Part shown: positions 1-64,000 of the stretch, piece by piece | Numbering within the stretch: position 1 is the stretch's first letter | Layout of the letters: each line of letters begins with the position of its first letter | Virus record (IMG/VR): IMGVR_UViG_3300035208_005635 | Span: 1 to 64,000 of that record | Direction: 5' to 3' (one strand) | From: a virus | Taxonomy: Duplodnaviria > Heunggongvirae > Uroviricota > Caudoviricetes | Length of the DNA stretch: 64,000 nucleotides | Made by a program: the position numbers and the translations under genes | The notes under the pieces: model-generated | The model's database searches: none | The model's input: only the letters and a program-made list of their open reading frames with translations | What the model was told of the DNA's origin: nothing

Positions 1-29
1 ATAATAGAGGAATCATAGATAAGTTTAAA

Positions 30-2966
30 ATGGAAACAGGCAACCACCAGAGTGGCTCTAACTTGATGTTGTCAAAAGATAATAAAAGATTAAAGCATCA
101 AATAGGTGATGGTGTGGGTTATCACATACAAACCCTTGAATGGGATACTAATTTTCCTATCGGTGAGTATGTCTTTGTAGCAGGTGTAATCAGTGCAACA
201 GAGATAAAACTTTGTCAGAATGGAGCATTTAAGACGAGTGCTAAAACTATTAATCAAGTAAATTTTACTTGTAATGTTACTGTCGGAAATACTCATCATA
301 GTAATGGTTTCTTAGACGGAAAAATTGATGAGGCAAGAATTTACCCTTTTGCTTTAACAGAGGCACAACTGACAACTATCTATAATAATCAATCAGCACC
401 TAATACTTTTTACTCTTCTGTTTATGAATATCTCGGTGATACTGGACTTTCTTCCAAATCTAGAGTGCAAACCAACGGAGTTACAAAAACCGTCTCTTCT
501 AAATTAAACATTAGAGTCACGACAACAAGAACGGTCTCTTCAAAGGCAAGAGTAAAGGTTACTCAGACTAAAACTATTTCTAGTAAGTTTGATATTAAAA
601 AAACCTTCGACCAAACAATTTCTTCTAAGACTAGAATTTTAGTCGGTGGAGTGACAAAGGCTATTTCATCGAAGACAGATATTAAACTATTAGGAGTTTC
701 AAGAACAGTGTCTTCTAAATGTCGCATCCAAACTACAGAAACAAAGACAGTCTCTTCCAAGGCAAATATTGTTCCGTATATCGCTCCTGAATTAACCTTC
801 AAAGAGCACTCTCTTAGATATGCTTTGTATACTCCCGCAGGTGTTTATATTAAAGACTTAGAAAATATTATTTCTGACTTCTCTGTCACAAAAAATCTCA
901 ATGGAGGTTTAAACTCTATAGAGATTACTATTAAAGCTCCGATAGACGATTATGATGAATACGATTCTGTTAAAAATCCAACAGGGTCAATTAGATACGG
1001 AAATAGAGTCAAAGTCTTATTGAACGATACTTATAATACAGATAAGGTAATTTTCTGGGGTTATCTAACGGATATTAATCCTAACTTTTCTAGCGGACAA
1101 GAAAGAGTTTCTTTAACATTCTATAGTGCTTTGTCTAAATTATCTAATGACTACCTCAGGACTTATTCTGACCCCATCGACTTTTACTATGTTGAAACTG
1201 CTAAATCTACTTCAACAATAATAAAAGATATTCTCGATAACTATATAGATAATATTAGTAACTCAATGATTAGTTATTCTTGGGGGACTTCTATTAGTGA
1301 TTGCGGGAATGTTGTTACTTATACCTTTGATAGACTGAAGCATTTAGACTCTTTAAAGAAAATTCAGGAATATTTACCAGCAACTTGGTATTGGTATATT
1401 GACGCTCTCGGTGTTGTTTATGTAAAAGATAGTTCTTCTACCACTCAACATAAATTAACTTTAGGTAAAGATATTATTGAATTGTCTGTGAAGAAATCTT
1501 CGGCTGAAATTGTTAATTACTTCTTCTTATGGAATGGTCGTTCTACTGCGGATGCTTCTTATGTCTACGAAGATTATGCTGATGCTGGTTCTCAGGCTGA
1601 GTATGACAAAATGGTTTTGTTTCAAGACGATACTGAAGTTTTAGCTTCGACTGTTGCTGATATTCGAGGAACGGCTTTAATCACAAATAAAAAAGACCCG
1701 CAGGAACAATGGACTTTAACTTTAACTGATGATTATAATCTAGCCTCTCTAGAACCCGGACATAGAGTTTCTATCAGAAATATTAAATCCGACACCCAAT
1801 CAACAGTGAGTGATGATTTGGTTATTCAAAAAATAACTTATAAAATAGATAGAGCAGTAATTCAGGTCGGTGCTGTCGGTCACGATTTGACTAAATATAC
1901 TGCGGAAGAAGAAAATGCCGTTCAGCAGTCTATACTTCAAGCCCAAAGAGCCACAGAGCTTATTCAAAGCGGAACTACACCTATTACTAAGGCAAACATC
2001 TGGTATAACGGAAATCAGTTTATAGAAGATGATGTAGTTTATTCTCCTGTTATTGCTGGTGTAAACGGATACTTTAAAGAATCTATTAGACTAGGAGACA
2101 ACGGAGTGGGGGCAGTAATTCGTTCTTATGGAAAAGCGGCGTTTAATAATGGCGTGGCGGGGTTCTGGTTAGAAAAAACTTCAGGCAATACAGTCAAATT
2201 TGAATTATATAAAGATGCTAATAATTTCTTGAAAGTTGACTTAGGGGTGGGAACTTTCGCCTTTAGCGGTATAATTACTATCGTGGGCGGTTCAACAGGC
2301 ATCGCTAATTTATCAGACGCAGGAACCTTGGCTTTACTAGATTCTATCGGTGCGGGAAATTGCGATACTACTATTATTTCAGGTGGTAAAATTATTACTG
2401 GCTTGCTAACAGCAGATAGAATTCAAACTGGAACTTTAACAGTCGACCCAGGTCTAAAAGCAGACGGCATCGTTGTTAATTCGGGCGGTGATGTAATATT
2501 CAACTGCACAAGCTATTCGTCTTTCTCTGAAATTATATTTAATAAAACAGGCGTAGCAAATAAAGGCTGGGAGATTTACTTTGTAGCGACAGGCGGAGGA
2601 GGCTATCAAGCGGGAGACTTAAATATTTTGCCGATGTCGAGCAACGATAGTGATACTGTTAGAATTGGTATGGCGGCGGTTCCTTGTGATTTAGTTGTCC
2701 ACGGAGATGTCTATGCTGATAATATTGGAGGTAGTGTTGACTTAACTAATGTAGCCACAGATATTTCTCCTGATTCAGCTTTTACTAGAAATGTGGGAAC
2801 TGCGACTAAGCCTTTCCTGACGATGCAGGCAACTACTTATTATTTCAACAGAAACGGATACACTCAAAAGTATATTCAGATGTCTTCAGATGGAAGCGTA
2901 ATCGAGTGCAATCATACTTTCTACACCGCTAAAATGAAACTTCCTGTGGGAACTAACCTTTACTAG
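30..2966 (+). CDS. tail fibre / receptor-binding-like structural protein with LamG-like N-terminal domain and internal 12-aa tandem repeats
   Basis: 978 aa. N-terminus contains a LamG/ConA-like motif (FLDGKIDEARIYPFALTEAQL). Eight tandem 12-aa repeats (TVSSKxxIxx). Large G/T/N-rich C-terminal region. SD-like gagg before the ATG. Confidence 0.5.
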   Translation: METGNHQSGSNLMLSKDNKRLKHQIGDGVGYHIQTLEWDTNFPIGEYVFVAGVISATEIKLCQNGAFKTSAKTINQVNFTCNVTVGNTHHSNGFLDGKIDEARIYPFALTEAQLTTIYNNQSAPNTFYSSVYEYLGDTGLSSKSRVQTNGVTKTVSSKLNIRVTTTRTVSSKARVKVTQTKTISSKFDIKKTFDQTISSKTRILVGGVTKAISSKTDIKLLGVSRTVSSKCRIQTTETKTVSSKANIVPYIAPELTFKEHSLRYALYTPAGVYIKDLENIISDFSVTKNLNGGLNSIEITIKAPIDDYDEYDSVKNPTGSIRYGNRVKVLLNDTYNTDKVIFWGYLTDINPNFSSGQERVSLTFYSALSKLSNDYLRTYSDPIDFYYVETAKSTSTIIKDILDNYIDNISNSMISYSWGTSISDCGNVVTYTFDRLKHLDSLKKIQEYLPATWYWYIDALGVVYVKDSSSTTQHKLTLGKDIIELSVKKSSAEIVNYFFLWNGRSTADASYVYEDYADAGSQAEYDKMVLFQDDTEVLASTVADIRGTALITNKKDPQEQWTLTLTDDYNLASLEPGHRVSIRNIKSDTQSTVSDDLVIQKITYKIDRAVIQVGAVGHDLTKYTAEEENAVQQSILQAQRATELIQSGTTPITKANIWYNGNQFIEDDVVYSPVIAGVNGYFKESIRLGDNGVGAVIRSYGKAAFNNGVAGFWLEKTSGNTVKFELYKDANNFLKVDLGVGTFAFSGIITIVGGSTGIANLSDAGTLALLDSIGAGNCDTTIISGGKIITGLLTADRIQTGTLTVDPGLKADGIVVNSGGDVIFNCTSYSSFSEIIFNKTGVANKGWEIYFVATGGGGYQAGDLNILPMSSNDSDTVRIGMAAVPCDLVVHGDVYADNIGGSVDLTNVATDISPDSAFTRNVGTATKPFLTMQATTYYFNRNGYTQKYIQMSSDGSVIECNHTFYTAKMKLPVGTNLY
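450..780 (+). repeat. eight tandem 36-nt coding repeats (12-aa TVSSKxxIxx units) inside the tail-fibre gene
   Basis: VTKTVSSKLNIRVTTTRTVSSKARVKVTQTKTISSKFDIKKTFDQTISSKTRILVGGVTKAISSKTDIKLLGVSRTVSSKCRIQTTETKTVSSKANIV. Confidence 0.7.
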
Positions 2967-2968
2967 AT

Positions 2969-3856
2969 ATGTCATATATGAATCATCACGTCGCAAAAGG
3001 CGTTCAAAATAGAAATAATGGAAATAGAATGACTTGGTGGAAAAGTAATTTCAATATGCCGACTTTAAATATAGGTGACGGGACTGTCTGGCTAGAAGCC
3101 TATGGTCCTGTCGCCTATGATAGCCCTGACACTTCGTTTGATTTAACTGGTTTTTTCCCTGGGTGGGAAATAGTAGTTTTCTGCTGTATCTGGCATTGGG
3201 ATGGACCTGTCTCTGGAACTGCTTATTTATACTCGAGATGGTGTAATCCTGCGGGTTCTACTATTTTCAATTGTGCAAACGGATTAGGGTATGCTCTAAA
3301 TGTAGCCTCTGAATACTGGTCTGAATATTGGTATGGATGTAATATAGGATGTGCGGGCTGGGAGGTAACTTCTTCAGGAAATTATAGCGTGAGAAGTTAT
3401 TCAACTGGTGCGGGGGCAATGTCGGAACAATCGACAACGATTGCTTTTAGTAACGTTCCTAGCACTACTCAATTAGCCGCGAGTAGGGCAGGATATATTT
3501 GGGTAGAAGGAAATGACCTATGTTTTGTAAATGCAAATCAATGGAAACATACTATTGTTGGAACAGATAACGGGTATGTCGATACAGAAAAATCTGGTTT
3601 TATGTGGATTGATAATAGTAATTGGTTGCATTGGATAGGTCTAGATGGTCATAATTATCAAGTCCCTTGGAAAATTCAAGAATTTGCCTCTACTTGGTCT
3701 AATAGCTCAAATGATGCTACTGCCCCAGGGGCATCTTATAAAGGCTGTATTTGGGTGGATTCTGAATACGGCTGGACTCATTTAGGTTATATAGGATATG
3801 ACGGCCATAAATATATTGTCGGCTCTGGCCACGACCCTTATATCGCCCCCTATTAA
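2969..3856 (+). CDS. hypothetical W/Y/G-rich protein, possibly tail-fibre associated
   Basis: 295 aa ORF immediately after the fibre gene. Aromatic- and glycine-rich, suggesting a carbohydrate-binding role. Confidence 0.35.
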   Translation: MSYMNHHVAKGVQNRNNGNRMTWWKSNFNMPTLNIGDGTVWLEAYGPVAYDSPDTSFDLTGFFPGWEIVVFCCIWHWDGPVSGTAYLYSRWCNPAGSTIFNCANGLGYALNVASEYWSEYWYGCNIGCAGWEVTSSGNYSVRSYSTGAGAMSEQSTTIAFSNVPSTTQLAASRAGYIWVEGNDLCFVNANQWKHTIVGTDNGYVDTEKSGFMWIDNSNWLHWIGLDGHNYQVPWKIQEFASTWSNSSNDATAPGASYKGCIWVDSEYGWTHLGYIGYDGHKYIVGSGHDPYIAPY

Positions 3857-4112
3857 TTTTATGGATATTTTTAAAGACATAATACCAGTAAGAATTGTTC
3901 CTCCCCCAGGGAGACTCTTTTCTGAATTCTCAGGAGGTGCTTGTTCTAGTTGCGGGGAAATGGGATATGCGGTTACGGGCAGAAAATCAGATGGAAAAAT
4001 AGTAGAGGTTGTAGAGATTAATCACAAAACAAAAAAGAGAAGGGTAGCCTTTATAGATAAAGATTTTGAAAAATTTAAAAAAGTTAATAAACTAAACATA
4101 GACAATTTATGA
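3798..4112 (+). CDS. hypothetical protein (5' end overlaps the previous gene; true start may be the internal ATG near 3861)
   Basis: 104 aa ORF. Overlaps 59 nt with the upstream gene. Confidence 0.3.
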   Translation: MTAINILSALATTLISPPINFMDIFKDIIPVRIVPPPGRLFSEFSGGACSSCGEMGYAVTGRKSDGKIVEVVEINHKTKKRRVAFIDKDFEKFKKVNKLNIDNL

Positions 4113-4375
4113 GTCAAGAGAAAACACCGTTAGAGCTGATAGAGGAACAGCTCGAAGAAAAAAATGCGACATTGGAAAGTCTGCAAAAAAATCTGATGAA
4201 TGCGAGAAATTTCATTCAACAGAACGAACCCAAAGCTTACGCCTTGAGCGGGGCGATTGAAGAGTTGAATCTTTTAAAGGGGAGCTTAACTCCCAAACCA
4301 CAAAAAAGGGAGGTAGTAAATGCTCCAGAGGAGCCAAAAAAGGAGGAGGAAAAGCCAATACCTCAAAGCACTTAA
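4109..4375 (+). CDS. hypothetical coiled-coil protein
   Basis: 88 aa, charged and helical (LELIEEQLEEKNATLESLQKNL). Start codon overlaps the upstream stop (ATGA). Confidence 0.4.
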   Translation: MSQEKTPLELIEEQLEEKNATLESLQKNLMNARNFIQQNEPKAYALSGAIEELNLLKGSLTPKPQKREVVNAPEEPKKEEEKPIPQST

Positions 4376-4423
4376 ATGTTGTCGGTCTATAAAGACCGCT
4401 AAAACAATCGTTCTTTGTAAAAC

Positions 4424-4612
4424 TTGTCCATTAAGAAAGGATTGCGAATGATTATTCTTTCAGATGGAAAAGAAGAGTTCAACTTCTACGGGGAAACGTC
4501 TACTCTTGACTCCTGTTTACAACGAGGATTCAGAGTATGCCTTTATCACCAAAATCACGAAATGATTAGGACTTTAGACGGCTTATTCATCGTGAGGACT
4601 CAACCAAGTTAG
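4424..4612 (+). CDS. hypothetical protein
   Basis: 62 aa ORF with no recognisable motif. Confidence 0.3.
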   Translation: MSIKKGLRMIILSDGKEEFNFYGETSTLDSCLQRGFRVCLYHQNHEMIRTLDGLFIVRTQPS

Positions 4613-4689
4613 GAGAGTGGTCCATATCTATAAAGAAGGAGATGGTCTAAACACCTCCTTCTTGTCTCTTATTCTTTAAAACTTAAACT

Positions 4690-4842
4690 ATGGCAGAAGA
4701 AGCTAAAAAGCCTACTAGACAAGAATGTATAATTTATAGTCGTGTTGTCGGATGGTATACTCCAACGAAAAATTGGAATAAAGGAAAGAAAGAAGAATTC
4801 AAGGATAGACTATCTTTCAACATAAACGAAAAAACTTTATGA
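4690..4842 (+). CDS. small stand-alone glycyl-radical-domain-like protein (NrdD C-terminus / GrcA-like)
   Basis: 50 aa, MAEEAKKPTRQECIIYSRVVGWYTPTKNWNKGKKEEFKDR. The RVVGW(Y) segment fits the glycyl-radical fingerprint RVxG[YFW]. The following NWNKGKxEEFxDR resembles the C-terminal tail of anaerobic ribonucleotide reductase NrdD. Stop overlaps the amidase start (ATGA). Confidence 0.4.
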   Translation: MAEEAKKPTRQECIIYSRVVGWYTPTKNWNKGKKEEFKDRLSFNINEKTL

Positions 4843-5531
4843 ATATTATTAATAAATTATTTTCTATTGAGGAATTTAGAAAGTATGTAGAAGACAAAAA
4901 ATTCGGCCTTTTTAGTCCAAATAAAATTGTCTTGCATCATACGGCTGTTCCTGACTTAACTACTTGGCGTGGTCAAGAATCTATTTTGACTTTAAAAAAG
5001 TGTTATGAGAATAAAGGCTGGACTTCTGGTCCTCATTTATTTGTCGCCCCTGAAGGCATCTGGGTGTTTACTGACATAGATAAGCTAGGCACTCACGCAG
5101 GTTCGGGTAATACTAGAAGCATAGGAATAGAGACCGTGGGTAATTATGATAATGTTTTACCTACAGGCGAGGTTTGGAAAAACGCTAAGTTCGCCATTAT
5201 GATTCTAATGGCTAAGTTAAAGCTGACCCCCGAGAAGAATTTGTATTTCCATAGAGAATTTAGCAATACACATTGTCCCGGATTAAAAATAACTAAGCCT
5301 TGGGTTCTTCAGGAATTATCAAAAGTGGCTGTCATTTCCGATAAGTCTGTGATTAAGCCCGATACAAGCAACTCTATTTATTATTATAAAAATAATATTG
5401 CTTACCCAATACCTGATTGGGAAACATTTATGTTCTTTTGGAAGCCAGAAGACATAATTAAAATAACAGAAGATAATTTATCTAATTTAAAAGAAGGCAA
5501 AACATTGCCTTCCGTAAAAACATCTCTATGA
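4839..5531 (+). CDS. N-acetylmuramoyl-L-alanine amidase endolysin (Amidase_2 / PGRP, T7-lysozyme family)
   Basis: Motifs IVLHHTAVP ... GPHLFV ... THAGSGNTRSIGIET ... FHREFSNTHCPG are typical of zinc amidase_2. Confidence 0.8.
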   Translation: MNIINKLFSIEEFRKYVEDKKFGLFSPNKIVLHHTAVPDLTTWRGQESILTLKKCYENKGWTSGPHLFVAPEGIWVFTDIDKLGTHAGSGNTRSIGIETVGNYDNVLPTGEVWKNAKFAIMILMAKLKLTPEKNLYFHREFSNTHCPGLKITKPWVLQELSKVAVISDKSVIKPDTSNSIYYYKNNIAYPIPDWETFMFFWKPEDIIKITEDNLSNLKEGKTLPSVKTSL

Positions 5532-5731
5532 AATTACTAACAGCTCAAAATCAAGAGACTATCAAAGTCGCTGGCTTGTCCGCCTTTGCGACTGCCTTAG
5601 TATCTTTCGCGATTAATAAATTAATTGAGATAGAACTAAACTTCTGGTATCTACTAATATTATTAGTTTTGGGTATTAGTGTATTTGTCTATATCGATGT
5701 CAGAGGAGGAAAGCCAGATGGCGATGCTTAA
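5528..5731 (+). CDS. holin-like small membrane protein
   Basis: 67 aa with two predicted TM helices and a charged C-terminus. Start overlaps the amidase stop. Confidence 0.45.
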   Translation: MKLLTAQNQETIKVAGLSAFATALVSFAINKLIEIELNFWYLLILLVLGISVFVYIDVRGGKPDGDA

Positions 5732-5837
5732 TAGAAGTATTTGTGTAATTAGATGAGGTGCAAATAATAATGCCTTGTCTACACGAATTGAATATTGTCC
5801 AACCCTTAGACGCGGAGAAATCTGCGTCTTTGGTTTT

Positions 5838-6065
5838 TTATAAGACTTTTATAAAATTAAAAGTGTCTTGTTTATCATCGTAATTCCACTTTTTTATATC
5901 TTCTTCAAAATAAGCATTTCTCACTATAGCAACCCTGAGCAAATTGCCTTTTTCTGTTCCTACCACGGATAATCTATATGCCTGTGCTTCTTCCAAGGTT
6001 TCAAATATTTCCTCGTTGCTCTCTGAACTGCTTACTACAAAAAATACTCTAGTTTTTTTATCCAT
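5838..6065 (-). CDS. hypothetical protein
   Basis: 75 aa ORF, first gene of the minus-strand block. Confidence 0.35.
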   Translation of the reverse strand: MDKKTRVFFVVSSSESNEEIFETLEEAQAYRLSVVGTEKGNLLRVAIVRNAYFEEDIKKWNYDDKQDTFNFIKVL

Positions 6066-6075
6066 ATATTTAAAA

Positions 6076-6558
6076 TTAATTATATTTTTCTAATAATAAT
6101 TTTTGTTTTATCAGATGATGGGCTGTTGTTCCGATGGCTACCGCATCAGCTTCGTCTTCCCCTCTTACTTTCCCTGGGAATTCTAGTTTGACTAACTTCT
6201 GATAGTCCTGTTTTTTAGAACGAATACTGACTCCATAATAAGCTCTAGTCTGCTGGGGAGCTATGTCGATAATTTTAGCCTCCATATCAAAAGCAAGGGA
6301 TAATACTATACCCCTCGCCATCCCTAATTTTAAGCCTACTTGAGGATTAGGCCCTATAAAGGGTGTTTCTACTGCAAAGTAGTCAACGATACCAAACTTT
6401 AGGCAGACCCTCTCTAAAGCCCGTTTAAAGGCTCTCAGACGAGTATAGAAGGTGTCTGAGACTTTAAAGTCTAGCTGTTCTGAGTATTTTAGCTTGCCCA
6501 TCTGAAAAAAAGCAATTCCTGCCTTAGTAGAACCTGGGTCAACAGAGATTAAATTCAT
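6076..6558 (-). CDS. ruvC: RuvC-family Holliday junction resolvase
   Basis: N-terminal ISVDPGSTKAGIAFF (RuvC DPG motif). C-terminal EDEADAVAIG acidic catalytic motif. 160 aa. Confidence 0.75.
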   Translation of the reverse strand: MNLISVDPGSTKAGIAFFQMGKLKYSEQLDFKVSDTFYTRLRAFKRALERVCLKFGIVDYFAVETPFIGPNPQVGLKLGMARGIVLSLAFDMEAKIIDIAPQQTRAYYGVSIRSKKQDYQKLVKLEFPGKVRGEDEADAVAIGTTAHHLIKQKLLLEKYN

Positions 6559-6562
6559 AATA

Positions 6563-6868
6563 TTAATTAAACATAGACTCGATTAAAGCCGTTCCTAATT
6601 CTCTGACATATTCTGATAATTCTTTTTTTGCTTTACTTTCTGGCAAAGCGTTTATTAGATTAGCTAGTAAAGTCTGGTTATGGATATCGAATTGACCGAA
6701 GAAGAAATTAATATTTTCTGAACAATCAGTTCCAACGGATTCGTTTCTTTTTAGCTTGCCGTCTTTGAGAAATTCATCGTCTTCATACTTCAATCTCCAG
6801 ACAATCCAACAAAGTCTTTTTAAAACTTCTAGTGTATCTTGACTATAAACTTTTTCTGTGTCGCTCAT
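6563..6868 (-). CDS. hypothetical protein
   Basis: 101 aa ORF, tightly packed with ruvC. Confidence 0.4.
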   Translation of the reverse strand: MSDTEKVYSQDTLEVLKRLCWIVWRLKYEDDEFLKDGKLKRNESVGTDCSENINFFFGQFDIHNQTLLANLINALPESKAKKELSEYVRELGTALIESMFN

Positions 6869-6959
6869 ATTTTTAAAAATAAAAAATTATATATTAAAAA
6901 CCCAATAGTTATTACTCCAAAAATTGCCCAGACTATGCTTATAAACTTTATACCATTCA

Positions 6960-7244
6960 TTATTTTTGGTAATAGGTCGTAATGCTAATATCACAAGAAG
7001 AGACAAATTTGTTATCGTTCCAACTTGCGGTATAGGCATAATAACGACCACCCTTTTTTACACAATCTTCCGCAAGAGTTTTTTCAGGAACAACCTTTTC
7101 TACTTCTTCTGTTTTGACTACTTCAATAATCTTTATGATTGCTTTTTGCTTTTCATAGTGAACAGTAGCCGAATAAATTAAGCTAATTACACTTAATAAG
7201 GCAACGGCTAAGAAAAAAATAAAATCTAATTTAGGTCTTTGCAT
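6960..7244 (-). CDS. hypothetical secreted or membrane-anchored protein
   Basis: N-terminal TM/signal segment (FIFFLAVALLSVISLIYSA). Two Cys in the C-terminal part. Confidence 0.4.
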   Translation of the reverse strand: MQRPKLDFIFFLAVALLSVISLIYSATVHYEKQKAIIKIIEVVKTEEVEKVVPEKTLAEDCVKKGGRYYAYTASWNDNKFVSSCDISITTYYQK

Positions 7245-7245
7245 A

Positions 7246-7710
7246 TTAATTTCCTGAGCCCAAAAGAAGTTTAGGGTTCTCTTGGAATTTTTTATATAAA
7301 GTATCTCCTTGATTATTGACGATTACATAAGGTAAGAATATTTCTACTAGCTCTGCCTGTTTCAGACGATACATTGTCATTTGAATATCAACCCAATCAT
7401 ACATATTTTTCCACGCTACTCGCATAATATGGTCGATATCATCACAGCGGTAAACTCTGTCTTTTTGTAGAACTTCCTGAAATTTTTTCCAATTAACTGG
7501 TAATTTAAAAGAAAGCATTTTTTCTTCTAGAGAAATTTGAAAACTAAGAGATTCTATTCTTCCTGTTCCTTGCTCATAATTCATTAAGACCGCTTGAGCT
7601 CCGTTAGCTACTAAAAGTTCTTGGATTTTAGCTATGCTTAGGTTTACGGGTTGTCTGCTTGTATAATTTCTTATGCTTTTCGCCATATGTTTTATTATAG
7701 AATACTCCAA
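7246..7710 (-). CDS. hypothetical protein
   Basis: 154 aa ORF. Confidence 0.4.
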   Translation of the reverse strand: MEYSIIKHMAKSIRNYTSRQPVNLSIAKIQELLVANGAQAVLMNYEQGTGRIESLSFQISLEEKMLSFKLPVNWKKFQEVLQKDRVYRCDDIDHIMRVAWKNMYDWVDIQMTMYRLKQAELVEIFLPYVIVNNQGDTLYKKFQENPKLLLGSGN

Positions 7711-7749
7711 TCGTCTGCTCCTTTAATTTTTAAGACTCTTGGATTTGTT

Positions 7750-8169
7750 TCATCTTTTAGAGTTCCTCTTCTGTTTTTTGCTAGTTGTTTCAATCTCTTT
7801 GAGACTTTCACTCTCACCCAAGTTGTTTGGTCTTTTTTTCGTTTGTCTTTGTATGTTTTTCCCATATTGATTATAGTCTTTAAGGGATAATTTTTTAATA
7901 GTAGTGCATTTTTTCTCTATCAGCCAACATTGAATTCTGTCTTTTCCGTGCCATCGGTCATATACTAAATTGTGTAATGTATGGTCTTTAGGTTCTAACC
8001 TAGAAAAGAAAGAATAGTTATCTATGCCTACAGGAACAGCATATCGTCCCGTGTAAATGGCATTTAAACTGTCTAAATATCTTCCTTTAGTCTTTCCGCA
8101 ATCACAGGACTTACTGTTAGCGTGAAGATTTATCATTGACCGACATTTCTTACACCAAAGTAATTTCAT
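7750..8169 (-). CDS. hypothetical Cys-rich (zinc-binding?) protein
   Basis: CKKCRSM ... CDCG cysteine pairs. Basic C-terminus. Confidence 0.35.
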   Translation of the reverse strand: MKLLWCKKCRSMINLHANSKSCDCGKTKGRYLDSLNAIYTGRYAVPVGIDNYSFFSRLEPKDHTLHNLVYDRWHGKDRIQCWLIEKKCTTIKKLSLKDYNQYGKNIQRQTKKRPNNLGESESLKEIETTSKKQKRNSKR

Positions 8170-8357
8170 AAGGCGTGCTTTTTACACAGATAAACTTTTA
8201 CCCAGCTGGGTTTATTTTCTCCCGAAAGATAGCCATATAATTCATTCTCTCCGTGATATTGATAGGATTTAACTCCTACTTGACATTGACATTTTTTTCC
8301 GTCTGAGTCTAATGCTTGACAGAATTTCGCTTGTCTCCTTTTTATTCCTTGACACAT
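8166..8357 (-). CDS. hypothetical Cys-rich small protein
   Basis: 63 aa with 6 Cys. Confidence 0.3.
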   Translation of the reverse strand: MCQGIKRRQAKFCQALDSDGKKCQCQVGVKSYQYHGENELYGYLSGENKPSWVKVYLCKKHAL

Positions 8358-8360
8358 ATT

Positions 8361-8645
8361 TTAGTCGTTAAAATCTATAGTAACTTTCCAGCTTGTAGAA
8401 CTAATTAAATCAGAGAATTTTTTAGGTAAAGTAAAACAAAATTGAGAAGCCCAGATACCGATGTAGACATCTATATCCTTTCTTCTAATTTTATACTTTT
8501 GAGCCTGTTTTACGAAGTTTAAGAATATTTTATCAGTGTCTTTGATACAACCATCGGGCTCACTCTCTTTTAAATCAATAAACATCTTGCAAGCTCCTCT
8601 ATGGGGTCTGAGGTCTCTTAAACAAATTATTATAGTTTCTCCCAT
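8361..8645 (-). CDS. hypothetical protein
   Basis: 94 aa ORF. Confidence 0.35.
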   Translation of the reverse strand: MGETIIICLRDLRPHRGACKMFIDLKESEPDGCIKDTDKIFLNFVKQAQKYKIRRKDIDVYIGIWASQFCFTLPKKFSDLISSTSWKVTIDFND

Positions 8646-8646
8646 A

Positions 8647-8880
8647 TTATTTTCCCTGTCTATAAGAAGATATAGACAAATCAGTTAAATTCACTTTTTT
8701 GTCGTTATTCAAATCAGTAATATAAAATACTGTTTGACTTTTTGAGTTGACCACTTTCTTTACTCTTATGTTCTTAGAAAAACTAAGAGGAAAGAAAATA
8801 AAAGAGAACACTACTAAACCCGCAATTATTACTGTAATTACGGATTTTTTTAACTTGCTTTTTTCTTTTTTCATACACAT
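8647..8880 (-). CDS. hypothetical small membrane protein
   Basis: 77 aa, basic N-terminus followed by a TM helix. Lies directly downstream of conserved promoter P1. Confidence 0.4.
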   Translation of the reverse strand: MCMKKEKSKLKKSVITVIIAGLVVFSFIFFPLSFSKNIRVKKVVNSKSQTVFYITDLNNDKKVNLTDLSISSYRQGK

Positions 8881-8913
8881 TTTTAATTAATTTATAAACC
8901 TAACTATACTTAT

Positions 8914-8990
8914 ATTATATACCCTTTTTGTATTTTTGTCAATAGCCTTCTAGCCTAATATTTGCGGGTTTTTCTTAGTCTGTGGATAAC
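8914..8990 (-). promoter_or_regulatory. conserved sigma70-type promoter P1
   Basis: In gene orientation: GTTATCCACAGAC, then a 28-nt insert, then TTGACA-N17-TATAAT. The -35 hexamer maps to 8937-8942, the -10 to 8914-8919 and the upstream box to 8978-8990. Confidence 0.6.
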
Positions 8991-8992
8991 TT

Positions 8993-9274
8993 TTACCACT
9001 TATACCGGCCAATAAATTTAAAAGGATTTTTAGCAATTTCTATTAAAATTTTAATATTTTCGTGGCAATCCCGACAGAGAGCTATTAAATTATTAGGGTT
9101 ATTGTCCCCTCCGTGAGAACGGTATTTTATATGATGAGGGTCTATAGCACGCTTGCCGCAGTATTCACATCTCCCGTGACAACGCTCCCACACTATTCTT
9201 CTAACTTCTTTAGGGATTGGTGTTCCTGGTTGCATTGTTCTTTTTATTTTCTGAAATCGGTTTAACGAAATCAT
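8993..9274 (-). CDS. HNH endonuclease
   Basis: CEYCGKRAIDPHHIKYRSHGGDNNPNNLIALCRDCHENI matches the HNH motif. The start probably lies at an internal Met (around 9238) because the full ORF overlaps the upstream gene. Confidence 0.7.
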   Translation of the reverse strand: MISLNRFQKIKRTMQPGTPIPKEVRRIVWERCHGRCEYCGKRAIDPHHIKYRSHGGDNNPNNLIALCRDCHENIKILIEIAKNPFKFIGRYKW

Positions 9275-9596
9275 ATAAAGTAGTTTGATTATCGGGAGGC
9301 TTTTGCTGTTTGGCTTTCAGCTTAGGGTCTAATAGCGTCTTGCTAAAAACTGCGACTCTAACTAACGAATTATCTATTTTCTTGTAACTTTTATATTTAT
9401 TAGCAAAATTTATAATATCAGCACAAGAAATATTAAAAGATTTTCCTTCAATTATAATATTCAAAGAATCGTAGTTTTTTAAATGCTCTATGTTTACTCC
9501 TATTCCGTGAGCGTGATAACCGTCAGCAGTCCATTTGTAAAAACTTCCTGCTCCATAGAAACAACTTCTAATTCGAATTTTTCTGATTTCTGGCAT
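9210..9596 (-). CDS. hypothetical protein
   Basis: 128 aa ORF. Its 3' end overlaps the HNH ORF. Confidence 0.35.
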   Translation of the reverse strand: MPEIRKIRIRSCFYGAGSFYKWTADGYHAHGIGVNIEHLKNYDSLNIIIEGKSFNISCADIINFANKYKSYKKIDNSLVRVAVFSKTLLDPKLKAKQQKPPDNQTTLYDFVKPISENKKNNATRNTNP

Positions 9597-9691
9597 AATT
9601 AAGCTCTGCTTTGCTTCTGGCTCTTTGAAGATTCTTCCGGCTTTCTTCGTCTATCATATCCCAAAGAGTTAGAGGTCTAGGCGGTTGATAC

Positions 9692-10012
9692 TTAAATTTT
9701 TTCGTATTCCTCTCTTGAAATCTCTTGTCCATATTTTTTAGCTAATAAATCTTGGGCTTTTATTCCCTCGGTTATTATTTGTTTAGTCTCTACTAAGAAA
9801 TACCTACTTTCTCCGTCATACCCTATCACCTGAATCTTTTTATGGATACCAAACATTAAAATTAACTGATTGACTGTTTCTTGATTTTCAGGCAACTCCC
9901 AATTAGTAAGCAGAGGCTTTTCTGAGATTTCGTGCTGTGTCTCTTTGTCAATAATTTTTTGTTTACTCATATAATTTTTTCTGTGTATCGGCATCTGGGG
10001 AAATTCGAGCAT
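9692..10012 (-). CDS. hypothetical protein
   Basis: 106 aa ORF. Confidence 0.35.
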   Translation of the reverse strand: MLEFPQMPIHRKNYMSKQKIIDKETQHEISEKPLLTNWELPENQETVNQLILMFGIHKKIQVIGYDGESRYFLVETKQIITEGIKAQDLLAKKYGQEISREEYEKI

Positions 10013-10173
10013 CCAAACCAGAAACCGTCATTAAATTTGCTTTTTCTTTTTATCATTTCTGAATGACAGTAAGGACAAGTTTTTTCTTCTATTTTATTCT
10101 CTTCTGATTGGGCTTTTAGTCTTAGCATCAGTTCTCCAAATTTTCTTTCCTCTCCTTGTAAGTCTTCTATCAT
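9967..10173 (-). CDS. small protein with topoisomerase-type C4 zinc finger
   Basis: CPYCHSEMIKRK ... GCSNFPRCRYTE resembles the Topo I-type Zn-ribbon (zf-C4_Topoisom). Confidence 0.45.
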   Translation of the reverse strand: MIEDLQGEERKFGELMLRLKAQSEENKIEEKTCPYCHSEMIKRKSKFNDGFWFGCSNFPRCRYTEKII

Positions 10174-10184
10174 ATAAACATTTT

Positions 10185-10409
10185 CTAAATATTATGGGCT
10201 TTATTTTGTTCTTTTACTTTTTTACTCTTTAGAAACTTATTAAGTGCTGGTTTAAAGCCGCAATTTCCGCATATACGCTCCTCTACAACGCCTTCCTTAC
10301 CTTTCCATATAAAAGGACTAAAAGAGAATTTCCAATTAGTCTGCCCGCATTTAGGGCATTTTTTCGGATAATTAACCTTCTCTAAGAATTTTGTTTCAAA
10401 AGCAGGCAT
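10185..10409 (-). CDS. Zn-ribbon small protein
   Basis: CPKCGQTNW ... CGNCG cysteine pairs. Confidence 0.35.
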   Translation of the reverse strand: MPAFETKFLEKVNYPKKCPKCGQTNWKFSFSPFIWKGKEGVVEERICGNCGFKPALNKFLKSKKVKEQNKAHNI

Positions 10410-10413
10410 AATA

Positions 10414-11280
10414 TTAAGAAGTTATTTTTCTTAAGTGCTCGATAAAAGGAGTTAATCTAGTGCTACTGAATTTCTTGTATTCATCTTCAATATAAGGCAA
10501 AGCCTGAGATAGTATTGTTCTCTTTAAATCTTGCTTAGTAATAATCTCATTATCTACTATACGCTCGATTTCATTCTTTAAGTCTTCTCCGCTTTTCTTT
10601 AGAAGTTCCTCAGCATTTTCAGGATTATTATTTATTAACTCTACTGTATCTTTTAAAACTTCTCTGCTAGGAAAATCATTATTTAAAATCTTTTTCTTTA
10701 AAGCTTCTCTATATTTATTGTCTAGAACTTTATTTGCTTCTATTATATGTGTGTAGGAAATTTCTGAATTTTCTATGGCTTTAGTAATAATAGAAGTTTC
10801 ATCTGATAAGATTATAGACTCGCGGACAAGCCAAGGACTTTCGCCTACTTCGTTGGCTAATTCTTTTATGCCTTTAGAATGATAATCTGATTTGTGCTTT
10901 TCATCTCTTTTTTCTAACAATTCTTCCTTTTTATATTTTAGCATCTCTTTAAAAGCTCTGCCTTTTTCAATAACATTCAAATCTAAATGTTGGGCGTTCT
11001 CTACATATTGTCTTTGTAATTTTTGAAAAGGTGTCAGTCCTTTTGTAATAGTGCAGGGGATAGTTACTAATCCAGCCATCTTTGCCGCTCTCCATCTTCT
11101 TTCTCCGCAAATAATTACATTGTTTTCGTCTATCTCAATGGGATGAATAATTCCTTGTTGGACAATAGTATTTGCCAAGCTCTCTATGCCTTTTTTATCA
11201 AAAATATACCTAGGATTTTTTGGACAAGGTTTTACTTCTTCAATTTTTAGATGCTTTATCATATTTTTATTAGGAAACAA
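10414..11280 (-). CDS. ParB-like nuclease-domain protein
   Basis: IHPIEIDENNVIICGERRWRAAKMAG matches the ParB/Srx N-domain GxRRxxA box. Long helical C-terminal region. Confidence 0.6.
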   Translation of the reverse strand: MFPNKNMIKHLKIEEVKPCPKNPRYIFDKKGIESLANTIVQQGIIHPIEIDENNVIICGERRWRAAKMAGLVTIPCTITKGLTPFQKLQRQYVENAQHLDLNVIEKGRAFKEMLKYKKEELLEKRDEKHKSDYHSKGIKELANEVGESPWLVRESIILSDETSIITKAIENSEISYTHIIEANKVLDNKYREALKKKILNNDFPSREVLKDTVELINNNPENAEELLKKSGEDLKNEIERIVDNEIITKQDLKRTILSQALPYIEDEYKKFSSTRLTPFIEHLRKITS

Positions 11281-11429
11281 GAGTTAGTATCTCTGATACA
11301 AAACCTTCTACCCTATTTCCATTTACTAATCTTCCGTCTTTTGAAAGTCAAGCTGTTTCATATCCCGGGTCGAGTAAAATTCTTTGCAAAGATTCTCGTA
11401 AATCTTCTTCAAATTTTTTTACAGCTTTT

Positions 11430-12467
11430 TTATTTTTTAGTTTTATTGTCATATTTTTCTTTTATCCCCTTAAAGGTTTCTTTAATTGAGGATAATAAAT
11501 ATTTATAAACTTCTTTTTCTTCTTCATCCGAGGCATTTTTGTTCAGCAACTTAAGAAATATTTTTGCATCTAATTCTGGTATAACATTAAATATTTTTGA
11601 TTTTTCAAAAATATCTTTTCTTATTTTATCTTTCTCTTCATCAATAGGATAATCATCAAAATTAAGTAAATCTCTTTTCATTTTCTGAAGAAGCAAAGCT
11701 CTATCAAAGTCATACATTATCAGTCCTAAAGCAGAATATTCAGGAATTTTATCGTGCTCTATCATAAAATTAGAAGCATCAGCTAAAAATTCATTATATT
11801 CTTCTTGCAGGTCTGCCAATTTTCCTAAGTTATTGTCTTTTAAATGGTCTCCAACAGTTCTCTTGCATTTAAAACAATCTCCGCTACAAGGCAATGATTC
11901 TTCGGGTTGTTTAAAATACATTGTTTTCTTTTTGTCGGGACAATCTATTTTTTGAGCAAAGATTCTTCCTAATGGGAATAGTCTACATATTTCTGGCTTA
12001 TCTTTTTGAATACTGCAAATCTGTTTTACTTTTTTATCTGGACATTTATCTACTAATTCTGAAATTAAGGCAGATAGTTCTAGGGAGTTCTGCTCTATCT
12101 TCTCTTTTTTTATTCTTTCTTTCAGTTCCTCAAAAAATTCTGGGACTAAAAAGGGGCAGGCAGTAACGTCTTTGCTTATCTGAGTAAATTTTAAAAGACA
12201 AACAGGCATTTTACTAACATCTCCTTTATAAGTAATAGCAAGGCTTTTCATTATTTCCATTGTAGGAAGTTCTAAAGCCTTTCTAATTCTGAGGATGTCT
12301 AGGGGAGAAAGAATGATGTCTATATTATGGCAACAAATACCGCAGGAATCACAACTAAAATTAAATTCGTCTGTTGGTTGCAATCCCCCTCCTTTTTTGT
12401 CGATGTCTTTCATAATCTTTTCCATCATTTCTGTTCTCCCGTCTTTTTTGTTTAATTCTTCAGTCAT
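11430..12467 (-). CDS. YkgJ/UPF0153-like CxxCxxCC zinc/iron-chelating domain protein (paralog 1 of 3)
   Basis: FSCDSCGICCHN is a CxxCxxCC motif. Further Cys pairs downstream. Confidence 0.45.
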   Translation of the reverse strand: MTEELNKKDGRTEMMEKIMKDIDKKGGGLQPTDEFNFSCDSCGICCHNIDIILSPLDILRIRKALELPTMEIMKSLAITYKGDVSKMPVCLLKFTQISKDVTACPFLVPEFFEELKERIKKEKIEQNSLELSALISELVDKCPDKKVKQICSIQKDKPEICRLFPLGRIFAQKIDCPDKKKTMYFKQPEESLPCSGDCFKCKRTVGDHLKDNNLGKLADLQEEYNEFLADASNFMIEHDKIPEYSALGLIMYDFDRALLLQKMKRDLLNFDDYPIDEEKDKIRKDIFEKSKIFNVIPELDAKIFLKLLNKNASDEEEKEVYKYLLSSIKETFKGIKEKYDNKTKK

Positions 12468-12486
12468 TTTTTTTATAATTAATTTC

Positions 12487-14103
12487 TTATTGCATTTTTG
12501 GTTCGGGTATATCTTCTAGGCAAATTGTTGCCTCTACGGTTAAGAACATCTCTGCAATACTGCTGGCATTTTCTAGAGCACATCTAACAACTTTGGTTGG
12601 GTCGATAATACCCTCGTCTTTCATACTTACATAGCTTTCAGTTTCTGCATTATAGCCAAAGTCTTTATCATCACTATTTAAAATGTCGTTCATTATAACT
12701 TCTGATTTTAATCCGCCATTTTCGAGAATTTGCTTGAAAGGTTTTTCTACCGCATCAAAGACAATTTCTACACCTTTCTTTTCATTAGCGGTTAAAGTTG
12801 GGTCTTCTAAAAGTTTAGAATTTTGTCTTGCTCTTATTAAAGCAGTTCCTCCGCCAATAACAATTCCTTCCTCAAGAGCTGCTTGAGTTGCACTAATGGC
12901 GTCTTCTATTCTAAGTTCTAAATCACGCTGTTCAGTTTCACTATTAGCACCAACATTTATAATACCAACAACTCCTGAAAGTTTACCTAAACGGTCTCTT
13001 AGATTTTCTTTGTTGAAATCAGATTTTTCTTCGTCTAGGTCTTTTTGCAATTCTGCTATTCTCGATTCGATTAATTTTTTATCTCCCGCACCTTCTATAA
13101 TAGTAGTAAAGTCTTTTGTGGATTCTACTTTTCTTGCTCTTCCTAAATGAGATATTTCTATATTCTCTAGCTCTAGGCTTAAATCCTGAGTGATAACTGT
13201 TCCGCCAGTTAAAATTGCAACATCCTGCAAGAAAGACTTTTGCTTCTCTCCGTAGTAAGGAGCTTTGACAACTAGACTTCGATAGCTACCTTTAACATTA
13301 TTAACAATTAAAGAGGTAAGGGCATCTCCTTGCATATCACCGCAAAGAATAACAAGCTCTCTAGTCCCTGCGGTAGCTAACTTTTCTAAAATAGGAAGTA
13401 ATTTACCCATTTCAGAAATAGCTTTATCAGTGATTAAGATATAAGCTCCTTTTCCGTTATTATCAAATTCTCCTGTTTTCTTATCTCTGTCTGTAATCAT
13501 ATAAGGAGAAACAAATCCTTTGTCGAATCTGAAACCTTCAACCATTTCTACTTCTATGGTATTAGTGTTTCCTTTCTCAACATTTAAAATACCTGCCTTG
13601 CCTACTTTATTCATAGCTTCGGCAATTAACTTTCCTATATCGGCGTCTTTAGCTGAAATAGTGGCAACATTTTCCATTTGAGCAGTATCTTTTATCTCAA
13701 CAGAAATTTTCTTTAATTCGTCTACTAGACTTTTTACGCCTTTCTTAATACCTTTTTTAATACCGATGACACTCATACCTAATTCAGTATATTTCATTCC
13801 CTTAGAAATCATTTCTTGGGCTAGAACAACAGCAGTAGTTGTTCCGTCTCCTGCTTCATCATTTGTCTTAATAGAGGCGGATTTAATTAGTTTGGCACCC
13901 ATATTCTCAAATCTGTCTTTCAAGTCGATTGCTCTGGCAACAGTAACTCCGTCCTGATTAATGTCTGGTTCTCCCCATTCTTTTTCAATAACAACATTTC
14001 GACCCTTAGGACCGAGAGTGACTTTGACAATGTTGGCGAGGGTATCAACACCTCTCTTCATTGTTTCTCTTGAAAGTTTGTTTTGCTGAATTTGCTTTGG
14101 CAT
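12487..14103 (-). CDS. groL: chaperonin GroEL (Cpn60)
   Basis: 538 aa. [18 protein letters not shown]-binding signature and the characteristic equatorial/apical pattern. Ends ...PKMQ. Confidence 0.85.
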
Positions 14104-14107
14104 AGTT

Positions 14108-14503
14108 TTATTTTTTCTTAATTTTAAATTTATTATAAAAATTTTTCCAAAAAGTATCTATATTCTCTTTACCTATTTCAACTAATAATTCCCAACGCTT
14201 TTCGTCTGAAAGTTCTTGAAATCGTAAATGAAGAGAATCATTAAATAAAAAATTAGTTTTAGAACTAGAAAATAGTCTTAATCCAAATATAAATAAATCT
14301 AGACCTTCTAAAATATACCAGTTGCCGTTTTTAGTATACATTTTAGCTAGAGAGGGACAACTGCCTGCTTCTATAAGAGGAAGTAATTTTTCCCATTCGG
14401 GATTAGGGACTTCGGCAACAGCAAATGGTATTAGTCTATGCCAATATATTCTATAATAAGGCATCTTTCTAATTCTCTTTGATAATAATTTTAGTATTTT
14501 CAT
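14108..14503 (-). CDS. hypothetical protein
   Basis: 131 aa ORF. Confidence 0.35.
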   Translation of the reverse strand: MKILKLLSKRIRKMPYYRIYWHRLIPFAVAEVPNPEWEKLLPLIEAGSCPSLAKMYTKNGNWYILEGLDLFIFGLRLFSSSKTNFLFNDSLHLRFQELSDEKRWELLVEIGKENIDTFWKNFYNKFKIKKK

Positions 14504-14557
14504 ATAAAGTAATCTTATTCTAGCAGTCTAATTTTTAGACTGCTAAGTAAAATTATT

Positions 14558-15490
14558 TTAATATCCTTGAATGCCTCCTGCGGTATCAACCGGTATAGGA
14601 CCATACATATTATTAGGAACATAGGAACCATCCCATCTCTCAACTCTTTCTTTTTCAATTTCTAATTGAATTTTCTTTAATTCTATATCCCAATTTTTAG
14701 CAACCTCTTCATTATATTTTCTAATACCTTCACCGTCTAAGGCTTTGGCTTCAGCGTTTAGTTTAGCGGCTTCTTTTTCTCCTTCAGCCTTAGTAATTAA
14801 AGATTGCTTTTCGGCTTCAGCCTGCTTAACTAATTTTTGAGCTTCTTGTTCTGTAATTAATAGTTCTTGTTCTTTCCGCTTAACTTCTTGAGCTCTTTTC
14901 ATTGTTTCTTCAATTTGAGCTTCAAAAGCGTCAGACCAATTATAATTAGTTACTTTGACTTCTGTTATTTGAAGAGGATAATTACCAGTCGATAAATCGT
15001 TTCTAAACTTTTCAGCTATTTCAGACCTAATTTTTTCTTGGTTATCGGCAATATCATATATAGTATACTCACCTATCGTTTTCTTAGCACTTTCTTTTAA
15101 TGTTTGTAATACAATAGATTTTATTTTATCTTCGCCGGTATTTCTCCACATCTCTACTAGCCTGCTCTCATCATATTTATAAAATACTGATAATCCAACA
15201 CCGATAGTCTGATTATCTTTTGAAATTGCACCATCTTCGCCTACTTCAATAGTATAATCTACTTGAATAGGTCTAATAGTTATTTCTTTGATTTTCTGAA
15301 ATAGAGGGACTCTCCAATTCACACCTTCACCTTTTACTTCATCACTTAAAGCTCCCATTGTGAATACTAAACCTCTATTGCCTGAATCTACTATCTGAAA
15401 AGGCTTAAAAGTTAGAAATAGGATAATGGCTAAAAAAATAATAATAGCCCCTACGCCAATTTTAGCCTCTTTTGAGTAACCATCTAACAT
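14558..15490 (-). CDS. SPFH/band-7 (prohibitin/HflC-like) membrane protein
   Basis: N-terminal TM helix followed by an SPFH core (FQIVDSGNRGLVFTMGAL ... VNWRVPLFQKI ...) and a long Ala/Glu/Lys coiled coil. Confidence 0.65.
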   Translation of the reverse strand: MLDGYSKEAKIGVGAIIIFLAIILFLTFKPFQIVDSGNRGLVFTMGALSDEVKGEGVNWRVPLFQKIKEITIRPIQVDYTIEVGEDGAISKDNQTIGVGLSVFYKYDESRLVEMWRNTGEDKIKSIVLQTLKESAKKTIGEYTIYDIADNQEKIRSEIAEKFRNDLSTGNYPLQITEVKVTNYNWSDAFEAQIEETMKRAQEVKRKEQELLITEQEAQKLVKQAEAEKQSLITKAEGEKEAAKLNAEAKALDGEGIRKYNEEVAKNWDIELKKIQLEIEKERVERWDGSYVPNNMYGPIPVDTAGGIQGY

Positions 15491-15662
15491 AATTTTAGAT
15501 TAATTTAAGAATAAATATATTAAACCGCCTTTAAGTAATTTCCAGGGTGTCGTTTCTAGAGGGAGGACTCTTGTCGTCAGAGAAAGTATTGCATTTCTCC
15601 TCGCCCCCTTCATTTCAACGTTGGTTCATCGATTTTTTGCGACTCACCCCAGAAAAATTAAA

Positions 15663-15974
15663 TCAAAAAATTCCGACTATTTTGTCTAAGGATACTAAAA
15701 CAGTGTCTTTGTCTATTTCATAGCTCTCAGAGAATTTTATTTTAGCTCCTTCTTCTCCTTCTACTATTAATTCTTTCACTAAAACATTAGAAAAGTCTCC
15801 TAGCTTATCTTTCATCTCTTTTGTCATCCACCAATCTTTACTAATAACAACTCCTTCGTTCTTTTTTGAACCTCCTGATATTTCTATACCAGAAGAAGAA
15901 ACAGGTTTTTCTAATTTAACAATAATTGCATTTACAGGTCTAAACATAATTTTAATTTTCTGTCTGTTCATCAC
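15663..15974 (-). CDS. possible GroES-like co-chaperonin (Cpn10)
   Basis: 103 aa with a Cpn10-like pattern (IVKLEKPVSSSGIEISGG ... GVVISKD ... VLVSLDKIVGIF). Confidence 0.35.
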   Translation of the reverse strand: MMNRQKIKIMFRPVNAIIVKLEKPVSSSGIEISGGSKKNEGVVISKDWWMTKEMKDKLGDFSNVLVKELIVEGEEGAKIKFSESYEIDKDTVLVSLDKIVGIF

Positions 15975-16287
15975 CGTGAATTATTCTTTTTAATTCACGC
16001 TGTGACCAGATAAACTTTTTAATATTAACTTTTGGGTCTTCAGAAATAAATGTATTAAGTAGTTCTTCTAGCCCACCTTCATTTTTAAAAACGAAATTCT
16101 TTCTATTAGGATTAAGGTCGTCTGGATATTGTTCTGCTCTTAGGAGTTCTACCCCAAAACATAATAAAAAAGCCGACAGAACAAAATCTGCGGTTTTGAA
16201 TACGCCCTCGTCACTATTGAAAGTTCCTTTTAAATTAGGAATAAAAGGTTTTCGACTACTATTTGGTTTGTATTTTGTAATACTCAT
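15952..16287 (-). CDS. hypothetical protein
   Basis: 111 aa ORF downstream of conserved promoter P2. Confidence 0.4.
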   Translation of the reverse strand: MSITKYKPNSSRKPFIPNLKGTFNSDEGVFKTADFVLSAFLLCFGVELLRAEQYPDDLNPNRKNFVFKNEGGLEELLNTFISEDPKVNIKKFIWSQRELKRIIHGDEQTEN

Positions 16288-16341
16288 ATTTTGTTAATTT
16301 ATAGTAATTTTATCGAATATATCCTAATCATTTATATTTAT

Positions 16342-16389
16342 AGTATAGCGTATTTTTACTAAAAAGTCAATACCTAATCTGTGGATAAC
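16342..16389 (-). promoter_or_regulatory. conserved sigma70-type promoter P2
   Basis: In gene orientation: GTTATCCACAGATTAGGTA then TTGACT-N17-TATACT. The -35 hexamer maps to 16365-16370 and the -10 to 16342-16347. Confidence 0.65.
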
Positions 16390-16395
16390 TTTTTC

Positions 16396-16815
16396 TTAAA
16401 TAATTCCCTTTTCTATTAGTATTTCTGTAAGATTTATCAACGCTTCGTTAATAGTTTTACCACAAGCAGGGAGGTCAGGAATATCCATTCTTACGTATTC
16501 ATTTTTTTCAGGATAGCTATAATAAGCCATCCACATACAATCTGTAGAGTAAAGAGCGGGGGATACTATTAATGTAAATTCTCTAATCTCTCTGAATCCA
16601 GTAGGAAATTCTACTTCTACAATTAAACTCTTAGGCATTGGGCAAGGAGAAGTAATTTTATTTGAATTAGGACTAACAGACATTATCTTTAAAAATAACT
16701 TAGGCGTATTTCCTAAAGGACTATTGCCAAGAAATATTTTTACAGCTTTTTCTATATCTGATTTTTTATTCTTTAATTCTTCTATTTGATTTTTTACTTC
16801 GTTTAAATTACTCAT
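16396..16815 (-). CDS. hypothetical protein
   Basis: 139 aa ORF. Confidence 0.4.
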   Translation of the reverse strand: MSNLNEVKNQIEELKNKKSDIEKAVKIFLGNSPLGNTPKLFLKIMSVSPNSNKITSPCPMPKSLIVEVEFPTGFREIREFTLIVSPALYSTDCMWMAYYSYPEKNEYVRMDIPDLPACGKTINEALINLTEILIEKGII

Positions 16816-16818
16816 AGG

Positions 16819-16889
16819 TGCTTGGGGTTAGAATCGAACTAACTTCCGGCGAGTTTCAGTCGCCTGCTTTTCCATTAAGCTACCCAAGC
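16819..16889 (-). tRNA. tRNA-Phe (anticodon GAA)
   Basis: Hand-folded cloverleaf. Acceptor gcttggg/cccaagc. D-arm gctt..aagc. Anticodon stem ggcga/tcgcc with loop ctGAAac. T-arm gttag-ttcgatt-ctaac. Discriminator A. Confidence 0.85.
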
Positions 16890-17236
16890 TCTTTTAGAAA
16901 CGCTCTACCGTTGAGCTATTTCTCACCACCGAAGCTGGAGAATTATCGGAGTCTAACCGATGTCTTTTCTAATACGTCAGAGATAGTGGAATTGAACCAC
17001 TTTTTTACGGTTCCAAACCGTATATAATACCGTTATATCAATCCCTGGTAACGGTGTTCTTCCGTATCACCGCCTAAAAGAATAGATAGAAATTGTAATA
17101 TTAAAAGTATAATTAAAAATTTTTTCATATCCTCCTTGCTTATGTGGGAAGAGTGAGAGTCGCACTCCGCGGGGATTGAAACAATCACTTGGTCTACAGC
17201 CAAGTCTCGCCCTCTACGAGTCTACCTGCCCTTTTT

Positions 17237-17456
17237 ATTTTTCACATTTATTATAATCGTAATTAGGATTGTTTAATAATCTTTCTACACAATCTGTTAT
17301 ACTTTCTCCATCAGTGTGAGTTTTCCAGCAAAATTTTTTTACTGAATCAGCTTTGGTTTAATAGCATTCTGTGGAACATCCCGTAGTTAAAAAAGCTAAT
17401 CCTATTAAAGTTATTAGAAGGATAACTAAAATAATATTTTTCTTTTTTAAAGACAT
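17237..17456 (-). pseudogene. lipoprotein-like ORF interrupted by a single in-frame TAA
   Basis: MSLKKKNIILVILLITLIGLAFLTTGCSTECY-TAA-TKADSVKKFCWKTHTDGESITDCVERLLNNPNYDYNKCEK. Lipobox LTTGC. The downstream Cys-rich continuation has no Met. Could be two tiny ORFs, stop-codon readthrough or a nonsense-mutated gene. Confidence 0.3.
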
Positions 17457-17606
17457 CGGTTTACTCTCTTCGAAACTTCTTCGGATTGACATAATTAAAA
17501 AGTTTTTAAATAATTAAACATTTTATAGATACAATAAATCATTCCTATCCAAATCAGACATCCTAAAAATATAGCTATGTAGAATGAATTTATTAATTTT
17601 TTGGTT

Positions 17607-17900
17607 TTATTCATAAATTATTTTGCATCTAGTTAGACAGTCTTCTAGATTTTTAGTTATGTCTCTGGCACAATCTTTTCTACAATCATCAAGAGGTGTA
17701 GTGTTCTTTATTTTTTCTTTTATTAATTTTGTCTGTGCTTCTTTTTTTGTAATGTGTAATTTTTCACAAGCATTATTATCTCCTTTGCTACACTCTTCTA
17801 ATCTATAATCATTAAAAGCAGAAACAACTAAGAGAATTAATAATAGAATAACAATCCCTGATACCAATGTTTCTATCAATGTAAATCCTTTTGTATTCAT
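17607..17900 (-). CDS. prepilin-type N-terminal cleavage/methylation-domain protein (type IV pilin/pseudopilin-like)
   Basis: MNTKGFTLIETLVSGIVILLLILLVV carries the class III signal G|FTLIE. Cys-rich C-terminal domain. Confidence 0.6.
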   Translation of the reverse strand: MNTKGFTLIETLVSGIVILLLILLVVSAFNDYRLEECSKGDNNACEKLHITKKEAQTKLIKEKIKNTTPLDDCRKDCARDITKNLEDCLTRCKIIYE

Positions 17901-17918
17901 AAAGATTATAATTAATTT

Positions 17919-18248
17919 TTAATTATCTTCATCATAATAAATACTTGGCTTATGATTTTTATATCTAAAAACAGCAATAACTTTTTTTTCTTTTATTTTA
18001 TGTTCTTTATTAATAAATTTATTAAATTCTTTTAAAGCTTTCTTGCCTGCTGGACTGTTATCATAACACTTCTGATGAAAATGCTCATTATTGAGATTAC
18101 AAGGTATTATTCTTTCGTTTATTTCTTTACCGCAAATGTGGCAGATTGGTTTAGATGATACTTTAATAGAAAAGCATTTTTTAGCTTTTTTAATAATATT
18201 AAATCTATCTTTTGCACTTTTATATTTAGTATTTTTAATAAGAGTCAT
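17919..18248 (-). CDS. hypothetical zinc-finger protein
   Basis: CHICGKE ... CNLNNEHFHQKC. Confidence 0.35.
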   Translation of the reverse strand: MTLIKNTKYKSAKDRFNIIKKAKKCFSIKVSSKPICHICGKEINERIIPCNLNNEHFHQKCYDNSPAGKKALKEFNKFINKEHKIKEKKVIAVFRYKNHKPSIYYDEDN

Positions 18249-18433
18249 TTATTTAATAAATCTTTATTATTGTTATTATTCCAAGCTCTAAATTTTATTT
18301 CACGCATATTTTTATTTTAAGCCAAACATATATTTTATTCCGCAAAAAATAAATATTATTAAAGCAAGAACTTTTAAAATTGGTATAATGTGTTCCGTAT
18401 TTGTATTATATTATTAAGCTTTATTTGGCTTAT

Positions 18434-18652
18434 TTAATTTAATCTATTGCATTCATCAGAAATTCCTTTGTCATATATTCTTGCAATTTTATTTTTTAAC
18501 CATTCCTTAAATTTATCAAGATTTTCCCAACTTTTGAAAACACATTCAGGAGCGTTCTCCCCAAATTTTTCATCAAATTCTTTTATAATAAAGGTTTCAA
18601 ATTTCTTATATTCTTTTTCTTTAATCATTCTTTCTTTTGAAAATTTACCCAT
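18434..18652 (-). CDS. hypothetical protein
   Basis: 72 aa charged ORF. Confidence 0.3.
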   Translation of the reverse strand: MGKFSKERMIKEKEYKKFETFIIKEFDEKFGENAPECVFKSWENLDKFKEWLKNKIARIYDKGISDECNRLN

Positions 18653-18937
18653 ATATTTATTTGATTATTAGTCTAATGCTTTCTCCTAAAAATACTGCAA
18701 GAGGAGCAAAGAGAAAAAGTATCGAAAAAGCTAAATAAAACAAATCTCCATTCTTACGAAAACAAGCTAGATTATATCCGCAACATATTCCGCAAAACAT
18801 AATAAAAAATGGATGATACATAGTATTATTTAAAATAAAATGTTACATTATAAAAAAGGAAACCAAAATAAATATAAAATCCGTATTTATATCTAACTGT
18901 TATGCTTGGTGTAATTTCAATTCATCCTTTTTCTTTT

Positions 18938-19315
18938 TTAAATTGTATTCTCATAATTATTGTGTTTATTCCAGTCTTTTCTACCGGTTGAATTATTTAT
19001 ACGCTTAACTCTAATATTTACTTTTGCTAAATCTACCTCACAATCGTCAACGGCAATATCTACATTCTCATTCTTTTCTTTTATACAAATTTCGTCATAT
19101 TTTAAACCTAGTTTTTCTGCCCATCTTTTTGCGTAGTCTATTCCTCCTCCCGACCAGATTATCATATAATTTCCCTGAGATTGAAACCATTTATACAGGG
19201 CGATATTTTCATAGTTAGGAGTATCTACTTGTAGTCCTGTGGCTACTGCCGGAACTATTAAAGTATCGTCTACATCAAACGCAATAACAATTTTATTATT
19301 TACCATATTTTTCAA
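18938..19315 (-). CDS. small HAD-superfamily phosphatase-like protein
   Basis: IAFDVDDTL matches HAD motif I (DxDxT). Confidence 0.45.
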   Translation of the reverse strand: MKNMVNNKIVIAFDVDDTLIVPAVATGLQVDTPNYENIALYKWFQSQGNYMIIWSGGGIDYAKRWAEKLGLKYDEICIKEKNENVDIAVDDCEVDLAKVNIRVKRINNSTGRKDWNKHNNYENTI

Positions 19316-19517
19316 TTATTTTTTCATCAGCTATAGATTTCATACCTTCTAAATAGTTTCTTGTAATCTCTGACAATATTAGAGCGTGTAACCAAGAGAT
19401 ATAAACTTTACCTTTATTCTGAAAATTAGAACTAATTTTTATAGTTATATCGAGAGCCTCTTTTTTAAATTCTTCTAATGTTTTTGTTTTCATATTTTCA
19501 GCAGTATAAATCCTCAC
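19296..19517 (-). CDS. hypothetical protein
   Basis: 73 aa ORF. Confidence 0.3.
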   Translation of the reverse strand: MRIYTAENMKTKTLEEFKKEALDITIKISSNFQNKGKVYISWLHALILSEITRNYLEGMKSIADEKIIEKYGK

Positions 19518-19917
19518 TGAATAAAGTCTTTCCTCGGTATCCTTCAGGGTCGGCAGATTTTATCCCTGCTTCTTCTTGAAGTTTTCTTCCTTCTTCTCTA
19601 GATACATATCTTCCATAATTGGTTAAAAATCCTTGCTCATCCATCATATTCATATGCAACATTTCTTTTCTTGAATGATTAAAAGATACTTCTTCTGTAA
19701 TTGTTCGCATACAATCTCCGTGTCTATGTCCTCTGTATATTTTTCCATTATACTTTATCGCCGCACATAAACAAATCTCTGGCAAAAGACTTGCTTTGGC
19801 TATTTCAAGCATCTCAGCATATTTCTTTTCATACCATTCTATTGGTTGACAGTCTTTGACCGCTTGCTCACATTCAGAAATACACTTTTCAAATAATTCT
19901 AAAGGTTTGTTTAACAT
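19498..19917 (-). CDS. hypothetical protein
   Basis: 139 aa ORF. Confidence 0.35.
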   Translation of the reverse strand: MLNKPLELFEKCISECEQAVKDCQPIEWYEKKYAEMLEIAKASLLPEICLCAAIKYNGKIYRGHRHGDCMRTITEEVSFNHSRKEMLHMNMMDEQGFLTNYGRYVSREEGRKLQEEAGIKSADPEGYRGKTLFSEDLYC

Positions 19918-20079
19918 AAAATTATCTCATTGCAAAGAAGTTTTCCATTAAACATTTTTCGCAAATATTTGGATTGAATAAATCTTTTTTCTCAATAATT
20001 TTACCACACTGTTTACAAACAGGTTTTGTTTCAAATAATTCTAATTGTTTTTTATCTGATTTTTTCATTTCAAAAAAGG

Positions 20080-20607
20080 CTAACTTTTCTGCTGTGTTAA
20101 ATCTATCAACTTTGAGCCTTTAGGTAAAATATTTATTAACTTTCCCATACCTTCGAAAGTATCTTCATTTGAAAAATTACCTTCTTCTGAATGAATGCAG
20201 TGTAAGAAAGATTCTTTTTTACCTAAACCGAATATTCTGCAAATATATGGTCTAGCTTCGTATATTCCACAGCCCTCAGGAGTTAAGTATAAACATTTAG
20301 GCATTTCAGAAATAGATTTTTTTCTTAAAAGATATTCTTCATCCGCATTAAGGGAATTAGGAAGTATATATCCAAAGCCTTTTTGAGTTTCTTCTATTAA
20401 AGGAAAATTTAGCTTATTTTTTTCTATAAATCTATTTATTAATAATCTTTCGACTGGGGCACAACCAGTAACCGTGCAACATTCAAATTTACATTTACCG
20501 CTTTTACAAAGATTATGACAATCTACTTTTGCCTTTGGAATATTTTTATAGATTTCTTGAACTTCCTTTTCTATGTCTTGAATTGTCTTGATTTCTATTT
20601 TTGACAT
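20080..20607 (-). CDS. YkgJ/UPF0153-like CxxCxxCC domain protein (paralog 2 of 3)
   Basis: CHNLCKSGKCKFECC motif. Confidence 0.45.
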   Translation of the reverse strand: MSKIEIKTIQDIEKEVQEIYKNIPKAKVDCHNLCKSGKCKFECCTVTGCAPVERLLINRFIEKNKLNFPLIEETQKGFGYILPNSLNADEEYLLRKKSISEMPKCLYLTPEGCGIYEARPYICRIFGLGKKESFLHCIHSEEGNFSNEDTFEGMGKLINILPKGSKLIDLTQQKS

Positions 20608-21269
20608 TTTTGTAATAAATATGAATTAGCTAGTATCTGCATATCATTTAGCATTCTAGGTTTTAATGCGGGATTATATAAACCAACAGCTGGATGAAAC
20701 ATCGGGACAATAGAAACATTTTCAGTTGCTTTGGTTAGACTTTTTTTATTTTTAAACTCTTTACCTGCTAAAAATGAAATAGGTTTTATTTCATCTTCTA
20801 AGCCATAAAGAGAAAATATTGATATTAAGGCTATACCTCCTAGCGGGACAATAAACGGATGCGGGCAGAGGCAAGTAGCAGTAATTATTTCAGCGACTAA
20901 TAAATCTTGGCAGTTATCCATTTCTTCTAAATCAGGCTTTCTATTCATCGGCGGTCTGCACTTTATAGTATTTGTTATATAGTAATCTTCTTTTTTTAAT
21001 CCTGAAGCTTCTATTAAATTATTTAGGAGCTTTCCAGATAGTCCTACAAAAGGTCTTCCTGTTTTTTCTTCCTCTGCTCCCGGTGCTTCTCCTATGAATA
21101 AAATGTTTGCTGGTAATGTTCCTCTTCCTTTAACATATTTATTATTACATATAGAACATTTTTTACATCGGCTATTACCGCAAAAAGTTACCGAGTAGGC
21201 TAAGTCCATTAATTTTCTTGCTTCTACTTTTTTATCTAATATATTATGTTTATCATTTAGAAACGACAT
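20595..21269 (-). CDS. uracil-DNA glycosylase, family 4-like
   Basis: GEAPGAEEEKTGRPFVGLSGKLL (motif A). NTIKCRPPMNRKP. HPAVGLYNP (motif B). N-terminal Cys cluster consistent with the Fe-S centre of family 4. Confidence 0.7.
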   Translation of the reverse strand: MSFLNDKHNILDKKVEARKLMDLAYSVTFCGNSRCKKCSICNNKYVKGRGTLPANILFIGEAPGAEEEKTGRPFVGLSGKLLNNLIEASGLKKEDYYITNTIKCRPPMNRKPDLEEMDNCQDLLVAEIITATCLCPHPFIVPLGGIALISIFSLYGLEDEIKPISFLAGKEFKNKKSLTKATENVSIVPMFHPAVGLYNPALKPRMLNDMQILANSYLLQKCQK

Positions 21270-21622
21270 TGTTTTAATTTTCTTAGCTTTTTTAGCTGGC
21301 TTATTAAATTAATTATCTCATTTTTATCTAGTTGTCCTATATGTCCTGTGGAAGTATTCTTTGCCATCCAAATATACATTAAATTTCTTTCTCTATGCGA
21401 CCAAACTTCTGAGGCTATTTGATGAGCTAGAGTTCTAAGCTCTCTGACTTCTCTAGTTACTGGGAAACCTACTGGACTTCCGTCTGGATGAGCTTCTAAG
21501 AATATATCACACTCTAAGGGACATTTAAAAAAGTATCGTTTAAACTTTCCCCCGTAAATTAGCTTCATCCGATTTTTGCATATCGGACAAATCGGTTGAG
21601 GTAGTTTTTCTCTCATCTGCAT
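21257..21622 (-). CDS. hypothetical Zn-finger protein
   Basis: CPICKNRMK ... CPLECD. Confidence 0.35.
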   Translation of the reverse strand: MQMREKLPQPICPICKNRMKLIYGGKFKRYFFKCPLECDIFLEAHPDGSPVGFPVTREVRELRTLAHQIASEVWSHRERNLMYIWMAKNTSTGHIGQLDKNEIINLISQLKKLRKLKQCRF

Positions 21623-21830
21623 ATGGTTTTATTGCCTCATTAAGTTCCTTAAGTTCCTTGCTAAATTCTTCCTGAGTGATGTTTTCAGGATTAACTTGGT
21701 CGAATTTTTCATTCATTTTAGTAGCAATATCAACAGCCATTTTATTTTGTTCTTTATAATAATTAAGAACTAAGAAAGGAGCTTTAACTAGAGCGATTAA
21801 TACTCTAAAGATTTTTTTTATAAATTTCAT
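21540..21830 (-). CDS. hypothetical protein (overlaps its neighbours; may be shorter)
   Basis: 96 aa ORF. Confidence 0.25.
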   Translation of the reverse strand: MKFIKKIFRVLIALVKAPFLVLNYYKEQNKMAVDIATKMNEKFDQVNPENITQEEFSKELKELNEAIKPYADERKTTSTDLSDMQKSDEANLRGKV

Positions 21831-22665
21831 AATTGCAAGGGACAGGAATAGGAGAGGGTTGCTTAACTAAGTCTTTCATTCTCTCAAAAGCCTGTTCCAT
21901 TATTCTTCCTAAAGATTTGCTTTTGACTTCTTTCTTTTTCTTTTCTGGTTTATCGAAATCAAAAACATATTTTGTATAATTATCTAGAATAAAACAAATT
22001 TCCTGAAGAGCGAAGAAAACAAAATAAGACAGAGATAAAGATTCGGCTAAAGATTTAATAGGAAACCAAATCAAAATTAAGAGAAACCAAAATATAGAAG
22101 TCGTCACGCAATAAGAAAACATTGCTTTTGCTCTAATTCTTTTTAGAAGCTCAAACTCTAGCAGACATTTAATTTTTTCAAATTTATATATTTGAGGATT
22201 TTTTCTTCTAAGAAAAATCTCGTCATAATCAACCGCTTTCATAATCAATTTTAATAATTGGATAACTTCCGCAATAATAATAAAAGTAAAAATTAAATAA
22301 AAAAGTATTGTTACTATCAACGGTGATTTAGGTCCTTTGGTTAAAATAGAAACAGCAGGATAAAAAACAAAGACAAAAAGAATAAGACTGGCAATCATTA
22401 TCTTTTTGAAAGTTACTTGGACTTTATATTTGTTCTTAGTATATTTTGATTTCTTAACGAAATGCAAAATTACTCTTTCTGTTATTTTAAATAGAAACTT
22501 ATCTAGAGGTCTTAAAATTTTATTGTTGAAAGCGGTATTAGGAAGTCTGATTTCTTGAGGAAGTTCTTCCTCTCCTTTGAAATTATTAGCGTCTATTTCT
22601 ACAAATTCTACAAACTTTTCTTCTTCCTTATCTTCCTTGTTTTCTTTTTTAATTTCTTGAGTCAT
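21805..22665 (-). CDS. hypothetical polytopic membrane protein
   Basis: Acidic N-terminus followed by at least four hydrophobic helices. Lies downstream of conserved promoter P3. Confidence 0.45.
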   Translation of the reverse strand: MTQEIKKENKEDKEEEKFVEFVEIDANNFKGEEELPQEIRLPNTAFNNKILRPLDKFLFKITERVILHFVKKSKYTKNKYKVQVTFKKIMIASLILFVFVFYPAVSILTKGPKSPLIVTILFYLIFTFIIIAEVIQLLKLIMKAVDYDEIFLRRKNPQIYKFEKIKCLLEFELLKRIRAKAMFSYCVTTSIFWFLLILIWFPIKSLAESLSLSYFVFFALQEICFILDNYTKYVFDFDKPEKKKKEVKSKSLGRIMEQAFERMKDLVKQPSPIPVPCNYEIYKKNL

Positions 22666-22690
22666 ATTTTTGTCATTTAATTATATTAGT

Positions 22691-22738
22691 ATTATAGCGT
22701 ATTCTGCCTTTTTTGTCAATAGCTAATCTGTGGATAAC
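22691..22738 (-). promoter_or_regulatory. conserved sigma70-type promoter P3
   Basis: In gene orientation: GTTATCCACAGATTAGCTA then TTGACA-N17-TATAAT. The -35 hexamer maps to 22714-22719 and the -10 to 22691-22696. Confidence 0.65.
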
Positions 22739-22742
22739 TTTT

Positions 22743-25700
22743 TTAAACTCCTTGGGGTATATTCATTGGAGGCTTTGCTATTTTCGGGTCTTGAGCAGGG
22801 TCTTCTTCAGTATCTTTTGATTCTGTAGGTCCATAAAGAGATTCTTCAAACTTACAAGTATCTTCATTAACTATGAAAAATCTTTCTCCGCTTTTTCCGT
22901 GTCTATTTTTATCTATGTTTATTCTAGCCCATTTCTCTAGTTCGCGATTTGCCATTCTCTTTCTCCAGAGTAAAGCAACTATATCAGCATCTTGTTTTAT
23001 TGCTGAACTGTCTTTCAAGTCTTCCATAGTCGGCTTGTCATTATCGTTTCCTAATTTTTTAATATGACAAATTAAAACTACAGGAACCATTAGCTTTCTA
23101 GCAAGCAATTTGCAATATCTAACTATATCAGAAATTTCTATTGTTCTATTTCTACTGTCTCCCGAGGCAAAGAAATGCAAGTGGTCGATAAATATAATTC
23201 TGCAACCAAAGTCTTTAACTGCTTTTTCTGAAACAGAACCTAATAATTGCGTATTTATTTTTTCGTAGCCCGAATATAAATAAATAGGTTTGCTAGCGAT
23301 ACCTTTATAAACTTCTTCTAGCTTAGAAAATTCTCCTTTGGCGTCTTTTTTAATTAACTCTGATTGGCGAACGTTTCCTTGAAGCATCATAAATCTCTCA
23401 GCTATTTCTTCAGGAGTCTGTTCTAAACTAAAATACATTACTGGTATAGGGTCTGGATTATTTTTTTCGTCTTTGTGGTTGACAATATTCATAACCATAT
23501 TTTGCGTAAAGAAAGTGTTATGATTAATAATAAAATTTTCGAGAATATACAATTGGTCTTTATCAAGAGAAAATCCATAGTAGTCTCCGACAGGCCACTC
23601 CCAAATTCTAAATCTAGTAGTCAACCAATTTATGTCTGTGACTTCTTTTTTTACTATTTTTCTTTTTACCTTTAAAGGTATTCTTTTTACGTCTCCTGAA
23701 ATATAAACTCTATAACTTTGAAAGTTTCTTCCCAAGCAAGTGGTTGTTCTTTCTTTTAGAGTAGAGGCAAAGAACCCCAAAGACCGAGCCAAGAAAATAA
23801 CGTCTTCACAAAGCTGTTTATTCTTATTAGAAAAAGAGTATCCTACTTTTTCTTTATTACCGTCACTGTCTATTAAGCCTGCTAATAATTCTAGTCTATT
23901 TTTCTCAGAGTTTATCTTATAATTTTGTGGTATATGCTTATTCTCTATGAGATTTTCTTTCTTTAAGAGGCTTAACAAAGATAGGGCAGAACCGTATCCC
24001 TTCTTGCCTGTTTTATATATGTATTTTCCTTTGTGTGTTTTGTTCACACCTTCAAATTTCTTTTCTCTCGTTAAACAATAATACTTTGATTTATTGTTTG
24101 GTTGGTTTTTTGTAACCAGTTGAAGATTTAATCTATTTGCGTAATCTCTTAAATATTTTTCTATCTCAAAATCAGCAGAGGTAACACAAGGTCCTGAGCT
24201 TGTTCCATCACCTAACCATAACCCCAGAAAGTAAGGTTCAAGAGATACTTTTTTCTCTTTAAACTTTATTGATTTTGGGTGTTCAAGATAATAAACGTGT
24301 TTTCTCTTACTCGCAAGTTTTATCCAGTTATCTATTGTGATATCGATTGTATCTGGGTAGTGCGGATACTTTTTAGTATTTTTCTTAAGGTGTAGCAAAT
24401 GATTTCTGTTAACCACAAAATTCTCTGCACCTTTTTTAGGTTCAACTTTCCACATTTTTTCTCTGCCTCTTGCTAATTTTAAAACCGTCCTCGGAGTGCT
24501 GTCAGGACCCATTAACTTGTCTCCAATTTTTATGTCCTCTACTTTTTTTAAAGTTCCGTTATACATTAACACCTTTGTTCCCTTAGCGTGGCACTTTCCA
24601 ACGCCAGTGTCTCCAGAAATAACAATTAGATTTCCGTCTCGCATTCCACGCCATACATCGTCTAATAATTTCCAACCGGTAGACATTCCTCTGAGGACAT
24701 TTGGATTCTTCATTTCTTCCATTGCGGTTTTAGCAACTTCTTTTATTTTTTTTATATGCTCGCTTTCAACGGTTATTTTTTTAGCGGAGTTGTATAAATT
24801 ATTAAAATCGTCTACTGTTTTTTTCTTAACCGCAAAAAAGTCATTTAAGTCTTTTTGTCCAGGCTCTTTTGGTATTTCTATTATTCGACATCTGCTGGCT
24901 CCTAATTTTTCTATAGCGAGTAAATTTCCTTTTTGACCTGCCTCATCGTTGTCATAACAGTTATGAGAAATTACTTTTTGTTCTGTAATATAGCTATGGT
25001 CGTCTTTTACATCTATATTATAAGTTTCTTCATCTATTACCTGTTTAATAGATATTTTTCTTACTCTATTTAAAAGATAAAAATTTTCCCAGAATTTTTT
25101 CATCTGAACTTGACATTTTTTACTAGGAGATATCTCAGCAAGACTAACTGTATATCTTTTTTTCCAAGTTTTTTCTTTATACGACCAATCGTGTGTTGTA
25201 AATCCGTAACCACACTGTAGAGCAAGAATTTCAAAGAATTTAATAATAGACTCGTTTGTATTACTAAATTTAATGTATTTATATTTTTTATCTATTGTTC
25301 CGTCTGAATCTATTAGACCTTGCAATATCTCTTTCTTATTAAGGGAGCTACGAAATATATCATAAGAAACACTTTTCATTCTAGGCATCATTTTAGATGA
25401 GTCTCCTGCAACCTCTTGATAAAAATTCTTAAACCCATATAATCTAGAATCATACGAATATAAACATCCTATATTTCCTTTCTCTACTGTCGAATATTTT
25501 ATTTTATATTTGTCAAAGAATTTTTTTACTCTTTCCAAAATATGCTTTTTTGTTTTTGTGTTATATGCCAATTCAAATCTATACTTTCTTGAGTAATGTC
25601 CGTCTCCTAAAAACAAACCCAAAAGATAAGAGAAGTCTTTATCTTGAATCATCTTCGTGTTAGCAATATCTATAAATTCTTCCCCAAACTCAGAACCTTC

Positions 25701-28010
25701 TTTTAATCTCCCCCTTTCGTCTCTTTCTGAAATCTTTTGAGTTATTCTTCTTTCAAAAAAGCTAAAGGATACTCCTAACTCCGAACCAAATTTAGGAAAA
25801 AGTAAATAGTCTCCTTCTCGAATTTCTCCCGCTTTTTTCCAAATAGGCTCTTTCAGAAATTCTCTTCTATTTTTTATATACTTAATATTTTCTTTTTCAT
25901 AAACAAGAATAGGATGATTACTTGTAACCCAATTCTCAGTATTTTTAGTTTGACCGACAATAGAAAACTTTCTCATTTCTCCTGAATACACATTCTTCAT
26001 TACTTTATAAACCTCTTTTAAATTTCCTATGTGAGTCCAAACACTATCAGAGACCTTAATATCCTCAATATTTTTTAATCCTTGACGAGTATAAATCTTT
26101 GTTCCTTTCTCATAGCATAAATAAATACTATTCACTTTCTGCATAGCATCTGCCCACTCTTGTTTGAATGTCTGAGCTCCACAGGTTACGCTTACAACAT
26201 TCTCCCAACCTTCCTGATAAAGGCTCATTGCGTCTATTTCTCCTTCGGTAATAACTAATTTATTCGCTCCTTTGATTACATCTCCGTTAAACAAAACCAT
26301 TTTTCCTCCGTGGACATTCATCATTTTAGGAGCTTCTGGGTCGAGGGGATTTCCTCGGTATCTAATATTTACCACTTTGCTGTTTTCAAATATTGGAATA
26401 GAAATGCTGGTTCCCGTCCAACCTATTTTAAAATGCTCTAATGTTTCAGGTAATAGCTTTCTAGTAACTGTTAAATATTCATAAATTTGACCCGTTACTG
26501 AGTTCTTGTCGTCTTTCTTCTCAAGTAGAGTCTTGTGATACTCTTCAATCGAGGTCTGGTATCTCTTCATTTCTACCTCGCTAGGACCTTTATTCTCCTT
26601 CTCCTGAGGTTTTTCTAGCTCTTGCGGGGATTTTACTGTCTCAGATAAATTACGCGAATTAGAGCCATTAGAGGGCTCAATTTCAGGTTTTGTATAATCA
26701 TTATAAAATTTCGCTAATGTTATTATATTTCCAGATTTACCGCAATTATGAACAGCACAACCTGAGACATTATAAGTATGACTATCTTCTACGGTTAAGT
26801 CATAAACATCTACATTTTTAACTTCTGTAGTAACTATTTTCTTTAAAAATTTTATTCCTTTTACAGAATTTTCTGAACAATCCCAACGAATAGTCCAACA
26901 TTTTTTATGGTGAACTCCTTTTTTATCTATTTTTTCTTCCTCTGAATTTATAGAAGCAGTTCTTCCTAATCCCCACAAGGCAAAATATATCTGAATAGCT
27001 AATTTCTTTGATACTGTTTTGCTAGAATTTTGTTTTTTAAACCCGTCTCCTGCAAAATACCCTTCTAAGATGTTTGGTAAAATATTAGAAGATAGAAGAC
27101 AGTTGGGTATATGTTTATTTTCTGCCCCCCTCCCGCAATTCTTTTCAAACCATCTTTCTAAGTAAACTCCAAAAACTTGAAGACTCTCTCCATTAGGACT
27201 AATAGAGGATTGAAGAGAGTTGAATCCATATTTCGTAAATAGTTTTTTTACTCTGTCTATGTTCTTCTGCTCTTTTTTATGAAAGGCAAAAGTAATACAT
27301 CTAGAAGATTTAGCTCCGTCTGCAATATATAATCCTACGCACCACCAAAATTCTCCGTCATTAAACATTTCTTCTGTAATAACTTTCGGCACAGGTCCTT
27401 TGGCTGATAAAATATAACTAGAAGCATCGCCACAATAATTAGGATAAAATCTGCTTACTTCATAAATATCTCGCCTATCAATTATGGGCATCTCCAAACC
27501 ATATAAAGGTTTTATTTTATCTGCCTCCAGCCAAATAGATTGTTTTGCTAAAGATTTAAAATTTCTTTTTTGATTCTTTAACTTTTTACTTCTAGGATTA
27601 CAGGAAAAAACAGATAAGAGATGGTTGGGAGTGCAAGTTATGTCTAGTAAATCTATAGAAGAATTACAAGACAAAGTAGTAAGCTTTCCTGTATATTTTC
27701 TCGAGATAGTATTGAGAACCTCTTTGTATCTTCCTTCTTTTGTTAAGACAAAATCGCCCTTTTTTATGTCTCTAATTTCTTTTATTCCGTTGCTTGTTCT
27801 TACCAAAGAATTTCCTGTGAAACATTTATGACAAAAATATAAACCTTTAGTGCTAATATAAAAATGGGTCCAATCTTCTTTATTTTCTCTGCAAAAAGGG
27901 CATTTATTAGTAATAATCTGGTCGCCTTCTGCTCTAGTTTTTAGTCCTTTGCTTTGAAGATAGTTAGTTATCTCTGAGGCAGTGGGATTAATGAAGTTTA
28001 AAGGAGTCAT
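22743..28010 (-). CDS. DNA primase-helicase (CHC2 zinc finger + Toprim + DnaB/gp4-like helicase) interrupted by three inteins
   Basis: The extein totals about 650 aa. It has a CPFC..H..C zinc finger, a Toprim domain (VITEGEIDAMS ... YDNDEAGQ), a P-loop ISGDTGVGK|T and a later helicase region (IFIDHLHF, LICHIKK). Three Hint insertions begin at CFTGNSLV, CYEKGTKI and CHAKGTKV; each ends in HN followed by C, C or T. Confidence 0.8.
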   Translation of the reverse strand: MTPLNFINPTASEITNYLQSKGLKTRAEGDQIITNKCPFCRENKEDWTHFYISTKGLYFCHKCFTGNSLVRTSNGIKEIRDIKKGDFVLTKEGRYKEVLNTISRKYTGKLTTLSCNSSIDLLDITCTPNHLLSVFSCNPRSKKLKNQKRNFKSLAKQSIWLEADKIKPLYGLEMPIIDRRDIYEVSRFYPNYCGDASSYILSAKGPVPKVITEEMFNDGEFWWCVGLYIADGAKSSRCITFAFHKKEQKNIDRVKKLFTKYGFNSLQSSISPNGESLQVFGVYLERWFEKNCGRGAENKHIPNCLLSSNILPNILEGYFAGDGFKKQNSSKTVSKKLAIQIYFALWGLGRTASINSEEEKIDKKGVHHKKCWTIRWDCSENSVKGIKFLKKIVTTEVKNVDVYDLTVEDSHTYNVSGCAVHNCGKSGNIITLAKFYNDYTKPEIEPSNGSNSRNLSETVKSPQELEKPQEKENKGPSEVEMKRYQTSIEEYHKTLLEKKDDKNSVTGQIYEYLTVTRKLLPETLEHFKIGWTGTSISIPIFENSKVVNIRYRGNPLDPEAPKMMNVHGGKMVLFNGDVIKGANKLVITEGEIDAMSLYQEGWENVVSVTCGAQTFKQEWADAMQKVNSIYLCYEKGTKIYTRQGLKNIEDIKVSDSVWTHIGNLKEVYKVMKNVYSGEMRKFSIVGQTKNTENWVTSNHPILVYEKENIKYIKNRREFLKEPIWKKAGEIREGDYLLFPKFGSELGVSFSFFERRITQKISERDERGRLKEGSEFGEEFIDIANTKMIQDKDFSYLLGLFLGDGHYSRKYRFELAYNTKTKKHILERVKKFFDKYKIKYSTVEKGNIGCLYSYDSRLYGFKNFYQEVAGDSSKMMPRMKSVSYDIFRSSLNKKEILQGLIDSDGTIDKKYKYIKFSNTNESIIKFFEILALQCGYGFTTHDWSYKEKTWKKRYTVSLAEISPSKKCQVQMKKFWENFYLLNRVRKISIKQVIDEETYNIDVKDDHSYITEQKVISHNCYDNDEAGQKGNLLAIEKLGASRCRIIEIPKEPGQKDLNDFFAVKKKTVDDFNNLYNSAKKITVESEHIKKIKEVAKTAMEEMKNPNVLRGMSTGWKLLDDVWRGMRDGNLIVISGDTGVGKCHAKGTKVLMYNGTLKKVEDIKIGDKLMGPDSTPRTVLKLARGREKMWKVEPKKGAENFVVNRNHLLHLKKNTKKYPHYPDTIDITIDNWIKLASKRKHVYYLEHPKSIKFKEKKVSLEPYFLGLWLGDGTSSGPCVTSADFEIEKYLRDYANRLNLQLVTKNQPNNKSKYYCLTREKKFEGVNKTHKGKYIYKTGKKGYGSALSLLSLLKKENLIENKHIPQNYKINSEKNRLELLAGLIDSDGNKEKVGYSFSNKNKQLCEDVIFLARSLGFFASTLKERTTTCLGRNFQSYRVYISGDVKRIPLKVKRKIVKKEVTDINWLTTRFRIWEWPVGDYYGFSLDKDQLYILENFIINHNTFFTQNMVMNIVNHKDEKNNPDPIPVMYFSLEQTPEEIAERFMMLQGNVRQSELIKKDAKGEFSKLEEVYKGIASKPIYLYSGYEKINTQLLGSVSEKAVKDFGCRIIFIDHLHFFASGDSRNRTIEISDIVRYCKLLARKLMVPVVLICHIKKLGNDNDKPTMEDLKDSSAIKQDADIVALLWRKRMANRELEKWARINIDKNRHGKSGERFFIVNEDTCKFEESLYGPTESKDTEEDPAQDPKIAKPPMNIPQGV
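23517..24593 (-). mobile_element. intein 3 (359 aa, LAGLIDADG) inside the helicase Walker A motif
   Basis: The extein reads GDTGVGK-[intein]-TFFTQ. Begins at CHAKGTKV. Contains YFLGLWLGDG and LAGLIDSDG. Ends IINHN with a +1 Thr. Confidence 0.75.
24960..26117 (-). mobile_element. intein 2 (386 aa, LAGLIDADG) within the Toprim domain
   Basis: Begins at CYEKGTKIYT. Contains LLGLFLGDGH and LQGLIDSDGT. Ends ISHN with a +1 Cys (CYDNDEAGQ). Confidence 0.75.
26745..27824 (-). mobile_element. intein 1 (360 aa, LAGLIDADG homing endonuclease) within the primase zinc-finger region
   Basis: Begins at CFTGNSLV. Contains LYIADGAKS and GYFAGDGFK. Ends VHN with a +1 Cys. Confidence 0.75.
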
Positions 28011-28021
28011 AATTTATTATT

Positions 28022-29026
28022 TTAATTTATTAAAGTTGTGCCGGTTAAGACACCTTCAATGTATTTTATATAGCTTTCTTGGTCTTCTTTGCTTATTTTA
28101 GAATAAAAATAACCAAAACATTCGCCGAGTATCTTGTCGTTACTGAAAAACCAGACAGGAGGACGGCTGTGATTTTTGTCTTTGTGCCAAGAATCTCTGT
28201 AAAAGCCGATAATTGCTAAGCTAATATCTAAAGGGCTGAAACTTAACAAAGCTTTCTTTAAAGCAATATCCGCAGGGTTGCCTATTAAAATCTTTCCTGA
28301 AGTGGCGTTGACTGAAACGAACTTCCAGTAAATCTCAAATATTCTTTTTCTAATTTCTGAAGAAAACTCTCCCCACTGTTTTATATCTTCCTGAAGAGGT
28401 GATTTAGAAATCATTTCAGGAGATTTTTTGGGTGAATCGAGAGGGAGAGTCTCTCTCTCTCTTTTCTTATTATTATATATATTATTATTGTATGTGGTTT
28501 TCACATAGCTTGGTATGTGATTTTCACATAGGTCTTCTGTGATTTTCACATAGCCTATGTGATTTTCACATACGTCTTTATTTTTGACAAAATCACCTTT
28601 TTGTTTTAATTTTATTTTCCCTAAAATTACTGTATCATACCAAAGTTGGGTAGTCTTGATATATTTAGTTTCAGGGTCTCTTTCTATTAATCCTTTTCTT
28701 TGAAGATTTGACAGAATGTTAAAAATAGACCACTGTTTAAATCCTAGCATTTGACTAATTTTTTTCTTTGAAGCATAGCACCACCCAGGGACTCTACTGC
28801 CAGGATTATTAGAAAGATTATAAATACTGTCTGCTACGCAATATTCATTCAGAGATAAGTCTAGTTTCCTTCTTGCCTCGTGTAATATAAGGGAATAACT
28901 AAGAACTTCTTTTTCTACTTCTTTATTTTCTTTTGGCATAGAATCACAAGTAAGGTTAATAAAAATACAGTATTCGGTTGTCATTGCTATTGCCCCCCAC
29001 TTGCGGTGATTAGCAATAGATAACAA
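28022..29026 (-). CDS. replication initiator-like protein (lambda O-like) with winged-helix region and internal origin iterons
   Basis: 334 aa. HTH-like region (QMLGFKQWSIFNILSNLQRKGLIE). Four palindromic iterons inside the coding sequence encode a repeated ...CENHI... peptide. Confidence 0.5.
   Translation of the reverse strand: MLSIANHRKWGAIAMTTEYCIFINLTCDSMPKENKEVEKEVLSYSLILHEARRKLDLSLNEYCVADSIYNLSNNPGSRVPGWCYASKKKISQMLGFKQWSIFNILSNLQRKGLIERDPETKYIKTTQLWYDTVILGKIKLKQKGDFVKNKDVCENHIGYVKITEDLCENHIPSYVKTTYNNNIYNNKKRERETLPLDSPKKSPEMISKSPLQEDIKQWGEFSSEIRKRIFEIYWKFVSVNATSGKILIGNPADIALKKALLSFSPLDISLAIIGFYRDSWHKDKNHSRPPVWFFSNDKILGECFGYFYSKISKEDQESYIKYIEGVLTGTTLIN
28451..28575. repeat. candidate origin: (CT)6, an AT-rich tract and four palindromic iterons TATGTGAtttTCACATA at about 21-bp spacing
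   Basis: GTGATTTTCACATAG at 28517, 28539 and 28559, and GTGGTTTTCACATAG at 28494. tattattatatatattattattg at 28466-28489. ctctctctctct at 28451-28463. Confidence 0.6.
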
Positions 29027-29113
29027 CCAAATACTGTATTTTATGCAAGTGGGAGTAATCTAATTTTTAGACAATTTAAGTATAGCATATTTTAGGAATT
29101 TAATCAAATATTG

Positions 29114-29184
29114 AGGGAGGCCTAGGAATCGAACCTAGATAGCTTGCACCACAAGCAAGTGCTCTACCATTGAACTAACCACCC
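29114..29184 (-). tRNA. tRNA-His (anticodon GTG)
   Basis: Acceptor gggtggt/gcctccc with one U-U mismatch. D-arm gttc..gagc. Anticodon stem cttgc/gcaag with loop ttGTGgt. T-arm ctagg-ttcgatt-cctag. No encoded G-1. Confidence 0.75.
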
Positions 29185-29195
29185 GTTGCCAGCCT

Positions 29196-29218
29196 CTTCG
29201 AAAAAGGCCGGCTTTTTT
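29196..29218 (-). terminator. weak A-tract / GCCGGC / T-tract palindromic terminator-like element
   Basis: aaaaaggccggctttttt lies between the SSB-like gene and tRNA-His. Confidence 0.3.
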
Positions 29219-29224
29219 GAAATT

Positions 29225-30436
29225 TTAAAACGGAATATCGTCTATGTTGACTTCATCTTCTGACTCTGGTTCTATTTTCTCTGGCTTTTCTGGTTCTGCT
29301 TTTTTTTGCTCTTGCTGAACTACAAATTCTTGCTCTCCGCCGTCATTGTCTACAGCGATTACCTCTTCCTTAGGTCGAGCCGTTTCAGCTTCTTCGTCTA
29401 GATTAATTGTCGGGACGACTTCTGCTTCTTTTAAACCAGCGGCACTTTCAACAGAAACTATCGCATCACAGTCGGGGAATTTAGAACATCCGAAGAACGG
29501 TCCTTTAAAGCTGTCTTTCAAAATCATCGGAGCTCCGCATTTAGGACAAGTCGGATTTACAAACTCTTCAGGAAAGTGAATTTGATACTTAGCAATTATA
29601 CTCTCTTGATTATCTTTACCTTTTACTGTGGTTGTATCAGGTTCAGAACGGAAAGTTTCTCTTACTTCGTCAAAAGCTTTTAAGCTTTCGTCAAGCTTCT
29701 GTCTCATACGGATATAAGTCTTGACATCGTTTTCTTCCTGTCTATCAAAGATAAGCGGGAAATAAGTAACTGTTCCTGCTTTTTCTTTCTTAGTAGTGAC
29801 CTTAGTTTTATACGCAAACAGCGGGACACCATTAAGCTTTGGTTTATATTCCCAGAAACCGTCTCTGCCTGACTTAGACAGATACATTCTGTGGACGACA
29901 CTATTATATTCCACATAGAGAATTTCTGTGTGTTTTATAATACTGCCTGTGAAACCACGCTCGGCTAAAGCCGCATCAGCAAAATTTTCGTTGATGTAGG
30001 CTTTGAAATCTTTATAGCCTCCTTGGAAGATAACTTTTTTCTCTTCGTTATTCCATAATCTGACTTCTCCGTTGTAGTCATCTTGCTCGGCTGTTCCATA
30101 AAGCTCCATTCCATTTTGACCTTTATTGCTGTCAAAATAACCATACTTCCACCTAGACCTTAAAATCGTCACTGTGATTTCTTTTCCTAGGTTAGTAATC
30201 TTTTTGACATACTCTCCTTTTTCATTTGGCTCTTTTGTAACCAGAATGAAACTTCCTCTATCGCCATTATCTTCGTCATAGTTGACTCTGATTTCTGGGA
30301 TAGCCATTTTTACTCCTTGCCCTTCCCCAGCATAGAGTTTGAAAAGCATTTTTTCATCCTCGCTAAGGGTGTCTAATTTCCCTGCAATCTGCAGAGCAAC
30401 AGCCACATCCTTTTTTTCTTCTTGTGTTTCAGGCAT
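29225..30436 (-). CDS. SSB-like protein with topoisomerase-type zinc finger and acidic DDIPF C-terminal tail
   Basis: Ends ...EDEVNIDDIPF, matching the canonical SSB C-terminal tip DDDIPF. CPKCGAPMILKD ... GCSKFPDCDAIV is a topoisomerase-type Zn-ribbon. Highly acidic linker. Confidence 0.45.
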   Translation of the reverse strand: MPETQEEKKDVAVALQIAGKLDTLSEDEKMLFKLYAGEGQGVKMAIPEIRVNYDEDNGDRGSFILVTKEPNEKGEYVKKITNLGKEITVTILRSRWKYGYFDSNKGQNGMELYGTAEQDDYNGEVRLWNNEEKKVIFQGGYKDFKAYINENFADAALAERGFTGSIIKHTEILYVEYNSVVHRMYLSKSGRDGFWEYKPKLNGVPLFAYKTKVTTKKEKAGTVTYFPLIFDRQEENDVKTYIRMRQKLDESLKAFDEVRETFRSEPDTTTVKGKDNQESIIAKYQIHFPEEFVNPTCPKCGAPMILKDSFKGPFFGCSKFPDCDAIVSVESAAGLKEAEVVPTINLDEEAETARPKEEVIAVDNDGGEQEFVVQQEQKKAEPEKPEKIEPESEDEVNIDDIPF

Positions 30437-30465
30437 AATTTAATATTATGTTAATTATTAAACTT

Positions 30466-31152
30466 TTAAGGCATCAAGCTATTAGCATTATCTCCATACT
30501 TAGCTTGCCATTTTTCAGGATTCATATATCTAACTCTTTCTTTCAAGGTGACTATTAAATTGTCTACAGAGGTTACATAAAAATTTAATAGTTCTGCCTT
30601 GCGTAATTTTTCTCCTTCTATTTTTGACCAAGTATAAGCTCGGTAACTAGCTTCGTCTTTTAGATTATCCTCGGTGTAGCTTTTCTTGACTGCTAGATTG
30701 ATAGCTTTTTTTCCTTTTTCTTTTACTTCTTCTTTTAGAGCATCTACTAAAATCTTTGCTTCTATTTTTTCTAGTTCTTCGCGAAGTCTGTCTTTTCTAA
30801 AATTTACTTTGAAACCTACTTCATTAAACTTTTTCCAAATAGTTGAATAAAAAGCTCTAGCCTTATTATCAACTAATTGTTCTCCTAGATATGGTCTTAA
30901 TCCGTTCAAGACTCCGATGTAATACATCAGTTGGTCGGCAGTTAAGCATAAATATCCTGAATCCGTTATAATTTTATCAGGAGATAAAACAGGATTCTGA
31001 GCGTCATTGATAGTGTCAATTCCTAGATAAGAAGTGATTGTCTTATAGTCTTTAATCGCTCTTCTTTGATTAGGTGTCAATTCTGTTTTTACTGTTTCAA
31101 AAGCTTCGTCTAGTTTTTGTTCAGCTTCGTGAACTAAGTTTGGTTGTGTCAT
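30466..31152 (-). CDS. hypothetical protein
   Basis: 228 aa helical ORF. Confidence 0.4.
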   Translation of the reverse strand: MTQPNLVHEAEQKLDEAFETVKTELTPNQRRAIKDYKTITSYLGIDTINDAQNPVLSPDKIITDSGYLCLTADQLMYYIGVLNGLRPYLGEQLVDNKARAFYSTIWKKFNEVGFKVNFRKDRLREELEKIEAKILVDALKEEVKEKGKKAINLAVKKSYTEDNLKDEASYRAYTWSKIEGEKLRKAELLNFYVTSVDNLIVTLKERVRYMNPEKWQAKYGDNANSLMP

Positions 31153-31397
31153 AATTGTCCTTGAGCATAGCTCTTTTTTAGATAAGCAACGATGTCTGAA
31201 TAATGGGCTCTAAAGGCAGTTCCGACCTTGATAGCAGGAATTTTATTATCTCTCATTAACTCTCTTATAGTTACGTGAGAGGCTCCTGCTAACCAACCGC
31301 CAGTTTCAATTTCAACAGGCGTTAGATATATTCTGCCAGTTTTTTTGACAAATATTTCTAATGACTGTTTTGTTTTTTCAAATCCTTGATTACTCAT
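31149..31397 (-). CDS. small HTH DNA-binding protein (excisionase/AlpA-like)
   Basis: ASHVTIRELMRDNKIPAIKVGTAFR is a helix-turn-helix pattern. Confidence 0.4.
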   Translation of the reverse strand: MSNQGFEKTKQSLEIFVKKTGRIYLTPVEIETGGWLAGASHVTIRELMRDNKIPAIKVGTAFRAHYSDIVAYLKKSYAQGQL

Positions 31398-32242
31398 ATT
31401 TTTTCAAGATTATCCTTTTTGATTTCCACTATCTTTGCTAGTCTCTCCGCAAAAACTTTGGCATCAGGTAAATTATTATCCGCTTCGCAGGCATCTCGAA
31501 AGTCGCACCAAGAACAAACCATTCCATTGTCTACCGGGTGGAATATTTTTTGTTCTATACCTCTGTTTATACTCTCAAGAGTATTGAGTAAGCGACTAAT
31601 TTTTTCGTCTGTAATTTCTGCTTTTAGAATTTGAATTTTAGGTTCCTTAGTTTTAACTACTACGTCTAGCTGAACTCCTTTTTCTTTTCTGCCAAATTTT
31701 GTTCTAAATCCCAAAGCATAAGCCGCTAACTGAGTATTTTTTTCAATGTCTTCTTCTGAGTAGCTAGAGCCCGAAGTTTTTGTATCGTGAATAATATCGT
31801 TCTCGTCTATAACATCTAAATACATTAAAAACTCTTGTCCAAAAATATCTAAGGTGACTCCTATTTCTACATAGGCAGGTTGAAGTTTTGTCATTACCTC
31901 ATCATAAAGTTTTTTAAGGCAACGCTTAGCTGAAGCGATAATATCTTCTCCTGATTCTCTTTTGCCGTATTTTAATTTAAAGAAATTAGGATTGTCTGCA
32001 TTGTCTTTAAATTTTTGAATTAAATACTCAACCATAAAATCTTCTACCTCTTGATACGGTCTGTCTACTCGGCTTTCTATCTTTTGCCGATAATTAAATT
32101 CTTGGGCCTTATGAATAGCCGACCCAAATACTAGACCTGTTGATTCTCCCATAGATTCTTTTTTGTCCACATAAGAATAATTATATTTTCTCGGACAAGA
32201 TGAGTAAGTAAACATTTGAGAAACGCTTCTGTGATTAGTCAT
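31394..32242 (-). CDS. PD-(D/E)xK nuclease, Cas4/RecB-like with Cys cluster
   Basis: N-terminal Cys (YSSCPRKY). DVIDENDIIHDTKT fits the D...D/ExK motif. C-terminal CSWCDFRDAC. Confidence 0.5.
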   Translation of the reverse strand: MTNHRSVSQMFTYSSCPRKYNYSYVDKKESMGESTGLVFGSAIHKAQEFNYRQKIESRVDRPYQEVEDFMVEYLIQKFKDNADNPNFFKLKYGKRESGEDIIASAKRCLKKLYDEVMTKLQPAYVEIGVTLDIFGQEFLMYLDVIDENDIIHDTKTSGSSYSEEDIEKNTQLAAYALGFRTKFGRKEKGVQLDVVVKTKEPKIQILKAEITDEKISRLLNTLESINRGIEQKIFHPVDNGMVCSWCDFRDACEADNNLPDAKVFAERLAKIVEIKKDNLEKI

Positions 32243-32250
32243 AAATTTTT

Positions 32251-33987
32251 TTACCCCTTCATATTATAATATTTTCCAACTTTACTGTCAGATAAAGATT
32301 CATAATATGTAGAAAGGTTTTTTAATTGTTCGTGTTCCATTCCAATAACAAACGAATGAAGTATTATTTTTTTCTTTTCTAAAAATTCTTTTGTCAAACT
32401 TACATTATCTCCTCCGTCTGTGATGACAAGAATGTCCGCTCTGTCATATAAATCACTCTTGTCGCTAGGGTCTTGCTTAAATAATTTAGGGTTGTTAATG
32501 TCGTTTATTGCTTGGTGAATTGCTCCGTCTATGCTTGTTCCTCCCCCAGAATGACGATATTCCATTAGGAATTTAACTTCTTTTTTTGCTTCTTCCTCGT
32601 TGGTTACTTTTTTTAAATCGTGAGGTTGGTCGTCAAAGAATCTATAAAAATAGATACTTTTTTCTGTTAAGGCTTTTTTGACATAGGCTAAGGCTATACC
32701 ACAGGCTACTGTTTGATTTCTTCCGTCCATCGAGCCTGAGCAGTCAATCAATAAATAAATAATCTGCTTTTTCTTTCTGCGACTTTCAAACTGTTTCATT
32801 TTCAAGTCCTTGTCAAAAAGCATTTTGTCAAATAGCTCGTCTGGGTATCCAAACTGGTAAGGGAGAATATTCGGCAAGTCGTTTACCGACCTAATGTTTT
32901 GTATCTTCCAGTCTTTTTCAGGATAGTCTACGGGCGAACGCTGTTCTTCTCGGCAGTATTGTTCTGTTGCCCCTATTTTTCTAGCAATGTCTAAAATTCT
33001 ATAAGTTTCATCATCAACTTTTTGAGCTATCTTTTCGATATTTTTAGCCAGCCCTTCGATAGTCTTTAAAGAATTATGACCTGTTCCTGCTTGTCGTTCT
33101 ATTATTCCTCGAAACAATTCATCATCAAAAATATTATTCTCTAGAGCTTTTTCTATATCGGGTATTTTCTGATTAAATTTATCCATATCAATAGGCAAGT
33201 CCGGCGGGTTATCACTCATCTCTGTTTCTGGGGAGGTATCCATTTCTTCTTCTCCTTCTCCTTGAGGTTTGTTGTTATCTCCTTGACCTTGAGAAGAATC
33301 GCTTTTGCTATTTTTTCCTTGACTGCCACCTCCTTTTTGTTGACCTTGGGATTGAGAATTTTCTTCTTGCTCTTGTTTATCTTGTCCTTTGCTTTCTTGA
33401 TTTTGTTCCTCTGAATTTTCTTGTTCTTCTTCTCCCCCTTTACCTTTTCCTTTACCTTTTCCCTCACCTTCTCCTTCTCCTTCGCCCTCACCTTCGCCTT
33501 CTTTTTGCTCTTTGTCATCTTGACCTTGTTGACCTTCTCCTTTCTCTGATTGCTCTTGCTGTTCTTGTTTTTCACCCTGTTGACCTTTTCCTTTCTGTTT
33601 CTTCGGGTCAGGAGGTTTAGGACTAAACATATCAAGAATTATTCTGAGAGCTTCTTCAGGGTTATTTATGCCCTGTAATTGTTGAAATAATCTAGTGTGG
33701 CCGAACTCTCTGAGAAATTTTCTTACGGCATCATAATGATAATAGACTTTATAGTAATCTCTTAATCTTTTTTTAATATATCCATCAGCGACTTCGTCAT
33801 CTATCTCCATAGGTGTTTTTAGGATTTTGCTAGGATTAAGAGTTTCAAATAAAGCGAATAAATCTTTTGAGAAGTCCAAAGAAACTTTTTCTTTTGTTTC
33901 GGGGTTTATAGCTTCGACTTTTTCATCGGTTATTACTTCAACGGTTTCTGCTTGAGGCAAGGTTAATTGTTTATTAGTTACTCTCAT
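32251..33987 (-). CDS. von Willebrand factor A (vWA) domain protein with long low-complexity E/Q/G/K linker
   Basis: C-terminal MIDAS motif YLLIDCSGSMDG. Central region rich in GEGEGEGE/KGKGKGKG/QEQQEQ. Confidence 0.6.
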   Translation of the reverse strand: MRVTNKQLTLPQAETVEVITDEKVEAINPETKEKVSLDFSKDLFALFETLNPSKILKTPMEIDDEVADGYIKKRLRDYYKVYYHYDAVRKFLREFGHTRLFQQLQGINNPEEALRIILDMFSPKPPDPKKQKGKGQQGEKQEQQEQSEKGEGQQGQDDKEQKEGEGEGEGEGEGEGKGKGKGKGGEEEQENSEEQNQESKGQDKQEQEENSQSQGQQKGGGSQGKNSKSDSSQGQGDNNKPQGEGEEEMDTSPETEMSDNPPDLPIDMDKFNQKIPDIEKALENNIFDDELFRGIIERQAGTGHNSLKTIEGLAKNIEKIAQKVDDETYRILDIARKIGATEQYCREEQRSPVDYPEKDWKIQNIRSVNDLPNILPYQFGYPDELFDKMLFDKDLKMKQFESRRKKKQIIYLLIDCSGSMDGRNQTVACGIALAYVKKALTEKSIYFYRFFDDQPHDLKKVTNEEEAKKEVKFLMEYRHSGGGTSIDGAIHQAINDINNPKLFKQDPSDKSDLYDRADILVITDGGDNVSLTKEFLEKKKIILHSFVIGMEHEQLKNLSTYYESLSDSKVGKYYNMKG

Positions 33988-34009
33988 ATTTATAAACGAA
34001 ATTTAAGAA

Positions 34010-35236
34010 TTATTTGTCGACTTCATACATTAACTTTTGCTTGGTTTCGTCAATGGTTGTTTTTAATTTTTCCATAAAATCTTTTTTCCTCTTTTCAACA
34101 TTGTCATTAACTGTTGTTAATTGCCCTAATTTCTTTTGAGCCGAAGCCAAAGCTTTCAATCTTTCTATGAACTCGCTAGCTTGAAGAGTGACGTTTTTAA
34201 ATTCGTCTATCTTTAACTCTGCTTCTACTTTTGCGATTTCAGCTAATTGATTCTTTTCATCTTCAAGACCCTCTACACATCTCTTATAGACTTTATTAAA
34301 AGTCTCTTCATCATCTTCGTCATTCATCGTGCAAAGACCATATCTAACTTCAAATAAATCTGTAAATACTGCTTGCTTTCTTCCGTCTAATATGACAGCC
34401 GCTTTTACAATATCTAAAAGCTTATTAGAAGTTCTGGAAGAAATATACTTTTTGCGTTTAACATTTATTTCTTTGTCATATTCTGTAATCAACTCGTCAT
34501 AAACTTCTAAAACCTCATCAGAAATTATTACCTCATCAGAGTAAACTTTGTCTGTGAAGTCTTTCAACTGTTTCAAATCCAAAATAGGCTTAATCGGATA
34601 AGATGCTAATTTACCGCCTGCTTTGGCAAGATGCTGTGAATACATTTTAAGTTTATTGCTCTTGCTTTTTAGAGGTTTGACAATAGACTTAAATAAAAAT
34701 CTATCCAAAATAGGAATAGTTTTTTCATTTATAGATTGATAATTAGCAGTCGCTACCGCTGTGTGCAACATAGCGTCTTCCTGCTGTCTGCCTTCTATAA
34801 ATTTTCTTTCATTTAAAATGCCTAATAAAGTTCTTAAGACATCTTCTCTGCCGTCAAAGATTTCATCTATAAAAGCGAAGTCCGCTTCTAAGATTGAGCC
34901 TGTGATATCTCTCATTAGAAATCCTTTATCTTTCCAAGTAGGAATATCATAAGCACCAAATAAATGTTCTGATAAAGTAGCTTCAGACATTTGAATAGAA
35001 AATAATTTAGCATTTTGAACTAAATTAAAAGCGTGTTTAGCAAGCATCGATTTTCCTGTTCCTGCATCTCCCTGAAGAAAAACGTGCTCACCGATAAGCA
35101 TCGCATACATTAACTGCTTCAACTCCTTGTCTCTTTCTAAAAGAAACAAATTCTTAGAACTAAATCCTTTTTCCAAATCTTGTGTTCGGCTAGGTTTAGT
35201 CTGAGTTTGATTTTGATTTTCCATTTTTTTGGTCAT
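34010..35236 (-). CDS. MoxR-like AAA+ ATPase
   Basis: Walker A GDAGTGKSML. Walker B FAFIDEIF. Long helical C-terminal domain. Adjacent to the vWA protein. Lies downstream of conserved promoter P4. Confidence 0.65.
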   Translation of the reverse strand: MTKKMENQNQTQTKPSRTQDLEKGFSSKNLFLLERDKELKQLMYAMLIGEHVFLQGDAGTGKSMLAKHAFNLVQNAKLFSIQMSEATLSEHLFGAYDIPTWKDKGFLMRDITGSILEADFAFIDEIFDGREDVLRTLLGILNERKFIEGRQQEDAMLHTAVATANYQSINEKTIPILDRFLFKSIVKPLKSKSNKLKMYSQHLAKAGGKLASYPIKPILDLKQLKDFTDKVYSDEVIISDEVLEVYDELITEYDKEINVKRKKYISSRTSNKLLDIVKAAVILDGRKQAVFTDLFEVRYGLCTMNDEDDEETFNKVYKRCVEGLEDEKNQLAEIAKVEAELKIDEFKNVTLQASEFIERLKALASAQKKLGQLTTVNDNVEKRKKDFMEKLKTTIDETKQKLMYEVDK

Positions 35237-35277
35237 TTATTTATTTTTAATGAATTATATTTTAATAACTTATATAG

Positions 35278-35324
35278 ATTATAGCATATCTAGGAAAAAA
35301 GTCAATAGCTAATCTGTGGATAAC
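35278..35324 (-). promoter_or_regulatory. conserved sigma70-type promoter P4
   Basis: In gene orientation: GTTATCCACAGATTAGCTA then TTGACT-N16-TATAAT. The -35 hexamer maps to 35300-35305 and the -10 to 35278-35283. Confidence 0.65.
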
Positions 35325-35336
35325 TTCTTGAATTTT

Positions 35337-35609
35337 TTACATAATAGGCTCATAACCTTTGGCTATTTTTTCGTTTATTAAGGTAGCTTTTCTAATAGAA
35401 GCCTGTCCCATACTTGGGAAAGACTCAATCATAGCCTGTCCGTTAGTTCCTATCATACCCCAACGTCTCGTCAAAGAATAAGTGCGTTCATAAGAGAGAT
35501 GGCTAGGAGCGTCAACTCCTTTTATTTCCACAGCCCAAAATTTATTATGACCGTTGGTTTTATTCTCAAAATAAAAATAGTCTGTGATGTCTTTTGTTCT
35601 TTCGTCCAT
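35337..35609 (-). CDS. hypothetical protein
   Basis: 90 aa ORF. Confidence 0.35.
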   Translation of the reverse strand: MDERTKDITDYFYFENKTNGHNKFWAVEIKGVDAPSHLSYERTYSLTRRWGMIGTNGQAMIESFPSMGQASIRKATLINEKIAKGYEPIM

Positions 35610-35613
35610 AAAA

Positions 35614-36453
35614 TTATTTAGGCGTAAAAGCCTGTAAGCTAGTAATTAATTCTTGTAATAATTTAATTGTTTCTTTAACTTTGTCTTCTGTTTTTGTAAT
35701 ATCAATTCCATCTCTTTTTGCTCTTTGAGAAACAACAAAATCCATAATAGTGGTAACCATTTTTTCTACTGTAAATCCTTTTAGGATAATATCTAATTGG
35801 TCACTGGAAGTTTCTTTATGTTCTTCCCAAACTATAACTCCGTATCGATTATTATTTTTCATAACCTGCCGAACCTTTTCTACTGTTTTATCAGAAGCAC
35901 TTTCTGGGAGTTTTCCGTCATTGCCTTCTTTTATAAAGCTAGGTGCTTTTTTAACTCCTTGTTCCATTAAGGCATTCAATCTAAGTCTTGAACCTAATAA
36001 AATGCTTGCCTTTGTTTTTTCATAATCTATCGGCATTCCGATACTATCTTGAAGGGCTTCTAAAAATTTAGGTATATGATTAGAAAAATCTTCTTCTAAT
36101 CTGTCTAAAGCAAACCTGCTTATTAAAGGATGCCCCCAATAAGCTGAACGGAAATCACCTTCTACCATTTCAGAGGAAAAGGTTTTTAATCCTTCTATCA
36201 TACAAACAACTCCGCCAAAAGATTTTTTGCGATATAGAATTTTATCTTTGTCTACGTCTCGAACAATGACTTCATAATTCTTTTTTGGTTTTCCGTCTTC
36301 TATAATAGGGTTGTCTGCTCCTTCTATGACATCTATATTATCGCTTGCTCCCGAACCCCCGCAATCAGGACATTTTTCTTCTTTTATTTTTCCATTGCCT
36401 TTACAAGTAGGACATTTTTCCAACTTAGGCAATTCTATTTTAAATCCTTCCAT
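35614..36453 (-). CDS. hypothetical protein with N-terminal DnaJ-like CxxCxGxG zinc ribbon
   Basis: CPTCKGNGKI ... CPDCGGSG. Confidence 0.4.
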   Translation of the reverse strand: MEGFKIELPKLEKCPTCKGNGKIKEEKCPDCGGSGASDNIDVIEGADNPIIEDGKPKKNYEVIVRDVDKDKILYRKKSFGGVVCMIEGLKTFSSEMVEGDFRSAYWGHPLISRFALDRLEEDFSNHIPKFLEALQDSIGMPIDYEKTKASILLGSRLRLNALMEQGVKKAPSFIKEGNDGKLPESASDKTVEKVRQVMKNNNRYGVIVWEEHKETSSDQLDIILKGFTVEKMVTTIMDFVVSQRAKRDGIDITKTEDKVKETIKLLQELITSLQAFTPK

Positions 36454-36473
36454 AAAATTAAAAAAATTAAAAA

Positions 36474-36683
36474 TTAAAGCATTAGTGTTCTAGACTCTCC
36501 TGTGGTGCACGGTCCGCACATCTCTTCATCATAAAAATCAGGATTATAAATTCTACTATTACATACAGAACAGACAGGAAAACTTTTTTCATCTACCAAA
36601 TCTTCCCATTCAGTTATGTCGACTTCACACCAATGGGGAGGATTTTGTTTATTATATTTATATTTTTTTGTTGGCTTTGCCAT
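36474..36683 (-). CDS. small zinc-binding protein
   Basis: CEVD ... CSVCNSR ... CGPC. Confidence 0.3.
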   Translation of the reverse strand: MAKPTKKYKYNKQNPPHWCEVDITEWEDLVDEKSFPVCSVCNSRIYNPDFYDEEMCGPCTTGESRTLML

Positions 36684-36953
36684 AAGATTTATTTTATATT
36701 TTTTAATTTATAAAGAGTTTCTATTTTATCTACTAGCTTTTTTCCTGCTAGTTTATAAGACTTTTTAATATCGTCTATAGTCTTATTTTTCTTTCTGCCT
36801 AGAAAAGAATTAATAGTTTCTTTAACAAGAGCATTACCATAATCAGTAACATATCTATTCAGAGCTTTTCTTCTTATGTCTTTAATTGATACTTTCTTCT
36901 TGGCTTTACTTAGTTTAACTTTGTCTACTTCCCAAATTTTTTCTTTTTTCGTA

Positions 36954-37463
36954 TTAAGTATTATTTAAAATTTTTAAAACTTCTTGACCTATACTATGCA
37001 AATCTATGCCTCTTTTTTTCCAGAGATTTGCATAGTATAATTTTCCACCTAGTTTTATGAATTGATTATCAACTATGTCGCATTCAAAAACTCCTTCTTT
37101 TTTCATTATGGGTTTAAATCTTTTACATTGGTCTGGTCTTGAATCTCTAGGTAAAATACAACCAAATTCTTCTAAATAAATACATTTCCCTCCCCAACTA
37201 GCATCAAAAATTTTAGACTTTTTTGTTTCTATCTCTACTAAAAATTTAGGGGCGATAGCTACAGGTCTAAGAAAATAAACAGGTGTGTCGCCTTCCCACC
37301 AGTCTATCGACCATTTTTTTGACAATAAGGCTTTCTTTACGGATTCTTGAATAGTCTCTGCTGGAAATAATTTGGCTATGTCGTCTGGTATGGCACACCC
37401 AGGCATTCTCTTACAGCAAGCTCCTCCGCATTTTCGGCAAATCTCTTCATCATAATAGAACAT
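36954..37463 (-). CDS. YkgJ/UPF0153-like CxxCxxCC domain protein (paralog 3 of 3)
   Basis: CRKCGGACCKRMPG motif. Confidence 0.45.
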   Translation of the reverse strand: MFYYDEEICRKCGGACCKRMPGCAIPDDIAKLFPAETIQESVKKALLSKKWSIDWWEGDTPVYFLRPVAIAPKFLVEIETKKSKIFDASWGGKCIYLEEFGCILPRDSRPDQCKRFKPIMKKEGVFECDIVDNQFIKLGGKLYYANLWKKRGIDLHSIGQEVLKILNNT

Positions 37464-37466
37464 AAA

Positions 37467-38057
37467 TTATTTCTTAGTAGTTTCGTCTACTAAATATTTT
37501 TTTAAGAAGACAATATACTTTTGGTAGTTGCCGTAATACAAAGATATCAATGATTCAAAAAGTTCAAGCCATTCTTGACCATTATTCTTATTCCAGAATC
37601 CAGGCATATACCATTTAGGTTCTCCTTTTTCATCAAAGAATTCAAAATAGTCTTTTTTTCCTCCGTTAATTAGGGTTTTAAAGATACCCCTCATTATACT
37701 ACTAGCCTTGTCGACACTGCAGACACTTCCTTCTTTATCTATTATGAATTTAGTGAGATTGTTTTCTATAAAGTTATAATTCATAATTAAAAAAGAGGCT
37801 TTTCGGTAACTATCTTCTTCCGTGTTCGTTGTAATAGCGAAAACAGAAGCATCTAGAGCATTTTTTAGAGGGTAGATAAATTCAAAAAAGAATTCGTCAA
37901 GAGACCCTTCTTCTTTTGTTATAATCTCGTGAATCTTTTTCTTAACCTCAGGGTTATTTTCCCAACCCATTTTCTCAAAGGCTCCAAACAAACCGTCTAG
38001 GGTATTCTTTATAGTCTTATCAGAGATTTTCTCCTCACTAATTTTTTTGTCTGTCAT
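37467..38057 (-). CDS. hypothetical protein
   Basis: 196 aa ORF. Confidence 0.4.
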   Translation of the reverse strand: MTDKKISEEKISDKTIKNTLDGLFGAFEKMGWENNPEVKKKIHEIITKEEGSLDEFFFEFIYPLKNALDASVFAITTNTEEDSYRKASFLIMNYNFIENNLTKFIIDKEGSVCSVDKASSIMRGIFKTLINGGKKDYFEFFDEKGEPKWYMPGFWNKNNGQEWLELFESLISLYYGNYQKYIVFLKKYLVDETTKK

Positions 38058-38092
38058 AATTAAATATATTTAGTAAATAAAATTTTTCTATT

Positions 38093-38356
38093 TTAAAAAA
38101 TTGATAATAAGTATTTTACGAATTTTACAGCGTCTATTAACTTTACCGGAGAACGTCCTTTAGAGGCTACGCAAGTAGAACATTCTTGACTTATTATATC
38201 TACTTTTGTGTTATTACTTCCATATAGTCTTCCACATCCAGGACAAGATACTTCTTCTCTGGGTATTCCAAATATTTTTCTTAGAGAAGAAACTGTTTCT
38301 TTTTTATTTTTCTTTTTCAAATAAGAAGAGACTGTTTCCTTTTTATGTTTCGTCAT
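38093..38356 (-). CDS. Zn-ribbon small protein with duplicated N-terminal KKETVSS peptide
   Basis: CPGCGRLYGS ... CSTC. Confidence 0.3.
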   Translation of the reverse strand: MTKHKKETVSSYLKKKNKKETVSSLRKIFGIPREEVSCPGCGRLYGSNNTKVDIISQECSTCVASKGRSPVKLIDAVKFVKYLLSIF

Positions 38357-38370
38357 ACTGTTTAAATGAA

Positions 38371-38709
38371 TTAAATATCTTTTCCTTTTTTGATTCTAAT
38401 ATACTCAATATTGTCGTCTTCTCCAAGAATATTTGCTACTAATGTTCCTTTATACTTTCTACAAAGGTCTGCTAATTCTTCTATTTCACCACAGCATCTT
38501 TCTTCATAGTAATAATTTTCTTCTTTAAATTCTATATTTCCTGCATTGTCTGCCCCCGAGTTCTGAGAAGAAATTTTCATTACTTCATCATCACCTAAAA
38601 ATATAAAAGGATATTCCCATCCTGTTATAACATCACTCTTAAAAGGAAAATCTTTCTGTGGGATAACTAACTCTAACTTTTTTATTACACTTTTTTCGGC
38701 GTTTATCAT
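38371..38709 (-). CDS. hypothetical protein
   Basis: 112 aa ORF. Confidence 0.35.
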   Translation of the reverse strand: MINAEKSVIKKLELVIPQKDFPFKSDVITGWEYPFIFLGDDEVMKISSQNSGADNAGNIEFKEENYYYEERCCGEIEELADLCRKYKGTLVANILGEDDNIEYIRIKKGKDI

Positions 38710-39126
38710 ATTTTTTTAAACTTAAAAATAATTAGTTAATGCTTCTAGTATTGCTTCTCCTAAGGTTACTGCTTCTTTCTTATTCTTCGGTGCATCATCC
38801 ATACACATTATGTCCCCAATGGTGTCGCTTACAAAATCTTTTATTATTTGTGGTGTCATAACTTTTTATATTTTAACGAATTAAGATGTTCTAAATACAT
38901 ATTTTTGCAAATCGCAAAGTTTATAGGTCCTCTCCTACGCCGTCAAAAGAGTCATCATCTATATCGCGTTCTAAAGGCTCGTCTAGGTTGATTCCACAGA
39001 ATATCCTAGGTTTTGGTGCTGGCGGTTTTATTTCTGGCATATTAGGCTTGTGATGCTAGCCATTTTAGAACGATAAAGGCTATCGTTATGAAAAAGGCTA
39101 GGCATTTAATAAATTCTTTTAACATA

Positions 39127-39573
39127 TTAAGGTTTTTTTAGTAAGTTAGGGCGATTAGTGATTGCTTTGATTATCTCGTCTTCAAGAACGGTTTTTTCTT
39201 GTTGCATCTCTTTTATCTCTTTTTCTTTTTCACCAACACGATAGTTTATACTTGAAATTCTTTCTTTTGAATTTTCTATAAACTTTTTGTCCTCTTCTGC
39301 TTGCTCTTTTTCTACTTCCTTTTCCGCTTTATCTTTATCTCCCGACAAAAAGAATCTTTTTTGTTCTAAGTCATCCTCATCTACGCTATGTTGCCAATGC
39401 TGATTGCCTTTCAGAGGTCTGGCTTTATAGGAAATTTCTTCCTTGGTTTTTGTTTTAGTAAAAATAACTTCTTCTATTTCATATTCAACTATTCGGTATT
39501 TGGTGTGATACTTATGTCGATAATTTTCAACACTTAATAATTTGTCTCCTACTTTTTGTTCTTGAATTTTCAT
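39127..39573 (-). CDS. hypothetical coiled-coil protein
   Basis: 148 aa. KE-rich C-terminal half. Confidence 0.4.
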   Translation of the reverse strand: MKIQEQKVGDKLLSVENYRHKYHTKYRIVEYEIEEVIFTKTKTKEEISYKARPLKGNQHWQHSVDEDDLEQKRFFLSGDKDKAEKEVEKEQAEEDKKFIENSKERISSINYRVGEKEKEIKEMQQEKTVLEDEIIKAITNRPNLLKKP

Positions 39574-39578
39574 AAAAA

Positions 39579-39926
39579 TTATTTTTTTAATGAATTTTTT
39601 ATAATAAAAAATCCTTTCTTATATTGACTTCTCCAAAAATCATAATCAAAGATTTTATATTTTTCTAAGGAATACATCGGTATTGGTCTAACATTAGAAT
39701 ATGAACTAAAAACATCATACATACCAAAAGGTATAAAAGTTATTTTAGTTATTCCTTTTATAACTTTTTCTCCCTCTTCAAGAGGGATTACTACGCCCAG
39801 TAGTGTTTCTTTCGTTCCTTTCTTATCGTTATCTCTTACTAATTTAAGAGCTTCTTTATACGATATTTTTTTTAATCCTTTTGTCTTTATCATAAGTATG
39901 AAATAAATAAATAAATTCCTGACCAT
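39579..39926 (-). CDS. hypothetical protein
   Basis: 115 aa ORF. Confidence 0.35.
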   Translation of the reverse strand: MVRNLFIYFILMIKTKGLKKISYKEALKLVRDNDKKGTKETLLGVVIPLEEGEKVIKGITKITFIPFGMYDVFSSYSNVRPIPMYSLEKYKIFDYDFWRSQYKKGFFIIKNSLKK

Positions 39927-39950
39927 AAATAAATTATGGGCAGAGTTTTT

Positions 39951-40223
39951 TTATTTAATAAATTTTGAATCGCATACTAAAACATCGCCAACTATAATCC
40001 AATTAGACTTATAGGCTTCTTGATAGATTTTAGTAGCTTCTATGTTTATGTCTAACTTTAAAGGATGTCCATCATCATTTACTACCATTACTCTATACTC
40101 CGGTAATCTTACTATTTGTATATAGCCCCTGACAGCTGTCTGAAGCTCGCCTAGAGAGTATTCTCTTCCTCTTGGATTATACTCTTCAGAAGAGCCGTCA
40201 GTTTTTAGAATAAAGTTTTTCAT
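39951..40223 (-). CDS. hypothetical protein
   Basis: 90 aa ORF. Confidence 0.35.
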   Translation of the reverse strand: MKNFILKTDGSSEEYNPRGREYSLGELQTAVRGYIQIVRLPEYRVMVVNDDGHPLKLDINIEATKIYQEAYKSNWIIVGDVLVCDSKFIK

Positions 40224-40629
40224 AGTCTAATTTTTTAGTAAATAATTCGTCTAGTTCAGGATACTTTTTAGAAAAGTCTGGGTCATAGATATAATCTGAA
40301 AAATAATCAGCTACCATTTCGTTTATGATTTTATCCTGTGTATTATAATTCTTGCTATATGTCTTTAATGGCATATATCTGCGGATAACATTCTTTACTT
40401 CATCATCCTTTAAGAATAAAAAATGTCCTTCTTCGTGTCCTAATGTGTGATTCATCTCTTTTTCAGAGCGTCCTAATTGAAGGACTATGGTTTTACTATA
40501 TCGACAACCAACGACAGTGCTAACTTTGTCTACTCTACTCTCTTGTTCGATACCGCAGGTTTTTTGAGCATTATCAGAAAAGATAATATTCAATCCAAAA
40601 TATGCGGATATAAGATAGGTTATAGGCAT
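40198..40629 (-). CDS. hypothetical HExxH zinc-metallopeptidase-like protein
   Basis: MNHTLGHEEGHFLF contains HExxH. Confidence 0.35.
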   Translation of the reverse strand: MPITYLISAYFGLNIIFSDNAQKTCGIEQESRVDKVSTVVGCRYSKTIVLQLGRSEKEMNHTLGHEEGHFLFLKDDEVKNVIRRYMPLKTYSKNYNTQDKIINEMVADYFSDYIYDPDFSKKYPELDELFTKKLDYEKLYSKN

Positions 40630-40630
40630 A

Positions 40631-40873
40631 TTATTTTAAGGTTACTTTATGGTATTTTCCATCAATACCAAATTCTTTGGTTACGTGAAAAATGTAGTCT
40701 ATGTCTTCTTCCTCCATTTCAATGTCATATGCCATTTTCCAATACTTGATAAATTCCTTATTAGAACCTGTCAATCCATAATATAATTCGGCGTCTTTTT
40801 CATTATCGCCATTATAGTAATAGGCGATAAATAGTTTTAATTTTTTAGCCTTTTTAGCTTTTTTAATAGTCAT
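40631..40873 (-). CDS. hypothetical protein
   Basis: 80 aa ORF. Confidence 0.3.
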   Translation of the reverse strand: MTIKKAKKAKKLKLFIAYYYNGDNEKDAELYYGLTGSNKEFIKYWKMAYDIEMEEEDIDYIFHVTKEFGIDGKYHKVTLK

Positions 40874-40934
40874 ATTTTTTGGTCTCTTGTTATCAAAAAA
40901 TTTAGACTTTTTTGATAATTAAGAATTAAATAAA

Positions 40935-41729
40935 TTAGTCTTTTTCTGAAAATAATGCGTGAGTTGAGTCTAAGGCTATATAGTAATAACCATTACCACA
41001 ACCTTTATACTCTTCCGAATACCAAGCTCGGTTTGCTTCTGCTTTGTATTCAAATCTAGTGTCGTAACTTGTTCTGCCGTAGCAGGAATAATCTTTTTTA
41101 TTCTTTATGGCATTTGCTATATTATTCAACTCAAAGTCATTGTCGTCTTTCCAGCTTTTAATTTTCATTTTCTTGACTTCGGGCAGTATATTATATGTCC
41201 ATAAAATAGAAGTGTTTATGCCTTCTCCTCGGAGCAGTTTAGGCTCTATTAAGGCAATTGCTTTCGTTCTTTTCTCTTGTATCTCTTTCCAATTTTCTCC
41301 ATTAGACGGGGTATTATACACTTCGTAGGCTAATTTTAATTTATCTAGTCCGATGTCGAATGCTAATTTTATTTCTTCTTGAACTTCCGGCCATAGTCCG
41401 CTAGACACTAAGCGGTTAAGAACTTTTTCCCAAGCCTTCTTCCATTTCTGTTCTTCATTTCTTTTAGGGATTTCTTTTTCTTTTATAGCAATCAATCTGT
41501 CTTTATCTTCTTGAATACCCGCCCTAAGAAAATAAGTTTCCCAATAGTTTCCTTTTGCTTTTTTTCCTTTTGCTAGAATAAAAAGTTTTCCTTGTTCGCT
41601 ATAATTAGGAATGATTCTTCTTTTTTCTCCTGCCCAGAAAATTATAACTTGCTTTTCTGTTTTTAATCTTTCTAGGATTATTTCTTTAGCCTCATTAAGC
41701 GTAAATAGTCCACTTGTTTTGGTCTCCAT
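40935..41729 (-). CDS. hypothetical protein (METK start)
   Basis: 264 aa. Begins ATGGAGACCAAA. Confidence 0.45.
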   Translation of the reverse strand: METKTSGLFTLNEAKEIILERLKTEKQVIIFWAGEKRRIIPNYSEQGKLFILAKGKKAKGNYWETYFLRAGIQEDKDRLIAIKEKEIPKRNEEQKWKKAWEKVLNRLVSSGLWPEVQEEIKLAFDIGLDKLKLAYEVYNTPSNGENWKEIQEKRTKAIALIEPKLLRGEGINTSILWTYNILPEVKKMKIKSWKDDNDFELNNIANAIKNKKDYSCYGRTSYDTRFEYKAEANRAWYSEEYKGCGNGYYYIALDSTHALFSEKD

Positions 41730-41793
41730 AAAATTATTTTTAAATAAATAAATAAACTAAGAGGCGGAAATAAATTCTGCCTCCAGTGTTTAG

Positions 41794-42234
41794 TTATTTT
41801 TTAGCTTCTACTTCTTCTACTTGAGAGCGATGAAAGAGATGATAGACTTTAGGATACATATAATCTATGTCATCCTCGTCTGTTTTATTTTCTTTATTAT
41901 CTCTTTTGACTGCCATCCAAGTTATGCCGTAGATTTTACTCTTTTCTCCTTTTTTGACTTTGAAGCCATTTTGTCTCCAGCCCTGAAAGGTTTTAGAATC
42001 TACATAAGGCAATCCTTCAAGCTTCAGGGCTTTCATTTGCTTATAAACAAAATAAAATCCGTTGTAGCTTGTGCCCTTTTCTCCTGCCTCGCGAAATAAG
42101 GCTTCCGCCTCCATATCGTTTTCAGCTAAGAGCTTCGACTTTTGCCACTCTTCTCTAAGAGCAACGAAATATTCGTGTTTTTCTTCTTTGGAAAACTTTT
42201 TCTTTTCCATAAATTTTGGTCTCCTCACCACCAA
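41794..42234 (-). CDS. hypothetical protein
   Basis: 146 aa ORF. Confidence 0.4.
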   Translation of the reverse strand: MVVRRPKFMEKKKFSKEEKHEYFVALREEWQKSKLLAENDMEAEALFREAGEKGTSYNGFYFVYKQMKALKLEGLPYVDSKTFQGWRQNGFKVKKGEKSKIYGITWMAVKRDNKENKTDEDDIDYMYPKVYHLFHRSQVEEVEAKK

Positions 42235-42319
42235 GACTTTTGTAAAAGTCTTTATGGATTAAGGGTTAATTATAAACAAACCGCGGCCTCTAAGGAATAC
42301 TTAGGAGCCGTTCGTCTAT

Positions 42320-42535
42320 TTATTCTTTGTCTTTTTCTGCTATGAATACTAAACCCGTCTCTGGATATTTTACTCCTACTATTTTATACTTTTCCTCTGT
42401 TATCTGAATTCTCAATTTTACTGCCCACCCTCTAATGTCTTCTGCTCTTGTAAAATCCCCTAAGGATTCCATTAAAATTATCTGTTTCATCAGAATATTA
42501 TAATAGATAACAAGAGCTTGAACTTTTTTGTCCAT
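42320..42535 (-). CDS. hypothetical protein
   Basis: 71 aa ORF. Confidence 0.3.
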   Translation of the reverse strand: MDKKVQALVIYYNILMKQIILMESLGDFTRAEDIRGWAVKLRIQITEEKYKIVGVKYPETGLVFIAEKDKE

Positions 42536-42552
42536 AACTTTTTTTTGATTAT

Positions 42553-42990
42553 TTATTTATATTCTATTAAATCGTAAATACAACCTTTTTCTTCATCCAT
42601 TACCATCTCGATTTTATAGCCTAACTTTAATAGCTCGGTTTCAAGTCTTTCACGCTCTTCTTCTATGTCTGCTTCTCTGTCTCTTAATTGCCCTAATGTC
42701 ATATCTTGAACAACCATCTCCGCTTCTTCCGCTTCTATGTCATCAGGAATATCGTCATTGATTTTGAAAGGGTCATTGCTCGCATCTGCGATTGCTTCAC
42801 CTATTTTCTCATAGGCTATTTGATTACTTTTCCACTGGGTAAATAGTGTTTTAGTAATCTTTTCTTTCTCCTCTTCGATGTATTTTTGTCCTAGCTTTTC
42901 ATCTGTCGGGCTTAGAACAACAACGCCATTCTTCCAAACTTCCCAATAACCGAATTGTTCGGTCTTTTTTAATTCAAATTTGGTCTCCAT
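42553..42990 (-). CDS. hypothetical acidic protein (METK start)
   Basis: 145 aa. Begins ATGGAGACCAAA. Confidence 0.45.
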   Translation of the reverse strand: METKFELKKTEQFGYWEVWKNGVVVLSPTDEKLGQKYIEEEKEKITKTLFTQWKSNQIAYEKIGEAIADASNDPFKINDDIPDDIEAEEAEMVVQDMTLGQLRDREADIEEERERLETELLKLGYKIEMVMDEEKGCIYDLIEYK

Positions 42991-43060
42991 AAATTTTTTT
43001 ATATTTAATAAATAAAATAATAAGCTGAAAAAGAATATCTTTCAGCTTACTGTTTATTTT

Positions 43061-43396
43061 TTAAAAATGACTTATGATTCCCGAGAAGGCTTTTTCTGCT
43101 TTTTCTATTGTTGAAAAAGTCGCTCCAAAGTATTCATTTTCCCAACCTTGTTCGCATTCAGCGATACAAAGCATACCAGCGTCAACTCCAATGACTTGTC
43201 CTTTATAAGTCATTGAACCGTCTCCGTTAGGGGTGCCGTCTATCTTATGAAAGATTATTGCCTTATTATCGCTTCTACGAGCAGAAATTAAAGGCATCGC
43301 TTGCCCCTCAAAATTACAACCTAATTCGCAAATGGCGTGATACTGCCTGCTATTCATTATATAGCAAGGGTCAGTGATAATGAATTTTTTGGTCTC
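43061..43396 (-). CDS. hypothetical protein (start placed at the internal METKKF Met, not the 43456 ORF start)
   Basis: The ORF track gives 43061..43456. The conserved ATGGAGACCAAA start at 43396 is more likely the true initiation codon. Confidence 0.4.
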   Translation of the reverse strand, partial: ETKKFIITDPCYIMNSRQYHAICELGCNFEGQAMPLISARRSDNKAIIFHKIDGTPNGDGSMTYKGQVIGVDAGMLCIAECEQGWENEYFGATFSTIEKAEKAFSGIISHF

Positions 43397-43592
43397 CATA
43401 AAATTATTTTTTTCTTTGCTCTTAAATTGAGCAATAAAGGAAAGAGAAAGGGTCAACCTTTCTCCTCTACTTTATGGCTAAATTGTCCTCGGTAGAATTT
43501 TAGGTAAACTCTAAACCCGCAACAGGGGCAGATAAACCAATTGATAAAGTCTATCAACTGTTTATACCCCTCGCCTTTACATTTAGGGCATA

Positions 43593-43988
43593 TCATATTA
43601 GATTTTTTTCCTTAAATGAATAAAAAGCTTCTTTGGTAAATATGACGTGGTCTAATACTTCTATGCCTAAAATTTCTCCCGCCTTTACCAATCTTTCTGT
43701 AACCTTTCTGTCATCTTCAGAAGGTTCTATTTCTCCTGAGGGGTGATTATGGGCAATGATAATTGAATTAGTGTGATTGACTATCGCTGTTCTAAATGTT
43801 TCTCTTGGGTGAACTAAGCTGGCATTTAAAGTCCCAACGCTTACTATTTCAGAAACAATAATTTCATTTCTGGCATTTAGCAAGTGAACTAAAAAATGTT
43901 CTTTGAATTCACTCAATAGCATACCTCTTAAAATCTCCACCGCTTGCTTTGCGGAATTGACTTCAACTTTTTCTTTTTTGGTCTCCAT
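43593..43988 (-). CDS. radC: RadC-like JAB/MPN domain protein (METK start)
   Basis: IIIAHNHPSGEIEPSEDDRKVT contains the JAMM motif HNHPSG...D. Confidence 0.7.
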   Translation of the reverse strand: METKKEKVEVNSAKQAVEILRGMLLSEFKEHFLVHLLNARNEIIVSEIVSVGTLNASLVHPRETFRTAIVNHTNSIIIAHNHPSGEIEPSEDDRKVTERLVKAGEILGIEVLDHVIFTKEAFYSFKEKNLI

Positions 43989-44058
43989 AATGTTTTTAGA
44001 TTAAAAAATTATCGTCAGAAGCCTGTCAGATACTTTATGGGTATTTGACAGAATCTAA

Positions 44059-44448
44059 TTATAATTTTACCTGATAGCTTTCACCGCTTATTTTGTCGGT
44101 TACAGCTATTGCACTATAGCCCTCTGCTTGGGCATATTCTGCGAATTGAGCATAGCTACCGACTTCTTCCTCATTAGCCTCGTTTACAAATTGTCTTTCG
44201 TCTATAGGGCAATTAGGGACATCAGAGGATAGACGCTTAATTCTAAAAACTTTTCCAACGCTCTCTAGCTCTTCTATGTCTTCTTCCTCTTCTTCAATGC
44301 CTCTAAGCTCTAAAAAGTCCTTAATCGCACTCGATAGCTTCAAAGCGGATAAATTATGGTCGGTCGCTATCATTTTTATACTTTCCTCAAAAGTTCCCTT
44401 GCTTATTAACTCAGCAAGGTTTTTGACTGTGTAGTTTTTGGTCTCCAT
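44059..44448 (-). CDS. hypothetical acidic protein (METK start)
   Basis: 129 aa. Begins ATGGAGACCAAA. Confidence 0.4.
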   Translation of the reverse strand: METKNYTVKNLAELISKGTFEESIKMIATDHNLSALKLSSAIKDFLELRGIEEEEEDIEELESVGKVFRIKRLSSDVPNCPIDERQFVNEANEEEVGSYAQFAEYAQAEGYSAIAVTDKISGESYQVKL

Positions 44449-44498
44449 ATTATTTTTAGAAAAAATTAAAAACTTATTGAGATTTTAATTTTTCTTTA

Positions 44499-45068
44499 TT
44501 ATTTCCATAACTTGTAAAAGCTATGGTTTCCTATTTTAATAGTAAAATACTCGTCTTTGCACCAACTCAAATCCGTTGAATGTTCTATGCGGAGATAATG
44601 GTCTGCCTTTCCTGTTATGTCAACGGGGATTTCGTCAATCATTGTTTCTATACTTTTTAAAACTTCTTTTTGGCTATTATTTATATCAATTTTTCCTCTG
44701 AGAAAATCTCTCGCTCTTGCGTATAAATAATTACCATCGGAAAAAGCTGTGAACTGATTTTCAGCCGATATAATTTCATAAATATTAGTATTATATTTAT
44801 CCGCTCGGTTGAATATGACATTTATTACCGCCTGCCGTCCTCGCTCGCCTTCTCCTAATGTTTCAGCAAATACTACTGCTATAACTTTAATTTTTTTGTC
44901 ATAGCTAATATTAGTTCTATAATCTTTGTCAAAATTGCGAATTAGCACTCCTTTATTTATCGGCAATCTCGGAGGAAAAAATGTTTCTTCCGTCATTGCT
45001 CCATAAACAGGAAAGCTAATTATTATCATTATAAAACTAAAAAGTATCACTTTGATAGATGTTTTCAT
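44499..45068 (-). CDS. secreted cell-wall hydrolase, SleB-like (Hydrolase_2)
   Basis: Signal peptide. VIAVVFAETLGEGERGRQAVINVIFNRA resembles the SleB-family motif. Confidence 0.5.
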   Translation of the reverse strand: MKTSIKVILFSFIMIIISFPVYGAMTEETFFPPRLPINKGVLIRNFDKDYRTNISYDKKIKVIAVVFAETLGEGERGRQAVINVIFNRADKYNTNIYEIISAENQFTAFSDGNYLYARARDFLRGKIDINNSQKEVLKSIETMIDEIPVDITGKADHYLRIEHSTDLSWCKDEYFTIKIGNHSFYKLWK

Positions 45069-45981
45069 ATTATTTTGAGGTAATTTGACGATGAAGAGAA
45101 GTTAATCTAACATATTCAGGATTCTCTTTATTGTCTTTACCGTTAATAATAAGAATATCAATTTTTTTGTTGAGAGTTCTCAACGCTTCTGTCTTGTTCA
45201 TATTTTTTTTATTTTTATTTTTATGGGATTATATTCCCAAAATTATAAAGCCAATCACCTCGCTTCAAATCATCTATCTAAAATTTGATAGATTATTGAA
45301 TGCCTTATGGTTTAGCGATAATTGGCTTTACTATTTGCGTATATAATTTAGCCGCTTTTGCCTATAATATAGGCTTCAAGCAGATAAAAAACAAAACAAA
45401 AGTTAAAAACTGATTAGACAGCTTTTAACTTTAATTTGATTTCTATTTATGGTCAACTCTATTTATCCATCCGGCAAATTAAGTTTTTAAATAATCAAAC
45501 GGGGAAAGTCAAAAAATTAAATTCTTAACTTCCCGCCGTTTGCTTATTTATAATTAAAAATAGTCTAATTATTAGCCCGCAAGTGTAATTTACGAAGTGG
45601 TTTTATTTGGGAAAATAAATTTCTCAAATGTCTCTTTTAAGGCCAGCCTCAAATAAATGAGGTAAAGATTTATATTAGCTTAGTAGCTTCAAAATCTCTT
45701 AAAGCTTCGTTTCTCCGTTTTTGAGTGGGGCACTTCTTTTCCCTCACCTCAAATACAATCCTTTCACCTTCAACTTGCTTAACTAATAACTATTTTTTTT
45801 AATGTTTTTAAATATCAATCAATAATGTTTTAAGTTGTCCATTTTTTAACTCTTCTTAATTAAACAACTTTAATAACTTATAATCTAATTATAGCTTATT
45901 TTTCATTTAATGTCAACCCTAAGCGGGGGCGAAATAGGCTATTTTTTAGCTTAATATTAGCGGTTATTTAAGAGGTTAAAA

Positions 45982-45994
45982 GTTATCCACAGTC
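45982..45994 (+). promoter_or_regulatory. isolated DnaA-box-like element GTTATCCACAGTC (copy A)
   Basis: Truncated copy of the promoter upstream element. Lies in the non-coding strand-switch region. Confidence 0.4.
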
Positions 45995-46046
45995 TTTCGC
46001 TTAAAACGGCATAAATAAAAATAAAAAAATAATATTAAAAAACGGA

Positions 46047-46060
46047 ATTATCCACAGTCT
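46047..46060 (+). promoter_or_regulatory. isolated DnaA-box-like element ATTATCCACAGTCT (copy B)
   Basis: Second truncated copy, 65 bp downstream of copy A. Confidence 0.4.
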
Positions 46061-47020
46061 AATAATAAACCAATCAAAAATTTTAGCCTTTTCTGTCGCT
46101 TAACTCTACACAATTAAAAAACTGATTGGCGGCGTAAACTACACAAAAAGCAAAATCAAAAAAACGGAAATCAAAAACAACTAAAAGCTAATAAATATAA
46201 ATACTATTTCGCAGTTTTCTAACACCCGCCCGCATAACAAAAAATTGACAGAAAATAAAATAAGTAGCGATAAAAAGACAAATAAAACGGCAAGCGGGCT
46301 ATTTGAGAAGAGAGAAAAAAGTGGTGAGATTTTTAATTATTGTCAATTAAATATCTAAAAAACAAGATAAGCAAAAAACAAAATGAGAGCTAAAACATAA
46401 TGAGTAAAAAAAGAATATAATATAATAAACATAAACATTTCCGCAATAATAGAATTCTCAGAGAAATTGAAAGCATATAGAGAGATAAAAGTAAAAGAGC
46501 ATAAGAGAATGAGGGGGCGGATATTAGATGTAAAAAAACTGATTGATGTTAAATAAGCAAATAATAGGCAGATAAATGCCGATAAATATTAAACGATTGG
46601 CTAACATTCGCTTACGCATAGCATAGACAGATAGACATATAATAGGCAGGTAGACGAGCATTAGGCTAAGACAGGCTATTCTCGTAGCTTTGATATTAGC
46701 CTATAATACAGCCAAAAAGAACACTGCTAATAATAGCCACTAATAGCTAATATTAAACAATAGCCATTCTATTGCCTTTAACCGACCCACTAGAATGGCG
46801 TAGAATAAATAAATAACAATAAGTCCGCATAAGAGATATCTTTCAGAGATTCCCTCGTTGATAGCTAATATAAGGCATATATACCCCCCTATAAATATCT
46901 AAAGGGTTAATTTATAACAATATCAATGATAGCCTTTCAATTTCTCTAGAATTTTTAATAACCCGATTAGTTTTTTAATTTTAATAAAAAGCATATAATA
47001 TATGGCTAATATCAGATAAA

Positions 47021-47068
47021 GTTATCCACAGATTAGGTATTGACTTTTTTTGTAATTTTTGCTATGCT
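47021..47068 (+). promoter_or_regulatory. conserved sigma70-type promoter P5 (plus strand)
   Basis: GTTATCCACAGATTAGGTA then TTGACT-N17-TATGCT. The -35 hexamer is at 47040-47045 and the -10 at 47063-47068. AT-alternating repeats follow before the ATG at 47145. Confidence 0.6.
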
Positions 47069-47144
47069 GTATATAGATATATAAATATATACATTTTTTA
47101 TTTAATTTATTACCGTATATAAATATATAGATATATAAAGATAT

Positions 47145-47465
47145 ATGGCTACTACAAAGATATTATTTTCTATAGAGCAGAAGAAAAAAGACTTATTTAA
47201 ACTAAAGGCTGTTTCGGAGAGAAAGACCATTACCGAGGTGCTAGTTAAATTTGTCGATAGCTATATCGGCAAAGGTTCTCCTGAAAATAATAAACAATTT
47301 GAATTTAGCGAAAAATCTGAGGAATTTCAAAAAGGATTAATTCCTCCTAAAGAAGAAGTTAGTGTTATTTCAGAAAAGGCTGAAAATTCTGCGGAGGTTA
47401 AGACAATCCCTAGAGCTAATCATTCTAATAAAAAGCCTTATCCTACTTTTTTTAAGAAAGTTTAA
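47145..47465 (+). CDS. possible ribbon-helix-helix (CopG/Arc-like) DNA-binding protein
   Basis: The N-terminal KILFSIEQKKKDLFKLKAVSERKTITEVLVKFVDSYI pattern is RHH-like. First gene of the plus-strand block. Confidence 0.35.
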   Translation: MATTKILFSIEQKKKDLFKLKAVSERKTITEVLVKFVDSYIGKGSPENNKQFEFSEKSEEFQKGLIPPKEEVSVISEKAENSAEVKTIPRANHSNKKPYPTFFKKV

Positions 47466-47857
47466 TATTTAAAAATATGCCAACAAAAATAGAAGAAATA
47501 GAAAAATTAAGAGAGGCGGTTATTAAAAAGCATTTTCCTCATTTGAATAATCCGGTTTTCTGTAATTATGTTCCGGTCGGGGGGGTGTCTTGTAATAGCC
47601 TCATACGAAGATTTACAGAGGCAAGAAGCACATATTGATAATAAAGTCTTATATTATGTTAAATTAGGCATCAAAGCCGAGGATTTAGCTAATAAAAAAT
47701 AATTTAATTATTATGAACATCAAAAAAATTATTAGTGAACACAAACGTCTTAAGAAAAGCCAGCCTGTAAAATACGGGTTTAAGCGGGTAGAAGCCATTG
47801 TTGAGGAAAACGGCTTTTTATCGACAAGACATATAGACATTAAAGCAAATTGAGATT

Positions 47858-48112
47858 ATGAGAGAAAAAATAGTATTACATTTAAATAAAGGGCATTTAA
47901 AGATAATTCGCAATAATGCTGAAGTGTTTTTGCCTATAGAAGCCGTTAAATTAATCTCTGATATGCTAGAAGCTTCAGGAATGACAAATCAAGAGATTAA
48001 AAAGAGTGTTTGGAAAGAGACTGAATATGATATTGGCTTTTCTTTGGTCCGAGCCGATATAGATAGCCCTGTAAGATGGTTCAGTAAAAAAATTATTATT
48101 AAGCCTTTATAA
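47858..48112 (+). CDS. hypothetical protein
   Basis: 84 aa ORF. Confidence 0.35.
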   Translation: MREKIVLHLNKGHLKIIRNNAEVFLPIEAVKLISDMLEASGMTNQEIKKSVWKETEYDIGFSLVRADIDSPVRWFSKKIIIKPL

Positions 48113-48278
48113 ATATGTTTAATTTTAAAAAAAGGCTAGACAAAGTAGAAATGCCTGTTGCTTTGTCGATTAGTTGGAAGACTACTAGTAAAGTCGATAA
48201 CGCTTATTTGGCAAAAATGCAGAAAGCTATTAAAATGTCTATAGAAGAAGACGGTAGTAAAGTAATATCTATAAAAAG

Positions 48279-48349
48279 GGTTTAGTAGCCAAGTGGAAAG
48301 GCAGGGGTCTGCAAAACCCCGAACATAGGTTCGATTCCTGTCTAGGCCT
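48279..48349 (+). tRNA. tRNA-Cys (anticodon GCA)
   Basis: Acceptor ggtttag/ctaggcc with two G-U pairs. Anticodon stem ggggt/acccc with loop ctGCAaa. T-arm atagg-ttcgatt-cctgt. Confidence 0.75.
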
Positions 48350-48359
48350 CAAAATATTT

Positions 48360-48791
48360 ATGAACCACAAATTTAAAAAAGCTAGAAAAGTAACGGAAAA
48401 AGAAAAAATATATTGCGGAGGAAAACCAGAAGCAATTATTCCAGAAAAACCCAAAGTTTCTGCAGGGATAAAAAAATATGAATGTAAAAGAGGAAAAGGA
48501 AAGCATATTTTTGAAATTGTTCCTAAAAATCAGAAAAAGCATAAATACGATAGTTGGATAGAATATAAATGTAAGTTTTGCGGTAAAGAAGAATACCGAA
48601 TAATATCAATGGGTTATAAAAAAACTTCTAATGGATATTATACAAAAAAAGAACCTAAAAAATGTCCTATTTGTGGAAAGGAAGTCATACCTGATTTAGA
48701 AAGTTTAGATAAAAAAGGATTGTGGGATGAGCATACTTTTAAATATAACTGTAATTGTCATAATAAAGATTTAAGAGTTTCGATAGGTTAG
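48360..48791 (+). CDS. hypothetical Cys-rich zinc-ribbon protein
   Basis: CKFCGKEEY ... CPICGKE ... CNCHNK. Confidence 0.4.
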   Translation: MNHKFKKARKVTEKEKIYCGGKPEAIIPEKPKVSAGIKKYECKRGKGKHIFEIVPKNQKKHKYDSWIEYKCKFCGKEEYRIISMGYKKTSNGYYTKKEPKKCPICGKEVIPDLESLDKKGLWDEHTFKYNCNCHNKDLRVSIG

Positions 48792-48865
48792 CCAATATAG
48801 CTCAACTGGCTAGAGCAATTCTCTTGTAAAGAAAAGGTTAGAGGTTCGAACCCTCTTATTGGCTC
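48792..48865 (+). tRNA. tRNA-Thr (anticodon TGT)
   Basis: Acceptor gccaata/tattggc. D-arm gctc..gagc. Anticodon loop ctTGTaa. T-arm agagg-ttcgaac-cctct. Confidence 0.8.
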
Positions 48866-48872
48866 TAAAAAG

Positions 48873-48943
48873 TAGGGATAGTTCAGTGGCAGAATACTCG
48901 CCTCCAAAGCGAAAGACAAGAGTTCGATTCTCTAGCCCTATGC
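48873..48943 (+). tRNA. tRNA-Trp (anticodon CCA)
   Basis: Acceptor gtaggga/gccctat. D-arm gttc..gaat. Anticodon stem ctcgc/gcgaa with loop ctCCAaa. T-arm aagag-ttcgatt-ctcta. Confidence 0.7.
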
Positions 48944-48971
48944 AAATTAATTTAATAATGAAATAAAAAAA

Positions 48972-49271
48972 ATGATAATTAATAAAAAGTATTTCACAAA
49001 AAGAGAATTAAAAAATTCTGAAGAGGCAATTATTCTAGCGAGAAAAATAATGGCTGGCGAGTCTGAGAATAGCACCTTAAAATATGACGCCTTAAGAAAG
49101 AAAATAAGAGAAATGGACTTAGATAAAGAGAGCAATCATTATATTTATTTAGTTGGTGAAAGAGTGTCTGATTTAATCATAGCTACGCATTGTCCTATTA
49201 ATGGAAATTTCGCTTTCAGGAAATGCACACAAGAAGAGTGGTTAGATTATTATCATAAATATGTAATGTAA
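48972..49271 (+). CDS. hypothetical protein
   Basis: 99 aa ORF. Confidence 0.4.
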   Translation: MIINKKYFTKRELKNSEEAIILARKIMAGESENSTLKYDALRKKIREMDLDKESNHYIYLVGERVSDLIIATHCPINGNFAFRKCTQEEWLDYYHKYVM

Positions 49272-49272
49272 T

Positions 49273-49344
49273 CGCGGGGTAGAGAAATTGGCATCTCGTC
49301 GGTCTCATAATCCGAAGGAGCGGGTTCGAATCCCGCCTCCGCAA
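49273..49344 (+). tRNA. initiator tRNA-fMet (anticodon CAT)
   Basis: CGCGGGGTAGAG...GTCGGTCTCATAATCCGAAGG...GGGTTCGAATCCCGCCTCCGCAA. C1xA72 mismatch. Near-identical in layout to the bacterial initiator tRNA. Confidence 0.9.
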
Positions 49345-49591
49345 CAAGGTATTTGCTTTTTGCAAATAGCACTTTGTCCGTTTCTTATTTGTTATCGTAA
49401 GAACAAATAAGTTAAGGAAGACAATTAATTCGTGGCAACCGAAGGGGATAATCAGGGCTTAAAAGCCTAGTAGCCCGTTGATTGAGGATTACGAGCCAAA
49501 TATATCAACGTATGACTAATAAATAATCTTTTTATTAGTTGCGAGACCTCTGCTGGAATAGGCTATGCCGCCGAAGTGCTATTCGCTAAAA

Positions 49592-49664
49592 GCGAATGTA
49601 ATATAACGGTTTAGTATGACAGTTTTCCAAACTGTTCGCGTGGGTTCGACTCCCACTATTCGCA
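49592..49664 (+). tRNA. tRNA-Gly (anticodon TCC)
   Basis: Acceptor gcgaatg/tattcgc. Anticodon stem acagt/actgt with loop ttTCCaa. T-arm gtggg-ttcgact-cccac. Confidence 0.8.
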
Positions 49665-49669
49665 CAAGA

Positions 49670-49753
49670 GCTACTGTGGTGGAATTGGCAGACACGCAAC
49701 ACTTAAAATGTTGTGGGGGAAACCCCATAGAGGTTCAACTCCTCTCAGTAGCA
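49670..49753 (+). tRNA. tRNA-Leu (anticodon TAA), type II with long variable arm
   Basis: Acceptor gctactg/cagtagc. Anticodon stem caaca/tgttg with loop ctTAAaa. Variable arm gggggaaacccca. T-arm agagg-ttcaact-cctct. Confidence 0.85.
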
Positions 49754-49758
49754 CAGAA

Positions 49759-49839
49759 GCTCCTGTAGAGAAACTGGTAAACTCGCCTGCCTTAGAAGCA
49801 GGAGCGAAAGCAGTCTGGGTTCGAATCCCAGCAGGAGCA
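49759..49839 (+). tRNA. tRNA-Leu (anticodon TAG), type II
   Basis: Acceptor gctcctg/caggagc. Anticodon stem cctgc/gcagg with loop ctTAGaa. T-arm ctggg-ttcgaat-cccag. Confidence 0.85.
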
Positions 49840-49844
49840 CGTAT

Positions 49845-49915
49845 TGGCTTGTAGCTCAACGGTAGAGCACTGAACTGATACTTCATAGACCTTGGTTCGA
49901 CTCCAAGTAAGCCTA
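49845..49915 (+). tRNA. tRNA-Ile (anticodon GAT)
   Basis: TA-GCTCAACGGTAGAGC D-arm. Anticodon loop ctGATac. T-arm cttgg-ttcgact-ccaag. The exact acceptor boundaries are uncertain (U1-U72 mismatch in my fold). Confidence 0.6.
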
Positions 49916-49971
49916 CTGAGATTAATATATAAAAATAAAGTGACTGACTGTTTCCTCTTGACAAGGAGGAA

Positions 49972-50361
49972 GTGAGAAGTATCCCACTTATTTCTTCTCT
50001 TGCCGAGAGGAAAGAGTTAAAAATTATGTTAAATGCCGAACAAGAAAAAAAGAAAAGAGAAATGCTAAATAAGATTGATGATATGGTTAGGAAGGGGCAA
50101 GTAGTTACTATTCAGGATGAATTTCCTGAAGATGCAGTTATTACTTGTATGGCTATTGAGGACGATGATTATGAAAAAATAAATGAATGGTGGGCTTTAG
50201 AAGCAAACAAGTCCTATCCGAGAGAAGTTTTCTGTGATGAGTGTAAAAGACAAGTAATGATGTCTAATTCGATGTGGTCAGCCTATCAGAAATCAGAAAA
50301 GAAACCAAAGGTAGTTTGCGGAAAATGTATCTTAAAAGTTATCCGCAGGGAAGGGTCTTGA
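49972..50361 (+). CDS. hypothetical zinc-ribbon protein (start possibly at the Met near 50027)
   Basis: CDECKRQ ... CGKC. Confidence 0.4.
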   Translation: MRSIPLISSLAERKELKIMLNAEQEKKKREMLNKIDDMVRKGQVVTIQDEFPEDAVITCMAIEDDDYEKINEWWALEANKSYPREVFCDECKRQVMMSNSMWSAYQKSEKKPKVVCGKCILKVIRREGS

Positions 50362-50415
50362 CTTTCCGTTTTTTATCTGCTATAATTATAATTAGAAAGT
50401 TTAAAATTATTTTAT

Positions 50416-50820
50416 TTGTATTATATGTATGAATTGAAACTAAAACATAAATTTTCGGCGGCTCATCATTTAGAAAATTATGATGGTGCTTGTGCTAATG
50501 TTCACGGTCATACTTGGTCTGTTCTTATATCTATAAAGACAAATACTTTGGTTAACGATATGGTTGTTGACTTTAAGGAGCTTAAGGCTTTAATAGATGA
50601 GAGATATGACCATAAAGATATAAATAAACAAGTTGTTTTTAATCCTACTGCTGAGCATATTTCGGGAGATATTTATAGTTTAATAAAAGATTATCTCAGA
50701 CCAAAGAACGGAGAGGAAGAAGTTCCGTATACAATTAAGGTAACTGTTTGGGAGGCAGACAATGCTAGTATTACTTATACCGGTGTTGACGCTATTAGTG
50801 AACGCCGGATTACAAATTAG
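50416..50820 (+). CDS. queD: 6-carboxy-5,6,7,8-tetrahydropterin synthase QueD
   Basis: 134 aa T-fold protein with the CANVHGHTW (Cx3HGH) zinc/catalytic motif typical of QueD/PTPS. Confidence 0.75.
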   Translation: MYYMYELKLKHKFSAAHHLENYDGACANVHGHTWSVLISIKTNTLVNDMVVDFKELKALIDERYDHKDINKQVVFNPTAEHISGDIYSLIKDYLRPKNGEEEVPYTIKVTVWEADNASITYTGVDAISERRITN

Positions 50821-50842
50821 AGTCCATTTAAGGACTCTTTTT
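50820..50842 (+). terminator. rho-independent terminator after queD
   Basis: gagtcc-attta-ggactc hairpin followed by ttttt. Confidence 0.6.
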
Positions 50843-50854
50843 ATATATAAAAAA

Positions 50855-50953
50855 ATGTCAACAAAAAAAAATTGCAAAGAGCAAAAAAGTAGTAGCGAAA
50901 AAAGCAGTTAAGAAAACTGCAAAAAAGCCTGCTACAAAAAAGAAGGCTAAGTA
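50855..50953 (+). CDS. tiny lysine-rich basic ORF (histone H1-like KKAVKKTAKKPATKKKAK)
   Basis: 32 aa, MSTKKNCKEQKVVAKKAVKKTAKKPATKKKAK. No SD. Below the ORF-track size cut-off. Confidence 0.2.
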
Positions 50954-51144
50954 AAGAGCAAGGAGGCGTTTATTCGCCTCTCTGGGAGTGGGTCATTATC
51001 CTCTATTTGCCAATTAGAAATTTAATTTCAGTTGGTCATAAGAGTAGGGCGTAAGAAGACCTCTCATAGCTACTCATTTTTATCTAATGACTTACGCCCA
51101 GAGATGCTAGAATATAGCTTGTCAAAGTCAAATGTCATAAGTCT

Positions 51145-51603
51145 ATGTTTAGTCCAAATTCTCCAACAGAGAAAAGTCAGCGTCCTACCCTTAGCAGTCC
51201 TTTGGGTAAAATATATTCAAAGGTTATTAGTATGAGAGAGGAGGAGAGAACCTATTTAAAAGGAAGAATTCTCACTCTAATAGATGGGGTTATCTCCGAT
51301 GTTATTCAGAGAAAAGCAGTAAAAGACCTAGTTAACACTATCTTTCGTGATAAAATATTCTTTTTTCAGGAATTAGGCCCTTTACTAGAAGGTTTTAAGA
51401 ATAAATATAGTCTTCATCATTTAGAGAAAAATGTTGCTAAATACTCAAAAGTATCAGATATTTCTGAAGAAGCAGGGTTTAAATTTCCTGCGGAAGAAAT
51501 AGGAGTATATCCTCACGAAGATTATTTTATTGACTGCTTATCTGTATTAAGCAGTGATTCAAGCAGTGATGGGGAAGAAAGTAAAGTAGAAGAAACAAAG
51601 TAA
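51145..51603 (+). CDS. hypothetical acidic protein (start possibly at the Met near 51232)
   Basis: 152 aa. Ser/Asp/Glu-rich C-terminus. Confidence 0.35.
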   Translation: MFSPNSPTEKSQRPTLSSPLGKIYSKVISMREEERTYLKGRILTLIDGVISDVIQRKAVKDLVNTIFRDKIFFFQELGPLLEGFKNKYSLHHLEKNVAKYSKVSDISEEAGFKFPAEEIGVYPHEDYFIDCLSVLSSDSSSDGEESKVEETK

Positions 51604-51754
51604 TTTAATAATTTAATTTATTTTGACTTTGACAAAGTGTATTTTAGATTTAAGGATTAAACCTGCGAAAGCAGTGTGCCGTTTCTTCCTACAAAAGGGG
51701 CTCACCTCCCTTCCTTTGTGGGTTTAGTTCTTAAAGTATTTAACCAAAATTTTT

Positions 51755-52486
51755 ATGCTAAAAGTTCACGAAGTCTTTAAGTCATTCCAGGGGGAGGGCG
51801 TGGACATTGGAATGCCGATGGTTTTTGTTAGGTTTGTTGGTTGTAATCTTGCTTGCAAATGGTGTGATACTTTATACGCTAGTCGTCCTAATTCTGAATA
51901 TAGAGAATATTTTGCTTTGCCTTTAATAGAAGAGATAGAGAAATTTGAAAATACTAGAGGAGTTACTTTAACAGGCGGGGAGCCGATGGTTCAGGATACC
52001 TTAGAACTAGACACGCTAATTTATGAATTAAAGGGAAAAGGACATTTTATAAATATAGAAACTAATGGAATTTTTCTTCCTGTTTTAACTAACGATAAGT
52101 TAGTAGATAGATTTAGTATTTCTCCTAAATTAAGCTCTTCAAAAAATAAAAATAGTCCTAATTTAGATACTTTATCTAAATACTTAAACGATTATCCTCA
52201 TAAGATATTCTTTAAATTTGTTATAAGTAATGAAGAAGAGCTTTTAGAGATGTTTGCTGTTTTGGAAAGCTTAAAACAAAAAGATATTAATATTTTGAAT
52301 ATACCTATAGTAGTTCAGCCTAACATAGACCCAAAAAAGGCAGAAAATTTTGTTGCTCAACAAGATGCTTTTAAAGACATATTAAAAGAAATATTATTTA
52401 AACACGCTTACTTATCTAGACAATATAATATTCGAGTTATTCCTCAATTCCATAAATATCTATGGGCAAACAAAAAAGGAGTTTAA
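51755..52486 (+). CDS. queE: 7-carboxy-7-deazaguanine synthase QueE (radical SAM)
   Basis: N-terminus LKVHEVFKSFQGEG (QueE signature). CNLACKWCDT radical-SAM CxxxCxxC. 243 aa. Confidence 0.8.
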   Translation: MLKVHEVFKSFQGEGVDIGMPMVFVRFVGCNLACKWCDTLYASRPNSEYREYFALPLIEEIEKFENTRGVTLTGGEPMVQDTLELDTLIYELKGKGHFINIETNGIFLPVLTNDKLVDRFSISPKLSSSKNKNSPNLDTLSKYLNDYPHKIFFKFVISNEEELLEMFAVLESLKQKDINILNIPIVVQPNIDPKKAENFVAQQDAFKDILKEILFKHAYLSRQYNIRVIPQFHKYLWANKKGV

Positions 52487-52599
52487 AAAGCATTCTATTA
52501 AATACAATAGCAAGAATTACTATATTTTCTTTGATTGCGATTATTTTCTATTTAATTACTAGCTATTTGAAGTTAAGGAGTTTCTTCTAATTATTATTT

Positions 52600-52812
52600 A
52601 TGACCTATGAAGAGTTTACTAAGAAAATTATTATTCTGCACACAACTAAGAAGGCATTTAACGGGGGGAGTTCTGTTCAGTCGCATATAATATTTAATAA
52701 AAAATTATTTTCTAAGAGTATTAGAAAATTTGTAAGTAAAACAGAATTAGAAATAGCCAAAAATTCTGCCATCGAAGACGCTTACCAAAAATATATTAAA
52801 GAGAAAAAATAA
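52600..52812 (+). CDS. hypothetical protein
   Basis: 70 aa ORF. Confidence 0.3.
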   Translation: MTYEEFTKKIIILHTTKKAFNGGSSVQSHIIFNKKLFSKSIRKFVSKTELEIAKNSAIEDAYQKYIKEKK

Positions 52813-52816
52813 AATT

Positions 52817-54520
52817 ATGTGGTTAAAGACTAAAGAAGAATTTGAAAAATCAGATTTTCCATTACTAATGGCGTTGGATACTGAAACTACAAGTTTAAAC
52901 CCTAGAGAAGCAGAAATGGAAGGAATAGGTTGGGGGGACGGAAAAAAGCAATATTATGTCGACTGGGCTTCCTGTGATTTTAAAGAGGACTTTAAAAAGA
53001 AATTATCCGAAGTCTTTAAAACTAATACCGTTATTTTCCACAATGCTAAGTTTGATATAAAAATTTTAAAGAGTGTTCTTAATATAGATTATCCAGAAAA
53101 AATTCACGATACGATGATAATGAGTTATTTATTGAATGAGAATAGAGGACACGGTTTGAAAGATTTGACTAAAACACTACTAAGAAGAAAGGTAGTCGAA
53201 TACGATGATGTAGCCAAAACTCCAAATTTATTCCAGACAGAGGAAATGATAAAAGACGATATGGCGAATTATTGTTGTGCTGATGTAAAAAATACTTTTG
53301 ATTTATATACTAAGTTTTCTCCGCTTATTCGGGAAGAAGAAATTTCTCTTTGCTATGAGAAGATAGAAATTCCGCTGATAAAAGTTTTAGCGGATATGGA
53401 GTTAAGAGGAGTAAAAATAAACTTAGAGTTATTACAGAATTTAGAAAATAAGGCAGAGGCAATTTTATTAGAAAAAGAATCTCTAATAAAAGAATTAGTA
53501 GGAAGTCAGAGTATGAACGTTCGTTCCAGTAAGCAATTAAGAGATTTAATCTTTGATAAACTCGGAGTTAAGCCGGTTATTTTTACACCTGGAGGAGAGC
53601 CTTCCACAGATAATGAATCTCTTAAATTATTAGCCAAGTCCAACAGTGCTGTTAAAGCCATTCTTGATTTCAGAGAATTTGATAAATTAAATGGGACTTA
53701 TTTAATAGGTTTAAAGGAAAAAGCAGAGAAAGGAATTTTATATACAGATTTTTTACAGCATAGAACTAGGTCAGGAAGATTAGCTAGTGCCAATCCTAAT
53801 TTACAGAATATTCCGGCTAGAAGCGATGAATTTAATATTAGAGATGCCTTTATACCTAGACCAGGGTATAAATTAATAGTTGCTGATTATAGTCAAATAG
53901 AATTACGTATAGTTGCTCATTATTCGCAAGAAGATTCAATGATGAAAACATTTAGAGAGGGCGGAGATATTCATCAATTAACCGCTGATATGGTTGGTTG
54001 CACTAGAAAGCACGCTAAGGCTATTAACTTCGGTTTAATTTATGGCCTAAGTGCAATGAGTTTAGCGAAAGACCTAGAGGTTTCTCAAGAGCAGGCAGAG
54101 ACATATATGAATACTTTTTTTTCTAAGTATTCTAAATTGAAACAGTATATAAATTCAGTCCAGACTCGAGGATTATTCGATGGCTATATAACCACCCTTT
54201 CAGGAAGACGCAGAAGATTTAAAGTTTATAGAGGAATGGATAGAGGGGATTTAGAATCTACAAAGAGAAAATTAATTAATACAAGAATACAAGGTGGGGC
54301 GGCAGACTTAATGAAAATAGCAATGGTGAGGATGAGCAAGGCTTTGAGAAAGTATGATGCCTATATGTTGATGCAGATTCACGATGAAATTGTAGTAGAA
54401 GCGAAAGAATCACAAATCGCGGAAATTAGTCAGGTTATAAAAGATTCGATGGAAAAAGCTGTTAGTTTCTCAATACCTATTCCAGTAGAATTAACTGTTG
54501 CAGACTGCTGGAAAAAATAA
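52817..54520 (+). CDS. polA: family-A DNA polymerase (Pol I-like) with 3'-5' proofreading exonuclease and no 5'-3' exonuclease domain
   Basis: Exo I LMALDTETT. Exo II FHNAKFDIKIL. Exo III YCCADV. Pol motif A VADYSQIELR. Motif B RKHAKAINFGLIYG. Motif C LMQIHDEIVVE. Confidence 0.85.
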   Translation: MWLKTKEEFEKSDFPLLMALDTETTSLNPREAEMEGIGWGDGKKQYYVDWASCDFKEDFKKKLSEVFKTNTVIFHNAKFDIKILKSVLNIDYPEKIHDTMIMSYLLNENRGHGLKDLTKTLLRRKVVEYDDVAKTPNLFQTEEMIKDDMANYCCADVKNTFDLYTKFSPLIREEEISLCYEKIEIPLIKVLADMELRGVKINLELLQNLENKAEAILLEKESLIKELVGSQSMNVRSSKQLRDLIFDKLGVKPVIFTPGGEPSTDNESLKLLAKSNSAVKAILDFREFDKLNGTYLIGLKEKAEKGILYTDFLQHRTRSGRLASANPNLQNIPARSDEFNIRDAFIPRPGYKLIVADYSQIELRIVAHYSQEDSMMKTFREGGDIHQLTADMVGCTRKHAKAINFGLIYGLSAMSLAKDLEVSQEQAETYMNTFFSKYSKLKQYINSVQTRGLFDGYITTLSGRRRRFKVYRGMDRGDLESTKRKLINTRIQGGAADLMKIAMVRMSKALRKYDAYMLMQIHDEIVVEAKESQIAEISQVIKDSMEKAVSFSIPIPVELTVADCWKK

Positions 54521-54544
54521 TTTAATTTTTAACTATAAAAATTT

Positions 54545-54847
54545 ATGTTTGAAGACAGAAAAGACGAAGATAAACAACCTTCCTGTGAAGTAGAACTAAA
54601 AGGTTCTATTGATAGAGAAATTAATAGACTAGAGAAGAATGTAAATTTTCTTTTGTCTAAAATTAACTTGCTAGAAAAAAGAGTAAAACCCGTAATAGCT
54701 AACAATCGAGAAAATTCTCAAAATGAGCAAAAAGAGGATGAAGAAACTCCAAATACCGAATTAGGAAAGACCATAAGAGAGATAAATCTAATTGTTGAAA
54801 ATTCTTTTGAGTTATTGTTGGATGTTATTAATGGTATTGAATTATAA
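54545..54847 (+). CDS. hypothetical coiled-coil protein
   Basis: 100 aa ORF. Confidence 0.35.
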   Translation: MFEDRKDEDKQPSCEVELKGSIDREINRLEKNVNFLLSKINLLEKRVKPVIANNRENSQNEQKEDEETPNTELGKTIREINLIVENSFELLLDVINGIEL

Positions 54848-54909
54848 CGAATAAAAAAAGTAGACATCTAAAAAGAATTGCTATTTCTCCCAGTTCTATT
54901 CTTCATTTA

Positions 54910-55104
54910 ATGCGGGGAGGAACTTTTCACATTACTCATAACGAAGTTTTACCGAAAGACATAAGGATAGTTAATGTGTATTTTTCTCCTGAAACTGATT
55001 GTTTTATCTTAGTTCTAGAAAGTGCAGAATTTCCGGTAATTTCTGAGGGAGAAATAATCCCTTTAATAGCAGACAATATAATAATTCAACAAGAACCTTA
55101 TTAA
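54910..55104 (+). CDS. hypothetical protein
   Basis: 64 aa ORF. Confidence 0.3.
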   Translation: MRGGTFHITHNEVLPKDIRIVNVYFSPETDCFILVLESAEFPVISEGEIIPLIADNIIIQQEPY

Positions 55105-55105
55105 T

Positions 55106-56896
55106 ATGATAAATATTACCCAAGAGCAATTAGAAAAAGATTCTTTGGAATTAGCAAAGAAAATTAAAAAATTTGGAACTAAGTTTGGATATGTAATAGG
55201 TATTTCAAGAGGGGGAATTATCCCAGCTCAAATAATTGCTAAAGAATTAGAAATTCCTTTCAAAAGTTCTGAGGAAATTAAATTCTTTGATTTTTCAAAG
55301 ATGCCCATTTCTTACCCTGGTGCTAGATTGCTTATTGTTGACGATTTAATTGATTCAGGGAAAACTCTGAAAGAGTTAGCTTTTAACCTTTCTTCTTTTA
55401 CGGTCAGAACGGCTGTTTTGTATAAGAAGAAAAATAAAAATCAAGCTATTTGTCCTAATTATTTTTTAAAGGAAGTTCCTAATCAATGGGTGTGTCTTCC
55501 TCACGAAGAAGGTTATGGAGTAGAAGACCATATTACTAGAATATTAGAATTTGTTGGAGAAGACCCAACAAGAGAAGGGTTAAAAGATACCCCTAGACGG
55601 GTCGCTAAGATGTATACTGAGATATTTAGAGGATACGACCCTACTCAGAAACCTAAGATAACTACTTTTCTTAACGGAAAGGATGGTATTACTTATAGTC
55701 AGATGATTATAGACGAAGGAACTTTTTATTCGCATTGCTTAACAGGAGATACGCAAATAAAAACTGTCAGAGGTATTTTCAGAATAAAGGATTTAGTAGG
55801 AAGAACAGAAGATGTCTTTTGTTATGATGAGAAGAATAAGAGATTTACAATTGCAAAAGCAAAAGACATAAGAATGACCTCTAAAAAAGCAGAGATTCTT
55901 AAGCTCACCACTGACTATGGGGCAATTTATGCAACAAGCGAGCATAAATTTTTGACCTACAACAGAGGTTGGGTAATGTTAAAAGACCTAAAACCAAAAG
56001 ATAGCTTAGTTGCTTTAAACTCTAGACTCTCAGGAAGTTACCTTACAACACAAGTATCTGATTCAAGAGATGGTTGGAGGAAAGAACATAATTTTATCTA
56101 TGAGGAGATGTCAGGAGAAAAATTAAAAAGTAAGGAGTTAGTTCATCATATTGATGGTGATAAAAGAAATAATATCTATGAGAATTTACAGAAGATGATA
56201 AATAAAGACCACACAGGGCTACACGCCAGAAAATATATGGCCTCCCTTTCTTCTGAACAAAAGTCAGAAATAGGCAAAAAAGCAAATTGGGGTTTTATTA
56301 GTTTAAGAGAAAAAGAGCCAGAGAAGTATAAATTAGTTAAAGAAAAAGCTAGAAATTCTTTAAAAAAGATGTATTCTAGCGAGAGGGGAATAGCTTTAAA
56401 GGAAAAGAAAAGTCGCGATACAAAAATTTGGTGGAAAAACAGAAAAGAAAAGAAGATGAAAAATCACCGAGTTGTAAAAGTTGAGTTTTCAGGATTTGAG
56501 CCTGTTTATAATATGGAAGTAGAGAAGTATCATAATTTTGTGGCTAATAGCCTCGTAGTCCATAATTGTGAGCATCATATGGTTCCATTCTTCGGAAAAT
56601 ACTATTTTGCGTATATACCAAATAAGACAATTATTGGTTTAAGTAAAGTTGCTCGAATAGTTGATTATTATTCTGCTAGATTGCAGGTTCAAGAAAGACT
56701 TGTCAGACAAATTGTAGATGAGATTGAGAAGTCCTGTAAGCCTCGTGGTATAGCATTGGTTATGAAGGCGGAGCATTTATGCAAAACAATGCGAGGTGTT
56801 AAAAAACAAGGTGTTATGACTGCTAGCGAGCTAAGAGGCTCTTTTGTTAAAGATTCTAAAGTTAGACAAGAATTTTTATCACTAATAAAAATATGA
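55106..56896 (+). CDS. folE: phosphoribosyltransferase-domain / GTP cyclohydrolase I (FolE) fusion, interrupted by an HNH intein
   Basis: Residues 1-135 form a type-I PRTase (VIGISRGGIIPA ... LLIVDDLIDSGKTL). Residues 140-210 plus the C-terminal 109 aa form FolE (EDPTREGLKDTPRRVAKMY ... FYSHC / CEHHMVPFFGKYYFAYIPN...). The intein sits exactly between YSH and CEHH. Confidence 0.75.
   Translation: MINITQEQLEKDSLELAKKIKKFGTKFGYVIGISRGGIIPAQIIAKELEIPFKSSEEIKFFDFSKMPISYPGARLLIVDDLIDSGKTLKELAFNLSSFTVRTAVLYKKKNKNQAICPNYFLKEVPNQWVCLPHEEGYGVEDHITRILEFVGEDPTREGLKDTPRRVAKMYTEIFRGYDPTQKPKITTFLNGKDGITYSQMIIDEGTFYSHCLTGDTQIKTVRGIFRIKDLVGRTEDVFCYDEKNKRFTIAKAKDIRMTSKKAEILKLTTDYGAIYATSEHKFLTYNRGWVMLKDLKPKDSLVALNSRLSGSYLTTQVSDSRDGWRKEHNFIYEEMSGEKLKSKELVHHIDGDKRNNIYENLQKMINKDHTGLHARKYMASLSSEQKSEIGKKANWGFISLREKEPEKYKLVKEKARNSLKKMYSSERGIALKEKKSRDTKIWWKNRKEKKMKNHRVVKVEFSGFEPVYNMEVEKYHNFVANSLVVHNCEHHMVPFFGKYYFAYIPNKTIIGLSKVARIVDYYSARLQVQERLVRQIVDEIEKSCKPRGIALVMKAEHLCKTMRGVKKQGVMTASELRGSFVKDSKVRQEFLSLIKI
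55736..56566 (+). mobile_element. intein (277 aa) with HNH homing endonuclease in FolE
   Basis: Begins CLTGDTQIKT. HNH region ELVHHIDGDKRNNIYENLQKMINKDHTGLH. Ends VVHN with a +1 Cys that is the catalytic CEHH cysteine. Confidence 0.75.
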
Positions 56897-57225
56897 CATC
56901 AATAATTGTAAAATCTAATTTTGTTGGTTTTCATTGTTGGCTTCGAGCACCAGATGAAGTTTCTTTTCTCAGAGAATATCACAGACATATTTTTTATGTA
57001 GAGTTAAAGATAGAGGTAAAGTCTTCAGATAGAGAATTAGAGTTTTTTACTGTTCAGAATAAATTAAAGGAAAGGATTGACACTGATTACAGAAATCAGT
57101 ATTTTCACAAGAGCTGTGAAATGATTGCTGAAGAATTGCGAAATAACTTTTTAGGTCTTTACCCGTCAAGAAATATCTCAGTTTTAGTTTCAGAGGATGG
57201 TGAGAACAGTGCCTTATGTGAATAA
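56893..57225 (+). CDS. hypothetical 110-aa protein in the deazaguanine island
   Basis: The size fits T-fold enzymes. No confident motif. Confidence 0.3.
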   Translation: MTSIIVKSNFVGFHCWLRAPDEVSFLREYHRHIFYVELKIEVKSSDRELEFFTVQNKLKERIDTDYRNQYFHKSCEMIAEELRNNFLGLYPSRNISVLVSEDGENSALCE

Positions 57226-57237
57226 TTTATATATTAT

Positions 57238-58590
57238 TTGTTCTTTACAAAGGAGAAGAGTATGAAAAAAGTAATACTTGATTTTGCTACAACAGAGGTG
57301 GTAAGAGGTAGTTTTGGATACGATTCTTACCTACTTTATTCCGCCTTAAAATCAAGAGGAGAAGAAGTTTCCCTAATAGAAGATGTTAGCCCTATGCAAA
57401 TTCACAAAGGTATAGGGGAAGAAAGTGACGAATGGATTATCCATTACTGGAGCTATCCGCAAAAGACCTTTATCGATTGGGCAATGAAAAAGCTTCGCGG
57501 TAAAAAAAGTTTCATCGGTTATAAGCCTTTAATTCGTAGGGATAATCTTCCCTTGTTAAAAGAATACGATAATAAGGCTATTTACGAAGGAATGAAGTAT
57601 TTGCCGGAAATACTGAAGGAGTTTAAGTATGGTCTTATGTCAGATTGCGACGAGCATATAAAGGGAAGTAAAATGGAAAAGGTAATGCCGTTGTTTCTCA
57701 GTTATGGATGCCCGAATGTTTGTGCCTTTTGTCCTATACCAGCAAATAGGAGAGATTCGACTCCGAGGAGAGTAGAACTAGATTTTGACGATTGTTCCAG
57801 AACTCTCCTATCTATGCGGGAAAAAGGTTACAATAGTATTCATTTTTGCGACGAGGATTTCTTTATGAATACAGATAGAGCAGAAACGATTATTTCCTTT
57901 CTGTCTAGTCTAGGCGGATTCAAATACATTGCCTTGGCTTCTGTTAGCTCTTTCTATAAAATTGTTGAAAGAGTAGGTATTCAAAAAATTCTCGATTCTG
58001 GATTACAGGTAGTAGAGCTTGGTTTAGAAACCAAAGACCTCGCTCTTCGCAAAAAAATGAAAAAAACAGGTTCAGAAGAACAGTTGCAGTATCTTTTAAA
58101 CATAAAGGAGTTAAAGGATAAAATATTTTTTCTTTCTGTAAGTCTGTTTCCAGGAGAAACTCTGGAAAGTGTTGAAAAGACCGGTGCTTTCTTAAAGCAA
58201 TACGGTCCTACAATAACTTCTCTTACTAGCAGAGTAAAGGCTAATTCTTCTGTCGGAGGTTTAGGTCAATTCTTTCAGCATTATACTGGATGTATTGACG
58301 AGGAAACATTAGCAAAGCAGGGAAAATTTTATGAAAAAATCTTTCCGACAAGATTAGAGCCGAGCTTTGCCCCATATAGCCTTTTGAAGCAAAAACCAAA
58401 ATGGAAGTATAATCAAGAAATTGCTTTGAATGAATTATTTTGGTGGAGGGATGTTTATAATCTCGACCCAATGAAACTCTTCTATACCAGGATAGACGGT
58501 TCTAAAACTGTCGACGAGATAGTGGGAAATAATACAGATATTTTGAAGCATATTTTACTTCTTGCTCGTCTCGGAAAGTTGGAAAGTTAA
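57238..58590 (+). CDS. radical SAM enzyme with N-terminal B12-binding-like domain (class B type)
   Basis: LFLSYGCPNVCAFCPI is CxxxCxxC. N-terminal Rossmann-like region (KKVILDFATTEVVRGSFGYDSYLLYSALK...). The start may be the Met at 57262. Confidence 0.6.
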   Translation: MFFTKEKSMKKVILDFATTEVVRGSFGYDSYLLYSALKSRGEEVSLIEDVSPMQIHKGIGEESDEWIIHYWSYPQKTFIDWAMKKLRGKKSFIGYKPLIRRDNLPLLKEYDNKAIYEGMKYLPEILKEFKYGLMSDCDEHIKGSKMEKVMPLFLSYGCPNVCAFCPIPANRRDSTPRRVELDFDDCSRTLLSMREKGYNSIHFCDEDFFMNTDRAETIISFLSSLGGFKYIALASVSSFYKIVERVGIQKILDSGLQVVELGLETKDLALRKKMKKTGSEEQLQYLLNIKELKDKIFFLSVSLFPGETLESVEKTGAFLKQYGPTITSLTSRVKANSSVGGLGQFFQHYTGCIDEETLAKQGKFYEKIFPTRLEPSFAPYSLLKQKPKWKYNQEIALNELFWWRDVYNLDPMKLFYTRIDGSKTVDEIVGNNTDILKHILLLARLGKLES

Positions 58591-58646
58591 GTGTTTAAAA
58601 ATATTCCTGAGGGTAGAAATCTATCCTCAGGAATCCTTACAACTGT

Positions 58647-59666
58647 ATGAGAATAATTAATATACCAATTGAACCTTTAGATAAACGCTATACAGAACAA
58701 TGGTATCGTTGGTTTCCTGAGGCTTTTGAAAAAAACAACATAAAATTCATTACTATAGACGGAGAAAAATTAACAGATAAAATAGAACACGGAAATGTTT
58801 TAGATGTCTATGGGACTCACTACTATAAGTTTTCTCAGTTACAGACTCTAATGAAAATGCTTAGAGAGGGAAAAATCAAAGACACAGATGTTCTATTATT
58901 TCACGATTTGTGGTTTCCTGGAATTGAGGCTTTGCAATATATCCGAGATATGGAAGGTAAGAAGTTTCAGATTTGCGGAATATTACACGCGGGAACTTGG
59001 GATAAAAATGATTTCACTTTTAGAAACGGAATGCGTCCTTGGGCAATGATGATAGAAAGAGGATGGTTAAGATTCTTTGATAAAGTGCTCTTAGGCTCTG
59101 AATATCACAAAGAGTTAATTGCTAGAGATTTTCCCGAGGCTGAAGATAGGTTATTTGTTACTGGACTGCCTTTTGATTATCGAGAAGTAGATTTTTGTAA
59201 AAAAGGCGGGAGAGAGAAGGAAAAAATAGTTGTTTTTAATCACCGCCTCGACCCAGAGAAGCAACCCGAGTTATTTGACAAATTAGAGAGAGAGCTAAAG
59301 GCACAGTTCCCTGATTGGAAGTTCATTAAAACAATAGAATGCACTAAGAATAAAAAAGAGTATTATTCTTTATTAGCGAGAAGTAGTGTCTGTGTCAGCC
59401 TCGCTCTTCAGGAAACATTTGGATATTCTACTCTTGAATCGTTAGCAAATCATTGCTTCACAGTTGTCCCGAAAAGATTAAGTTACGAAACAATGCCAAT
59501 ATACAAAGGTTGTTACTACGAGAATTACTCTGAAATGAAAGATTTAGTAAGAAAGTTTATGAAGGAATCACAGGATTGGATGCCTTATTACGAAAATCAA
59601 TTAAAAGAGTTTTTACCTGATAATATAGTTAAAAACATTAAAAATATTTTAGAAAAGAAAAACTAG
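58647..59666 (+). CDS. GT-B glycosyltransferase (GT1/GT4-like)
   Basis: C-terminal region KIVVFNHRLDPEKQPELF ... ETFGYSTLESL resembles the GT4 nucleotide-sugar binding motif. Confidence 0.5.
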   Translation: MRIINIPIEPLDKRYTEQWYRWFPEAFEKNNIKFITIDGEKLTDKIEHGNVLDVYGTHYYKFSQLQTLMKMLREGKIKDTDVLLFHDLWFPGIEALQYIRDMEGKKFQICGILHAGTWDKNDFTFRNGMRPWAMMIERGWLRFFDKVLLGSEYHKELIARDFPEAEDRLFVTGLPFDYREVDFCKKGGREKEKIVVFNHRLDPEKQPELFDKLERELKAQFPDWKFIKTIECTKNKKEYYSLLARSSVCVSLALQETFGYSTLESLANHCFTVVPKRLSYETMPIYKGCYYENYSEMKDLVRKFMKESQDWMPYYENQLKEFLPDNIVKNIKNILEKKN

Positions 59667-59689
59667 ACAAAAATCTCTTATAAAGATTC

Positions 59690-60583
59690 TTGCCTTACAG
59701 GTATTTTATGAATATATATTTAGCCGCAATGGAGCAGAAAGATAGTTTTGCTATTATTAAATCAGGAATTGTTCATAACGCTTTTCTTAGTTATTATTAT
59801 ATCTTTAGAAAAAAAAATTCTTATGATAGTAATCGAGAGATGTTTAGAAATAACATAAAAAGAATTATTATCGATTGCGGAGCTCATTCTTTCTTTGCAA
59901 ATATGAATAGTAATCTTTCCGCTTCGGTTAAAAAAAATAAGTATAAAGAAAAACAGTCCTTAGAAGAATATTTTAATCATTATATTAAATGGGTAGAAAA
60001 AAATTACGATTACTTTGACTATTTCATAGAGTTGGATGTTGGAGAAATTGTAGGGCAAGAAAAAGTTTTAGAGTGGCGTAATATTATTAAGGCTAAGGGT
60101 TTATATAAAAAATGTATTACAGTAATGCACCCTAGAGTTATGTCTTGGGAGGATTACTTAAAATTATTAGATGATTCAGAAAGTAAGTATATTGCTATAG
60201 AAAGCGATAGAAAATATAGAAAAAGACTTCCTTATAATAAATATTTAAAAGTCGCTTACGAAAAAGGAATAAGAGTTCACGGGTTTGCAATGACTAAAAC
60301 AGATGCTCTTGGAGTATATCCTTTTACCTCAGTTGATAGTTCTTCTTGGAAGGCAGGAGCACAATACGGGACAGGTAAAGCTCTTACTAAAAAGGGATTT
60401 GTAAATGTAAAATTTAAGGATAAAAAGAAATGTATGTCTTTGCCTAATACAATAGGGATTCATAGTGCCAATAAAGAAGAAAATAGAACAAGTCGTTATA
60501 TATTGGCAATTAAAGCTTATCAAAAAATGGCTTCTCATTTTACAGATTTGTGGAAAAAAAGAGGCATAACTTGGAAAGACTAA
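59690..60583 (+). CDS. candidate DpdA-like 7-deazaguanine DNA transglycosylase (TGT-like); speculative
   Basis: About 297 aa. RIIIDCGAHSFF is loosely DSGGFQ-like. Context: que genes upstream and a ParB-like (DpdB-like) gene immediately downstream. Confidence 0.3.
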   Translation: MPYRYFMNIYLAAMEQKDSFAIIKSGIVHNAFLSYYYIFRKKNSYDSNREMFRNNIKRIIIDCGAHSFFANMNSNLSASVKKNKYKEKQSLEEYFNHYIKWVEKNYDYFDYFIELDVGEIVGQEKVLEWRNIIKAKGLYKKCITVMHPRVMSWEDYLKLLDDSESKYIAIESDRKYRKRLPYNKYLKVAYEKGIRVHGFAMTKTDALGVYPFTSVDSSSWKAGAQYGTGKALTKKGFVNVKFKDKKKCMSLPNTIGIHSANKEENRTSRYILAIKAYQKMASHFTDLWKKRGITWKD

Positions 60584-61272
60584 TTAATAAAATATTTATG
60601 GAAAACAAAGTTAATACAAAAATAATTAAAATTTCTGAATTAAAACCTAATCCTTGGAATCCTAAGTTAAAGCCGGAAGACGACTTAGATGTTCAACAGC
60701 AATTTGATGAGGTTGTAAGGTCTGTAAAAAATTATGGTTTAGTCGAGCCTATAATGGTTAGAAGTGGAAACGAAAAAGGTGTTTTTGGTTATTATCAGAT
60801 TATTAATGGCTATCATAGATTTATGGCTTGTTCTCAATTAGGTTTTAAAGAAGTTGTTATTAATGATTTAGGAATTGTTAGTGATATTACTGCCAAAAAA
60901 TTAACTATTGTCACGGAAGAAGTAAAAATTCCTATAGACCAAGTTAAGTTAGGGCAATTAATTAAAGAAATGGCGACTACCGAAGATTTGGATAAATTAG
61001 CCGAAGGGTTGCCCTATAGTAAAGATTTACTAGAAAGTAAATTGCAACTATTAGATTTTGATTGGGAAGATATGGAACACGGTAAAGATAAACCAGACTC
61101 TACACCTAGCGATTCTCTTGATGCAGAAAATGACCATACTTTGATTCTTAGATTTTCTAGTGAAACAGATAAACTATTAGTAGAGGCTATGTTTGAAACA
61201 ATAACAAACGAACAAAAAGCCAAGAGTATTTCAGAGGGATTAGTTAATTTTGCAAAGACTTATGGAAAATAA
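60550..61272 (+). CDS. ParB-like nuclease-domain protein (DpdB-like)
   Basis: KISELKPNPWNPKL and GYHRFMAC fit ParB N-domain boxes. Acidic C-terminus. Confidence 0.55.
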   Translation: MEKKRHNLERLINKIFMENKVNTKIIKISELKPNPWNPKLKPEDDLDVQQQFDEVVRSVKNYGLVEPIMVRSGNEKGVFGYYQIINGYHRFMACSQLGFKEVVINDLGIVSDITAKKLTIVTEEVKIPIDQVKLGQLIKEMATTEDLDKLAEGLPYSKDLLESKLQLLDFDWEDMEHGKDKPDSTPSDSLDAENDHTLILRFSSETDKLLVEAMFETITNEQKAKSISEGLVNFAKTYGK

Positions 61273-61939
61273 AGTTGAGAGTGTTGAATTAAAAACTGTA
61301 TCTCCGAGAATTATAAACTGGGAAGATTTAAAAGTGAAATTTTTTCTTAGCCCTATTCGAGGAGCTAGGAAATATCTAAGAACTGAGAAGGTATTTTCAG
61401 ACGATGAATTAGCTTCTGGTTATATTAACGGTAAAATACTTAATTGGGAAATAGAGAAGAAAGAATGGGAACAGCAAGCATTAGAAGTAACAATGCACAA
61501 TTTGCGAGAAACCAAGGCTATTCAGATGAAAAATTTTCTTATAGAAGAAGAAAAAATAGTTTCCCAGTTAATGAATATGACAAAGATTGCTATGAACAAT
61601 CTTGTAGTCAAAACAAAAATAAAAGACCCTAATAATCCAGGAAAGACAATAGACGCTGTAAAAGTTACAGATACAAAAGGTTTCAAGCAAATTACTGATT
61701 CTACTATTAATATTCTAAAATATAGTCGTGATAGATTGGGTATTCCTTTTGAGAAGGAAGAAGAAGGATTAGGAAATGCTGTTACTTTCAACTTTGATTT
61801 AATTAATTTAGATGAGTTTGAACCAGACGAAGTATTCAAATTTTTTAAAGATAAAACTAATGAACGACAGAATAGTCCAAAACAAATTGAGACAAATGAT
61901 ACAGATGGAATTTCAGAATCTTCTGAATCATCGAAGTAG
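61250..61939 (+). CDS. hypothetical protein, candidate small terminase subunit by position
   Basis: 229 aa ORF immediately upstream of, and overlapping, the TerL ORF. Confidence 0.3.
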   Translation: MQRLMENKVESVELKTVSPRIINWEDLKVKFFLSPIRGARKYLRTEKVFSDDELASGYINGKILNWEIEKKEWEQQALEVTMHNLRETKAIQMKNFLIEEEKIVSQLMNMTKIAMNNLVVKTKIKDPNNPGKTIDAVKVTDTKGFKQITDSTINILKYSRDRLGIPFEKEEEGLGNAVTFNFDLINLDEFEPDEVFKFFKDKTNERQNSPKQIETNDTDGISESSESSK

Positions 61940-63512
61940 CTGTTTAAATAATTTGTCTGAAGTATATGAAGAATATCCTGTCGATATAGAGGAATTTTTA
62001 ACCAATCCGTTATATTGTCCGGCGGCAAAACAAGTTAGACCAGAAATAAGAAAGATGCTAATAGAATTTTTTATAAATGATGCTTATACAGAGGGTTTAG
62101 TGATTGCTGGTATTGGAAGTGGAAAATCGTTCTTTACAAGTAAAGCGATAGAATATATCACTTATAAACTATTATGCCTAAAGAATCCTCAAAAGTTCTT
62201 TAATCTTGCAGACGATAGCGGAATCTATGTTGTTAATGTTTCTACTAATAAAGAACAAGCCAAAAAGATTGTTTTTGGAGAAATAAAAAATAGAATCGAC
62301 CAAAATCCTTGGTTTAGACATTTTCATAAACCTAGTGATGAAATAAAATCAGAATTACGCTTTGATAAAAATATTTCTGTTTTTCCTTTAGGCTCAAACG
62401 AAGCCGCTCCGCTTGGTTATAATATTTTTGCTGGTATTATTGACGAAGCCTCATTTCACGTTAGAACTAAAAATAAGGATTATGCAGAAGCCAGTTATAA
62501 TCAAATGTCAAAGCGTATTAAAAGTCGTTTTATCAGTAACGGAAAAACTTTTATTATTACCTCTCCTAGATTTGTTTACGATTTCGCTGAAAAAAAGTTT
62601 GAAGAAGATAAAAATCCAGCTTTATATAAAAAAAGACTAGCAACTTGGGAGGCTATTCCGCCAGAACAGTTTAGTGGTAAAAAGTTCGACTTAGGAGAGT
62701 TTTTTCCAGAAAGCAAAGGTAAAATGGTTCCTATTGAATATAAAATAGATTTTCAAAAAAATCCAGATTTGGCTATGAGAGATTTAGGTGCTGTTCCTAG
62801 CTTAGCCGTCCAAGGATTTTTCAGAGACGGTCAAGTCGTTGTTCGTAATGCTAATAAGAAGAGATTAGACCCAGTAACTATAGATAACAAGCTAGCAGGT
62901 TGGTTTAAATGCACAGATAACGAGCCTAGATATATTCATATTGACCTTGGTTTAGGTCGAGAAAATGGAGATGTAGCCGGTTTTGCAATGGGTAAGTTTG
63001 ATGGATGGTCTGACGTAAAAAATGAAGGGACAGGTAAAGTGGAAAGAAGACCGAAGATTTATATCGACTTAATGAAAACTTTTCAAGCGGCTCCTGGAAG
63101 AGAAATTCAATTTAGTGAAGTTAGAGACTTTATATATGCTTTAAAAAATAGAGGATTCAACATTCGAAGAATAAGTGCAGACTCTTGGCAGAGTAAAGAT
63201 ACTCTACAGATTTTACATAATGCAGGTTATCAGACTATGACATTATCTGTAGATAAAAATATAGAGGCTTATAATTTTCTTAAAGAGTCTGTTTTAGAGA
63301 GAAGATTAGACTATTATTTACATCCTGTTTTTGTAAAAGAATGCCGTTATTTAGAATTAATTGAAGGGAAAAAAGTAGACCATCCTATGGGTCTTACTAA
63401 AGATTTGTCTGATGCGGTTGCCGGTGTTTGTTGGCACTGCACTAAGACAGTCGGAGGATTTGGTGTTATAATTGTAGGAGGAGGTGTTACTTCGTTAGAT
63501 AATAAAAGATAG
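61812..63512 (+). CDS. terminase large subunit (ATPase + nuclease); true start probably at an internal Met near 61905
   Basis: Walker A VIAGIGSGKSFFTSKA. Walker B IIDEASFH. C-terminal nuclease-like region. Confidence 0.75.
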   Translation: MSLNQTKYSNFLKIKLMNDRIVQNKLRQMIQMEFQNLLNHRSSCLNNLSEVYEEYPVDIEEFLTNPLYCPAAKQVRPEIRKMLIEFFINDAYTEGLVIAGIGSGKSFFTSKAIEYITYKLLCLKNPQKFFNLADDSGIYVVNVSTNKEQAKKIVFGEIKNRIDQNPWFRHFHKPSDEIKSELRFDKNISVFPLGSNEAAPLGYNIFAGIIDEASFHVRTKNKDYAEASYNQMSKRIKSRFISNGKTFIITSPRFVYDFAEKKFEEDKNPALYKKRLATWEAIPPEQFSGKKFDLGEFFPESKGKMVPIEYKIDFQKNPDLAMRDLGAVPSLAVQGFFRDGQVVVRNANKKRLDPVTIDNKLAGWFKCTDNEPRYIHIDLGLGRENGDVAGFAMGKFDGWSDVKNEGTGKVERRPKIYIDLMKTFQAAPGREIQFSEVRDFIYALKNRGFNIRRISADSWQSKDTLQILHNAGYQTMTLSVDKNIEAYNFLKESVLERRLDYYLHPVFVKECRYLELIEGKKVDHPMGLTKDLSDAVAGVCWHCTKTVGGFGVIIVGGGVTSLDNKR

Positions 63513-63616
63513 ATTTTCTGAAGCGGGTGGAAAATTAAGGGATTTGACTTTGTGAGGAGGTCTTTTCCTTCTAATTTTCCCCCACTTCAGAAAATCTAAT
63601 TAACTATAAAATTTTA

Positions 63617-64000
63617 TGGCAGAGAAACAATCGTTTCTAGCAAAACAGTTGGGTAAATTCTTTCAAAAAAGTATTAACCAATTAACAGAGGAAAGAGTTA
63701 ATGAGGAAAAGAAAAGATGGGCGGAGGAAACCGCTGAGAAAATAGTTTTTAGGAGTAATTATTCAATAGGTAGAGAAAGAGAATATACAACAAACTCTGG
63801 CAAAAAAATAAAAGCTTCTGAGACAGATTCTAGAAAGAAGTGGTCTTTATTATATGATATTTTTGCTGAAGCTCCTGGCTCTCCTCAGTGTGCTGATAGA
63901 ATTAGGTCTGCGGTTACAGGGGCGGGATATATTCTTCAACCTGTTCCTAACGGGAATAAGAATAAAGAACAATTAAGAAAGTTGATTGCGTTCTATGATG
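63617..64000 (+). CDS. portal-like protein, N-terminal fragment (runs off the window)
   Basis: An ORF starts right after TerL (MAEKQSFLAKQLGKFF...). Assigned by position only. Confidence 0.35.

Follow-up and report, generated by a model that had tools for sequence, protein, structure and literature searches.

We identified a candidate DNA replication origin in the 64-kb window, the whole stretch of DNA analysed here, which comes from an uncultured phage with a genome of ~99 kb. The element lies in the middle of a minus-strand gene (28022–28939) and, by analogy with well-studied replicons, is probably an origin of the lambda/pSK41 type embedded in the gene of its own initiator. Four observations support this reading: the layout recurs across the family, the repeats covary with the recognition helix of the encoded protein, some relatives have a split gene, and in the closest relative (L007) the DNA-binding domain and the repeats have been swapped. 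Since the same layout is textbook in lambda and in pSK41-type plasmids, the locus is a new example and not a new kind of system.

The iteron array and the adjoining A/T tract

The array consists of four 17-bp sites with 7-3-7 dyad symmetry (positions given without regard to strand). In gene order these are TATGTGATTTTCACATA at 28556–28572, TCTGTGATTTTCACATA at 28536–28552, TATGTGATTTTCACATA again at 28514–28530 and TATGTGGTTTTCACATA at 28491–28507; the two copies of the first sequence are perfect dyads and the second and fourth sites each contain one mismatch. The sites start at 28491, 28514, 28536 and 28556, with start-to-start distances of 23, 22 and 20 bp, which agrees with the four dyad sites at 20–23 bp spacing that an earlier note had described within the open reading frame 28022–29026. 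Allowing up to one mismatch, a 13-bp iteron core has four matches in the window, all of them within 78 bp, and shuffled sequence gives a mean of 0.22 matches with none of 100 shuffles reaching four at the same tolerance. The cluster is the best-scoring tandem array in the window. The exact 17-mer has six matches in viral contigs, one per contig, a frequency at chance level. An in-gene origin array is expected to have at least three to four sites in the centre of the initiator coding sequence, and here four sites (28491–28572) occupy 40–49% of the gene as measured from the ATG at 28939. The earlier note also had the sites encode a repeated CENHI peptide; two of them do so, but the other two are read in a different frame and give YVKIT and YVKTT. 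Because the 20, 22 and 23 bp spacing places the sites in two reading frames, it is the DNA rather than the peptide that is constrained.

Following the iterons in gene orientation, and separated from iteron 4 by 1 bp, is a tract of 23 bp of pure A/T (28467–28489) which is rich in TA steps, encodes NNNIYNN and is a putative DNA unwinding element. The pure A/T stretch reported previously is therefore present, but is shorter than the 25 bp claimed. Although the tract is coding sequence, it gives the lowest duplex stability of any 25-bp window in the 64 kb by nearest-neighbour energy; at the 40–60 bp scale it is unexceptional (ranks 36 and 123, the former at 40 bp), and intergenic DNA around 47.1 kb and 6.1 kb is less stable. 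An A/T-rich element thus directly flanks the repeats, a feature that is kept in relatives. Beyond it lies a GA/CT imperfect palindrome with an 11-pair stem and purine/pyrimidine asymmetry, GAGAGGGAGAG-T-CTCTCTCTCTC (28439–28463). The (CT)6 element noted before is present as a (TC)6 run at 28450–28461, but forms one arm of this palindrome. The palindrome is also found in L007 and L014, and purine runs occur in L020 and L024–L026. Its role is taken from lambda, where a palindrome lies to the right of the A/T-rich region, and may be similar.

Cumulative GC and AT skew, which had been suggested as a check, turns near 5.5 kb and 46 kb with no inflection at 28.5 kb, but skew here tracks gene strand and is consequently uninformative as an origin marker. 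T7-like replisomes, in which a phage PolA polymerase is paired with a fused primase-helicase, can start replication with no need of an origin-binding protein, and this phage has its own PolA gene as well as a primase-helicase. It is therefore conceivable, though improbable, that the iterons bind the initiator while the main origin is elsewhere (in the A/T-rich strand switch at 46–47 kb, in the remaining 35 kb, or at a promoter- or recombination-driven start of the T7-like kind), leaving the array to block forks, to serve in autoregulation or to act as a secondary origin. The extremes of skew near 5.5 kb and 46 kb would fit such an arrangement, as would the least stable 40–60 bp windows (47070–47136 and 6050–6109), which sit at gene-strand switches; however, gene strand alone accounts for the skew, and the 47-kb region contains only A/T low-complexity repeats without sites matching those of the initiator. 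There is also the precedent of phage SPP1, which has two origin regions, oriL and oriR, bound by its initiator G38P (PMC6316719), whereas no second iteron cluster was found anywhere in the 64-kb window. The retention of the iteron and A/T layout across the family, beside helicase genes, further argues against a main origin at another location.

The initiator protein and its gene neighbourhood

The longest open reading frame extends to a TTG at 29026, but the true start is likely the ATG at 28939 (residue M30), which is favoured because homologues begin there and because a long hairpin covers the upstream in-frame starts. This 5'-leader hairpin (29042–28957, minus strand; −44.3 kcal/mol, z −6.2) is kept in L007 with G-U-compatible changes, and upstream of the gene there is also a promoter-like site, TTGATT-17-TATACT (29107–29079, minus strand), with an identical stretch in L007. 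The region containing both (28957–29107) is probably concerned with expression control and lies outside the origin proper.

The encoded protein comprises an N-terminal winged helix, an origin-encoded linker and a helical C-domain. The N-domain (approximately residues 40–147, encoded by 28586–28909 on the minus strand) contains the motif IYNLSNNP..GWCYASK and the recognition helix KQWSIFNILSN. In the AlphaFold model, residues 48–147 form a winged helix, with pLDDT above 90 for residues 50–140, and residues 220–330 are helical; the intervening linker (residues 149–219, pLDDT below 50) is predicted to be disordered and is encoded by the iterons, the A/T tract and the GA tract. The models therefore display an N-terminal DNA-binding domain and a C-terminal domain with a putative partner role on either side of a linker encoded by the origin itself. 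The C-domain (approximately residues 220–334, encoded by 28025–28369 on the minus strand) is a putative partner-recruiting domain. It has nine matches among 1.84 billion representative proteins, occurs solely joined to initiator-type N-domains, and no Pfam or PHROG family was found for it.

Searches with the whole protein returned nothing above threshold in Pfam or NCBIfam, and a PDB sequence search gave generic winged-helix regulators only. The matches to PHROG families are weak (E 3e-6 to 1e-4) and include DnaD-like loader, O-like and replication initiation families; those to the DnaD-like/replisome-organizer PHROGs 186, 270, 428, 678 and 19658 cover residues 44–222, and homologues of the protein match down to 9e-9. 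For the winged-helix N-domain there are 61 homologues. The HTH_36 family (PF13730) is unmatched in the window protein but has a precomputed match in 18 of these 61, while P0008 and P0020 score 20.6–20.8 bits against it, below the cutoff of 25.

The closest folds found by Foldseek with the N-domain are MarR, MepR and CRP winged helices (E ~0.01) and its weak Pfam matches are to winged helices of MarR, CRP, TrmB and LexA type. Such proteins are palindrome-binding dimers, and weak promoter-like matches overlap the iteron array on both strands, so that the sites could be operators for a dimeric transcription regulator of the MarR/CRP kind that autoregulates its own gene or forms a roadblock within it, with no part in replication. 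We regard this as quite unlikely. Operators would not normally occur as a phased set of four amid the regulator's own coding sequence beside a conserved A/T tract, the second domain is found only on initiator-type N-domains, and the PHROG families matched are those of replication initiators and DnaD-like loaders and not of repressors. In several lineages the initiator gene has a replicative helicase gene for a partner. Moreover, the layout has been established experimentally as an origin in lambda (PMC7466680), SPP1 and pSK41.

Starting 12 bp downstream of the initiator gene is a gene for a Toprim-DnaB_C primase-helicase (22743–28010, minus strand), as the earlier note had recognised, which includes three intein regions (Pfam DnaB_C 7e-40, Toprim_2, Hint, Intein_splicing, LAGLIDADG and Hom_end) and whose product is presumably the client of the initiator. 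The immediate upstream neighbour is a tRNA-His gene (29113–29184), the only feature between 27.8 and 29.4 kb to reach the Rfam gathering score, the rest being noise. On the far side of this tRNA is a 403-aa open reading frame whose product has a zinc ribbon of Top1 type and ends in a DDIPF tail resembling the tip of bacterial SSB. The upstream flank had been called SSB-like; the tail is there, but the tRNA intervenes, no OB-fold or SSB profile match was found in the protein and, with only the tail and the zinc ribbon in favour, we rejected its assignment as an SSB. Together with a PD-(D/E)XK exonuclease, the zinc-ribbon/SSB-tail protein and the primase-helicase form the replication and recombination module in which the initiator gene is situated.

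From these features we infer that the protein binds the array, melts the DNA beside it and recruits the helicase, and that the element is used as an origin in vivo. Dimers of the N-terminal winged helix would bind the four dyad iterons, whose A-tract centres are about two helical turns apart, and would consequently be arranged on one face of the DNA in a bent nucleoprotein complex. Strain from this complex could then melt the adjoining 23-bp A/T tract, to which the helical C-domain would bring the Toprim-DnaB primase-helicase of the phage, with the disordered linker tethering this domain. The PolA-type polymerase of the phage would then take over.

Conservation, covariation and module swaps in relatives

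Related loci in viral contigs were retrieved by an alignment-based search, a single-protein query having given none; a megablast search with 20 kb and tblastn with the open reading frame gave no match among 50,697 deposited phage genomes. At least three copies of a 13-mer are found within ~130 bp after the winged-helix codons in 17 of 19 related loci. By inspection there are three to five repeats per locus, with dyad arms of 6–7 bp, a central AAA and a spacing of 20–25 bp, followed by an A/T tract, the equivalent of which is present after the repeats in nearly all relatives. The exact 20/22/23 spacing is common to the window locus, L010 and L014. In L012 and L019 the adjacent downstream gene encodes a replicative helicase, and in L018 and L020 such a gene lies a few positions further along.

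The half-site sequences vary between the related loci, and they do so together with the recognition helix. Identity of the helix correlates with identity of the half-site (Mantel r 0.37–0.40, reached by at most two of 20,000 permutations, in a test for which the half-site consensus was set by hand and the permutations ignore phylogeny), whereas neither the flanking segments (r −0.06 and −0.11) nor the domain as a whole (r 0.09) shows any correlation. The linker peptides of the 61 homologues follow the same helix-iteron pattern. Matched helix/site pairs such as Q17-GTAAAG, R17-TGAAG, K17-TAACG and W17-TGTGA form a natural series that could represent a small specificity code for recognition of DNA by winged helices.

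The winged-helix open reading frame of four relatives (L016, L024, L025 and L026) either reaches only as far as the repeats or stops shortly before them. Immediately past the A/T and purine-rich tract of L024 and L025 a separate open reading frame starts, so that the element falls between two genes. In L007, which is syntenic with the window (tRNA, initiator, primase-helicase), the C-domain is 77% identical, the N-domain is unrelated (phrog_2514 DnaD-like, 3e-10) and the mid-gene repeats also differ, there being ~8 copies of GAAAAGCGACA, although an A/T tract and a GA palindrome again come after them. On this sequence comparison, the N-domain and the repeats appear to have been swapped together while the C-domain was retained. 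The conserved layout, the covariation, the split genes and the L007 swap support the view of a DNA element bound by the product of its own gene.

These relatives also bear on whether the repeats could be a by-product of a low-complexity linker or of a recent tandem duplication, with no function at the level of DNA. The segment that they encode is predicted to be disordered and contains CENHI twice, as such an origin would allow, but the units are spread over two reading frames at spacings not divisible by three, each of them is a DNA palindrome, half-site and recognition helix vary together, and in the four split relatives the repeats come no earlier than the stop codon of the winged-helix frame, with the next frame of L024 and L025 starting after them; this explanation is accordingly very improbable. 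Small HTH proteins also bind short-repeat arrays at pac and partition sites, and some pac sites are inside genes, but there is equally little chance that the array is a pac site or a centromere-like partition site bound by the winged-helix protein, because a terminase-like gene (61812–63512) is ~33 kb away, the neighbouring frames scanned (28022–33987) gave no ParA/ParB-type match, the gene is within a replication/recombination module and the adjoining A/T tract is a feature of origins.

Comparison with known in-gene origins

The earlier note likened the arrangement to ori-lambda within gene O, and as an architectural and mechanistic analogy this is borne out. Lambda likewise has four imperfect inverted-repeat iterons with an A-rich centre, spaced at 20/24/23 bp as against 20/22/23 bp here and placed at 39–48% of gene O as against 40–49% here (computed from coordinates, and from the ATG at 28939 in our case). 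Further along both genes come first an A/purine-rich tract and next a palindrome, and both proteins combine an N-terminal DNA-binding part with a C-terminal partner-binding part, the latter being putative in the window protein. Lambdoid relatives exchange specificity modules consisting of the N-domain and the iterons. The systems differ in half-site (TCCCTC in lambda, TATGTGA here), in the A/T tract, which is shorter here at 23 bp, and in the partner, since lambda P brings the host DnaB whereas the downstream partner here is a primase-helicase fusion encoded by the phage. They also differ in setting, lambda, lambdoid and Stx phages on the one hand and a ~99-kb metagenomic phage genome on the other. 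Membership of the lambda O family was rejected: hhalign of the family profile with lambda O gave a probability of 0.3%, Phage_rep_O (Pfam) had no match at E ≤0.1, and the PHROG O-like matches are weak (E 8e-6).

In SPP1, G38P binds repeats within its own gene 38 (oriL) beside an A/T-rich unwinding element, with the helicase genes following (PMC6316719). In-gene repeats beside an A/T element and a helicase gene downstream are present here too, with protein binding being putative. However, the SPP1 sites are direct repeats and not dyads, SPP1 uses a separate loader (G39P) with its helicase (G40P) where the window protein appears to have a loader-like domain fused to the origin binder, and the structural similarity between G38P and the window protein is marginal.

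The three-part layout is shared with pSK41-type RepA_N initiators, which belong to plasmids rather than a phage. The winged-helix NTD of pSK41 Rep binds four Rep boxes located centrally in its own gene, the linker is encoded by the origin, and the CTD, which is DnaD-like, contacts DnaG (PMC5703833). Members of the RepA_N family have been reported with the origin inside rep, and in pPR9 the NTD and origin have been swapped with the CTD kept (PMC5703833), a swap which resembles that of L007. The NTD of pPR9 is an HTH of PF13730 (PMC5703833), the same family that is precomputed for many homologues of the window protein. Metagenomic RepA_N initiator genes contain arrays of the identical 13-bp core, TGTGAAAATCACA, with an A/T tract after them. 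Membership of RepA_N (PF06970) was nevertheless rejected, as the window protein has no match to the domain; hhalign against the RepA_N alignment covers 35 HTH columns with a probability of 29%, and tblastn of the window protein against 61 metagenomic RepA_N loci detected no relationship. As no Pfam family was matched, the C-domain is neither Bac_RepA_C nor DUF6017.

More speculatively, and with an expectation that leans against it, the C-domain might be an undescribed adaptor that allows an origin binder to load a Toprim-DnaB primase-helicase directly without a separate loader, and the identical 13-bp core, the same reading frames and the similar layout in RepA_N initiators might be no coincidence but the outcome of strong convergence, or of origin cassettes passing between phage replicons and those of Firmicutes plasmids and ICEs. 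The locus adds a new protein family and a primase-helicase partner to the layout known from lambda, SPP1 and pSK41, and leaves the general understanding of phage origins unchanged. For this uncultured phage, it provides a concrete candidate origin and a candidate initiator-helicase pair, which would be useful for annotation and for the building of replicons and vectors.

The putative initiator gene and its iterons

The initiator ORF (28022-29026, minus strand) contains the iterons, an A/T tract and a palindrome. Four copies of the 17-bp dyad described in the earlier note (TATGTGA-TTT-TCACATA, plus strand) lie within it at 28491-28572, starting at 28491, 28514, 28536 and 28556 at distances of 23, 22 and 20 bp; two are perfect and two carry one mismatch each. 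With up to one mismatch allowed, the 13-bp core of the dyad matches the 64-kb window four times, all within this array, against a chance mean of 0.22, and none of 100 dinucleotide-preserving shuffles of the window reached four. The array is also the top-scoring tandem array in the window. One base beyond the last iteron in gene orientation is a pure A/T run, which measures 23 bp (28467-28489) rather than the 25 bp first claimed; by nearest-neighbour energies it is the least stable 25-bp duplex of the entire 64 kb, ranking only 36th at the 40-bp scale. Beyond this run lies an imperfect, purine/pyrimidine-asymmetric palindrome (28439-28463), of which the (CT)6 tract reported earlier forms one arm. 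The repeated CENHI peptide read from the iterons in the earlier note is encoded by two of the sites, but the other two are read in a different frame as YVKIT and YVKTT.

Translation probably starts at ATG 28939, because homologues begin at about this point and a long hairpin encloses the in-frame starts further upstream. The AlphaFold model contains a winged helix at residues 48-147 (pLDDT above 90), a disordered segment at 149-219 (pLDDT below 50) and a helical C-terminal domain, and the disordered segment is exactly that encoded by the iterons, A/T tract and GA tract. Pfam matches are weak; PHROG matches (E 3e-6 to 1e-4) are to 'DnaD-like helicase loader', 'replication initiation O-like' and 'replication initiation protein' families, and the C-domain is uncharacterised.

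The region between tRNA-His and the initiator start (28957-29107, minus strand) contains a promoter-like site, TTGATT-17-TATACT, identical in the closest relative, L007, plus a hairpin whose stem spans roughly 30 bp (-44.3 kcal/mol, z -6.2). The upstream in-frame ATG lies hidden within this hairpin, which is conserved in L007, where the substitutions are G-U-compatible; it may be a leader or processing element controlling initiator expression.

Repeats and recognition helices among relatives

The N-domain signature IYHLSNNP..GWCYASK defines a family of 61 proteins, for which 15 viral and 5 genomic loci were retrieved, the latter from Campylobacterota, Daviesbacteria and Pseudomonadales MAGs. 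Of 19 loci, 17 have a 13-mer in three or more copies within about 130 bp past the final conserved winged-helix codon; in most loci, no stronger repeat cluster is present anywhere in the 4-9 kb. By inspection, each repeat is a dyad whose 6-7 bp arms flank a central AAA; there are 3-5 copies per locus, with a spacing of 20-25 bp, and directly after them come an A/T tract encoding a conserved 'NNIYNN' and often a purine run. The half-sites vary by locus (GTAAAG, TATGAAG, TATAACG, TGTGAAG, GGGACG, GTCTCA, TAGGACA, GTGACA), and the 20/22/23 spacing is identical in the window and two relatives, L010 and L014. L012 and L019 have a replicative helicase gene immediately downstream, and L018 and L020 have one a few genes further on. 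In four loci the winged-helix ORF has its stop codon at the repeats or slightly ahead of them (L016, 4339-4400; L024, 4325-4395; L025, 2195-2285; L026, 4325-4412); L024 and L025 also have a small separate ORF that begins past the A/T and purine tract. These four resemble natural split initiators in which the origin lies between two genes. In the viral contig L023 (4001-4400), a family member broken by in-frame TGA codons retains three copies of the perfect iteron GGTAAAGAAAGTTTACC plus the A/T tract, and its host may have reassigned TGA (code 4 or 25).

Recognition-helix identity correlates with half-site identity across 17 loci (Mantel r 0.37-0.40, reached by at most 2 of 20,000 permutations, with half-sites assigned by hand and permutations that ignore phylogeny), whereas no correlation is seen for the neighbouring helix (r -0.06), the following segment (r -0.11) or the whole domain (r 0.09). 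Linker peptides across the 61 proteins agree with this pattern: glutamine at helix position 17 accompanies KETL/VKKV peptides (GTAAAG-AAA-CTTTAC) in about 25 proteins, arginine accompanies YEETS/CEESS and lysine ITKG, and tryptophan is confined to the window and L015, both with TGTGA-type sites. Predicted initiator specificity tracks the repeats. L007 is syntenic with the window (tRNA, initiator, primase-helicase) and shares 77% identity in the C-domain. Its N-domain, by contrast, is unrelated (phrog_2514, 3e-10), and where the window has dyads L007 has some eight direct repeats of GAAAAGCGACA, again with an A/T tract and GA palindrome after them.

Unexpectedly, a search of metagenomes for a pair of adjacent cores (TGTGATTTTCACA-N5-12-TGTGATTTTCACA) returned 61 loci (L030-L090), in most of which the cores lie inside initiator-like ORFs with the RepA_N consensus; the three representatives scanned match RepA_N (PF06970) at 1e-21 to 1e-32. 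The same 13-bp core, TGTGAAAATCACA, is present here in 3-5 copies at about 23 bp spacing (e.g. L032, 2428-2463); the arrays translate as CENHxS/VKIT, and an A/T tract comes after them. Beyond 35 HTH columns, these proteins have no detectable relationship to the window's initiator, so that two initiator families share both site and layout. The common core could reflect convergence or an exchange of origin cassettes.

Neighbouring genes

The downstream primase-helicase gene proposed in the earlier note is borne out by Toprim and DnaB_C domains in a 1755-aa protein (22743-28010, minus strand) beginning twelve bases beyond the initiator ORF. It has three separate Hint/intein regions with LAGLIDADG or Hom_end homing-endonuclease domains; in L007 the orthologue has one such region and is 1008 aa long. 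Upstream, tRNA-His intervenes before the gene thought to be SSB-like, which encodes a 403-aa protein (29225-30436, minus strand) with a Top1-type C4 zinc ribbon (aa 296-330) and an acidic tail ending ...DDIPF, like the bacterial SSB C-terminal tip motif, but with no OB or SSB profile match and no PHROG family. It adjoins a 228-aa ORF without a family match, and a small HTH protein and a PD-(D/E)XK exonuclease lie further upstream. The 403-aa protein may represent a novel type of ssDNA-binding or recombination-mediator protein.

Genes for a PolA-type polymerase, GroEL and a terminase-like protein are present in the window, as are 11 tRNAs. Nothing similar was found in the cultured-phage collection, where megablast of 20 kb and tblastn of the initiator ORF against 50,697 phage records were both negative. 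A 578-aa ORF (32251-33987, minus strand), preceded by an ATPase-like ORF (34010-35236), has a long acidic, Gly/Lys-rich low-complexity stretch, GEGEGEGKGKGKG, with tandem arrays at 33437-33502 and C-terminal PHROG matches to unknown-function families. The GroEL-type chaperonin (E 6e-147) and a 596-aa ORF lie at 12487-14103 (minus) and 55106-56896 (plus), respectively; the latter combines phosphoribosyl-transferase-like, HNH-endonuclease and GTP-cyclohydrolase matches and may be an HNH element inserted in a deazaguanine-pathway gene.

Interpretation as a probable replication origin

The anatomy, family-wide conservation, covariation and module swaps support the lambda-type origin proposed in the earlier note, and we consider it likely that an initiator-dependent origin is embedded in the initiator gene. 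In such an origin, winged-helix dimers would bind the four phased dyads, the adjacent A/T tract would melt, and the tethered C-domain would recruit the phage primase-helicase in vivo.

The main residual doubt is whether this would be the principal origin. At the 40-60 bp scale, A/T content is higher in the strand-switch region near 46-47 kb, and 35 kb of the 98.8-kb source contig lies outside the 64 kb analysed; on the other side, the window holds no second iteron array. Skew, a check suggested by the earlier note, was computed and does not help to locate the origin because it follows gene strand. The strand-switch region itself (46000-47150) is ORF-poor and very A/T-rich. The cumulative GC skew is at its minimum in this region, which carries TATATAGATATATAAATATATA repeats at 47070-47145 and the sequence's least stable windows at the 40-60 bp scale; it could serve as a region of divergent promoters or as an alternative origin. 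That the sites are operators only is disfavoured, even with a winged helix resembling MarR/MepR/CRP-type dimeric regulators (Foldseek, E about 0.01). Peptide-level repeats are also disfavoured: the sites alternate between two reading frames in every locus, and the apparent constraint acts on DNA. A pac/par site is likewise disfavoured.

For comparison, annotated ori-lambda contains four iterons, imperfect inverted repeats (TCCCTC-AAAAC-GAGGGA) with 20/24/23 bp spacing that occupy 39-48% of gene O as computed from coordinates; an A/purine-rich tract and palindrome come next. The order of elements in the window is identical, and the geometry nearly so. The lambdoid layout and minimal requirements for unwinding are confirmed (PMC7466680). 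Nevertheless, comparing our family profile with lambda O revealed no similarity (probability 0.3%). The three-part design is that of pSK41 Rep, in which a winged-helix NTD binds four Rep boxes central in its own gene, an origin-encoded central part is a dispensable linker and the CTD is DnaD-like and DnaG-binding; in pPR9 the CTD is kept and the NTD and origin are exchanged for a PF13730-type phage module (PMC5703833). PF13730 is also precomputed for many homologues of the window's initiator. SPP1 oriL likewise lies inside gene 38 (PMC6316719).

An origin inside an initiator gene is already textbook (lambda, SPP1, pSK41). The recognition-helix/iteron series and the iteron common to RepA_N initiators are of modest interest; the present example lies in a protein family without a tblastn match among the 50,697 deposited phage genomes, and has an uncharacterised C-domain and a presumed primase-helicase partner.

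Follow-up and report, generated by a model that had tools for sequence, protein, structure and literature searches.

The 64-kb window, which is the whole stretch of DNA analysed here, comes from a large uncultivated phage whose unrelated early-gene starts share a short tag, reading GGAGACCAAA as an RNA of 10-11 bases. On the DNA, the 12-mer ATGGAGACCAAA was found exactly five times in the window, on the minus strand only (41718-41729, 42979-42990, 43388-43399, 43977-43988 and 44437-44448), and every copy opens a gene. In all five cases the copy supplies the first ATG in an ORF that is 112-264 aa long, and genes called independently on a Logan contig from this phage begin at the same five starts. 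In 100 dinucleotide-preserving shuffles of the window, the 12-mer had a mean of 0.00 and a maximum of 0 copies. The original prediction of an identical 12-mer at five gene starts was borne out by this count (five exact copies against none expected by shuffling), and the copies are not scattered at random but lie at starts only, on one strand. Four of the five start coordinates given there were correct, while the third start is at 43399 and not at 43396. The genes had also been described as consecutive, which does not hold, as a 47-aa ORF (43453-43596), a 71-aa ORF (42320-42535) and an ArdC-N-like gene (41794-42210) intervene. Reading of the leader sequences agreed with the description of A/T-rich leaders without Shine-Dalgarno (SD) sequences. 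The tagged proteins had been called otherwise unrelated, and comparison of 7 proteins without their first five residues gave a best E-value of 0.033, none being significant. Recent duplication with a shared N-terminal exon did not find support, as the proteins are unrelated and the flanks are essentially without information.

The shorter core GAGACCAAA has 7 copies in the window, again on the minus strand only, between 40886 and 44445 (3.6 kb), and none elsewhere in the 64 kb. The two additional copies, GGAGACCAAAAtttATG at 42224 and AGAGACCAAAAaatATG at 40887, are situated 9-10 nt 5' of an ATG and out of the frame that encodes METK. The box copies and the features around them are listed below; L123 is a related phage lineage.

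45888..45916, minus strand: perfect sigma-70 consensus promoter TTGACA-17-TATAAT in a 1.9-kb non-coding divergent region, directed into the tagged arm
44436..44446, minus strand: box GGAGACCAAAA, start-overlapping; ATG 44448-44446, 129-aa ORF 44059-44448
44023..44051, minus strand: hairpin CTGTCA(N17)TGACAG, 5' of the RadC cassette
43976..43986, minus strand: box GGAGACCAAAA, start-overlapping; ATG 43988, RadC-like JAB-domain gene 43593-43988
43441..43467, minus strand: terminator-like hairpin and T-run, 5' of the 43399 cassette
43387..43397, minus strand: box GGAGACCAAAA, start-overlapping; ATG 43399, 112-aa ORF 43061-43399
43019..43051, minus strand: terminator-like hairpin and T-run, 5' of the 42990 cassette
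42978..42988, minus strand: box GGAGACCAAAT, start-overlapping; ATG 42990, 145-aa ORF 42553-42990
42214..42224, minus strand: box GGAGACCAAAA, upstream register, GGAG 10 nt 5' of ATG 42210; ArdC-N-like gene 41794-42210; hairpin AAGACTTTTacAAAAGTCTT 8 nt 5' of the box
41761..41784, minus strand: terminator-like hairpin GGAGGCAGAAtttaTTTCCGCCTC and T-rich tail, 5' of the 41729 cassette (read from the sequence)
41717..41727, minus strand: box GGAGACCAAAA, start-overlapping; ATG 41729, 264-aa ORF 40935-41729
40877..40887, minus strand: degenerate box AGAGACCAAAA, upstream register; ATG 40873, 80-aa basic protein 40631-40873; 11-bp A/T hairpin directly 5' of the box
38860..38920, minus strand: syntenic slot after a 45-aa MPEI... 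ORF, holding the anti-box stem-loop RNA in L123 and unrelated sequence in the window

Terminator-like or A/T hairpins stand 5' of 6/7 box copies. Besides ORFans, a RadC-like and an ArdC-N-like gene bear the tag. The tagged genes are called early because the perfect sigma-70 promoter points into their arm. The cassette of the 264-aa ORF is wholly missing in L123.

The box and its registers in related lineages

The 12-mer represents one variant of a box defined at the nucleotide level, GGAGACCAA[A/T][A/T], which is kept in six related phage lineages. In 7 lineages, 30 distinct GGAGACCAA sites were found, all on the sense strand (30:0), within about 15 nt of start codons and in the early arm. They occur in three registers, in which the ATG is offset by -2, -3 or +13/+14 relative to the box's first G. 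Counted from the ATG, the box occupies about -14 to -4 or +3 to +13, always inside the footprint of the initiating ribosome. Seventeen of the 30 sites are upstream of the ATG and 13 overlap the start. The same gene may change register between lineages. The RadC ortholog has a start-overlapping box in the window and in L128 and an upstream box in L123 (L123-L126), while the ArdC-N-like gene has it upstream in the window, L123 and L136 and start-overlapping in L137. An ATG-GGAGACC register, encoding MGDQK, is present in L137. Register switching in these two genes, the MGDQK register and the out-of-frame copies of the window support the claim that conservation is at the nucleotide level.

Outside the box the flanks have about 0 bits of information, and box positions 10-11 are A/T only across the 30 sites. 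All nine bases are retained in the 13 start-overlapping sites, including three synonymous positions, where aligned flanks are about 73-86% identical between lineages. Spelling E-T-K as GAG-ACC-AAA is expected in 2.5% of cases under the codon usage of the phage (P = 0.025 per gene), and the synonymous positions are invariant despite disfavoured codons. METKF-type starts also retain an AAATTT spacer. The second half of the box is no less conserved than the first, as ACCAA is as invariant as GGAG and persists where GGAG has decayed. The orthologous pair at 40887 is an example: the L123 ortholog reads AAAGACCAAAA, so that AGAG in the window faces AAAG in L123 with GACCAAAA retained in both. The mean unpaired probability predicted for the box is about 0.6, mostly above that of its own flanks. 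An SD-like 4-mer at -20 to -4 was found for 11/100 window genes.

Gain and loss of cassettes between the window and L123 involves the 264-aa gene, a 118-aa gene and the indel of an N-terminal domain just behind the box. In the last case, the L123 ortholog of the 112-aa ORF carries an extra N-terminal segment of 56 aa immediately following the box. The junctions fall in leader or terminator tails.

A complementary stem-loop RNA in the relatives

The reverse complement of the box, GA(T/C)TGGTCTCC, is present as one sense-strand copy in each of six related lineages (L123/124, L134, L136, L137, L138 and L142). In every carrier this antisense-oriented copy sits in the same intergenic element, a predicted RNA of about 75-95 nt located in the same transcription arm as the tagged genes, 2.4-5 kb farther along. 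It is composed of two stems that covary and an apical loop of 6 nt, (U/C)UGGUC. This loop falls within 5'-GA(U/C)UGGUCUCC-3', which complements the box exactly. In the outer stem, 14 bp long, 9 pairs are compensated. Of the stem cells, 91.7% are paired against 28-46% with the partners slid, and 13 pairs are changed on both sides against 0-4. Among 500 shuffles, none reached the observed value on four of five measures and one did on the fifth. Folding z-scores range from -2.5 to -5.1. Searching L123, L136 and L137 with cmscan (E <= 1) gave no match at the element to Rfam, including the C4 family.

Duplexes predicted with tagged starts have energies of -16 to -24 kcal/mol, compared with medians of -7 to -9 for other starts of the same phage. 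In L134 the boxes are only degenerate, decayed to ATGGAGACT, and the loop region CUGGUCUCCAUG extends the complementarity into the AUG. More distant phages (24 loci collected by alignment of the ArdC-N-like protein) showed neither box nor RNA, except for one locus, which is a duplicate of the L136 contig. Since the carriers all belong to a single clade, phylogeny confounds the co-occurrence of box and RNA. We infer that the sense strand of the element is the transcribed one, because all neighbouring genes lie on that strand and the element fills the intergenic gap. In 3/6 cases folding of the opposite strand is favoured by 5-7 kcal/mol, and in a fourth by about 14 kcal/mol; on that strand, three A.C mismatches of the sense strand would become G.U pairs. 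Neither a 3' end nor a promoter could be defined for the RNA.

The anti-box RNA is missing from the 64-kb window. A covariance-model search with filters off gave a best E of about 1, sense-strand GGTCTCC has zero copies in the 64 kb, and the slot syntenic to the L123 RNA locus is occupied by different genes. The window phage thus has six perfect boxes with no detectable anti-box RNA, and its source contig extends 35 kb beyond the window. The RNA therefore lies in the remaining 35 kb, or the box has another reader.

Explanations for the box

The best-supported class of explanation is a cis element acting on translation initiation, and in its general form the box is probably a post-transcriptional operator in the translation-initiation region. 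A 9-11-nt RNA box, GGAGACCAA[A/U][A/U], would mark the initiation region of the first cistron in each small early cassette in a family of large, SD-poor, uncultivated phages, and the 12-mer would be its form overlapping the start codon. One trans-acting reader would control the entire gene set, probably for early-gene shut-off or tuning. The exact complementarity of the loop to the tag in related phages suggests one antisense RNA switching the whole gene set. That this phage stem-loop RNA is the reader is a serious candidate explanation, judged at slightly below an even chance. By pairing with the box over 9-13 bp, the loop would block access to the start region on every tagged mRNA.

A further extension of the operator reading, tentative and rather doubtful, is a self-contained RNA regulon, in which a universal 9-11-nt tag is served by a single later stem-loop RNA that switches the whole set off. 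Newly acquired early cassette genes (anti-restriction, RadC-like and ORFans) would be plugged in behind the tag, and the stem-loop RNA would be transcribed later from the same arm as the tagged genes. Its loop would resemble the anti-SD sequence (GAUUGGUCUCCUU compared with GAUCACCUCCUU, the anti-SD sequence of 16S rRNA). If this is true, the tag may double as a common joint, by which cassettes are exchangeable with control kept.

Instead of an RNA, a protein may read the box, either a RegA-like RNA-binding repressor or a RegB-like endoribonuclease, encoded by phage or host; in that case the stem-loop of the relatives would serve as an additional site or a decoy, or have no connection with the box. 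This is unlikely on the present evidence. Its RegB-like variant, in which early mRNAs are cut at GG|AG in the start region with ribosomal protein S1, draws on a resemblance. The T4 RegB/S1 target is the 11-nt single-stranded GGAGRAYARAA in early-gene start regions, and such sites inactivate early mRNAs together (PMC1702504). Box GGAGACCAAAA agrees with it at 10/11 positions, is of equal length, is predicted to be unpaired and stands on early genes. The persistence of six perfect window boxes where the antisense RNA is not detectable also fits a protein reader, and the products encoded among the tagged genes include several small zinc-ribbon proteins and one functionally uncharacterised basic protein. 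However, C is very rare at positions 5-6 of RegB sites and absent at position 9 (PMC1702504), and the box has C at position 6. RegB needs GGA, which is 100% conserved at the 5' end of its functional sites and which 6/7 window copies have, but the AGAG and AAAG orthologs lack it and keep GACCAAAA. The original prediction had pointed to an RNA-binding regulator, but neither a RegA nor a RegB family was among the Pfam families listed (25 of 31) for 87 window proteins. T4 RegB queries (tblastn and phmmer) against the window and 7 relatives gave nothing better than E = 0.28. The exact complement in the loop of a covarying RNA is left unexplained by a protein reader.

Reading the box as a strong ribosome-binding site (AGGAG and an A-rich spacer), carried on a mobile terminator-leader-start cassette of the PeSL type, is rather improbable. 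METK forms would arise here by a point change that creates an in-frame ATG just 5', and one base change does turn AAGGAGACC into ATGGAGACC; identity would be kept by recombination among cassettes, with no dedicated reader. In 17/30 sites GGAG lies 9-10 nt 5' of the ATG, close to the spacing of T7 gene 10, which has the arrangement AGGAG-N8-ATG. The window and L123 differ by whole cassettes in this hyperplastic region, terminator-like hairpins precede most tagged genes, and PeSLs terminate in an SD and start codon (PMC4122927). Against this, SD sequences are nearly missing from the phage (11/100 genes), and only 2/7 window copies have the anti-SD placement of about 5-10 nt 5' of the start, the other five being at +3 to +13. 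An SD is incapable of acting there, yet the nine bases are complete in 13 such sites. ACCAA, no less invariant than GGAG, outlasts its decay, the 9-11 bases are too few for homogenisation by homologous recombination, and the box is not accompanied by a -35/-10 pair. The downstream-box-like enhancer that had been proposed did not find support either, as 17/30 family sites are upstream of the ATG.

A site acting on the DNA, such as a promoter for a phage-specific polymerase or sigma factor, an initially transcribed element or an asymmetric operator, heading each cassette, for a DNA-binding regulator, is very improbable. Tagged genes come first after terminator-like hairpins and therefore need read-through or their own promoter. 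T7 class III transcripts begin GGGAGACC, which the box resembles, and T-rich TTTGTTTATAA(T/A) boxes lie ahead of several cassettes. But there is no conservation at any fixed upstream distance, and the putative -10-like boxes stand at a variable distance of about 15 to 55 nt. METK-type genes have their ATG 5' of the box and no alternative in-frame start, so that transcription initiated at the box would leave the ATG out of the transcript. A pure DNA site predicts neither the ATG-fixed registers, nor the 30:0 strand bias, nor the covarying hairpin around the inverted copy.

METK as an N-terminal peptide signal, for example for capsid targeting or degradation, opens five window proteins and seven in relatives, but is effectively refuted by the out-of-frame copy in MGDQK and by 17 sites with the box untranslated in the leader, as well as by METK-less orthologs that are otherwise intact and by codon choice fixed contrary to phage usage.

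Comparison with known regulatory systems

The post-transcriptional operator favoured here shares some features with several known elements. Like an SD, the box contains (A)GGAG and in the upstream register lies 9-10 nt 5' of the ATG, but its conservation reaches 5-7 nt past the anti-SD pairing and most window copies stand after the ATG. PeSLs consist of a stem-loop, leader, ribosome-binding site and start codon before ORFans, in hyperplastic regions with flanking indels between close relatives (PMC2839356, PMC4122927). The box modules of the window similarly have an upstream stem-loop and a start codon at the 3' end, and the cassettes lie at hyperplastic junctions with indels between the window and L123. 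PeSLs, however, are 50-80 bp long with a near-consensus sigma-70 promoter, whereas only 9-11 nt of the box are conserved, and the promoter scan found no consistent sigma-70 -35/-10 pair upstream of the boxes, where information is about 0. The stem-loops also vary in sequence between cassettes. The T4 RegB/S1 sites are alike in being 11-nt motifs of GGAG plus an A-rich part in early-gene initiation regions. They double as SDs 5' of the ATG and follow a degenerate consensus, whereas 5/7 window boxes come after the ATG and the phage box is invariant.

Antisense systems of temperate phages resemble the candidate RNA in another way. The P4 CI RNA is a structured antisense repressor from the same operon, whose loop pairs with a target box. 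The c4 RNA of P1/P7 (immI) is described, in an account citing Citron & Schuster 1990, as a small structured RNA of the same operon whose loop pairs with short target boxes and blocks expression (PMC8201110). The candidate RNA is likewise downstream in the tagged arm, with the box complement in its loop, in six lineages but not in the window. It has no sequence or structure match to Rfam families, C4 included. The c4 and CI RNAs serve one operon, temperate immunity and two sites, whereas the candidate would face 3-7 unrelated early genes of an apparently lytic phage, each with the box at its own start. With UUGG at its beginning, the anti-box loop conforms to the YUNR U-turn motif. This motif is reportedly common in antisense recognition loops, according to Franch et al. 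1999. Bacterial sRNAs use one 7-12-nt seed to repress many mRNAs, and pairing at any point between the SD and roughly the fifth codon is reportedly repressive (Bouvier et al. 2008), so that both registers of the box could work. In comparison with such regulons, the targets here are the phage's own early genes and are far more uniform than is typical.

A nucleotide tag at gene starts in the window

Five copies of the 12-mer ATGGAGACCAAA are present in the window, on the minus strand only, against a mean of 0.00 in dinucleotide-preserving shuffles, none of which contained a match. Every copy forms the first ATG of its ORF (112-264 aa), and genes called independently on a 4,964-nt Logan contig from this phage (99.98% identical) begin at the same starts. 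The original prediction of five consecutive genes held for the five genes and for four of the start coordinates. The third start is at 43399 instead of 43396, and strict adjacency was not found, as a 47-aa ORF, a 71-aa ORF and the ArdC-N-like gene intervene. The core of the motif, GAGACCAAA, was found seven times. All seven copies are on the minus strand within 40886-44445, and the rest of the 64 kb has none; it is not a sequence common at random positions. The extra copies lie upstream of the ATG.

Copies of the box in the window
41718-41729, minus strand, ATGGAGACCAAA at the ATG
42979-42990, minus strand, ATGGAGACCAAA at the ATG
43388-43399, minus strand, ATGGAGACCAAA at the ATG
43977-43988, minus strand, ATGGAGACCAAA at the ATG
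44437-44448, minus strand, ATGGAGACCAAA at the ATG
Upstream of the ArdC-N-like gene (start 42210), minus strand, GGAGACCAAAAtttATG, not at the ATG
Upstream of an 80-aa gene (start 40873), minus strand, AGAGACCAAAAaatATG, not at the ATG

The five proteins were expected to be otherwise unrelated, and this was borne out: beyond the first five residues no significant similarity was observed (best E-value 0.033 after trimming), which speaks against recent duplication with a shared N-terminus. A RadC-like JAB domain (E = 1e-40) is the sole confident family assignment among them, while another gene of the cluster weakly matches the N-terminal domain of ArdC anti-restriction proteins.

In the window the box occupies either +3 to +13 or about -14 to -4 relative to the start codon, and the frames differ. 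The phage uses GAG for 26% of Glu, ACC for 13% of Thr and AAA for 73% of Lys codons, so that GAG-ACC-AAA is expected for an E-T-K tripeptide only 2.5% of the time; selection therefore acts on the nucleotides and not on the METK peptide. The upstream and out-of-frame copies together with this codon choice rule out an N-terminal METK peptide tag and confirm the proposed conservation at nucleotide level.

The box is not a plain SD either, since an SD is unable to act from +3 to +13. Its ACCAA is as invariant as GGAG and persists at the 80-aa gene, where GGAG has degenerated to AGAG or AAAG, and the phage is otherwise nearly SD-free: SD-like 4-mers (GGAG, GAGG or AGGA at -20 to -4) precede 11 of its 100 called genes in the window, the usual leader being ...aaaataatATG. 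A promoter or transcription start is unlikely, as there is no conservation at a fixed upstream distance, the METK-type ATG lies 5' of the box without an alternative in-frame start, and the A-rich leader common to all genes of the phage is kept upstream. The retention of this leader at METK starts also disfavours leaderless mRNA. Known RNA families gave no match at the boxes, and the 10-mer of the box turned up only primers and T7 transcripts in the literature. BsaI/Eco31I sites (GGTCTC) number about 10 outside the boxes, equal to a rough composition-based estimate of about 10, which does not suggest a restriction signal. The anticodon arm of the phage tRNA-Met (GGTCTCAT at 49301) was rejected as a pairing partner, the register being off by one and the stem being paired within the tRNA.

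Genome context of the tagged genes

The window belongs to a large phage with 11 tRNAs, a GroEL gene, a family-A DNA polymerase, an intein-bearing primase-helicase and queuosine-type 7-deazaguanine genes. Megablast of the region against isolated phages gave no match and no close relative was found among them, the DNA polymerase reaching at most 34% identity by tblastn. Host inference through GroEL against genome contigs gave just a 45% match, to the end of a MAG contig. The nearest cellular relatives of the short RadC (P0010, P0027, P0044, P0079) are annotated as candidate-phyla-radiation bacteria (Portnoybacteria, Roizmanbacteria, Microgenomates), and a groundwater metagenome contig, L141, holds a more distant ArdC-N-like homologue; both are weak hints of environment or host.

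QueD-like, QueE-like, GTP cyclohydrolase and further radical-SAM genes (window 50425-50820, 51755-52486, 55106-56896, 57262-58590) suggest 7-deazaguanine modification of the phage DNA. Intein or homing-endonuclease insertions vary among relatives (window 22743-28010 and 55106-56896, L123 9293-11548, L134 4164-5006). The primase-helicase ORF has 1755 aa and the GTP cyclohydrolase ORF an HNH segment; the MoxR ATPase has 751 aa with a Hint/LAGLIDADG insert in L123 and 408 aa without it in the window, and the QueD-like gene of L134 carries a LAGLIDADG insert.

Two divergently transcribed arms start from a 1.9-kb non-coding region at about 45.25-47.15 kb (window 45250-47150), which may hold an early non-coding RNA, a leader or a replication origin. 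A perfect promoter in this region points into the tagged genes, which are therefore called early. A hairpin precedes six of the seven tagged genes, several being terminator-like with a T-run.

Signals in the divergent region
45916-45888, minus strand, perfect sigma-70 promoter TTGACA-17-TATAAT pointing leftward into the tagged genes
45534-45503 and 45432-45399, two terminator-like hairpins about 350-480 nt downstream of the promoter

Another repeat, CTAATCTGTGGATAACTTTT, includes the perfect DnaA-box sequence TTATCCACA, which is also seen in the relatives L134-L142. The seven copies of CTAATCTGTGGATAACTTTT are all intergenic, placed 60-115 nt in front of genes or within the 1.9-kb region; this repeat may belong to a replication origin or be a site associated with promoters. 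A palindromic TGTGATTTTCACAT is present three times with 20-22 nt spacing at window 28516-28572 (plus strand), inside or near the ORF 28022-29026.

Copies of CTAATCTGTGGATAACTTTT in the window
8979-8998, 16378-16397, 22727-22746 and 35313-35332, plus strand
45973-45992, 46038-46057 and 47012-47031, minus strand

The tag and a stem-loop element in related phages

RadC-like and ArdC-N-like homologues led to syntenic early regions of six further lineages (L123-L127; L128/L129; L134/L135; L136, the same as the L177 contig; L137 and L138; L142). GGAGACCAA occurs in all of them but L134, where the forms are degenerate, for example ATGGAGACT and GGAGACTATG. Over the seven lineages 30 distinct sites were found, every one on the sense strand and in the early arm, with the ATG at -2, -3 or +13/+14 from the first G of the box. 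The two positions after GGAGACCAA are A or T without exception and the flanks carry almost no information.

Registers of the box at the 30 sites
Start-overlapping, ATGGAGACC, giving METK...: 12 of 30
Start-overlapping in another frame, ATG-GGAGACC, giving MGDQK...: 1 of 30
Upstream of the ATG: 17 of 30

The register differs even between orthologues. In the window and L128 the RadC box overlaps the start (METKKEK..., METKTIN...), and in L123-L126 it lies upstream (ttAGGAGACCAAATTTATG, MTKAEPIN); for the ArdC-N-like gene the register is start-overlapping in L137 and upstream in the window, L123 and L136, with one-base variants GGAGGCCAA and GGAGACCCAA in L138 and L142. The DNA around the boxes is mosaic between the window and L123 (73-86% identical, whole cassettes present or absent), and in one gene a 56-aa N-terminal segment was gained or lost directly after the box; the box itself is constant throughout. 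The box is a genuine clade-wide, frame-independent tag on start regions of early cassette genes.

Untagged genes of the cluster are of two sorts, ORFs overlapping or closely behind the preceding gene and a homing endonuclease gene inserted in L123. This last, the single free-standing untagged gene of the L123 cluster (2831-3268, after the RadC and zinc-ribbon genes), encodes a 145-aa HNH homing endonuclease identified by its CxxC...HxxxxxxCxxCH motifs; the gene carries a TATAAT-like box of its own and is missing from the window. Small CxxC...CxxC zinc-ribbon ORFs, which might bind nucleic acids, lie within the tagged cluster (window 43453-43596, L124 5549-5767); one is translationally coupled to RadC and conserved in L123, and another (L124/L125) has its own upstream box.

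More distant phages lack the box. It was found neither in L130, whose RadC is 75% identical, nor in L121, a 31% relative of the 264-aa protein, and among 24 IMG/VR loci from an ArdC-N-like alignment search (matches at most 57% identical) only the locus duplicating the L136 contig had it. IMG/VR scans with a 14-mer and a 19-mer around the start gave single chance matches only, two of the three without an ORF at that position and the third an ordinary SD-type site. The 143-aa neighbouring gene as query returned only an already known contig from the metagenome scan and nothing from the viral scan. In place of the box, L130 (360-712) repeats a leader of about 60 nt before two consecutive genes, in the order TTTGTTTATAAA, TCAGTTT...AAACTGA hairpin, AAAMAAGT, ATG; in L123, part of this leader hairpin is also found ahead of the box that lies upstream of RadC.

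Listing of GGAGACC on both strands revealed exactly one antisense-oriented copy per related lineage, GGAGACCAATC (GGAGACCAG in L134), which reads (A)GA(T/C)TGGTCTCC on the sense strand. Its position is intergenic, at 2.4-5 kb downstream from the ArdC-N-like gene, with the next gene varying by phage, and it falls within what is predicted to be a previously undescribed stem-loop element with two covarying stems and the loop region GA(U/C)UGGUCUCC.

Stem-loop elements in related phages
L123 6855-6945; L124 7234-7340; L134 12577-12668; L136 13078-13160
L137 13446-13533; L138 14952-15044; L142 13487-13567

Six aligned examples span about 75-95 nt. The outer stem has 11-14 bp and is separated by an asymmetric, A/C-rich internal loop from an inner stem of 5-8 bp; there are weak GA/UC closing pairs, and the 6-nt apical loop reads UUGGUC (CUGGUC in L134). 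RNAalifold recovered the outer stem, in which 9 of the 14 pairs show compensatory changes. When the two stems were prescribed, pairing held for 91.7% of cells, compared with 28-46% once the partners were slid, and two-sided changes affect 13 pairs against 0-4 in the slid controls. The observed values were reached by none of 500 shuffles on four of five measures and by one on the fifth; single-sequence folding z-scores were -2.5 to -5.1. No Rfam family matches the element. The opposite strand folds more stably in four of six cases, and three A.C mismatches on the sense strand would be G.U pairs on the opposite one; the sense strand is provisionally taken as the transcribed one, from the orientation of the neighbouring genes and the way the element fills the intergenic gap.

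Loop region and box are exactly complementary. For the inner hairpin, predicted duplexes with tagged start regions lie at -16 to -24 kcal/mol, compared with a median of -7 to -9 kcal/mol for all other start regions of the same phage, and pairing is predicted to extend to 13 bp for some targets. In L134, where boxes drifted to ATGGAGACT, the loop region is CUGGUCUCCAUG and complementarity extends into the AUG. The loop opens with UUGG, in keeping with the YUNR U-turn motif known from antisense recognition loops. Box and RNA co-occur within one clade, so their co-occurrence is not independent evidence. In a 16-mer loop scan of IMG/VR, 31 of 32 matches were unrelated, mostly one conserved coding sequence, and only the L136 contig was a real match.

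Possible readers of the tag

The box always lies within the stretch covered by the initiating 30S subunit, on either side of the ATG. Its mean unpaired probability is predicted to be about 0.6, usually above the flanks. Position rule, strict strand bias and predicted accessibility point to an operator through which translation initiation or mRNA stability is controlled, and the box is probably a post-transcriptional operator. A dedicated antisense RNA for it is plausible in the relatives; that this RNA is the reader is a tentative proposal, possible rather than probable, and for the window phage itself the likelihood is lower still.

The window lacks this RNA. A covariance-model search of it with filters off gave a best E of about 1, at 27910-27820, where the loop AGAUUGGACCC is unable to pair with the box. 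The sense strand of the window contains no complement of the box, and there is no sense-strand GGTCTCC or near variant in a comparable hairpin: an intergenic TTTGGTTTCC at 18858 has no comparable structure, and the hairpin at 48034-48074 is unconserved, has just 7 nt of complementarity and lies within an ORF. Other genes have taken the syntenic slot that follows the 45-aa MPEI... ORF. The window covers 64 kb of a 98.8-kb source contig. The RNA may be encoded in the remaining ~35 kb; otherwise it was either lost recently or a different reader is used.

The main rival is a protein reader of the RegA/RegB kind. The target consensus of T4 RegB/S1 is GGAGRAYARAA (PMC1702504); the box agrees with it at 10 of 11 positions and is like it in length, in early-gene location and, by prediction, in being single-stranded. 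Against a protein, C at position 6 is disfavoured in RegB sites and the obligatory GGA is missing from two orthologous copies at the 80-aa gene. The RNA-binding regulator envisaged in the original prediction did not emerge as RegA or RegB, neither family being among the Pfam matches listed, and direct searches of the window and seven relatives with T4 RegB gave no match; what was found is the complementary stem-loop element of the relatives, a candidate RNA. A PeSL-like mobile regulatory cassette with an SD would account for the hyperplastic behaviour but leaves the invariance of start-overlapping copies and the absence of a promoter unexplained. A role at the DNA level fits the two fixed registers least of all.

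Under antisense control, early transcripts from the strong promoter region would traverse the cassette array, with the box in the ribosome-binding region of each first cistron. The stem-loop element, further along the same arm, would be transcribed later; its loop would nucleate pairing at the GACCAA exposed in the box, and opening of the weak stem top would lengthen the pairing to 9-13 bp. The duplex would block 30S binding or expose the mRNA to decay, so that the tagged genes would be switched off or tuned as a set. As the box is tolerated on both sides of the ATG, a start codon could move by a one-base change (AAGGAG to ATGGAG) with control kept, and a gene newly joined behind it would be regulated at once.

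The tagged early genes are likely anti-defence or host-takeover genes. The clade-wide, frame-independent tag and the candidate antisense RNA in relatives go beyond the repeat first noticed. If the proposal is true, an environmental phage clade co-regulates its fast-evolving early genes through one RNA tag and one antisense RNA, which would account for immediate correct control of newly captured genes, and GGAGACCAA at a start site would be a rule for finding early or anti-defence candidates in metagenomic phage contigs. To our knowledge, early-gene shut-off in lytic phages is described in molecular detail for few models only, such as T4 RegA and RegB. The control proposed here is of a known kind, antisense or operator control of phage translation initiation, and a multi-target trans-acting phage RNA would join the few known phage riboregulators.

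Follow-up and report, generated by a model that had tools for sequence, protein, structure and literature searches.

What base would this phage place in its DNA, and why do a glycosyltransferase (GT) and a radical SAM enzyme lie among the genes that would make it? The window, the whole 64-kb stretch analyzed here, comes from a 98.8-kb source contig, of which about 35 kb lies outside it. An earlier note had described a 7-deazaguanine DNA-modification island, and HMM, profile and fold searches of its open reading frames (ORFs) bear this out. All seven ORFs it named lie where it placed them, on the + strand (Table 1), although the true starts of three genes, among them those of the radical SAM enzyme and DpdA, are likely slightly downstream of the ones it gave.

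On sequence evidence, we predict that the phage has a complete gene set for swapping the guanine in its DNA for a 7-deazaguanine base. The explanation that we consider probable as a whole is that the genes form an operon-like module leading from GTP to a 7-deazaguanine base and into the phage's own DNA, as a defense against host nucleases, and that the likeliest product is a glycosylated 7-deazaguanine that is tailored further in this phage. The promoter-like site upstream of the module has the top score between 46 and 64 kb, in a region where the total number of sites is not above that in shuffled sequences.

Table 1. Predicted features of the modification module, with positions in the window
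Feature	Position	Strand	Evidence
Promoter-like site TTGACT-17-TGnTATAAT	50358..50386	+	11/12; just 5' of queD; weak evidence
QueD, 6-carboxy-tetrahydropterin synthase	50416..50820	+	Pfam PTPS, E 5.7e-26; signature CxxxHGH (CANVHGH)
QueE, 7-carboxy-7-deazaguanine (CDG) synthase, radical SAM enzyme	51755..52486	+	phrog_2076, E 4e-47; CxxxCxxC
Type I phosphoribosyltransferase (PRTase) domain, xanthine/guanine-PRT-like	55106..55525	+	PRK09177, 4.5e-15; PRPP loop LLIVDDLIDSGKT; N-terminal to FolE
FolE (GTP cyclohydrolase I) N-extein	55526..55735	+	Profile match
Intein, 277 aa, HNH homing endonuclease	55736..56566	+	Profile match; Cys1 ... His-Asn / Cys+1
FolE C-extein	56567..56896	+	Profile match
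DpdL, QueD paralogue, 110 aa	56893..57225	+	phrog_17812; LREYHRHIF = LxxxHRHxF
Radical SAM enzyme, N-terminal B12-domain-type Rossmann fold (class-B architecture)	57259..58590	+	Radical_SAM, E 2.7e-12
GT4-type (GT-B) glycosyltransferase	58647..59666	+	Glycos_transf_1; conserved EX7E and R200/K205 diphosphate-binding motif
DpdA, predicted DNA-guanine transglycosylase, TGT fold, DpdA1-like	59708..60583	+	phrog_887, E 4.7e-28
ParB_N-domain protein	60550..61272	+	ParB_N, E 2e-9; phrog_723, 3.8e-25; GxxRxxA box = GYHRFMA

Proposed synthesis and insertion of the base

The genome encodes the enzymes of the route to CDG, including a QueE that is also matched by NCBIfam QueE models at 1e-31. The ORF at 55106-56896 was correctly called a GTP cyclohydrolase (Pfam GTP_cyclohydroI, E 5e-58), but its composite nature had been missed. 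It is a xanthine/guanine-PRTase::FolE fusion (N-terminal Pribosyltran) that carries an HNH intein (Intein_splicing and HNH_3), and the intein splits the catalytic CEHH zinc motif of FolE at its catalytic Cys. Two related loci (L015 and L016) have the fusion without the intein. By family assignment FolE, which would be active only once the intein is spliced out, QueD and QueE would convert GTP to CDG. We speculate that the fused PRTase most likely recycles the guanine freed by base exchange to GMP/GTP, the pathway's own substrate. The absence of QueC was rightly noted earlier; its PP-loop motif SGGxDS is missing from all six reading frames of the window, and QueC is found in 0/55 related IMG/VR loci, so preQ0 would not be made.

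The earlier note had considered CDG itself as a base, and it lacked the ORF at 56893-57225. This ORF encodes DpdL, which in Cellulophaga phage phiST is the proposed CDG decarboxylase; the DNA of that phage contains 7-deazaguanine (dDG; PMC10516641). The window protein shares 34% identity with phiST DpdL, and a tblastn search with it recovers precisely the published DpdL phages (phiST, phi13:1, phi19:2, and ACP17). The LxxxHRHxF signature is kept in 57-58 of 58 DpdL homologues. Based on homology to phiST, DpdL may remove the carboxyl group from CDG to form 7-deazaguanine, and its presence makes this decarboxylated base, not CDG, the likely scaffold.

The TGT-like candidate at 59690-60583 has TGT-fold homology in profile and fold searches and is predicted to be a DpdA-type transglycosylase. 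The ATG at 59708, also the collection's own gene call, is a likelier start than the TTG at 59690. Alignment with phage 9g DpdA by hhalign gives 97.5% probability, and both proteins contain DSGAxS and KVHGF...YPxYSxDSSSW. D56, D110, H191-G192, and D210 are invariant among homologues and are ordered like Asp95, Asp130, His181-Gly182, and Asp256 of Salmonella DpdA. The protein is more similar to DpdA1 of phage 9g than to the bacterial enzyme. A DpdA3 (phiST type) identity was rejected (no BLAST or hhalign similarity and a different PHROG). Its fold, its profile matches and the conservation of its active-site residues suggest that it exchanges guanine in DNA for deazaguanine.

A ParB-type gene directly downstream of DpdA is conserved in 39/54 related loci. 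The pairing noted earlier is regular as a gene arrangement, but the ParB-type protein falls outside the DpdB family by sequence (its box is GYHRFMA, not DGQQR, and PADLOC gives no DpdB match). By analogy with DpdB, and from similar fold, profile and active-site evidence, it may aid DpdA on DNA. Phage 9g DpdA functions without a ParB-type partner (PMC6884629).

Glycosyltransferase and radical SAM enzyme

HMM searches of the four ORFs downstream of DpdL, a check that the earlier note had proposed, matched Radical_SAM and ParB_N, recovered DpdA through phrog_887, and placed the GT at 26.3 bits against Pfam Glycos_transf_1, just under the 26.4 cut-off. Homologues of the GT exceed the cut-off, and in the collection's precomputed annotation the GT itself carries PF00534. 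In a profile search against the PDB all of its matches are GT4 enzymes, and its motifs for NDP-sugar binding are conserved. In the collection the protein bears the generic name "involved in cell wall biosynthesis".

The recurring gene order and a census of 55 IMG/VR loci, chosen by this DpdA family and with denominators that vary by gene, indicate that the GT and the radical SAM enzyme are members of the module and not chance neighbors, as had been proposed. The GT is present in 51/54 loci and DpdL in 43/45, and the order DpdL-rSAM-GT-DpdA (rSAM, radical SAM enzyme) is repeated in loci L012-L015 at 25-45% identity. Among 50,697 phage records there are 18 strong GT homologues (in X1, BUDD, ACP17, BCSR5, the PA5oct group, Phosso, and BUCT-ZZ01), all in DpdL carriers and adjoining DpdL. 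This adjacency holds in unrelated T4-like and jumbo phages, and so specific a linkage in phages this distant is difficult to account for unless the genes share a pathway. We predict from this gene company that the GT belongs with DpdL and DpdA as a core partner, and its conserved neighborhood suggests that it transfers a sugar from an NDP-sugar to the deazaguanine. RmlA-, RmlB-, and RmlD-like NDP-sugar genes adjoin the cassette in locus L016, and the window contains no thymidylate-synthase-like hydroxymethylase, which could supply another glycosylation target. PA5oct DNA is modified and resistant to G-containing restriction enzymes (PMC12191111). Since the GT is absent from phiST and Faecalibacterium phage Roos, which both carry DpdL and a DpdA, it is not required to install the base. 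There is no obvious hydroxyl acceptor on 7-deazaguanine, so the GT would have to form an N- or C-glycoside or have another target.

The radical SAM enzyme was rightly assigned to the B12-domain type, but it is accessory rather than core. B12-type enzymes occur in 5/45 loci and SPASM-type enzymes in 7/45 (one type or the other in about a quarter). Its start is more likely the ATG at 57259 (also the collection's gene call) than the TTG at 57238. The AF2 model (pLDDT 91.9) resembles the B12-domain radical SAM enzymes CysS, AprD4, TsrM, and TokK (Foldseek E 5e-11 to 1e-7; query TM-score 0.60 to AprD4), and a profile search against the PDB finds AprD4 at 7e-11. The protein has no Pfam B12-binding match and falls in an unannotated family of its own, with more than 110 metagenomic members. 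In this phage it could tailor the base or its sugar further (C-methylation or deoxygenation, for instance).

The probable modified base and its alternatives

We consider it unlikely that the DNA contains plain dDG as in phiST, with the GT and radical SAM enzyme merely co-transcribed and acting elsewhere (on host envelope sugars, phage proteins, or a small molecule). The missing hydroxyl acceptor and the generic name of the GT would fit such a role, as would Roos, which has ParB-DpdL-DpdA without a GT, and phiST, which makes dDG from FolE, QueD, QueE, DpdL, and a DpdA, also without one; however, the GT adjoins DpdL and DpdA in nearly all metagenomic loci, and the restriction of 18/18 strong matches to DpdL carriers extends to unrelated phages. 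Still less probable is a pre-replicative route, in which the PRTase makes a deazaguanine or CDG ribonucleotide that is reduced, phosphorylated, and incorporated by PolA, DpdA is secondary or repair-like, and the nucleotide is a possible target of the GT. The nucleotide kinase, MazG/dGTPase, and reductase of such a route were not found in the window, although MazG and kinase-like genes occur in phiST-type clusters and the phage polymerase gene lies within the island. The PRTase recurs, fused to FolE (here, in L015, L016, and others) or as a separate gene (BUCT-ZZ01 and PAC2), and the tubercidin pathway combines CDG, a PRTase (TubE, base to ribonucleotide), and a decarboxylase. Yet tblastn finds the PRT in only 6/34 loci, as against DpdA, which defines the locus set, the fusion suits GTP supply at least equally well, and the field has concluded that the deazaguanine marks known in DNA are all post-replicative.

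We regard as least probable, and very improbable, that DpdA inserts CDG itself, giving 7-carboxy-7-deazaguanine in DNA (dCDG), which the GT might esterify. Acyl glycosides are in principle within reach of GT1/GT4-type enzymes, QueC is absent, and dCDG occurs naturally in STSV-2, but the gene context there differs (DpdA and ArcS2). DpdL is intact here with an invariant signature, and in phiST, which shares the FolE/QueD/QueE/DpdL set, no CDG was detected and dDG stands in place of all G. The earlier note, whose interpretation is partly supported overall, had called a carboxy-deazaguanine base undescribed; this is outdated, as dCDG and dDG in phage or virus DNA were both published in 2023 (PMC10516641). 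Its other suggestion, a further-derivatised and possibly glycosylated deazaguanine, is strengthened, and our literature search found no paper describing glycosylated 7-deazaguanine in DNA. Glycosylated deazaguanine, the product that we favor, would most likely be formed after the base is inserted into DNA, as T4 glucosyltransferases act on hydroxymethylcytosine. The cassette is present in cultured phages, so this reading is testable.

Comparison with known systems

What is new is the gene company of DpdL and DpdA, with a GT and a radical SAM enzyme in the same module; dCDG and dDG in DNA are known. The T4 alpha- and beta-glucosyltransferases are phage GT-B enzymes that transfer a sugar from an NDP-sugar onto a non-canonical DNA base as an anti-restriction measure. 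The use of a phage GT-B enzyme and an NDP-sugar would be common to the module and to T4 and other phage DNA glycosylation systems (PMC13216743). The T4 acceptor is the hydroxyl of 5-hydroxymethylcytosine, whereas the window has no hydroxymethyl-pyrimidine pathway, and no similarity was detected between its GT4-type enzyme and the T4 glucosyltransferases.

The phiST system (Cui, Hutinet et al., NAR 2023, PMC10516641) shares FolE/QueD/QueE without QueC, a DpdL with LxxxHRHxF, and the location of modification genes beside replication genes. It differs in its transglycosylase (DpdA3), in having MazG and an ATPase, and in lacking the GT, radical SAM enzyme, PRTase, and ParB. The dG+ system of Enterobacteria phage 9g (Hutinet et al., Nat Commun 2019, PMC6884629) has a homologous DpdA (DpdA1) and also adjoins the DNA polymerase, but it uses QueC/Gat-QueC to make preQ0 and then archaeosine, and has no DpdL, GT, radical SAM enzyme, or ParB neighbor. 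In the bacterial Dpd system of Salmonella Montevideo (PMC10164549), DpdB has DGQQR, whereas the window protein is a classical ParB_N protein with GxxRxxA and has no PADLOC match to DpdB or DpdA; the window also lacks DpdC and the DpdD-K restriction genes, and its substrate would not be preQ0.

The radical SAM enzyme shares the two-domain architecture and CxxxCxxC of class B enzymes (CysS, TsrM, TokK, and the cobalamin-free diol dehydratase AprD4), with only 12-16% identity. HuiG of the huimycin/dapiramicin pathways belongs to actinomycete secondary metabolism and acts on free O-methylated preQ0, with no DNA and no DpdA. The likeness of the GT to HuiG is architectural (GT-B/GT4), and HuiG glycosylates a 7-deazaguanine-derived heterocycle with UDP-GlcNAc, so such chemistry on a 7-deazapurine is feasible.

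Precursor genes and layout of the cassette

All ORFs named in the earlier note, which described a 7-deazaguanine DNA-modification island at 50416-61272, are present, and each family label is backed by family searches. The island (50.4-61.3 kb) lies in a plus-strand block that starts where the coding strand switches, around 46-47 kb, and the sign of the GC skew flips there. From 6 to 46 kb of the window the genes are on the minus strand and the skew is negative; from 47 kb on they are on the plus strand and the skew is positive. The switch at window positions ~46000-47000 is a divergent transcription point and possibly a replication origin. Eight tRNA genes (Cys, Tyr, Trp, Met, Gly, two Leu, and Ile) occur directly upstream of the island, at 48.3-49.9 kb. 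The top sigma-70-like site within an 18-kb stretch is directly upstream of queD, although shuffled sequences contain sites of this kind at least as often. The genes from FolE through ParB abut or overlap (FolE and DpdL share 4 nt, and there are further overlaps between DpdA and ParB and between ParB and the next ORF), so this run is operon-like.

The catalytic motifs of the precursor enzymes are found: CxxxHGH in QueD (PTPS, 5.7e-26), CxxxCxxC in QueE (phrog_2076, 4e-47; NCBIfam QueE, 2e-31), and CEHH in FolE (5e-58 in a family search). By family assignment, FolE, QueD, and QueE would convert GTP to 7-carboxy-7-deazaguanine (CDG), and no route to preQ0 is predicted. The reported absence of QueC was borne out, as the SGGxDS PP-loop occurs in none of the six frames of the 64-kb window (the source, a metagenome contig, is 98.8 kb). 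QueC also gave 0 tblastn matches across 55 related loci, a database outside which the window itself lies. Pfam scans of window ORFs (the island and ORFs of at least 110 aa at 4.8-50.4 kb, minus the 1,755-aa ORF at 22743-28010) found no QueC, thymidylate-synthase-like hydroxymethylase, NDP-sugar enzymes, nucleotide kinases, or MazG; "Serglycin" matches in the scan are artefacts caused by Gly-Ser spacers. The island had no megablast match among 50,697 phage genomes.

The FolE label stands; what had been overlooked is its composite nature, a phosphoribosyltransferase (PRT)::FolE fusion with an intein. The PRPP loop of the fused PRTase is intact. After splicing, the product is a 319-aa PRT::FolE fusion, and its counterparts are intein-free 301-307-aa fusions in two related contigs (L015 and L016). 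The intein sits exactly at the FolE catalytic Cys, thus the whole deazaguanine pathway depends on protein splicing. Inteins also occur in related contigs in FolE (L017, L018), in the terminase region (L020, L021), in QueE (L014, PT-HINT), and in a radical SAM homologue (P0025).

A xanthine/guanine-type PRTase recurs in DpdL-type cassettes, fused to FolE or otherwise encoded inside the cassette (besides the window, L015, L016, L017, L021, L035/L036, L044, L057, and L070). It is a separate gene in the phages BUCT-ZZ01 (L005) and PAC2 (L073).

The earlier note also overlooked a 110-aa paralogue of QueD that we annotate as DpdL. Its motif, LxxxHRHxF, stands in place of CxxxHGH and is the signature that defines DpdL in Cui, Hutinet et al. 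(PMC10516641). Of 58 aligned homologues, 57-58 keep the motif, and 56-58 share L26, H30, R31, H32, F34, E76/E101, and H14, which is the third zinc histidine. A tblastn search of 50,697 phage records with DpdL matched 29, including the published DpdL phages phiST, phi13:1, phi19:2, and ACP17. The window protein is homologous to CGPG_00067 of phiST, a Cellulophaga phage with 7-deazaguanine in its DNA (dDG), and to the DpdL of ACP17, and it co-occurs with FolE, QueD, and QueE in the absence of QueC. DpdL is a putative CDG decarboxylase, a role already proposed for it in phiST. Heterologous expression of DpdL failed in the published work, and ACP17 DpdL and DpdA alone gave no dDG (PMC10516641).

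Features of the window, with positions and strand
Feature	Position	Strand	Remarks
Second ParB_N protein, 288 aa	10414-11280	-	Far from the island; GERRWRA box; Pfam 2e-16
Three Cys-rich ORFs	11430-12467, 20080-20607, 36954-37463	-	CxxCxxCC-like motifs CGICCHN, CKFECCTV, CGGACCKR
GroEL/Cpn60-type chaperonin	12487-14103	-	Pfam Cpn60_TCP1 8e-62
tRNA genes, eleven	16817-17047, 29113-29184, 48279-49916		
Free-standing UDG-superfamily protein	20595-21269	-	
578-aa protein	32251-33987	-	Long acidic Gly/Glu/Gln-rich low-complexity middle
MoxR-type AAA+ ATPase	34010-35236	-	bpMoxR 6e-26
Type I PRTase domain	55106-55525	+	Residues 1-140 of the FolE ORF; closest to xanthine/guanine PRTases, PRK09177 4.5e-15
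Intein with HNH homing endonuclease, 277 aa	55736-56566	+	Residues 211-487; splits FolE at the catalytic Cys of CEHH
DpdL, 110 aa	56893-57225	+	QueD paralogue; LREYHRHIF at 56968-56994
229-aa ORF	61250-61939	+	Between ParB and the large terminase

Several window genes are outside the island. The MoxR-type ATPase adjoins the 578-aa protein, the C-terminal region of which looks vWA-like by eye (no Pfam vWA match at 1e-4). The three Cys-rich ORFs recall Fe-S/zinc proteins of the YkgJ type and gave no Pfam match at E<=1e-4. The UDG-superfamily protein of the window is free-standing, and in two related cassette-bearing contigs the family A DNA polymerase carries a fused UDG domain (L014 14512-17196 and L015 8120-10162).

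Transglycosylase and ParB-like protein

The ORF at 59690-60583, previously called TGT-like, matches the "Queuine tRNA-ribosyltransferase" PHROG (phrog_887, 4.7e-28). By hhalign, its family profile aligns with the validated DpdA of enterobacteria phage 9g (97.5% probability, E 7e-12, 192 columns), and the two have in common the blocks (I/L)DSGAxS and KVHGF...YP(F/W)YS(V/C)DSSSW. The Pfam TGT model matches neither the window protein nor a single one of 42 family members, even with the threshold relaxed to E<=1. The family alignment found nothing as a sequence-profile query against the PDB, and the predicted structure (pLDDT 90.9) retrieved only generic TIM barrels in Foldseek. The PHROG and hhalign results support TGT-fold homology and place the protein in the DpdA/TGT superfamily. 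All 42 family members have D56, D110, H191-G192, and D210; judged by their order along the chain, these are the putative equivalents of Asp95, Asp130, His181-Gly182, and Asp256, which are essential in Salmonella DpdA. The family includes 239 representatives (50% identity) at E<=1e-30 and 2141 at E<=1e-10. IMG/VR scans that started from the single DpdA or radical SAM protein found no close relatives; an alignment-based DpdA scan did find loci. DpdA relatives of 470-580 aa were checked as possible DpdA-ParB fusions, and their extensions have no Pfam domain.

Assignment to the DpdA3 subfamily of phiST and CP220 was ruled out (no tblastn match to phiST DpdA3, hhalign probability of 1%, and PHROG 20335 versus 887). 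Given the lack of detectable relation to phiST DpdA3 and the homology with 9g, the window enzyme is DpdA1-like within a DpdL context.

The gene downstream of DpdA encodes a protein with a ParB_N domain (2e-9; phrog_723, 4e-25), and its NCBIfam matches are of the Noc and ParB/Spo0J types. The pairing had been likened to that of DpdA and DpdB. By sequence this is a classical ParB_N protein and DpdB identity is ruled out at that level, as there is no PADLOC DpdB match and the protein has GYHRFMA (a GxxRxxA box), not DGQQR. Because it is persistently positioned after DpdA, we speculate that it could be a DNA-loading or NTP-driven helper of DpdA, by analogy with DpdB. The 229-aa ORF that follows has no family match and may encode a small terminase subunit; the closest relatives (L017-L021, L044) have it at the same place.

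Glycosyltransferase, radical SAM enzymes, and conservation of the module

The window glycosyltransferase (GT) scores 26.3 bits against the Glycos_transf_1 model (cut-off 26.4) and 3e-4 against Glyco_transf_4. PF00534 is listed in its precomputed annotation, and homologues score up to 42 bits. Two hallmarks of retaining GT4 NDP-sugar transferases are kept in the family alignment: R200 with K205 (HRLDxEKQP), and an EX7E block (Q255-E256...E264). In the PDB, the GT profile matches nothing but GT4 enzymes, weakly (WbaZ-1 at 3e-5, PglH, GlgM). Clustering at 90% identity gives at least 727 GT clusters, practically all unannotated, so the cassette is widespread. In L016, RmlA-, RmlB-, and RmlD-like genes occur directly after DpdA-ParB-ParB, and in PAC2/PA5oct an "epimerase domain" gene and a PRTase are located between DpdL and QueE. 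These gene contexts are consistent with real sugar transfer.

The radical SAM enzyme (Radical_SAM 2.7e-12) has an invariant CxxxCxxC motif (C151, C155, C158). Foldseek matches of its model (pLDDT 91.9) extend over both domains and include CysS, AprD4 (query TM-score 0.60), TsrM, and TokK. The top structural match by TM-score is AprD4, a 1,2-diol dehydratase and not a methylase, and AprD4 also ranks first in the profile search of the PDB (7e-11). To our knowledge, AprD4 binds no cobalamin. The B12-type label given earlier is right for the modeled architecture, a radical SAM core with an N-terminal B12-type Rossmann domain; Pfam gives no B12-binding match. The enzyme may be a methylase or dehydratase-like. 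It has more than 110 homologues at 33-47% identity; none is annotated, and most are encoded on metagenome contigs of phage size. In the four contexts sampled, the same cassette is present (4/4). A SPASM-type radical SAM of ~324 aa, unrelated to the window type, is encoded between DpdL and GT in L016 (7932-8906), where RmlA-, RmlB-, and RmlD-like NDP-sugar genes accompany it. It fills this slot in L018, L019, L040, L041, L057, L060, L067, L069, and L071 as well.

We surveyed 55 loci with the DpdA family from the alignment-based IMG/VR scan. GT is near DpdA in 51/54 loci with enough flanking sequence, DpdL is present in 43/45, and ParB is just downstream in 39/54. QueE is present in 30/34, FolE in 32/34, PRT in 6/34, and QueC in 0/55. 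Counts made by tblastn run low for divergent genes, among which QueD, PRT, and ParB stand out. The B12-type radical SAM is present in 5/45 loci and the SPASM type, in the same slot, in 7/45. Based on these counts, the core of the cassette is QueD/QueE/FolE-DpdL-GT-DpdA-ParB, to which some cassettes, including that of the window, add a radical SAM enzyme. Local tblastn (25-45% identity) recovers the order QueD-QueE-(PRT)FolE-DpdL-rSAM-GT-DpdA in contigs L012-L015.

Among all phage records, GT has 18 strong tblastn matches (E<=1e-21), every one in a DpdL carrier and adjoining DpdL. They include Xanthomonas phages X1 and BUDD, Acidovorax phage ACP17, Burkholderia phage BCSR5, Sinorhizobium phage Phosso, Synechococcus phage BUCT-ZZ01, and eleven PA5oct-like Pseudomonas jumbo phages. 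The pair has cultured carriers, including PA5oct itself, a therapeutic candidate. These isolates are unrelated to the window phage, the terminase of which shows ~30% identity with terminases from siphophages of Vibrio and Stenotrophomonas. DpdL phages that lack GT are the phiST group and MA9V-3 (DpdA3 type), plus Roos, so GT is unnecessary for base installation and can be seen as an add-on linked to DpdL.

Some phages have no window-type DpdA, and in these a phrog_10773 protein adjoins GT and DpdL (ACP17, L008 7701-8975, 424 aa; BUCT-ZZ01, L005 7694-8944, 416 aa; L010 11341-12543, 400 aa), or, in PA5oct-like phages, a 540-aa protein does (PAC2, L073 5379-7001). These proteins may be the missing insertion enzyme there. 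Single-sequence hhalign of the phrog_10773 proteins and the PAC2 540-aa protein found no similarity to the DpdA family.

Proposed modification and relation to known systems

We predict from homology that DpdL would yield 7-deazaguanine and that DpdA would exchange it for guanine in DNA. The conserved linkage of GT to these genes suggests that it may place a sugar on the deazaguanine base. Genes for a hydroxymethyl-pyrimidine pathway or NDP-sugar synthesis, which could provide another GT target or the donor, were absent from the scanned window ORFs. We favor a predicted action of GT on DNA, after insertion, because a base held in a TGT-type pocket has its Watson-Crick and N2 face buried and because phage DNA glycosyltransferases act post-replicatively. 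An N-glycoside on deazaguanine would have a precedent, by analogy, in HuiG of huimycin biosynthesis; chemically, one can also conceive of a C-glycoside formed on the pyrrole carbon, which is electron-rich. The radical SAM enzyme might then tailor the base or the sugar, which is speculative. The role of the FolE-fused guanine PRTase is likewise speculative: most simply it would form a salvage loop, since each base exchange frees one guanine and FolE uses GTP. Alternatively, it would make a deazaguanine nucleotide, as in the tubercidin pathway.

We regard as evenly balanced the proposal that the DpdL-GT-DpdA-ParB cassette makes a sugar-bearing 7-deazaguanine in DNA, with a radical SAM tailoring enzyme added in this phage. 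There is about an even chance that the cassette encodes a truly new chemical class of DNA base. We know of eight 7-deazaguanine derivatives in DNA, none sugar-bearing. No genome is known to us to contain a glycosylated purine analogue, so this base would be the first, linked N- or C-glycosidically to a deazapurine and not O-linked to a hydroxymethyl group.

If correct, glycosylated purine analogues would be a new chemical class of DNA hypermodification, with additional sub-variants of the mark depending on which of the two radical SAM enzymes a cassette carries. Missing partners would explain why ACP17 DpdL and DpdA gave no dDG heterologously. The DNA of PA5oct is resistant to G-site restriction enzymes and the nature of its "modified G" is still unidentified (PMC12191111). 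The proposed base may be the modified G of PA5oct-like jumbo phages, which are END nuclease targets and therapy candidates. The cassette would also provide new DNA-labelling enzymes, namely a GT4 enzyme that acts on DNA or deazapurines and two tailoring enzymes of the radical SAM type. Even if dDG is the sole product, the DpdA1-like/ParB/DpdL cassettes form a large lineage of their own, separate from the DpdA3 type of phiST.

The earlier suggestion that CDG in DNA (dCDG) would be an undescribed base fails in its novelty, as both dCDG and dDG are published. In the searchable literature, DpdL appears in one paper only, and no paper ties a GT or a second radical SAM to phage deazaguanine cassettes. 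As far as this literature shows, the constant tie of a GT4 enzyme to DpdL/DpdA is new, as is the optional tie of either radical SAM. Systems of the preQ0 type (dPreQ0, dADG, dG+, dPreQ1) differ in that they use QueC or Gat-QueC, neither of which is found in the window. The window resembles the phiST dDG pathway in its scaffold pathway and 9g in its transglycosylase, and its DpdA-ParB pairing echoes the bacterial Dpd system.
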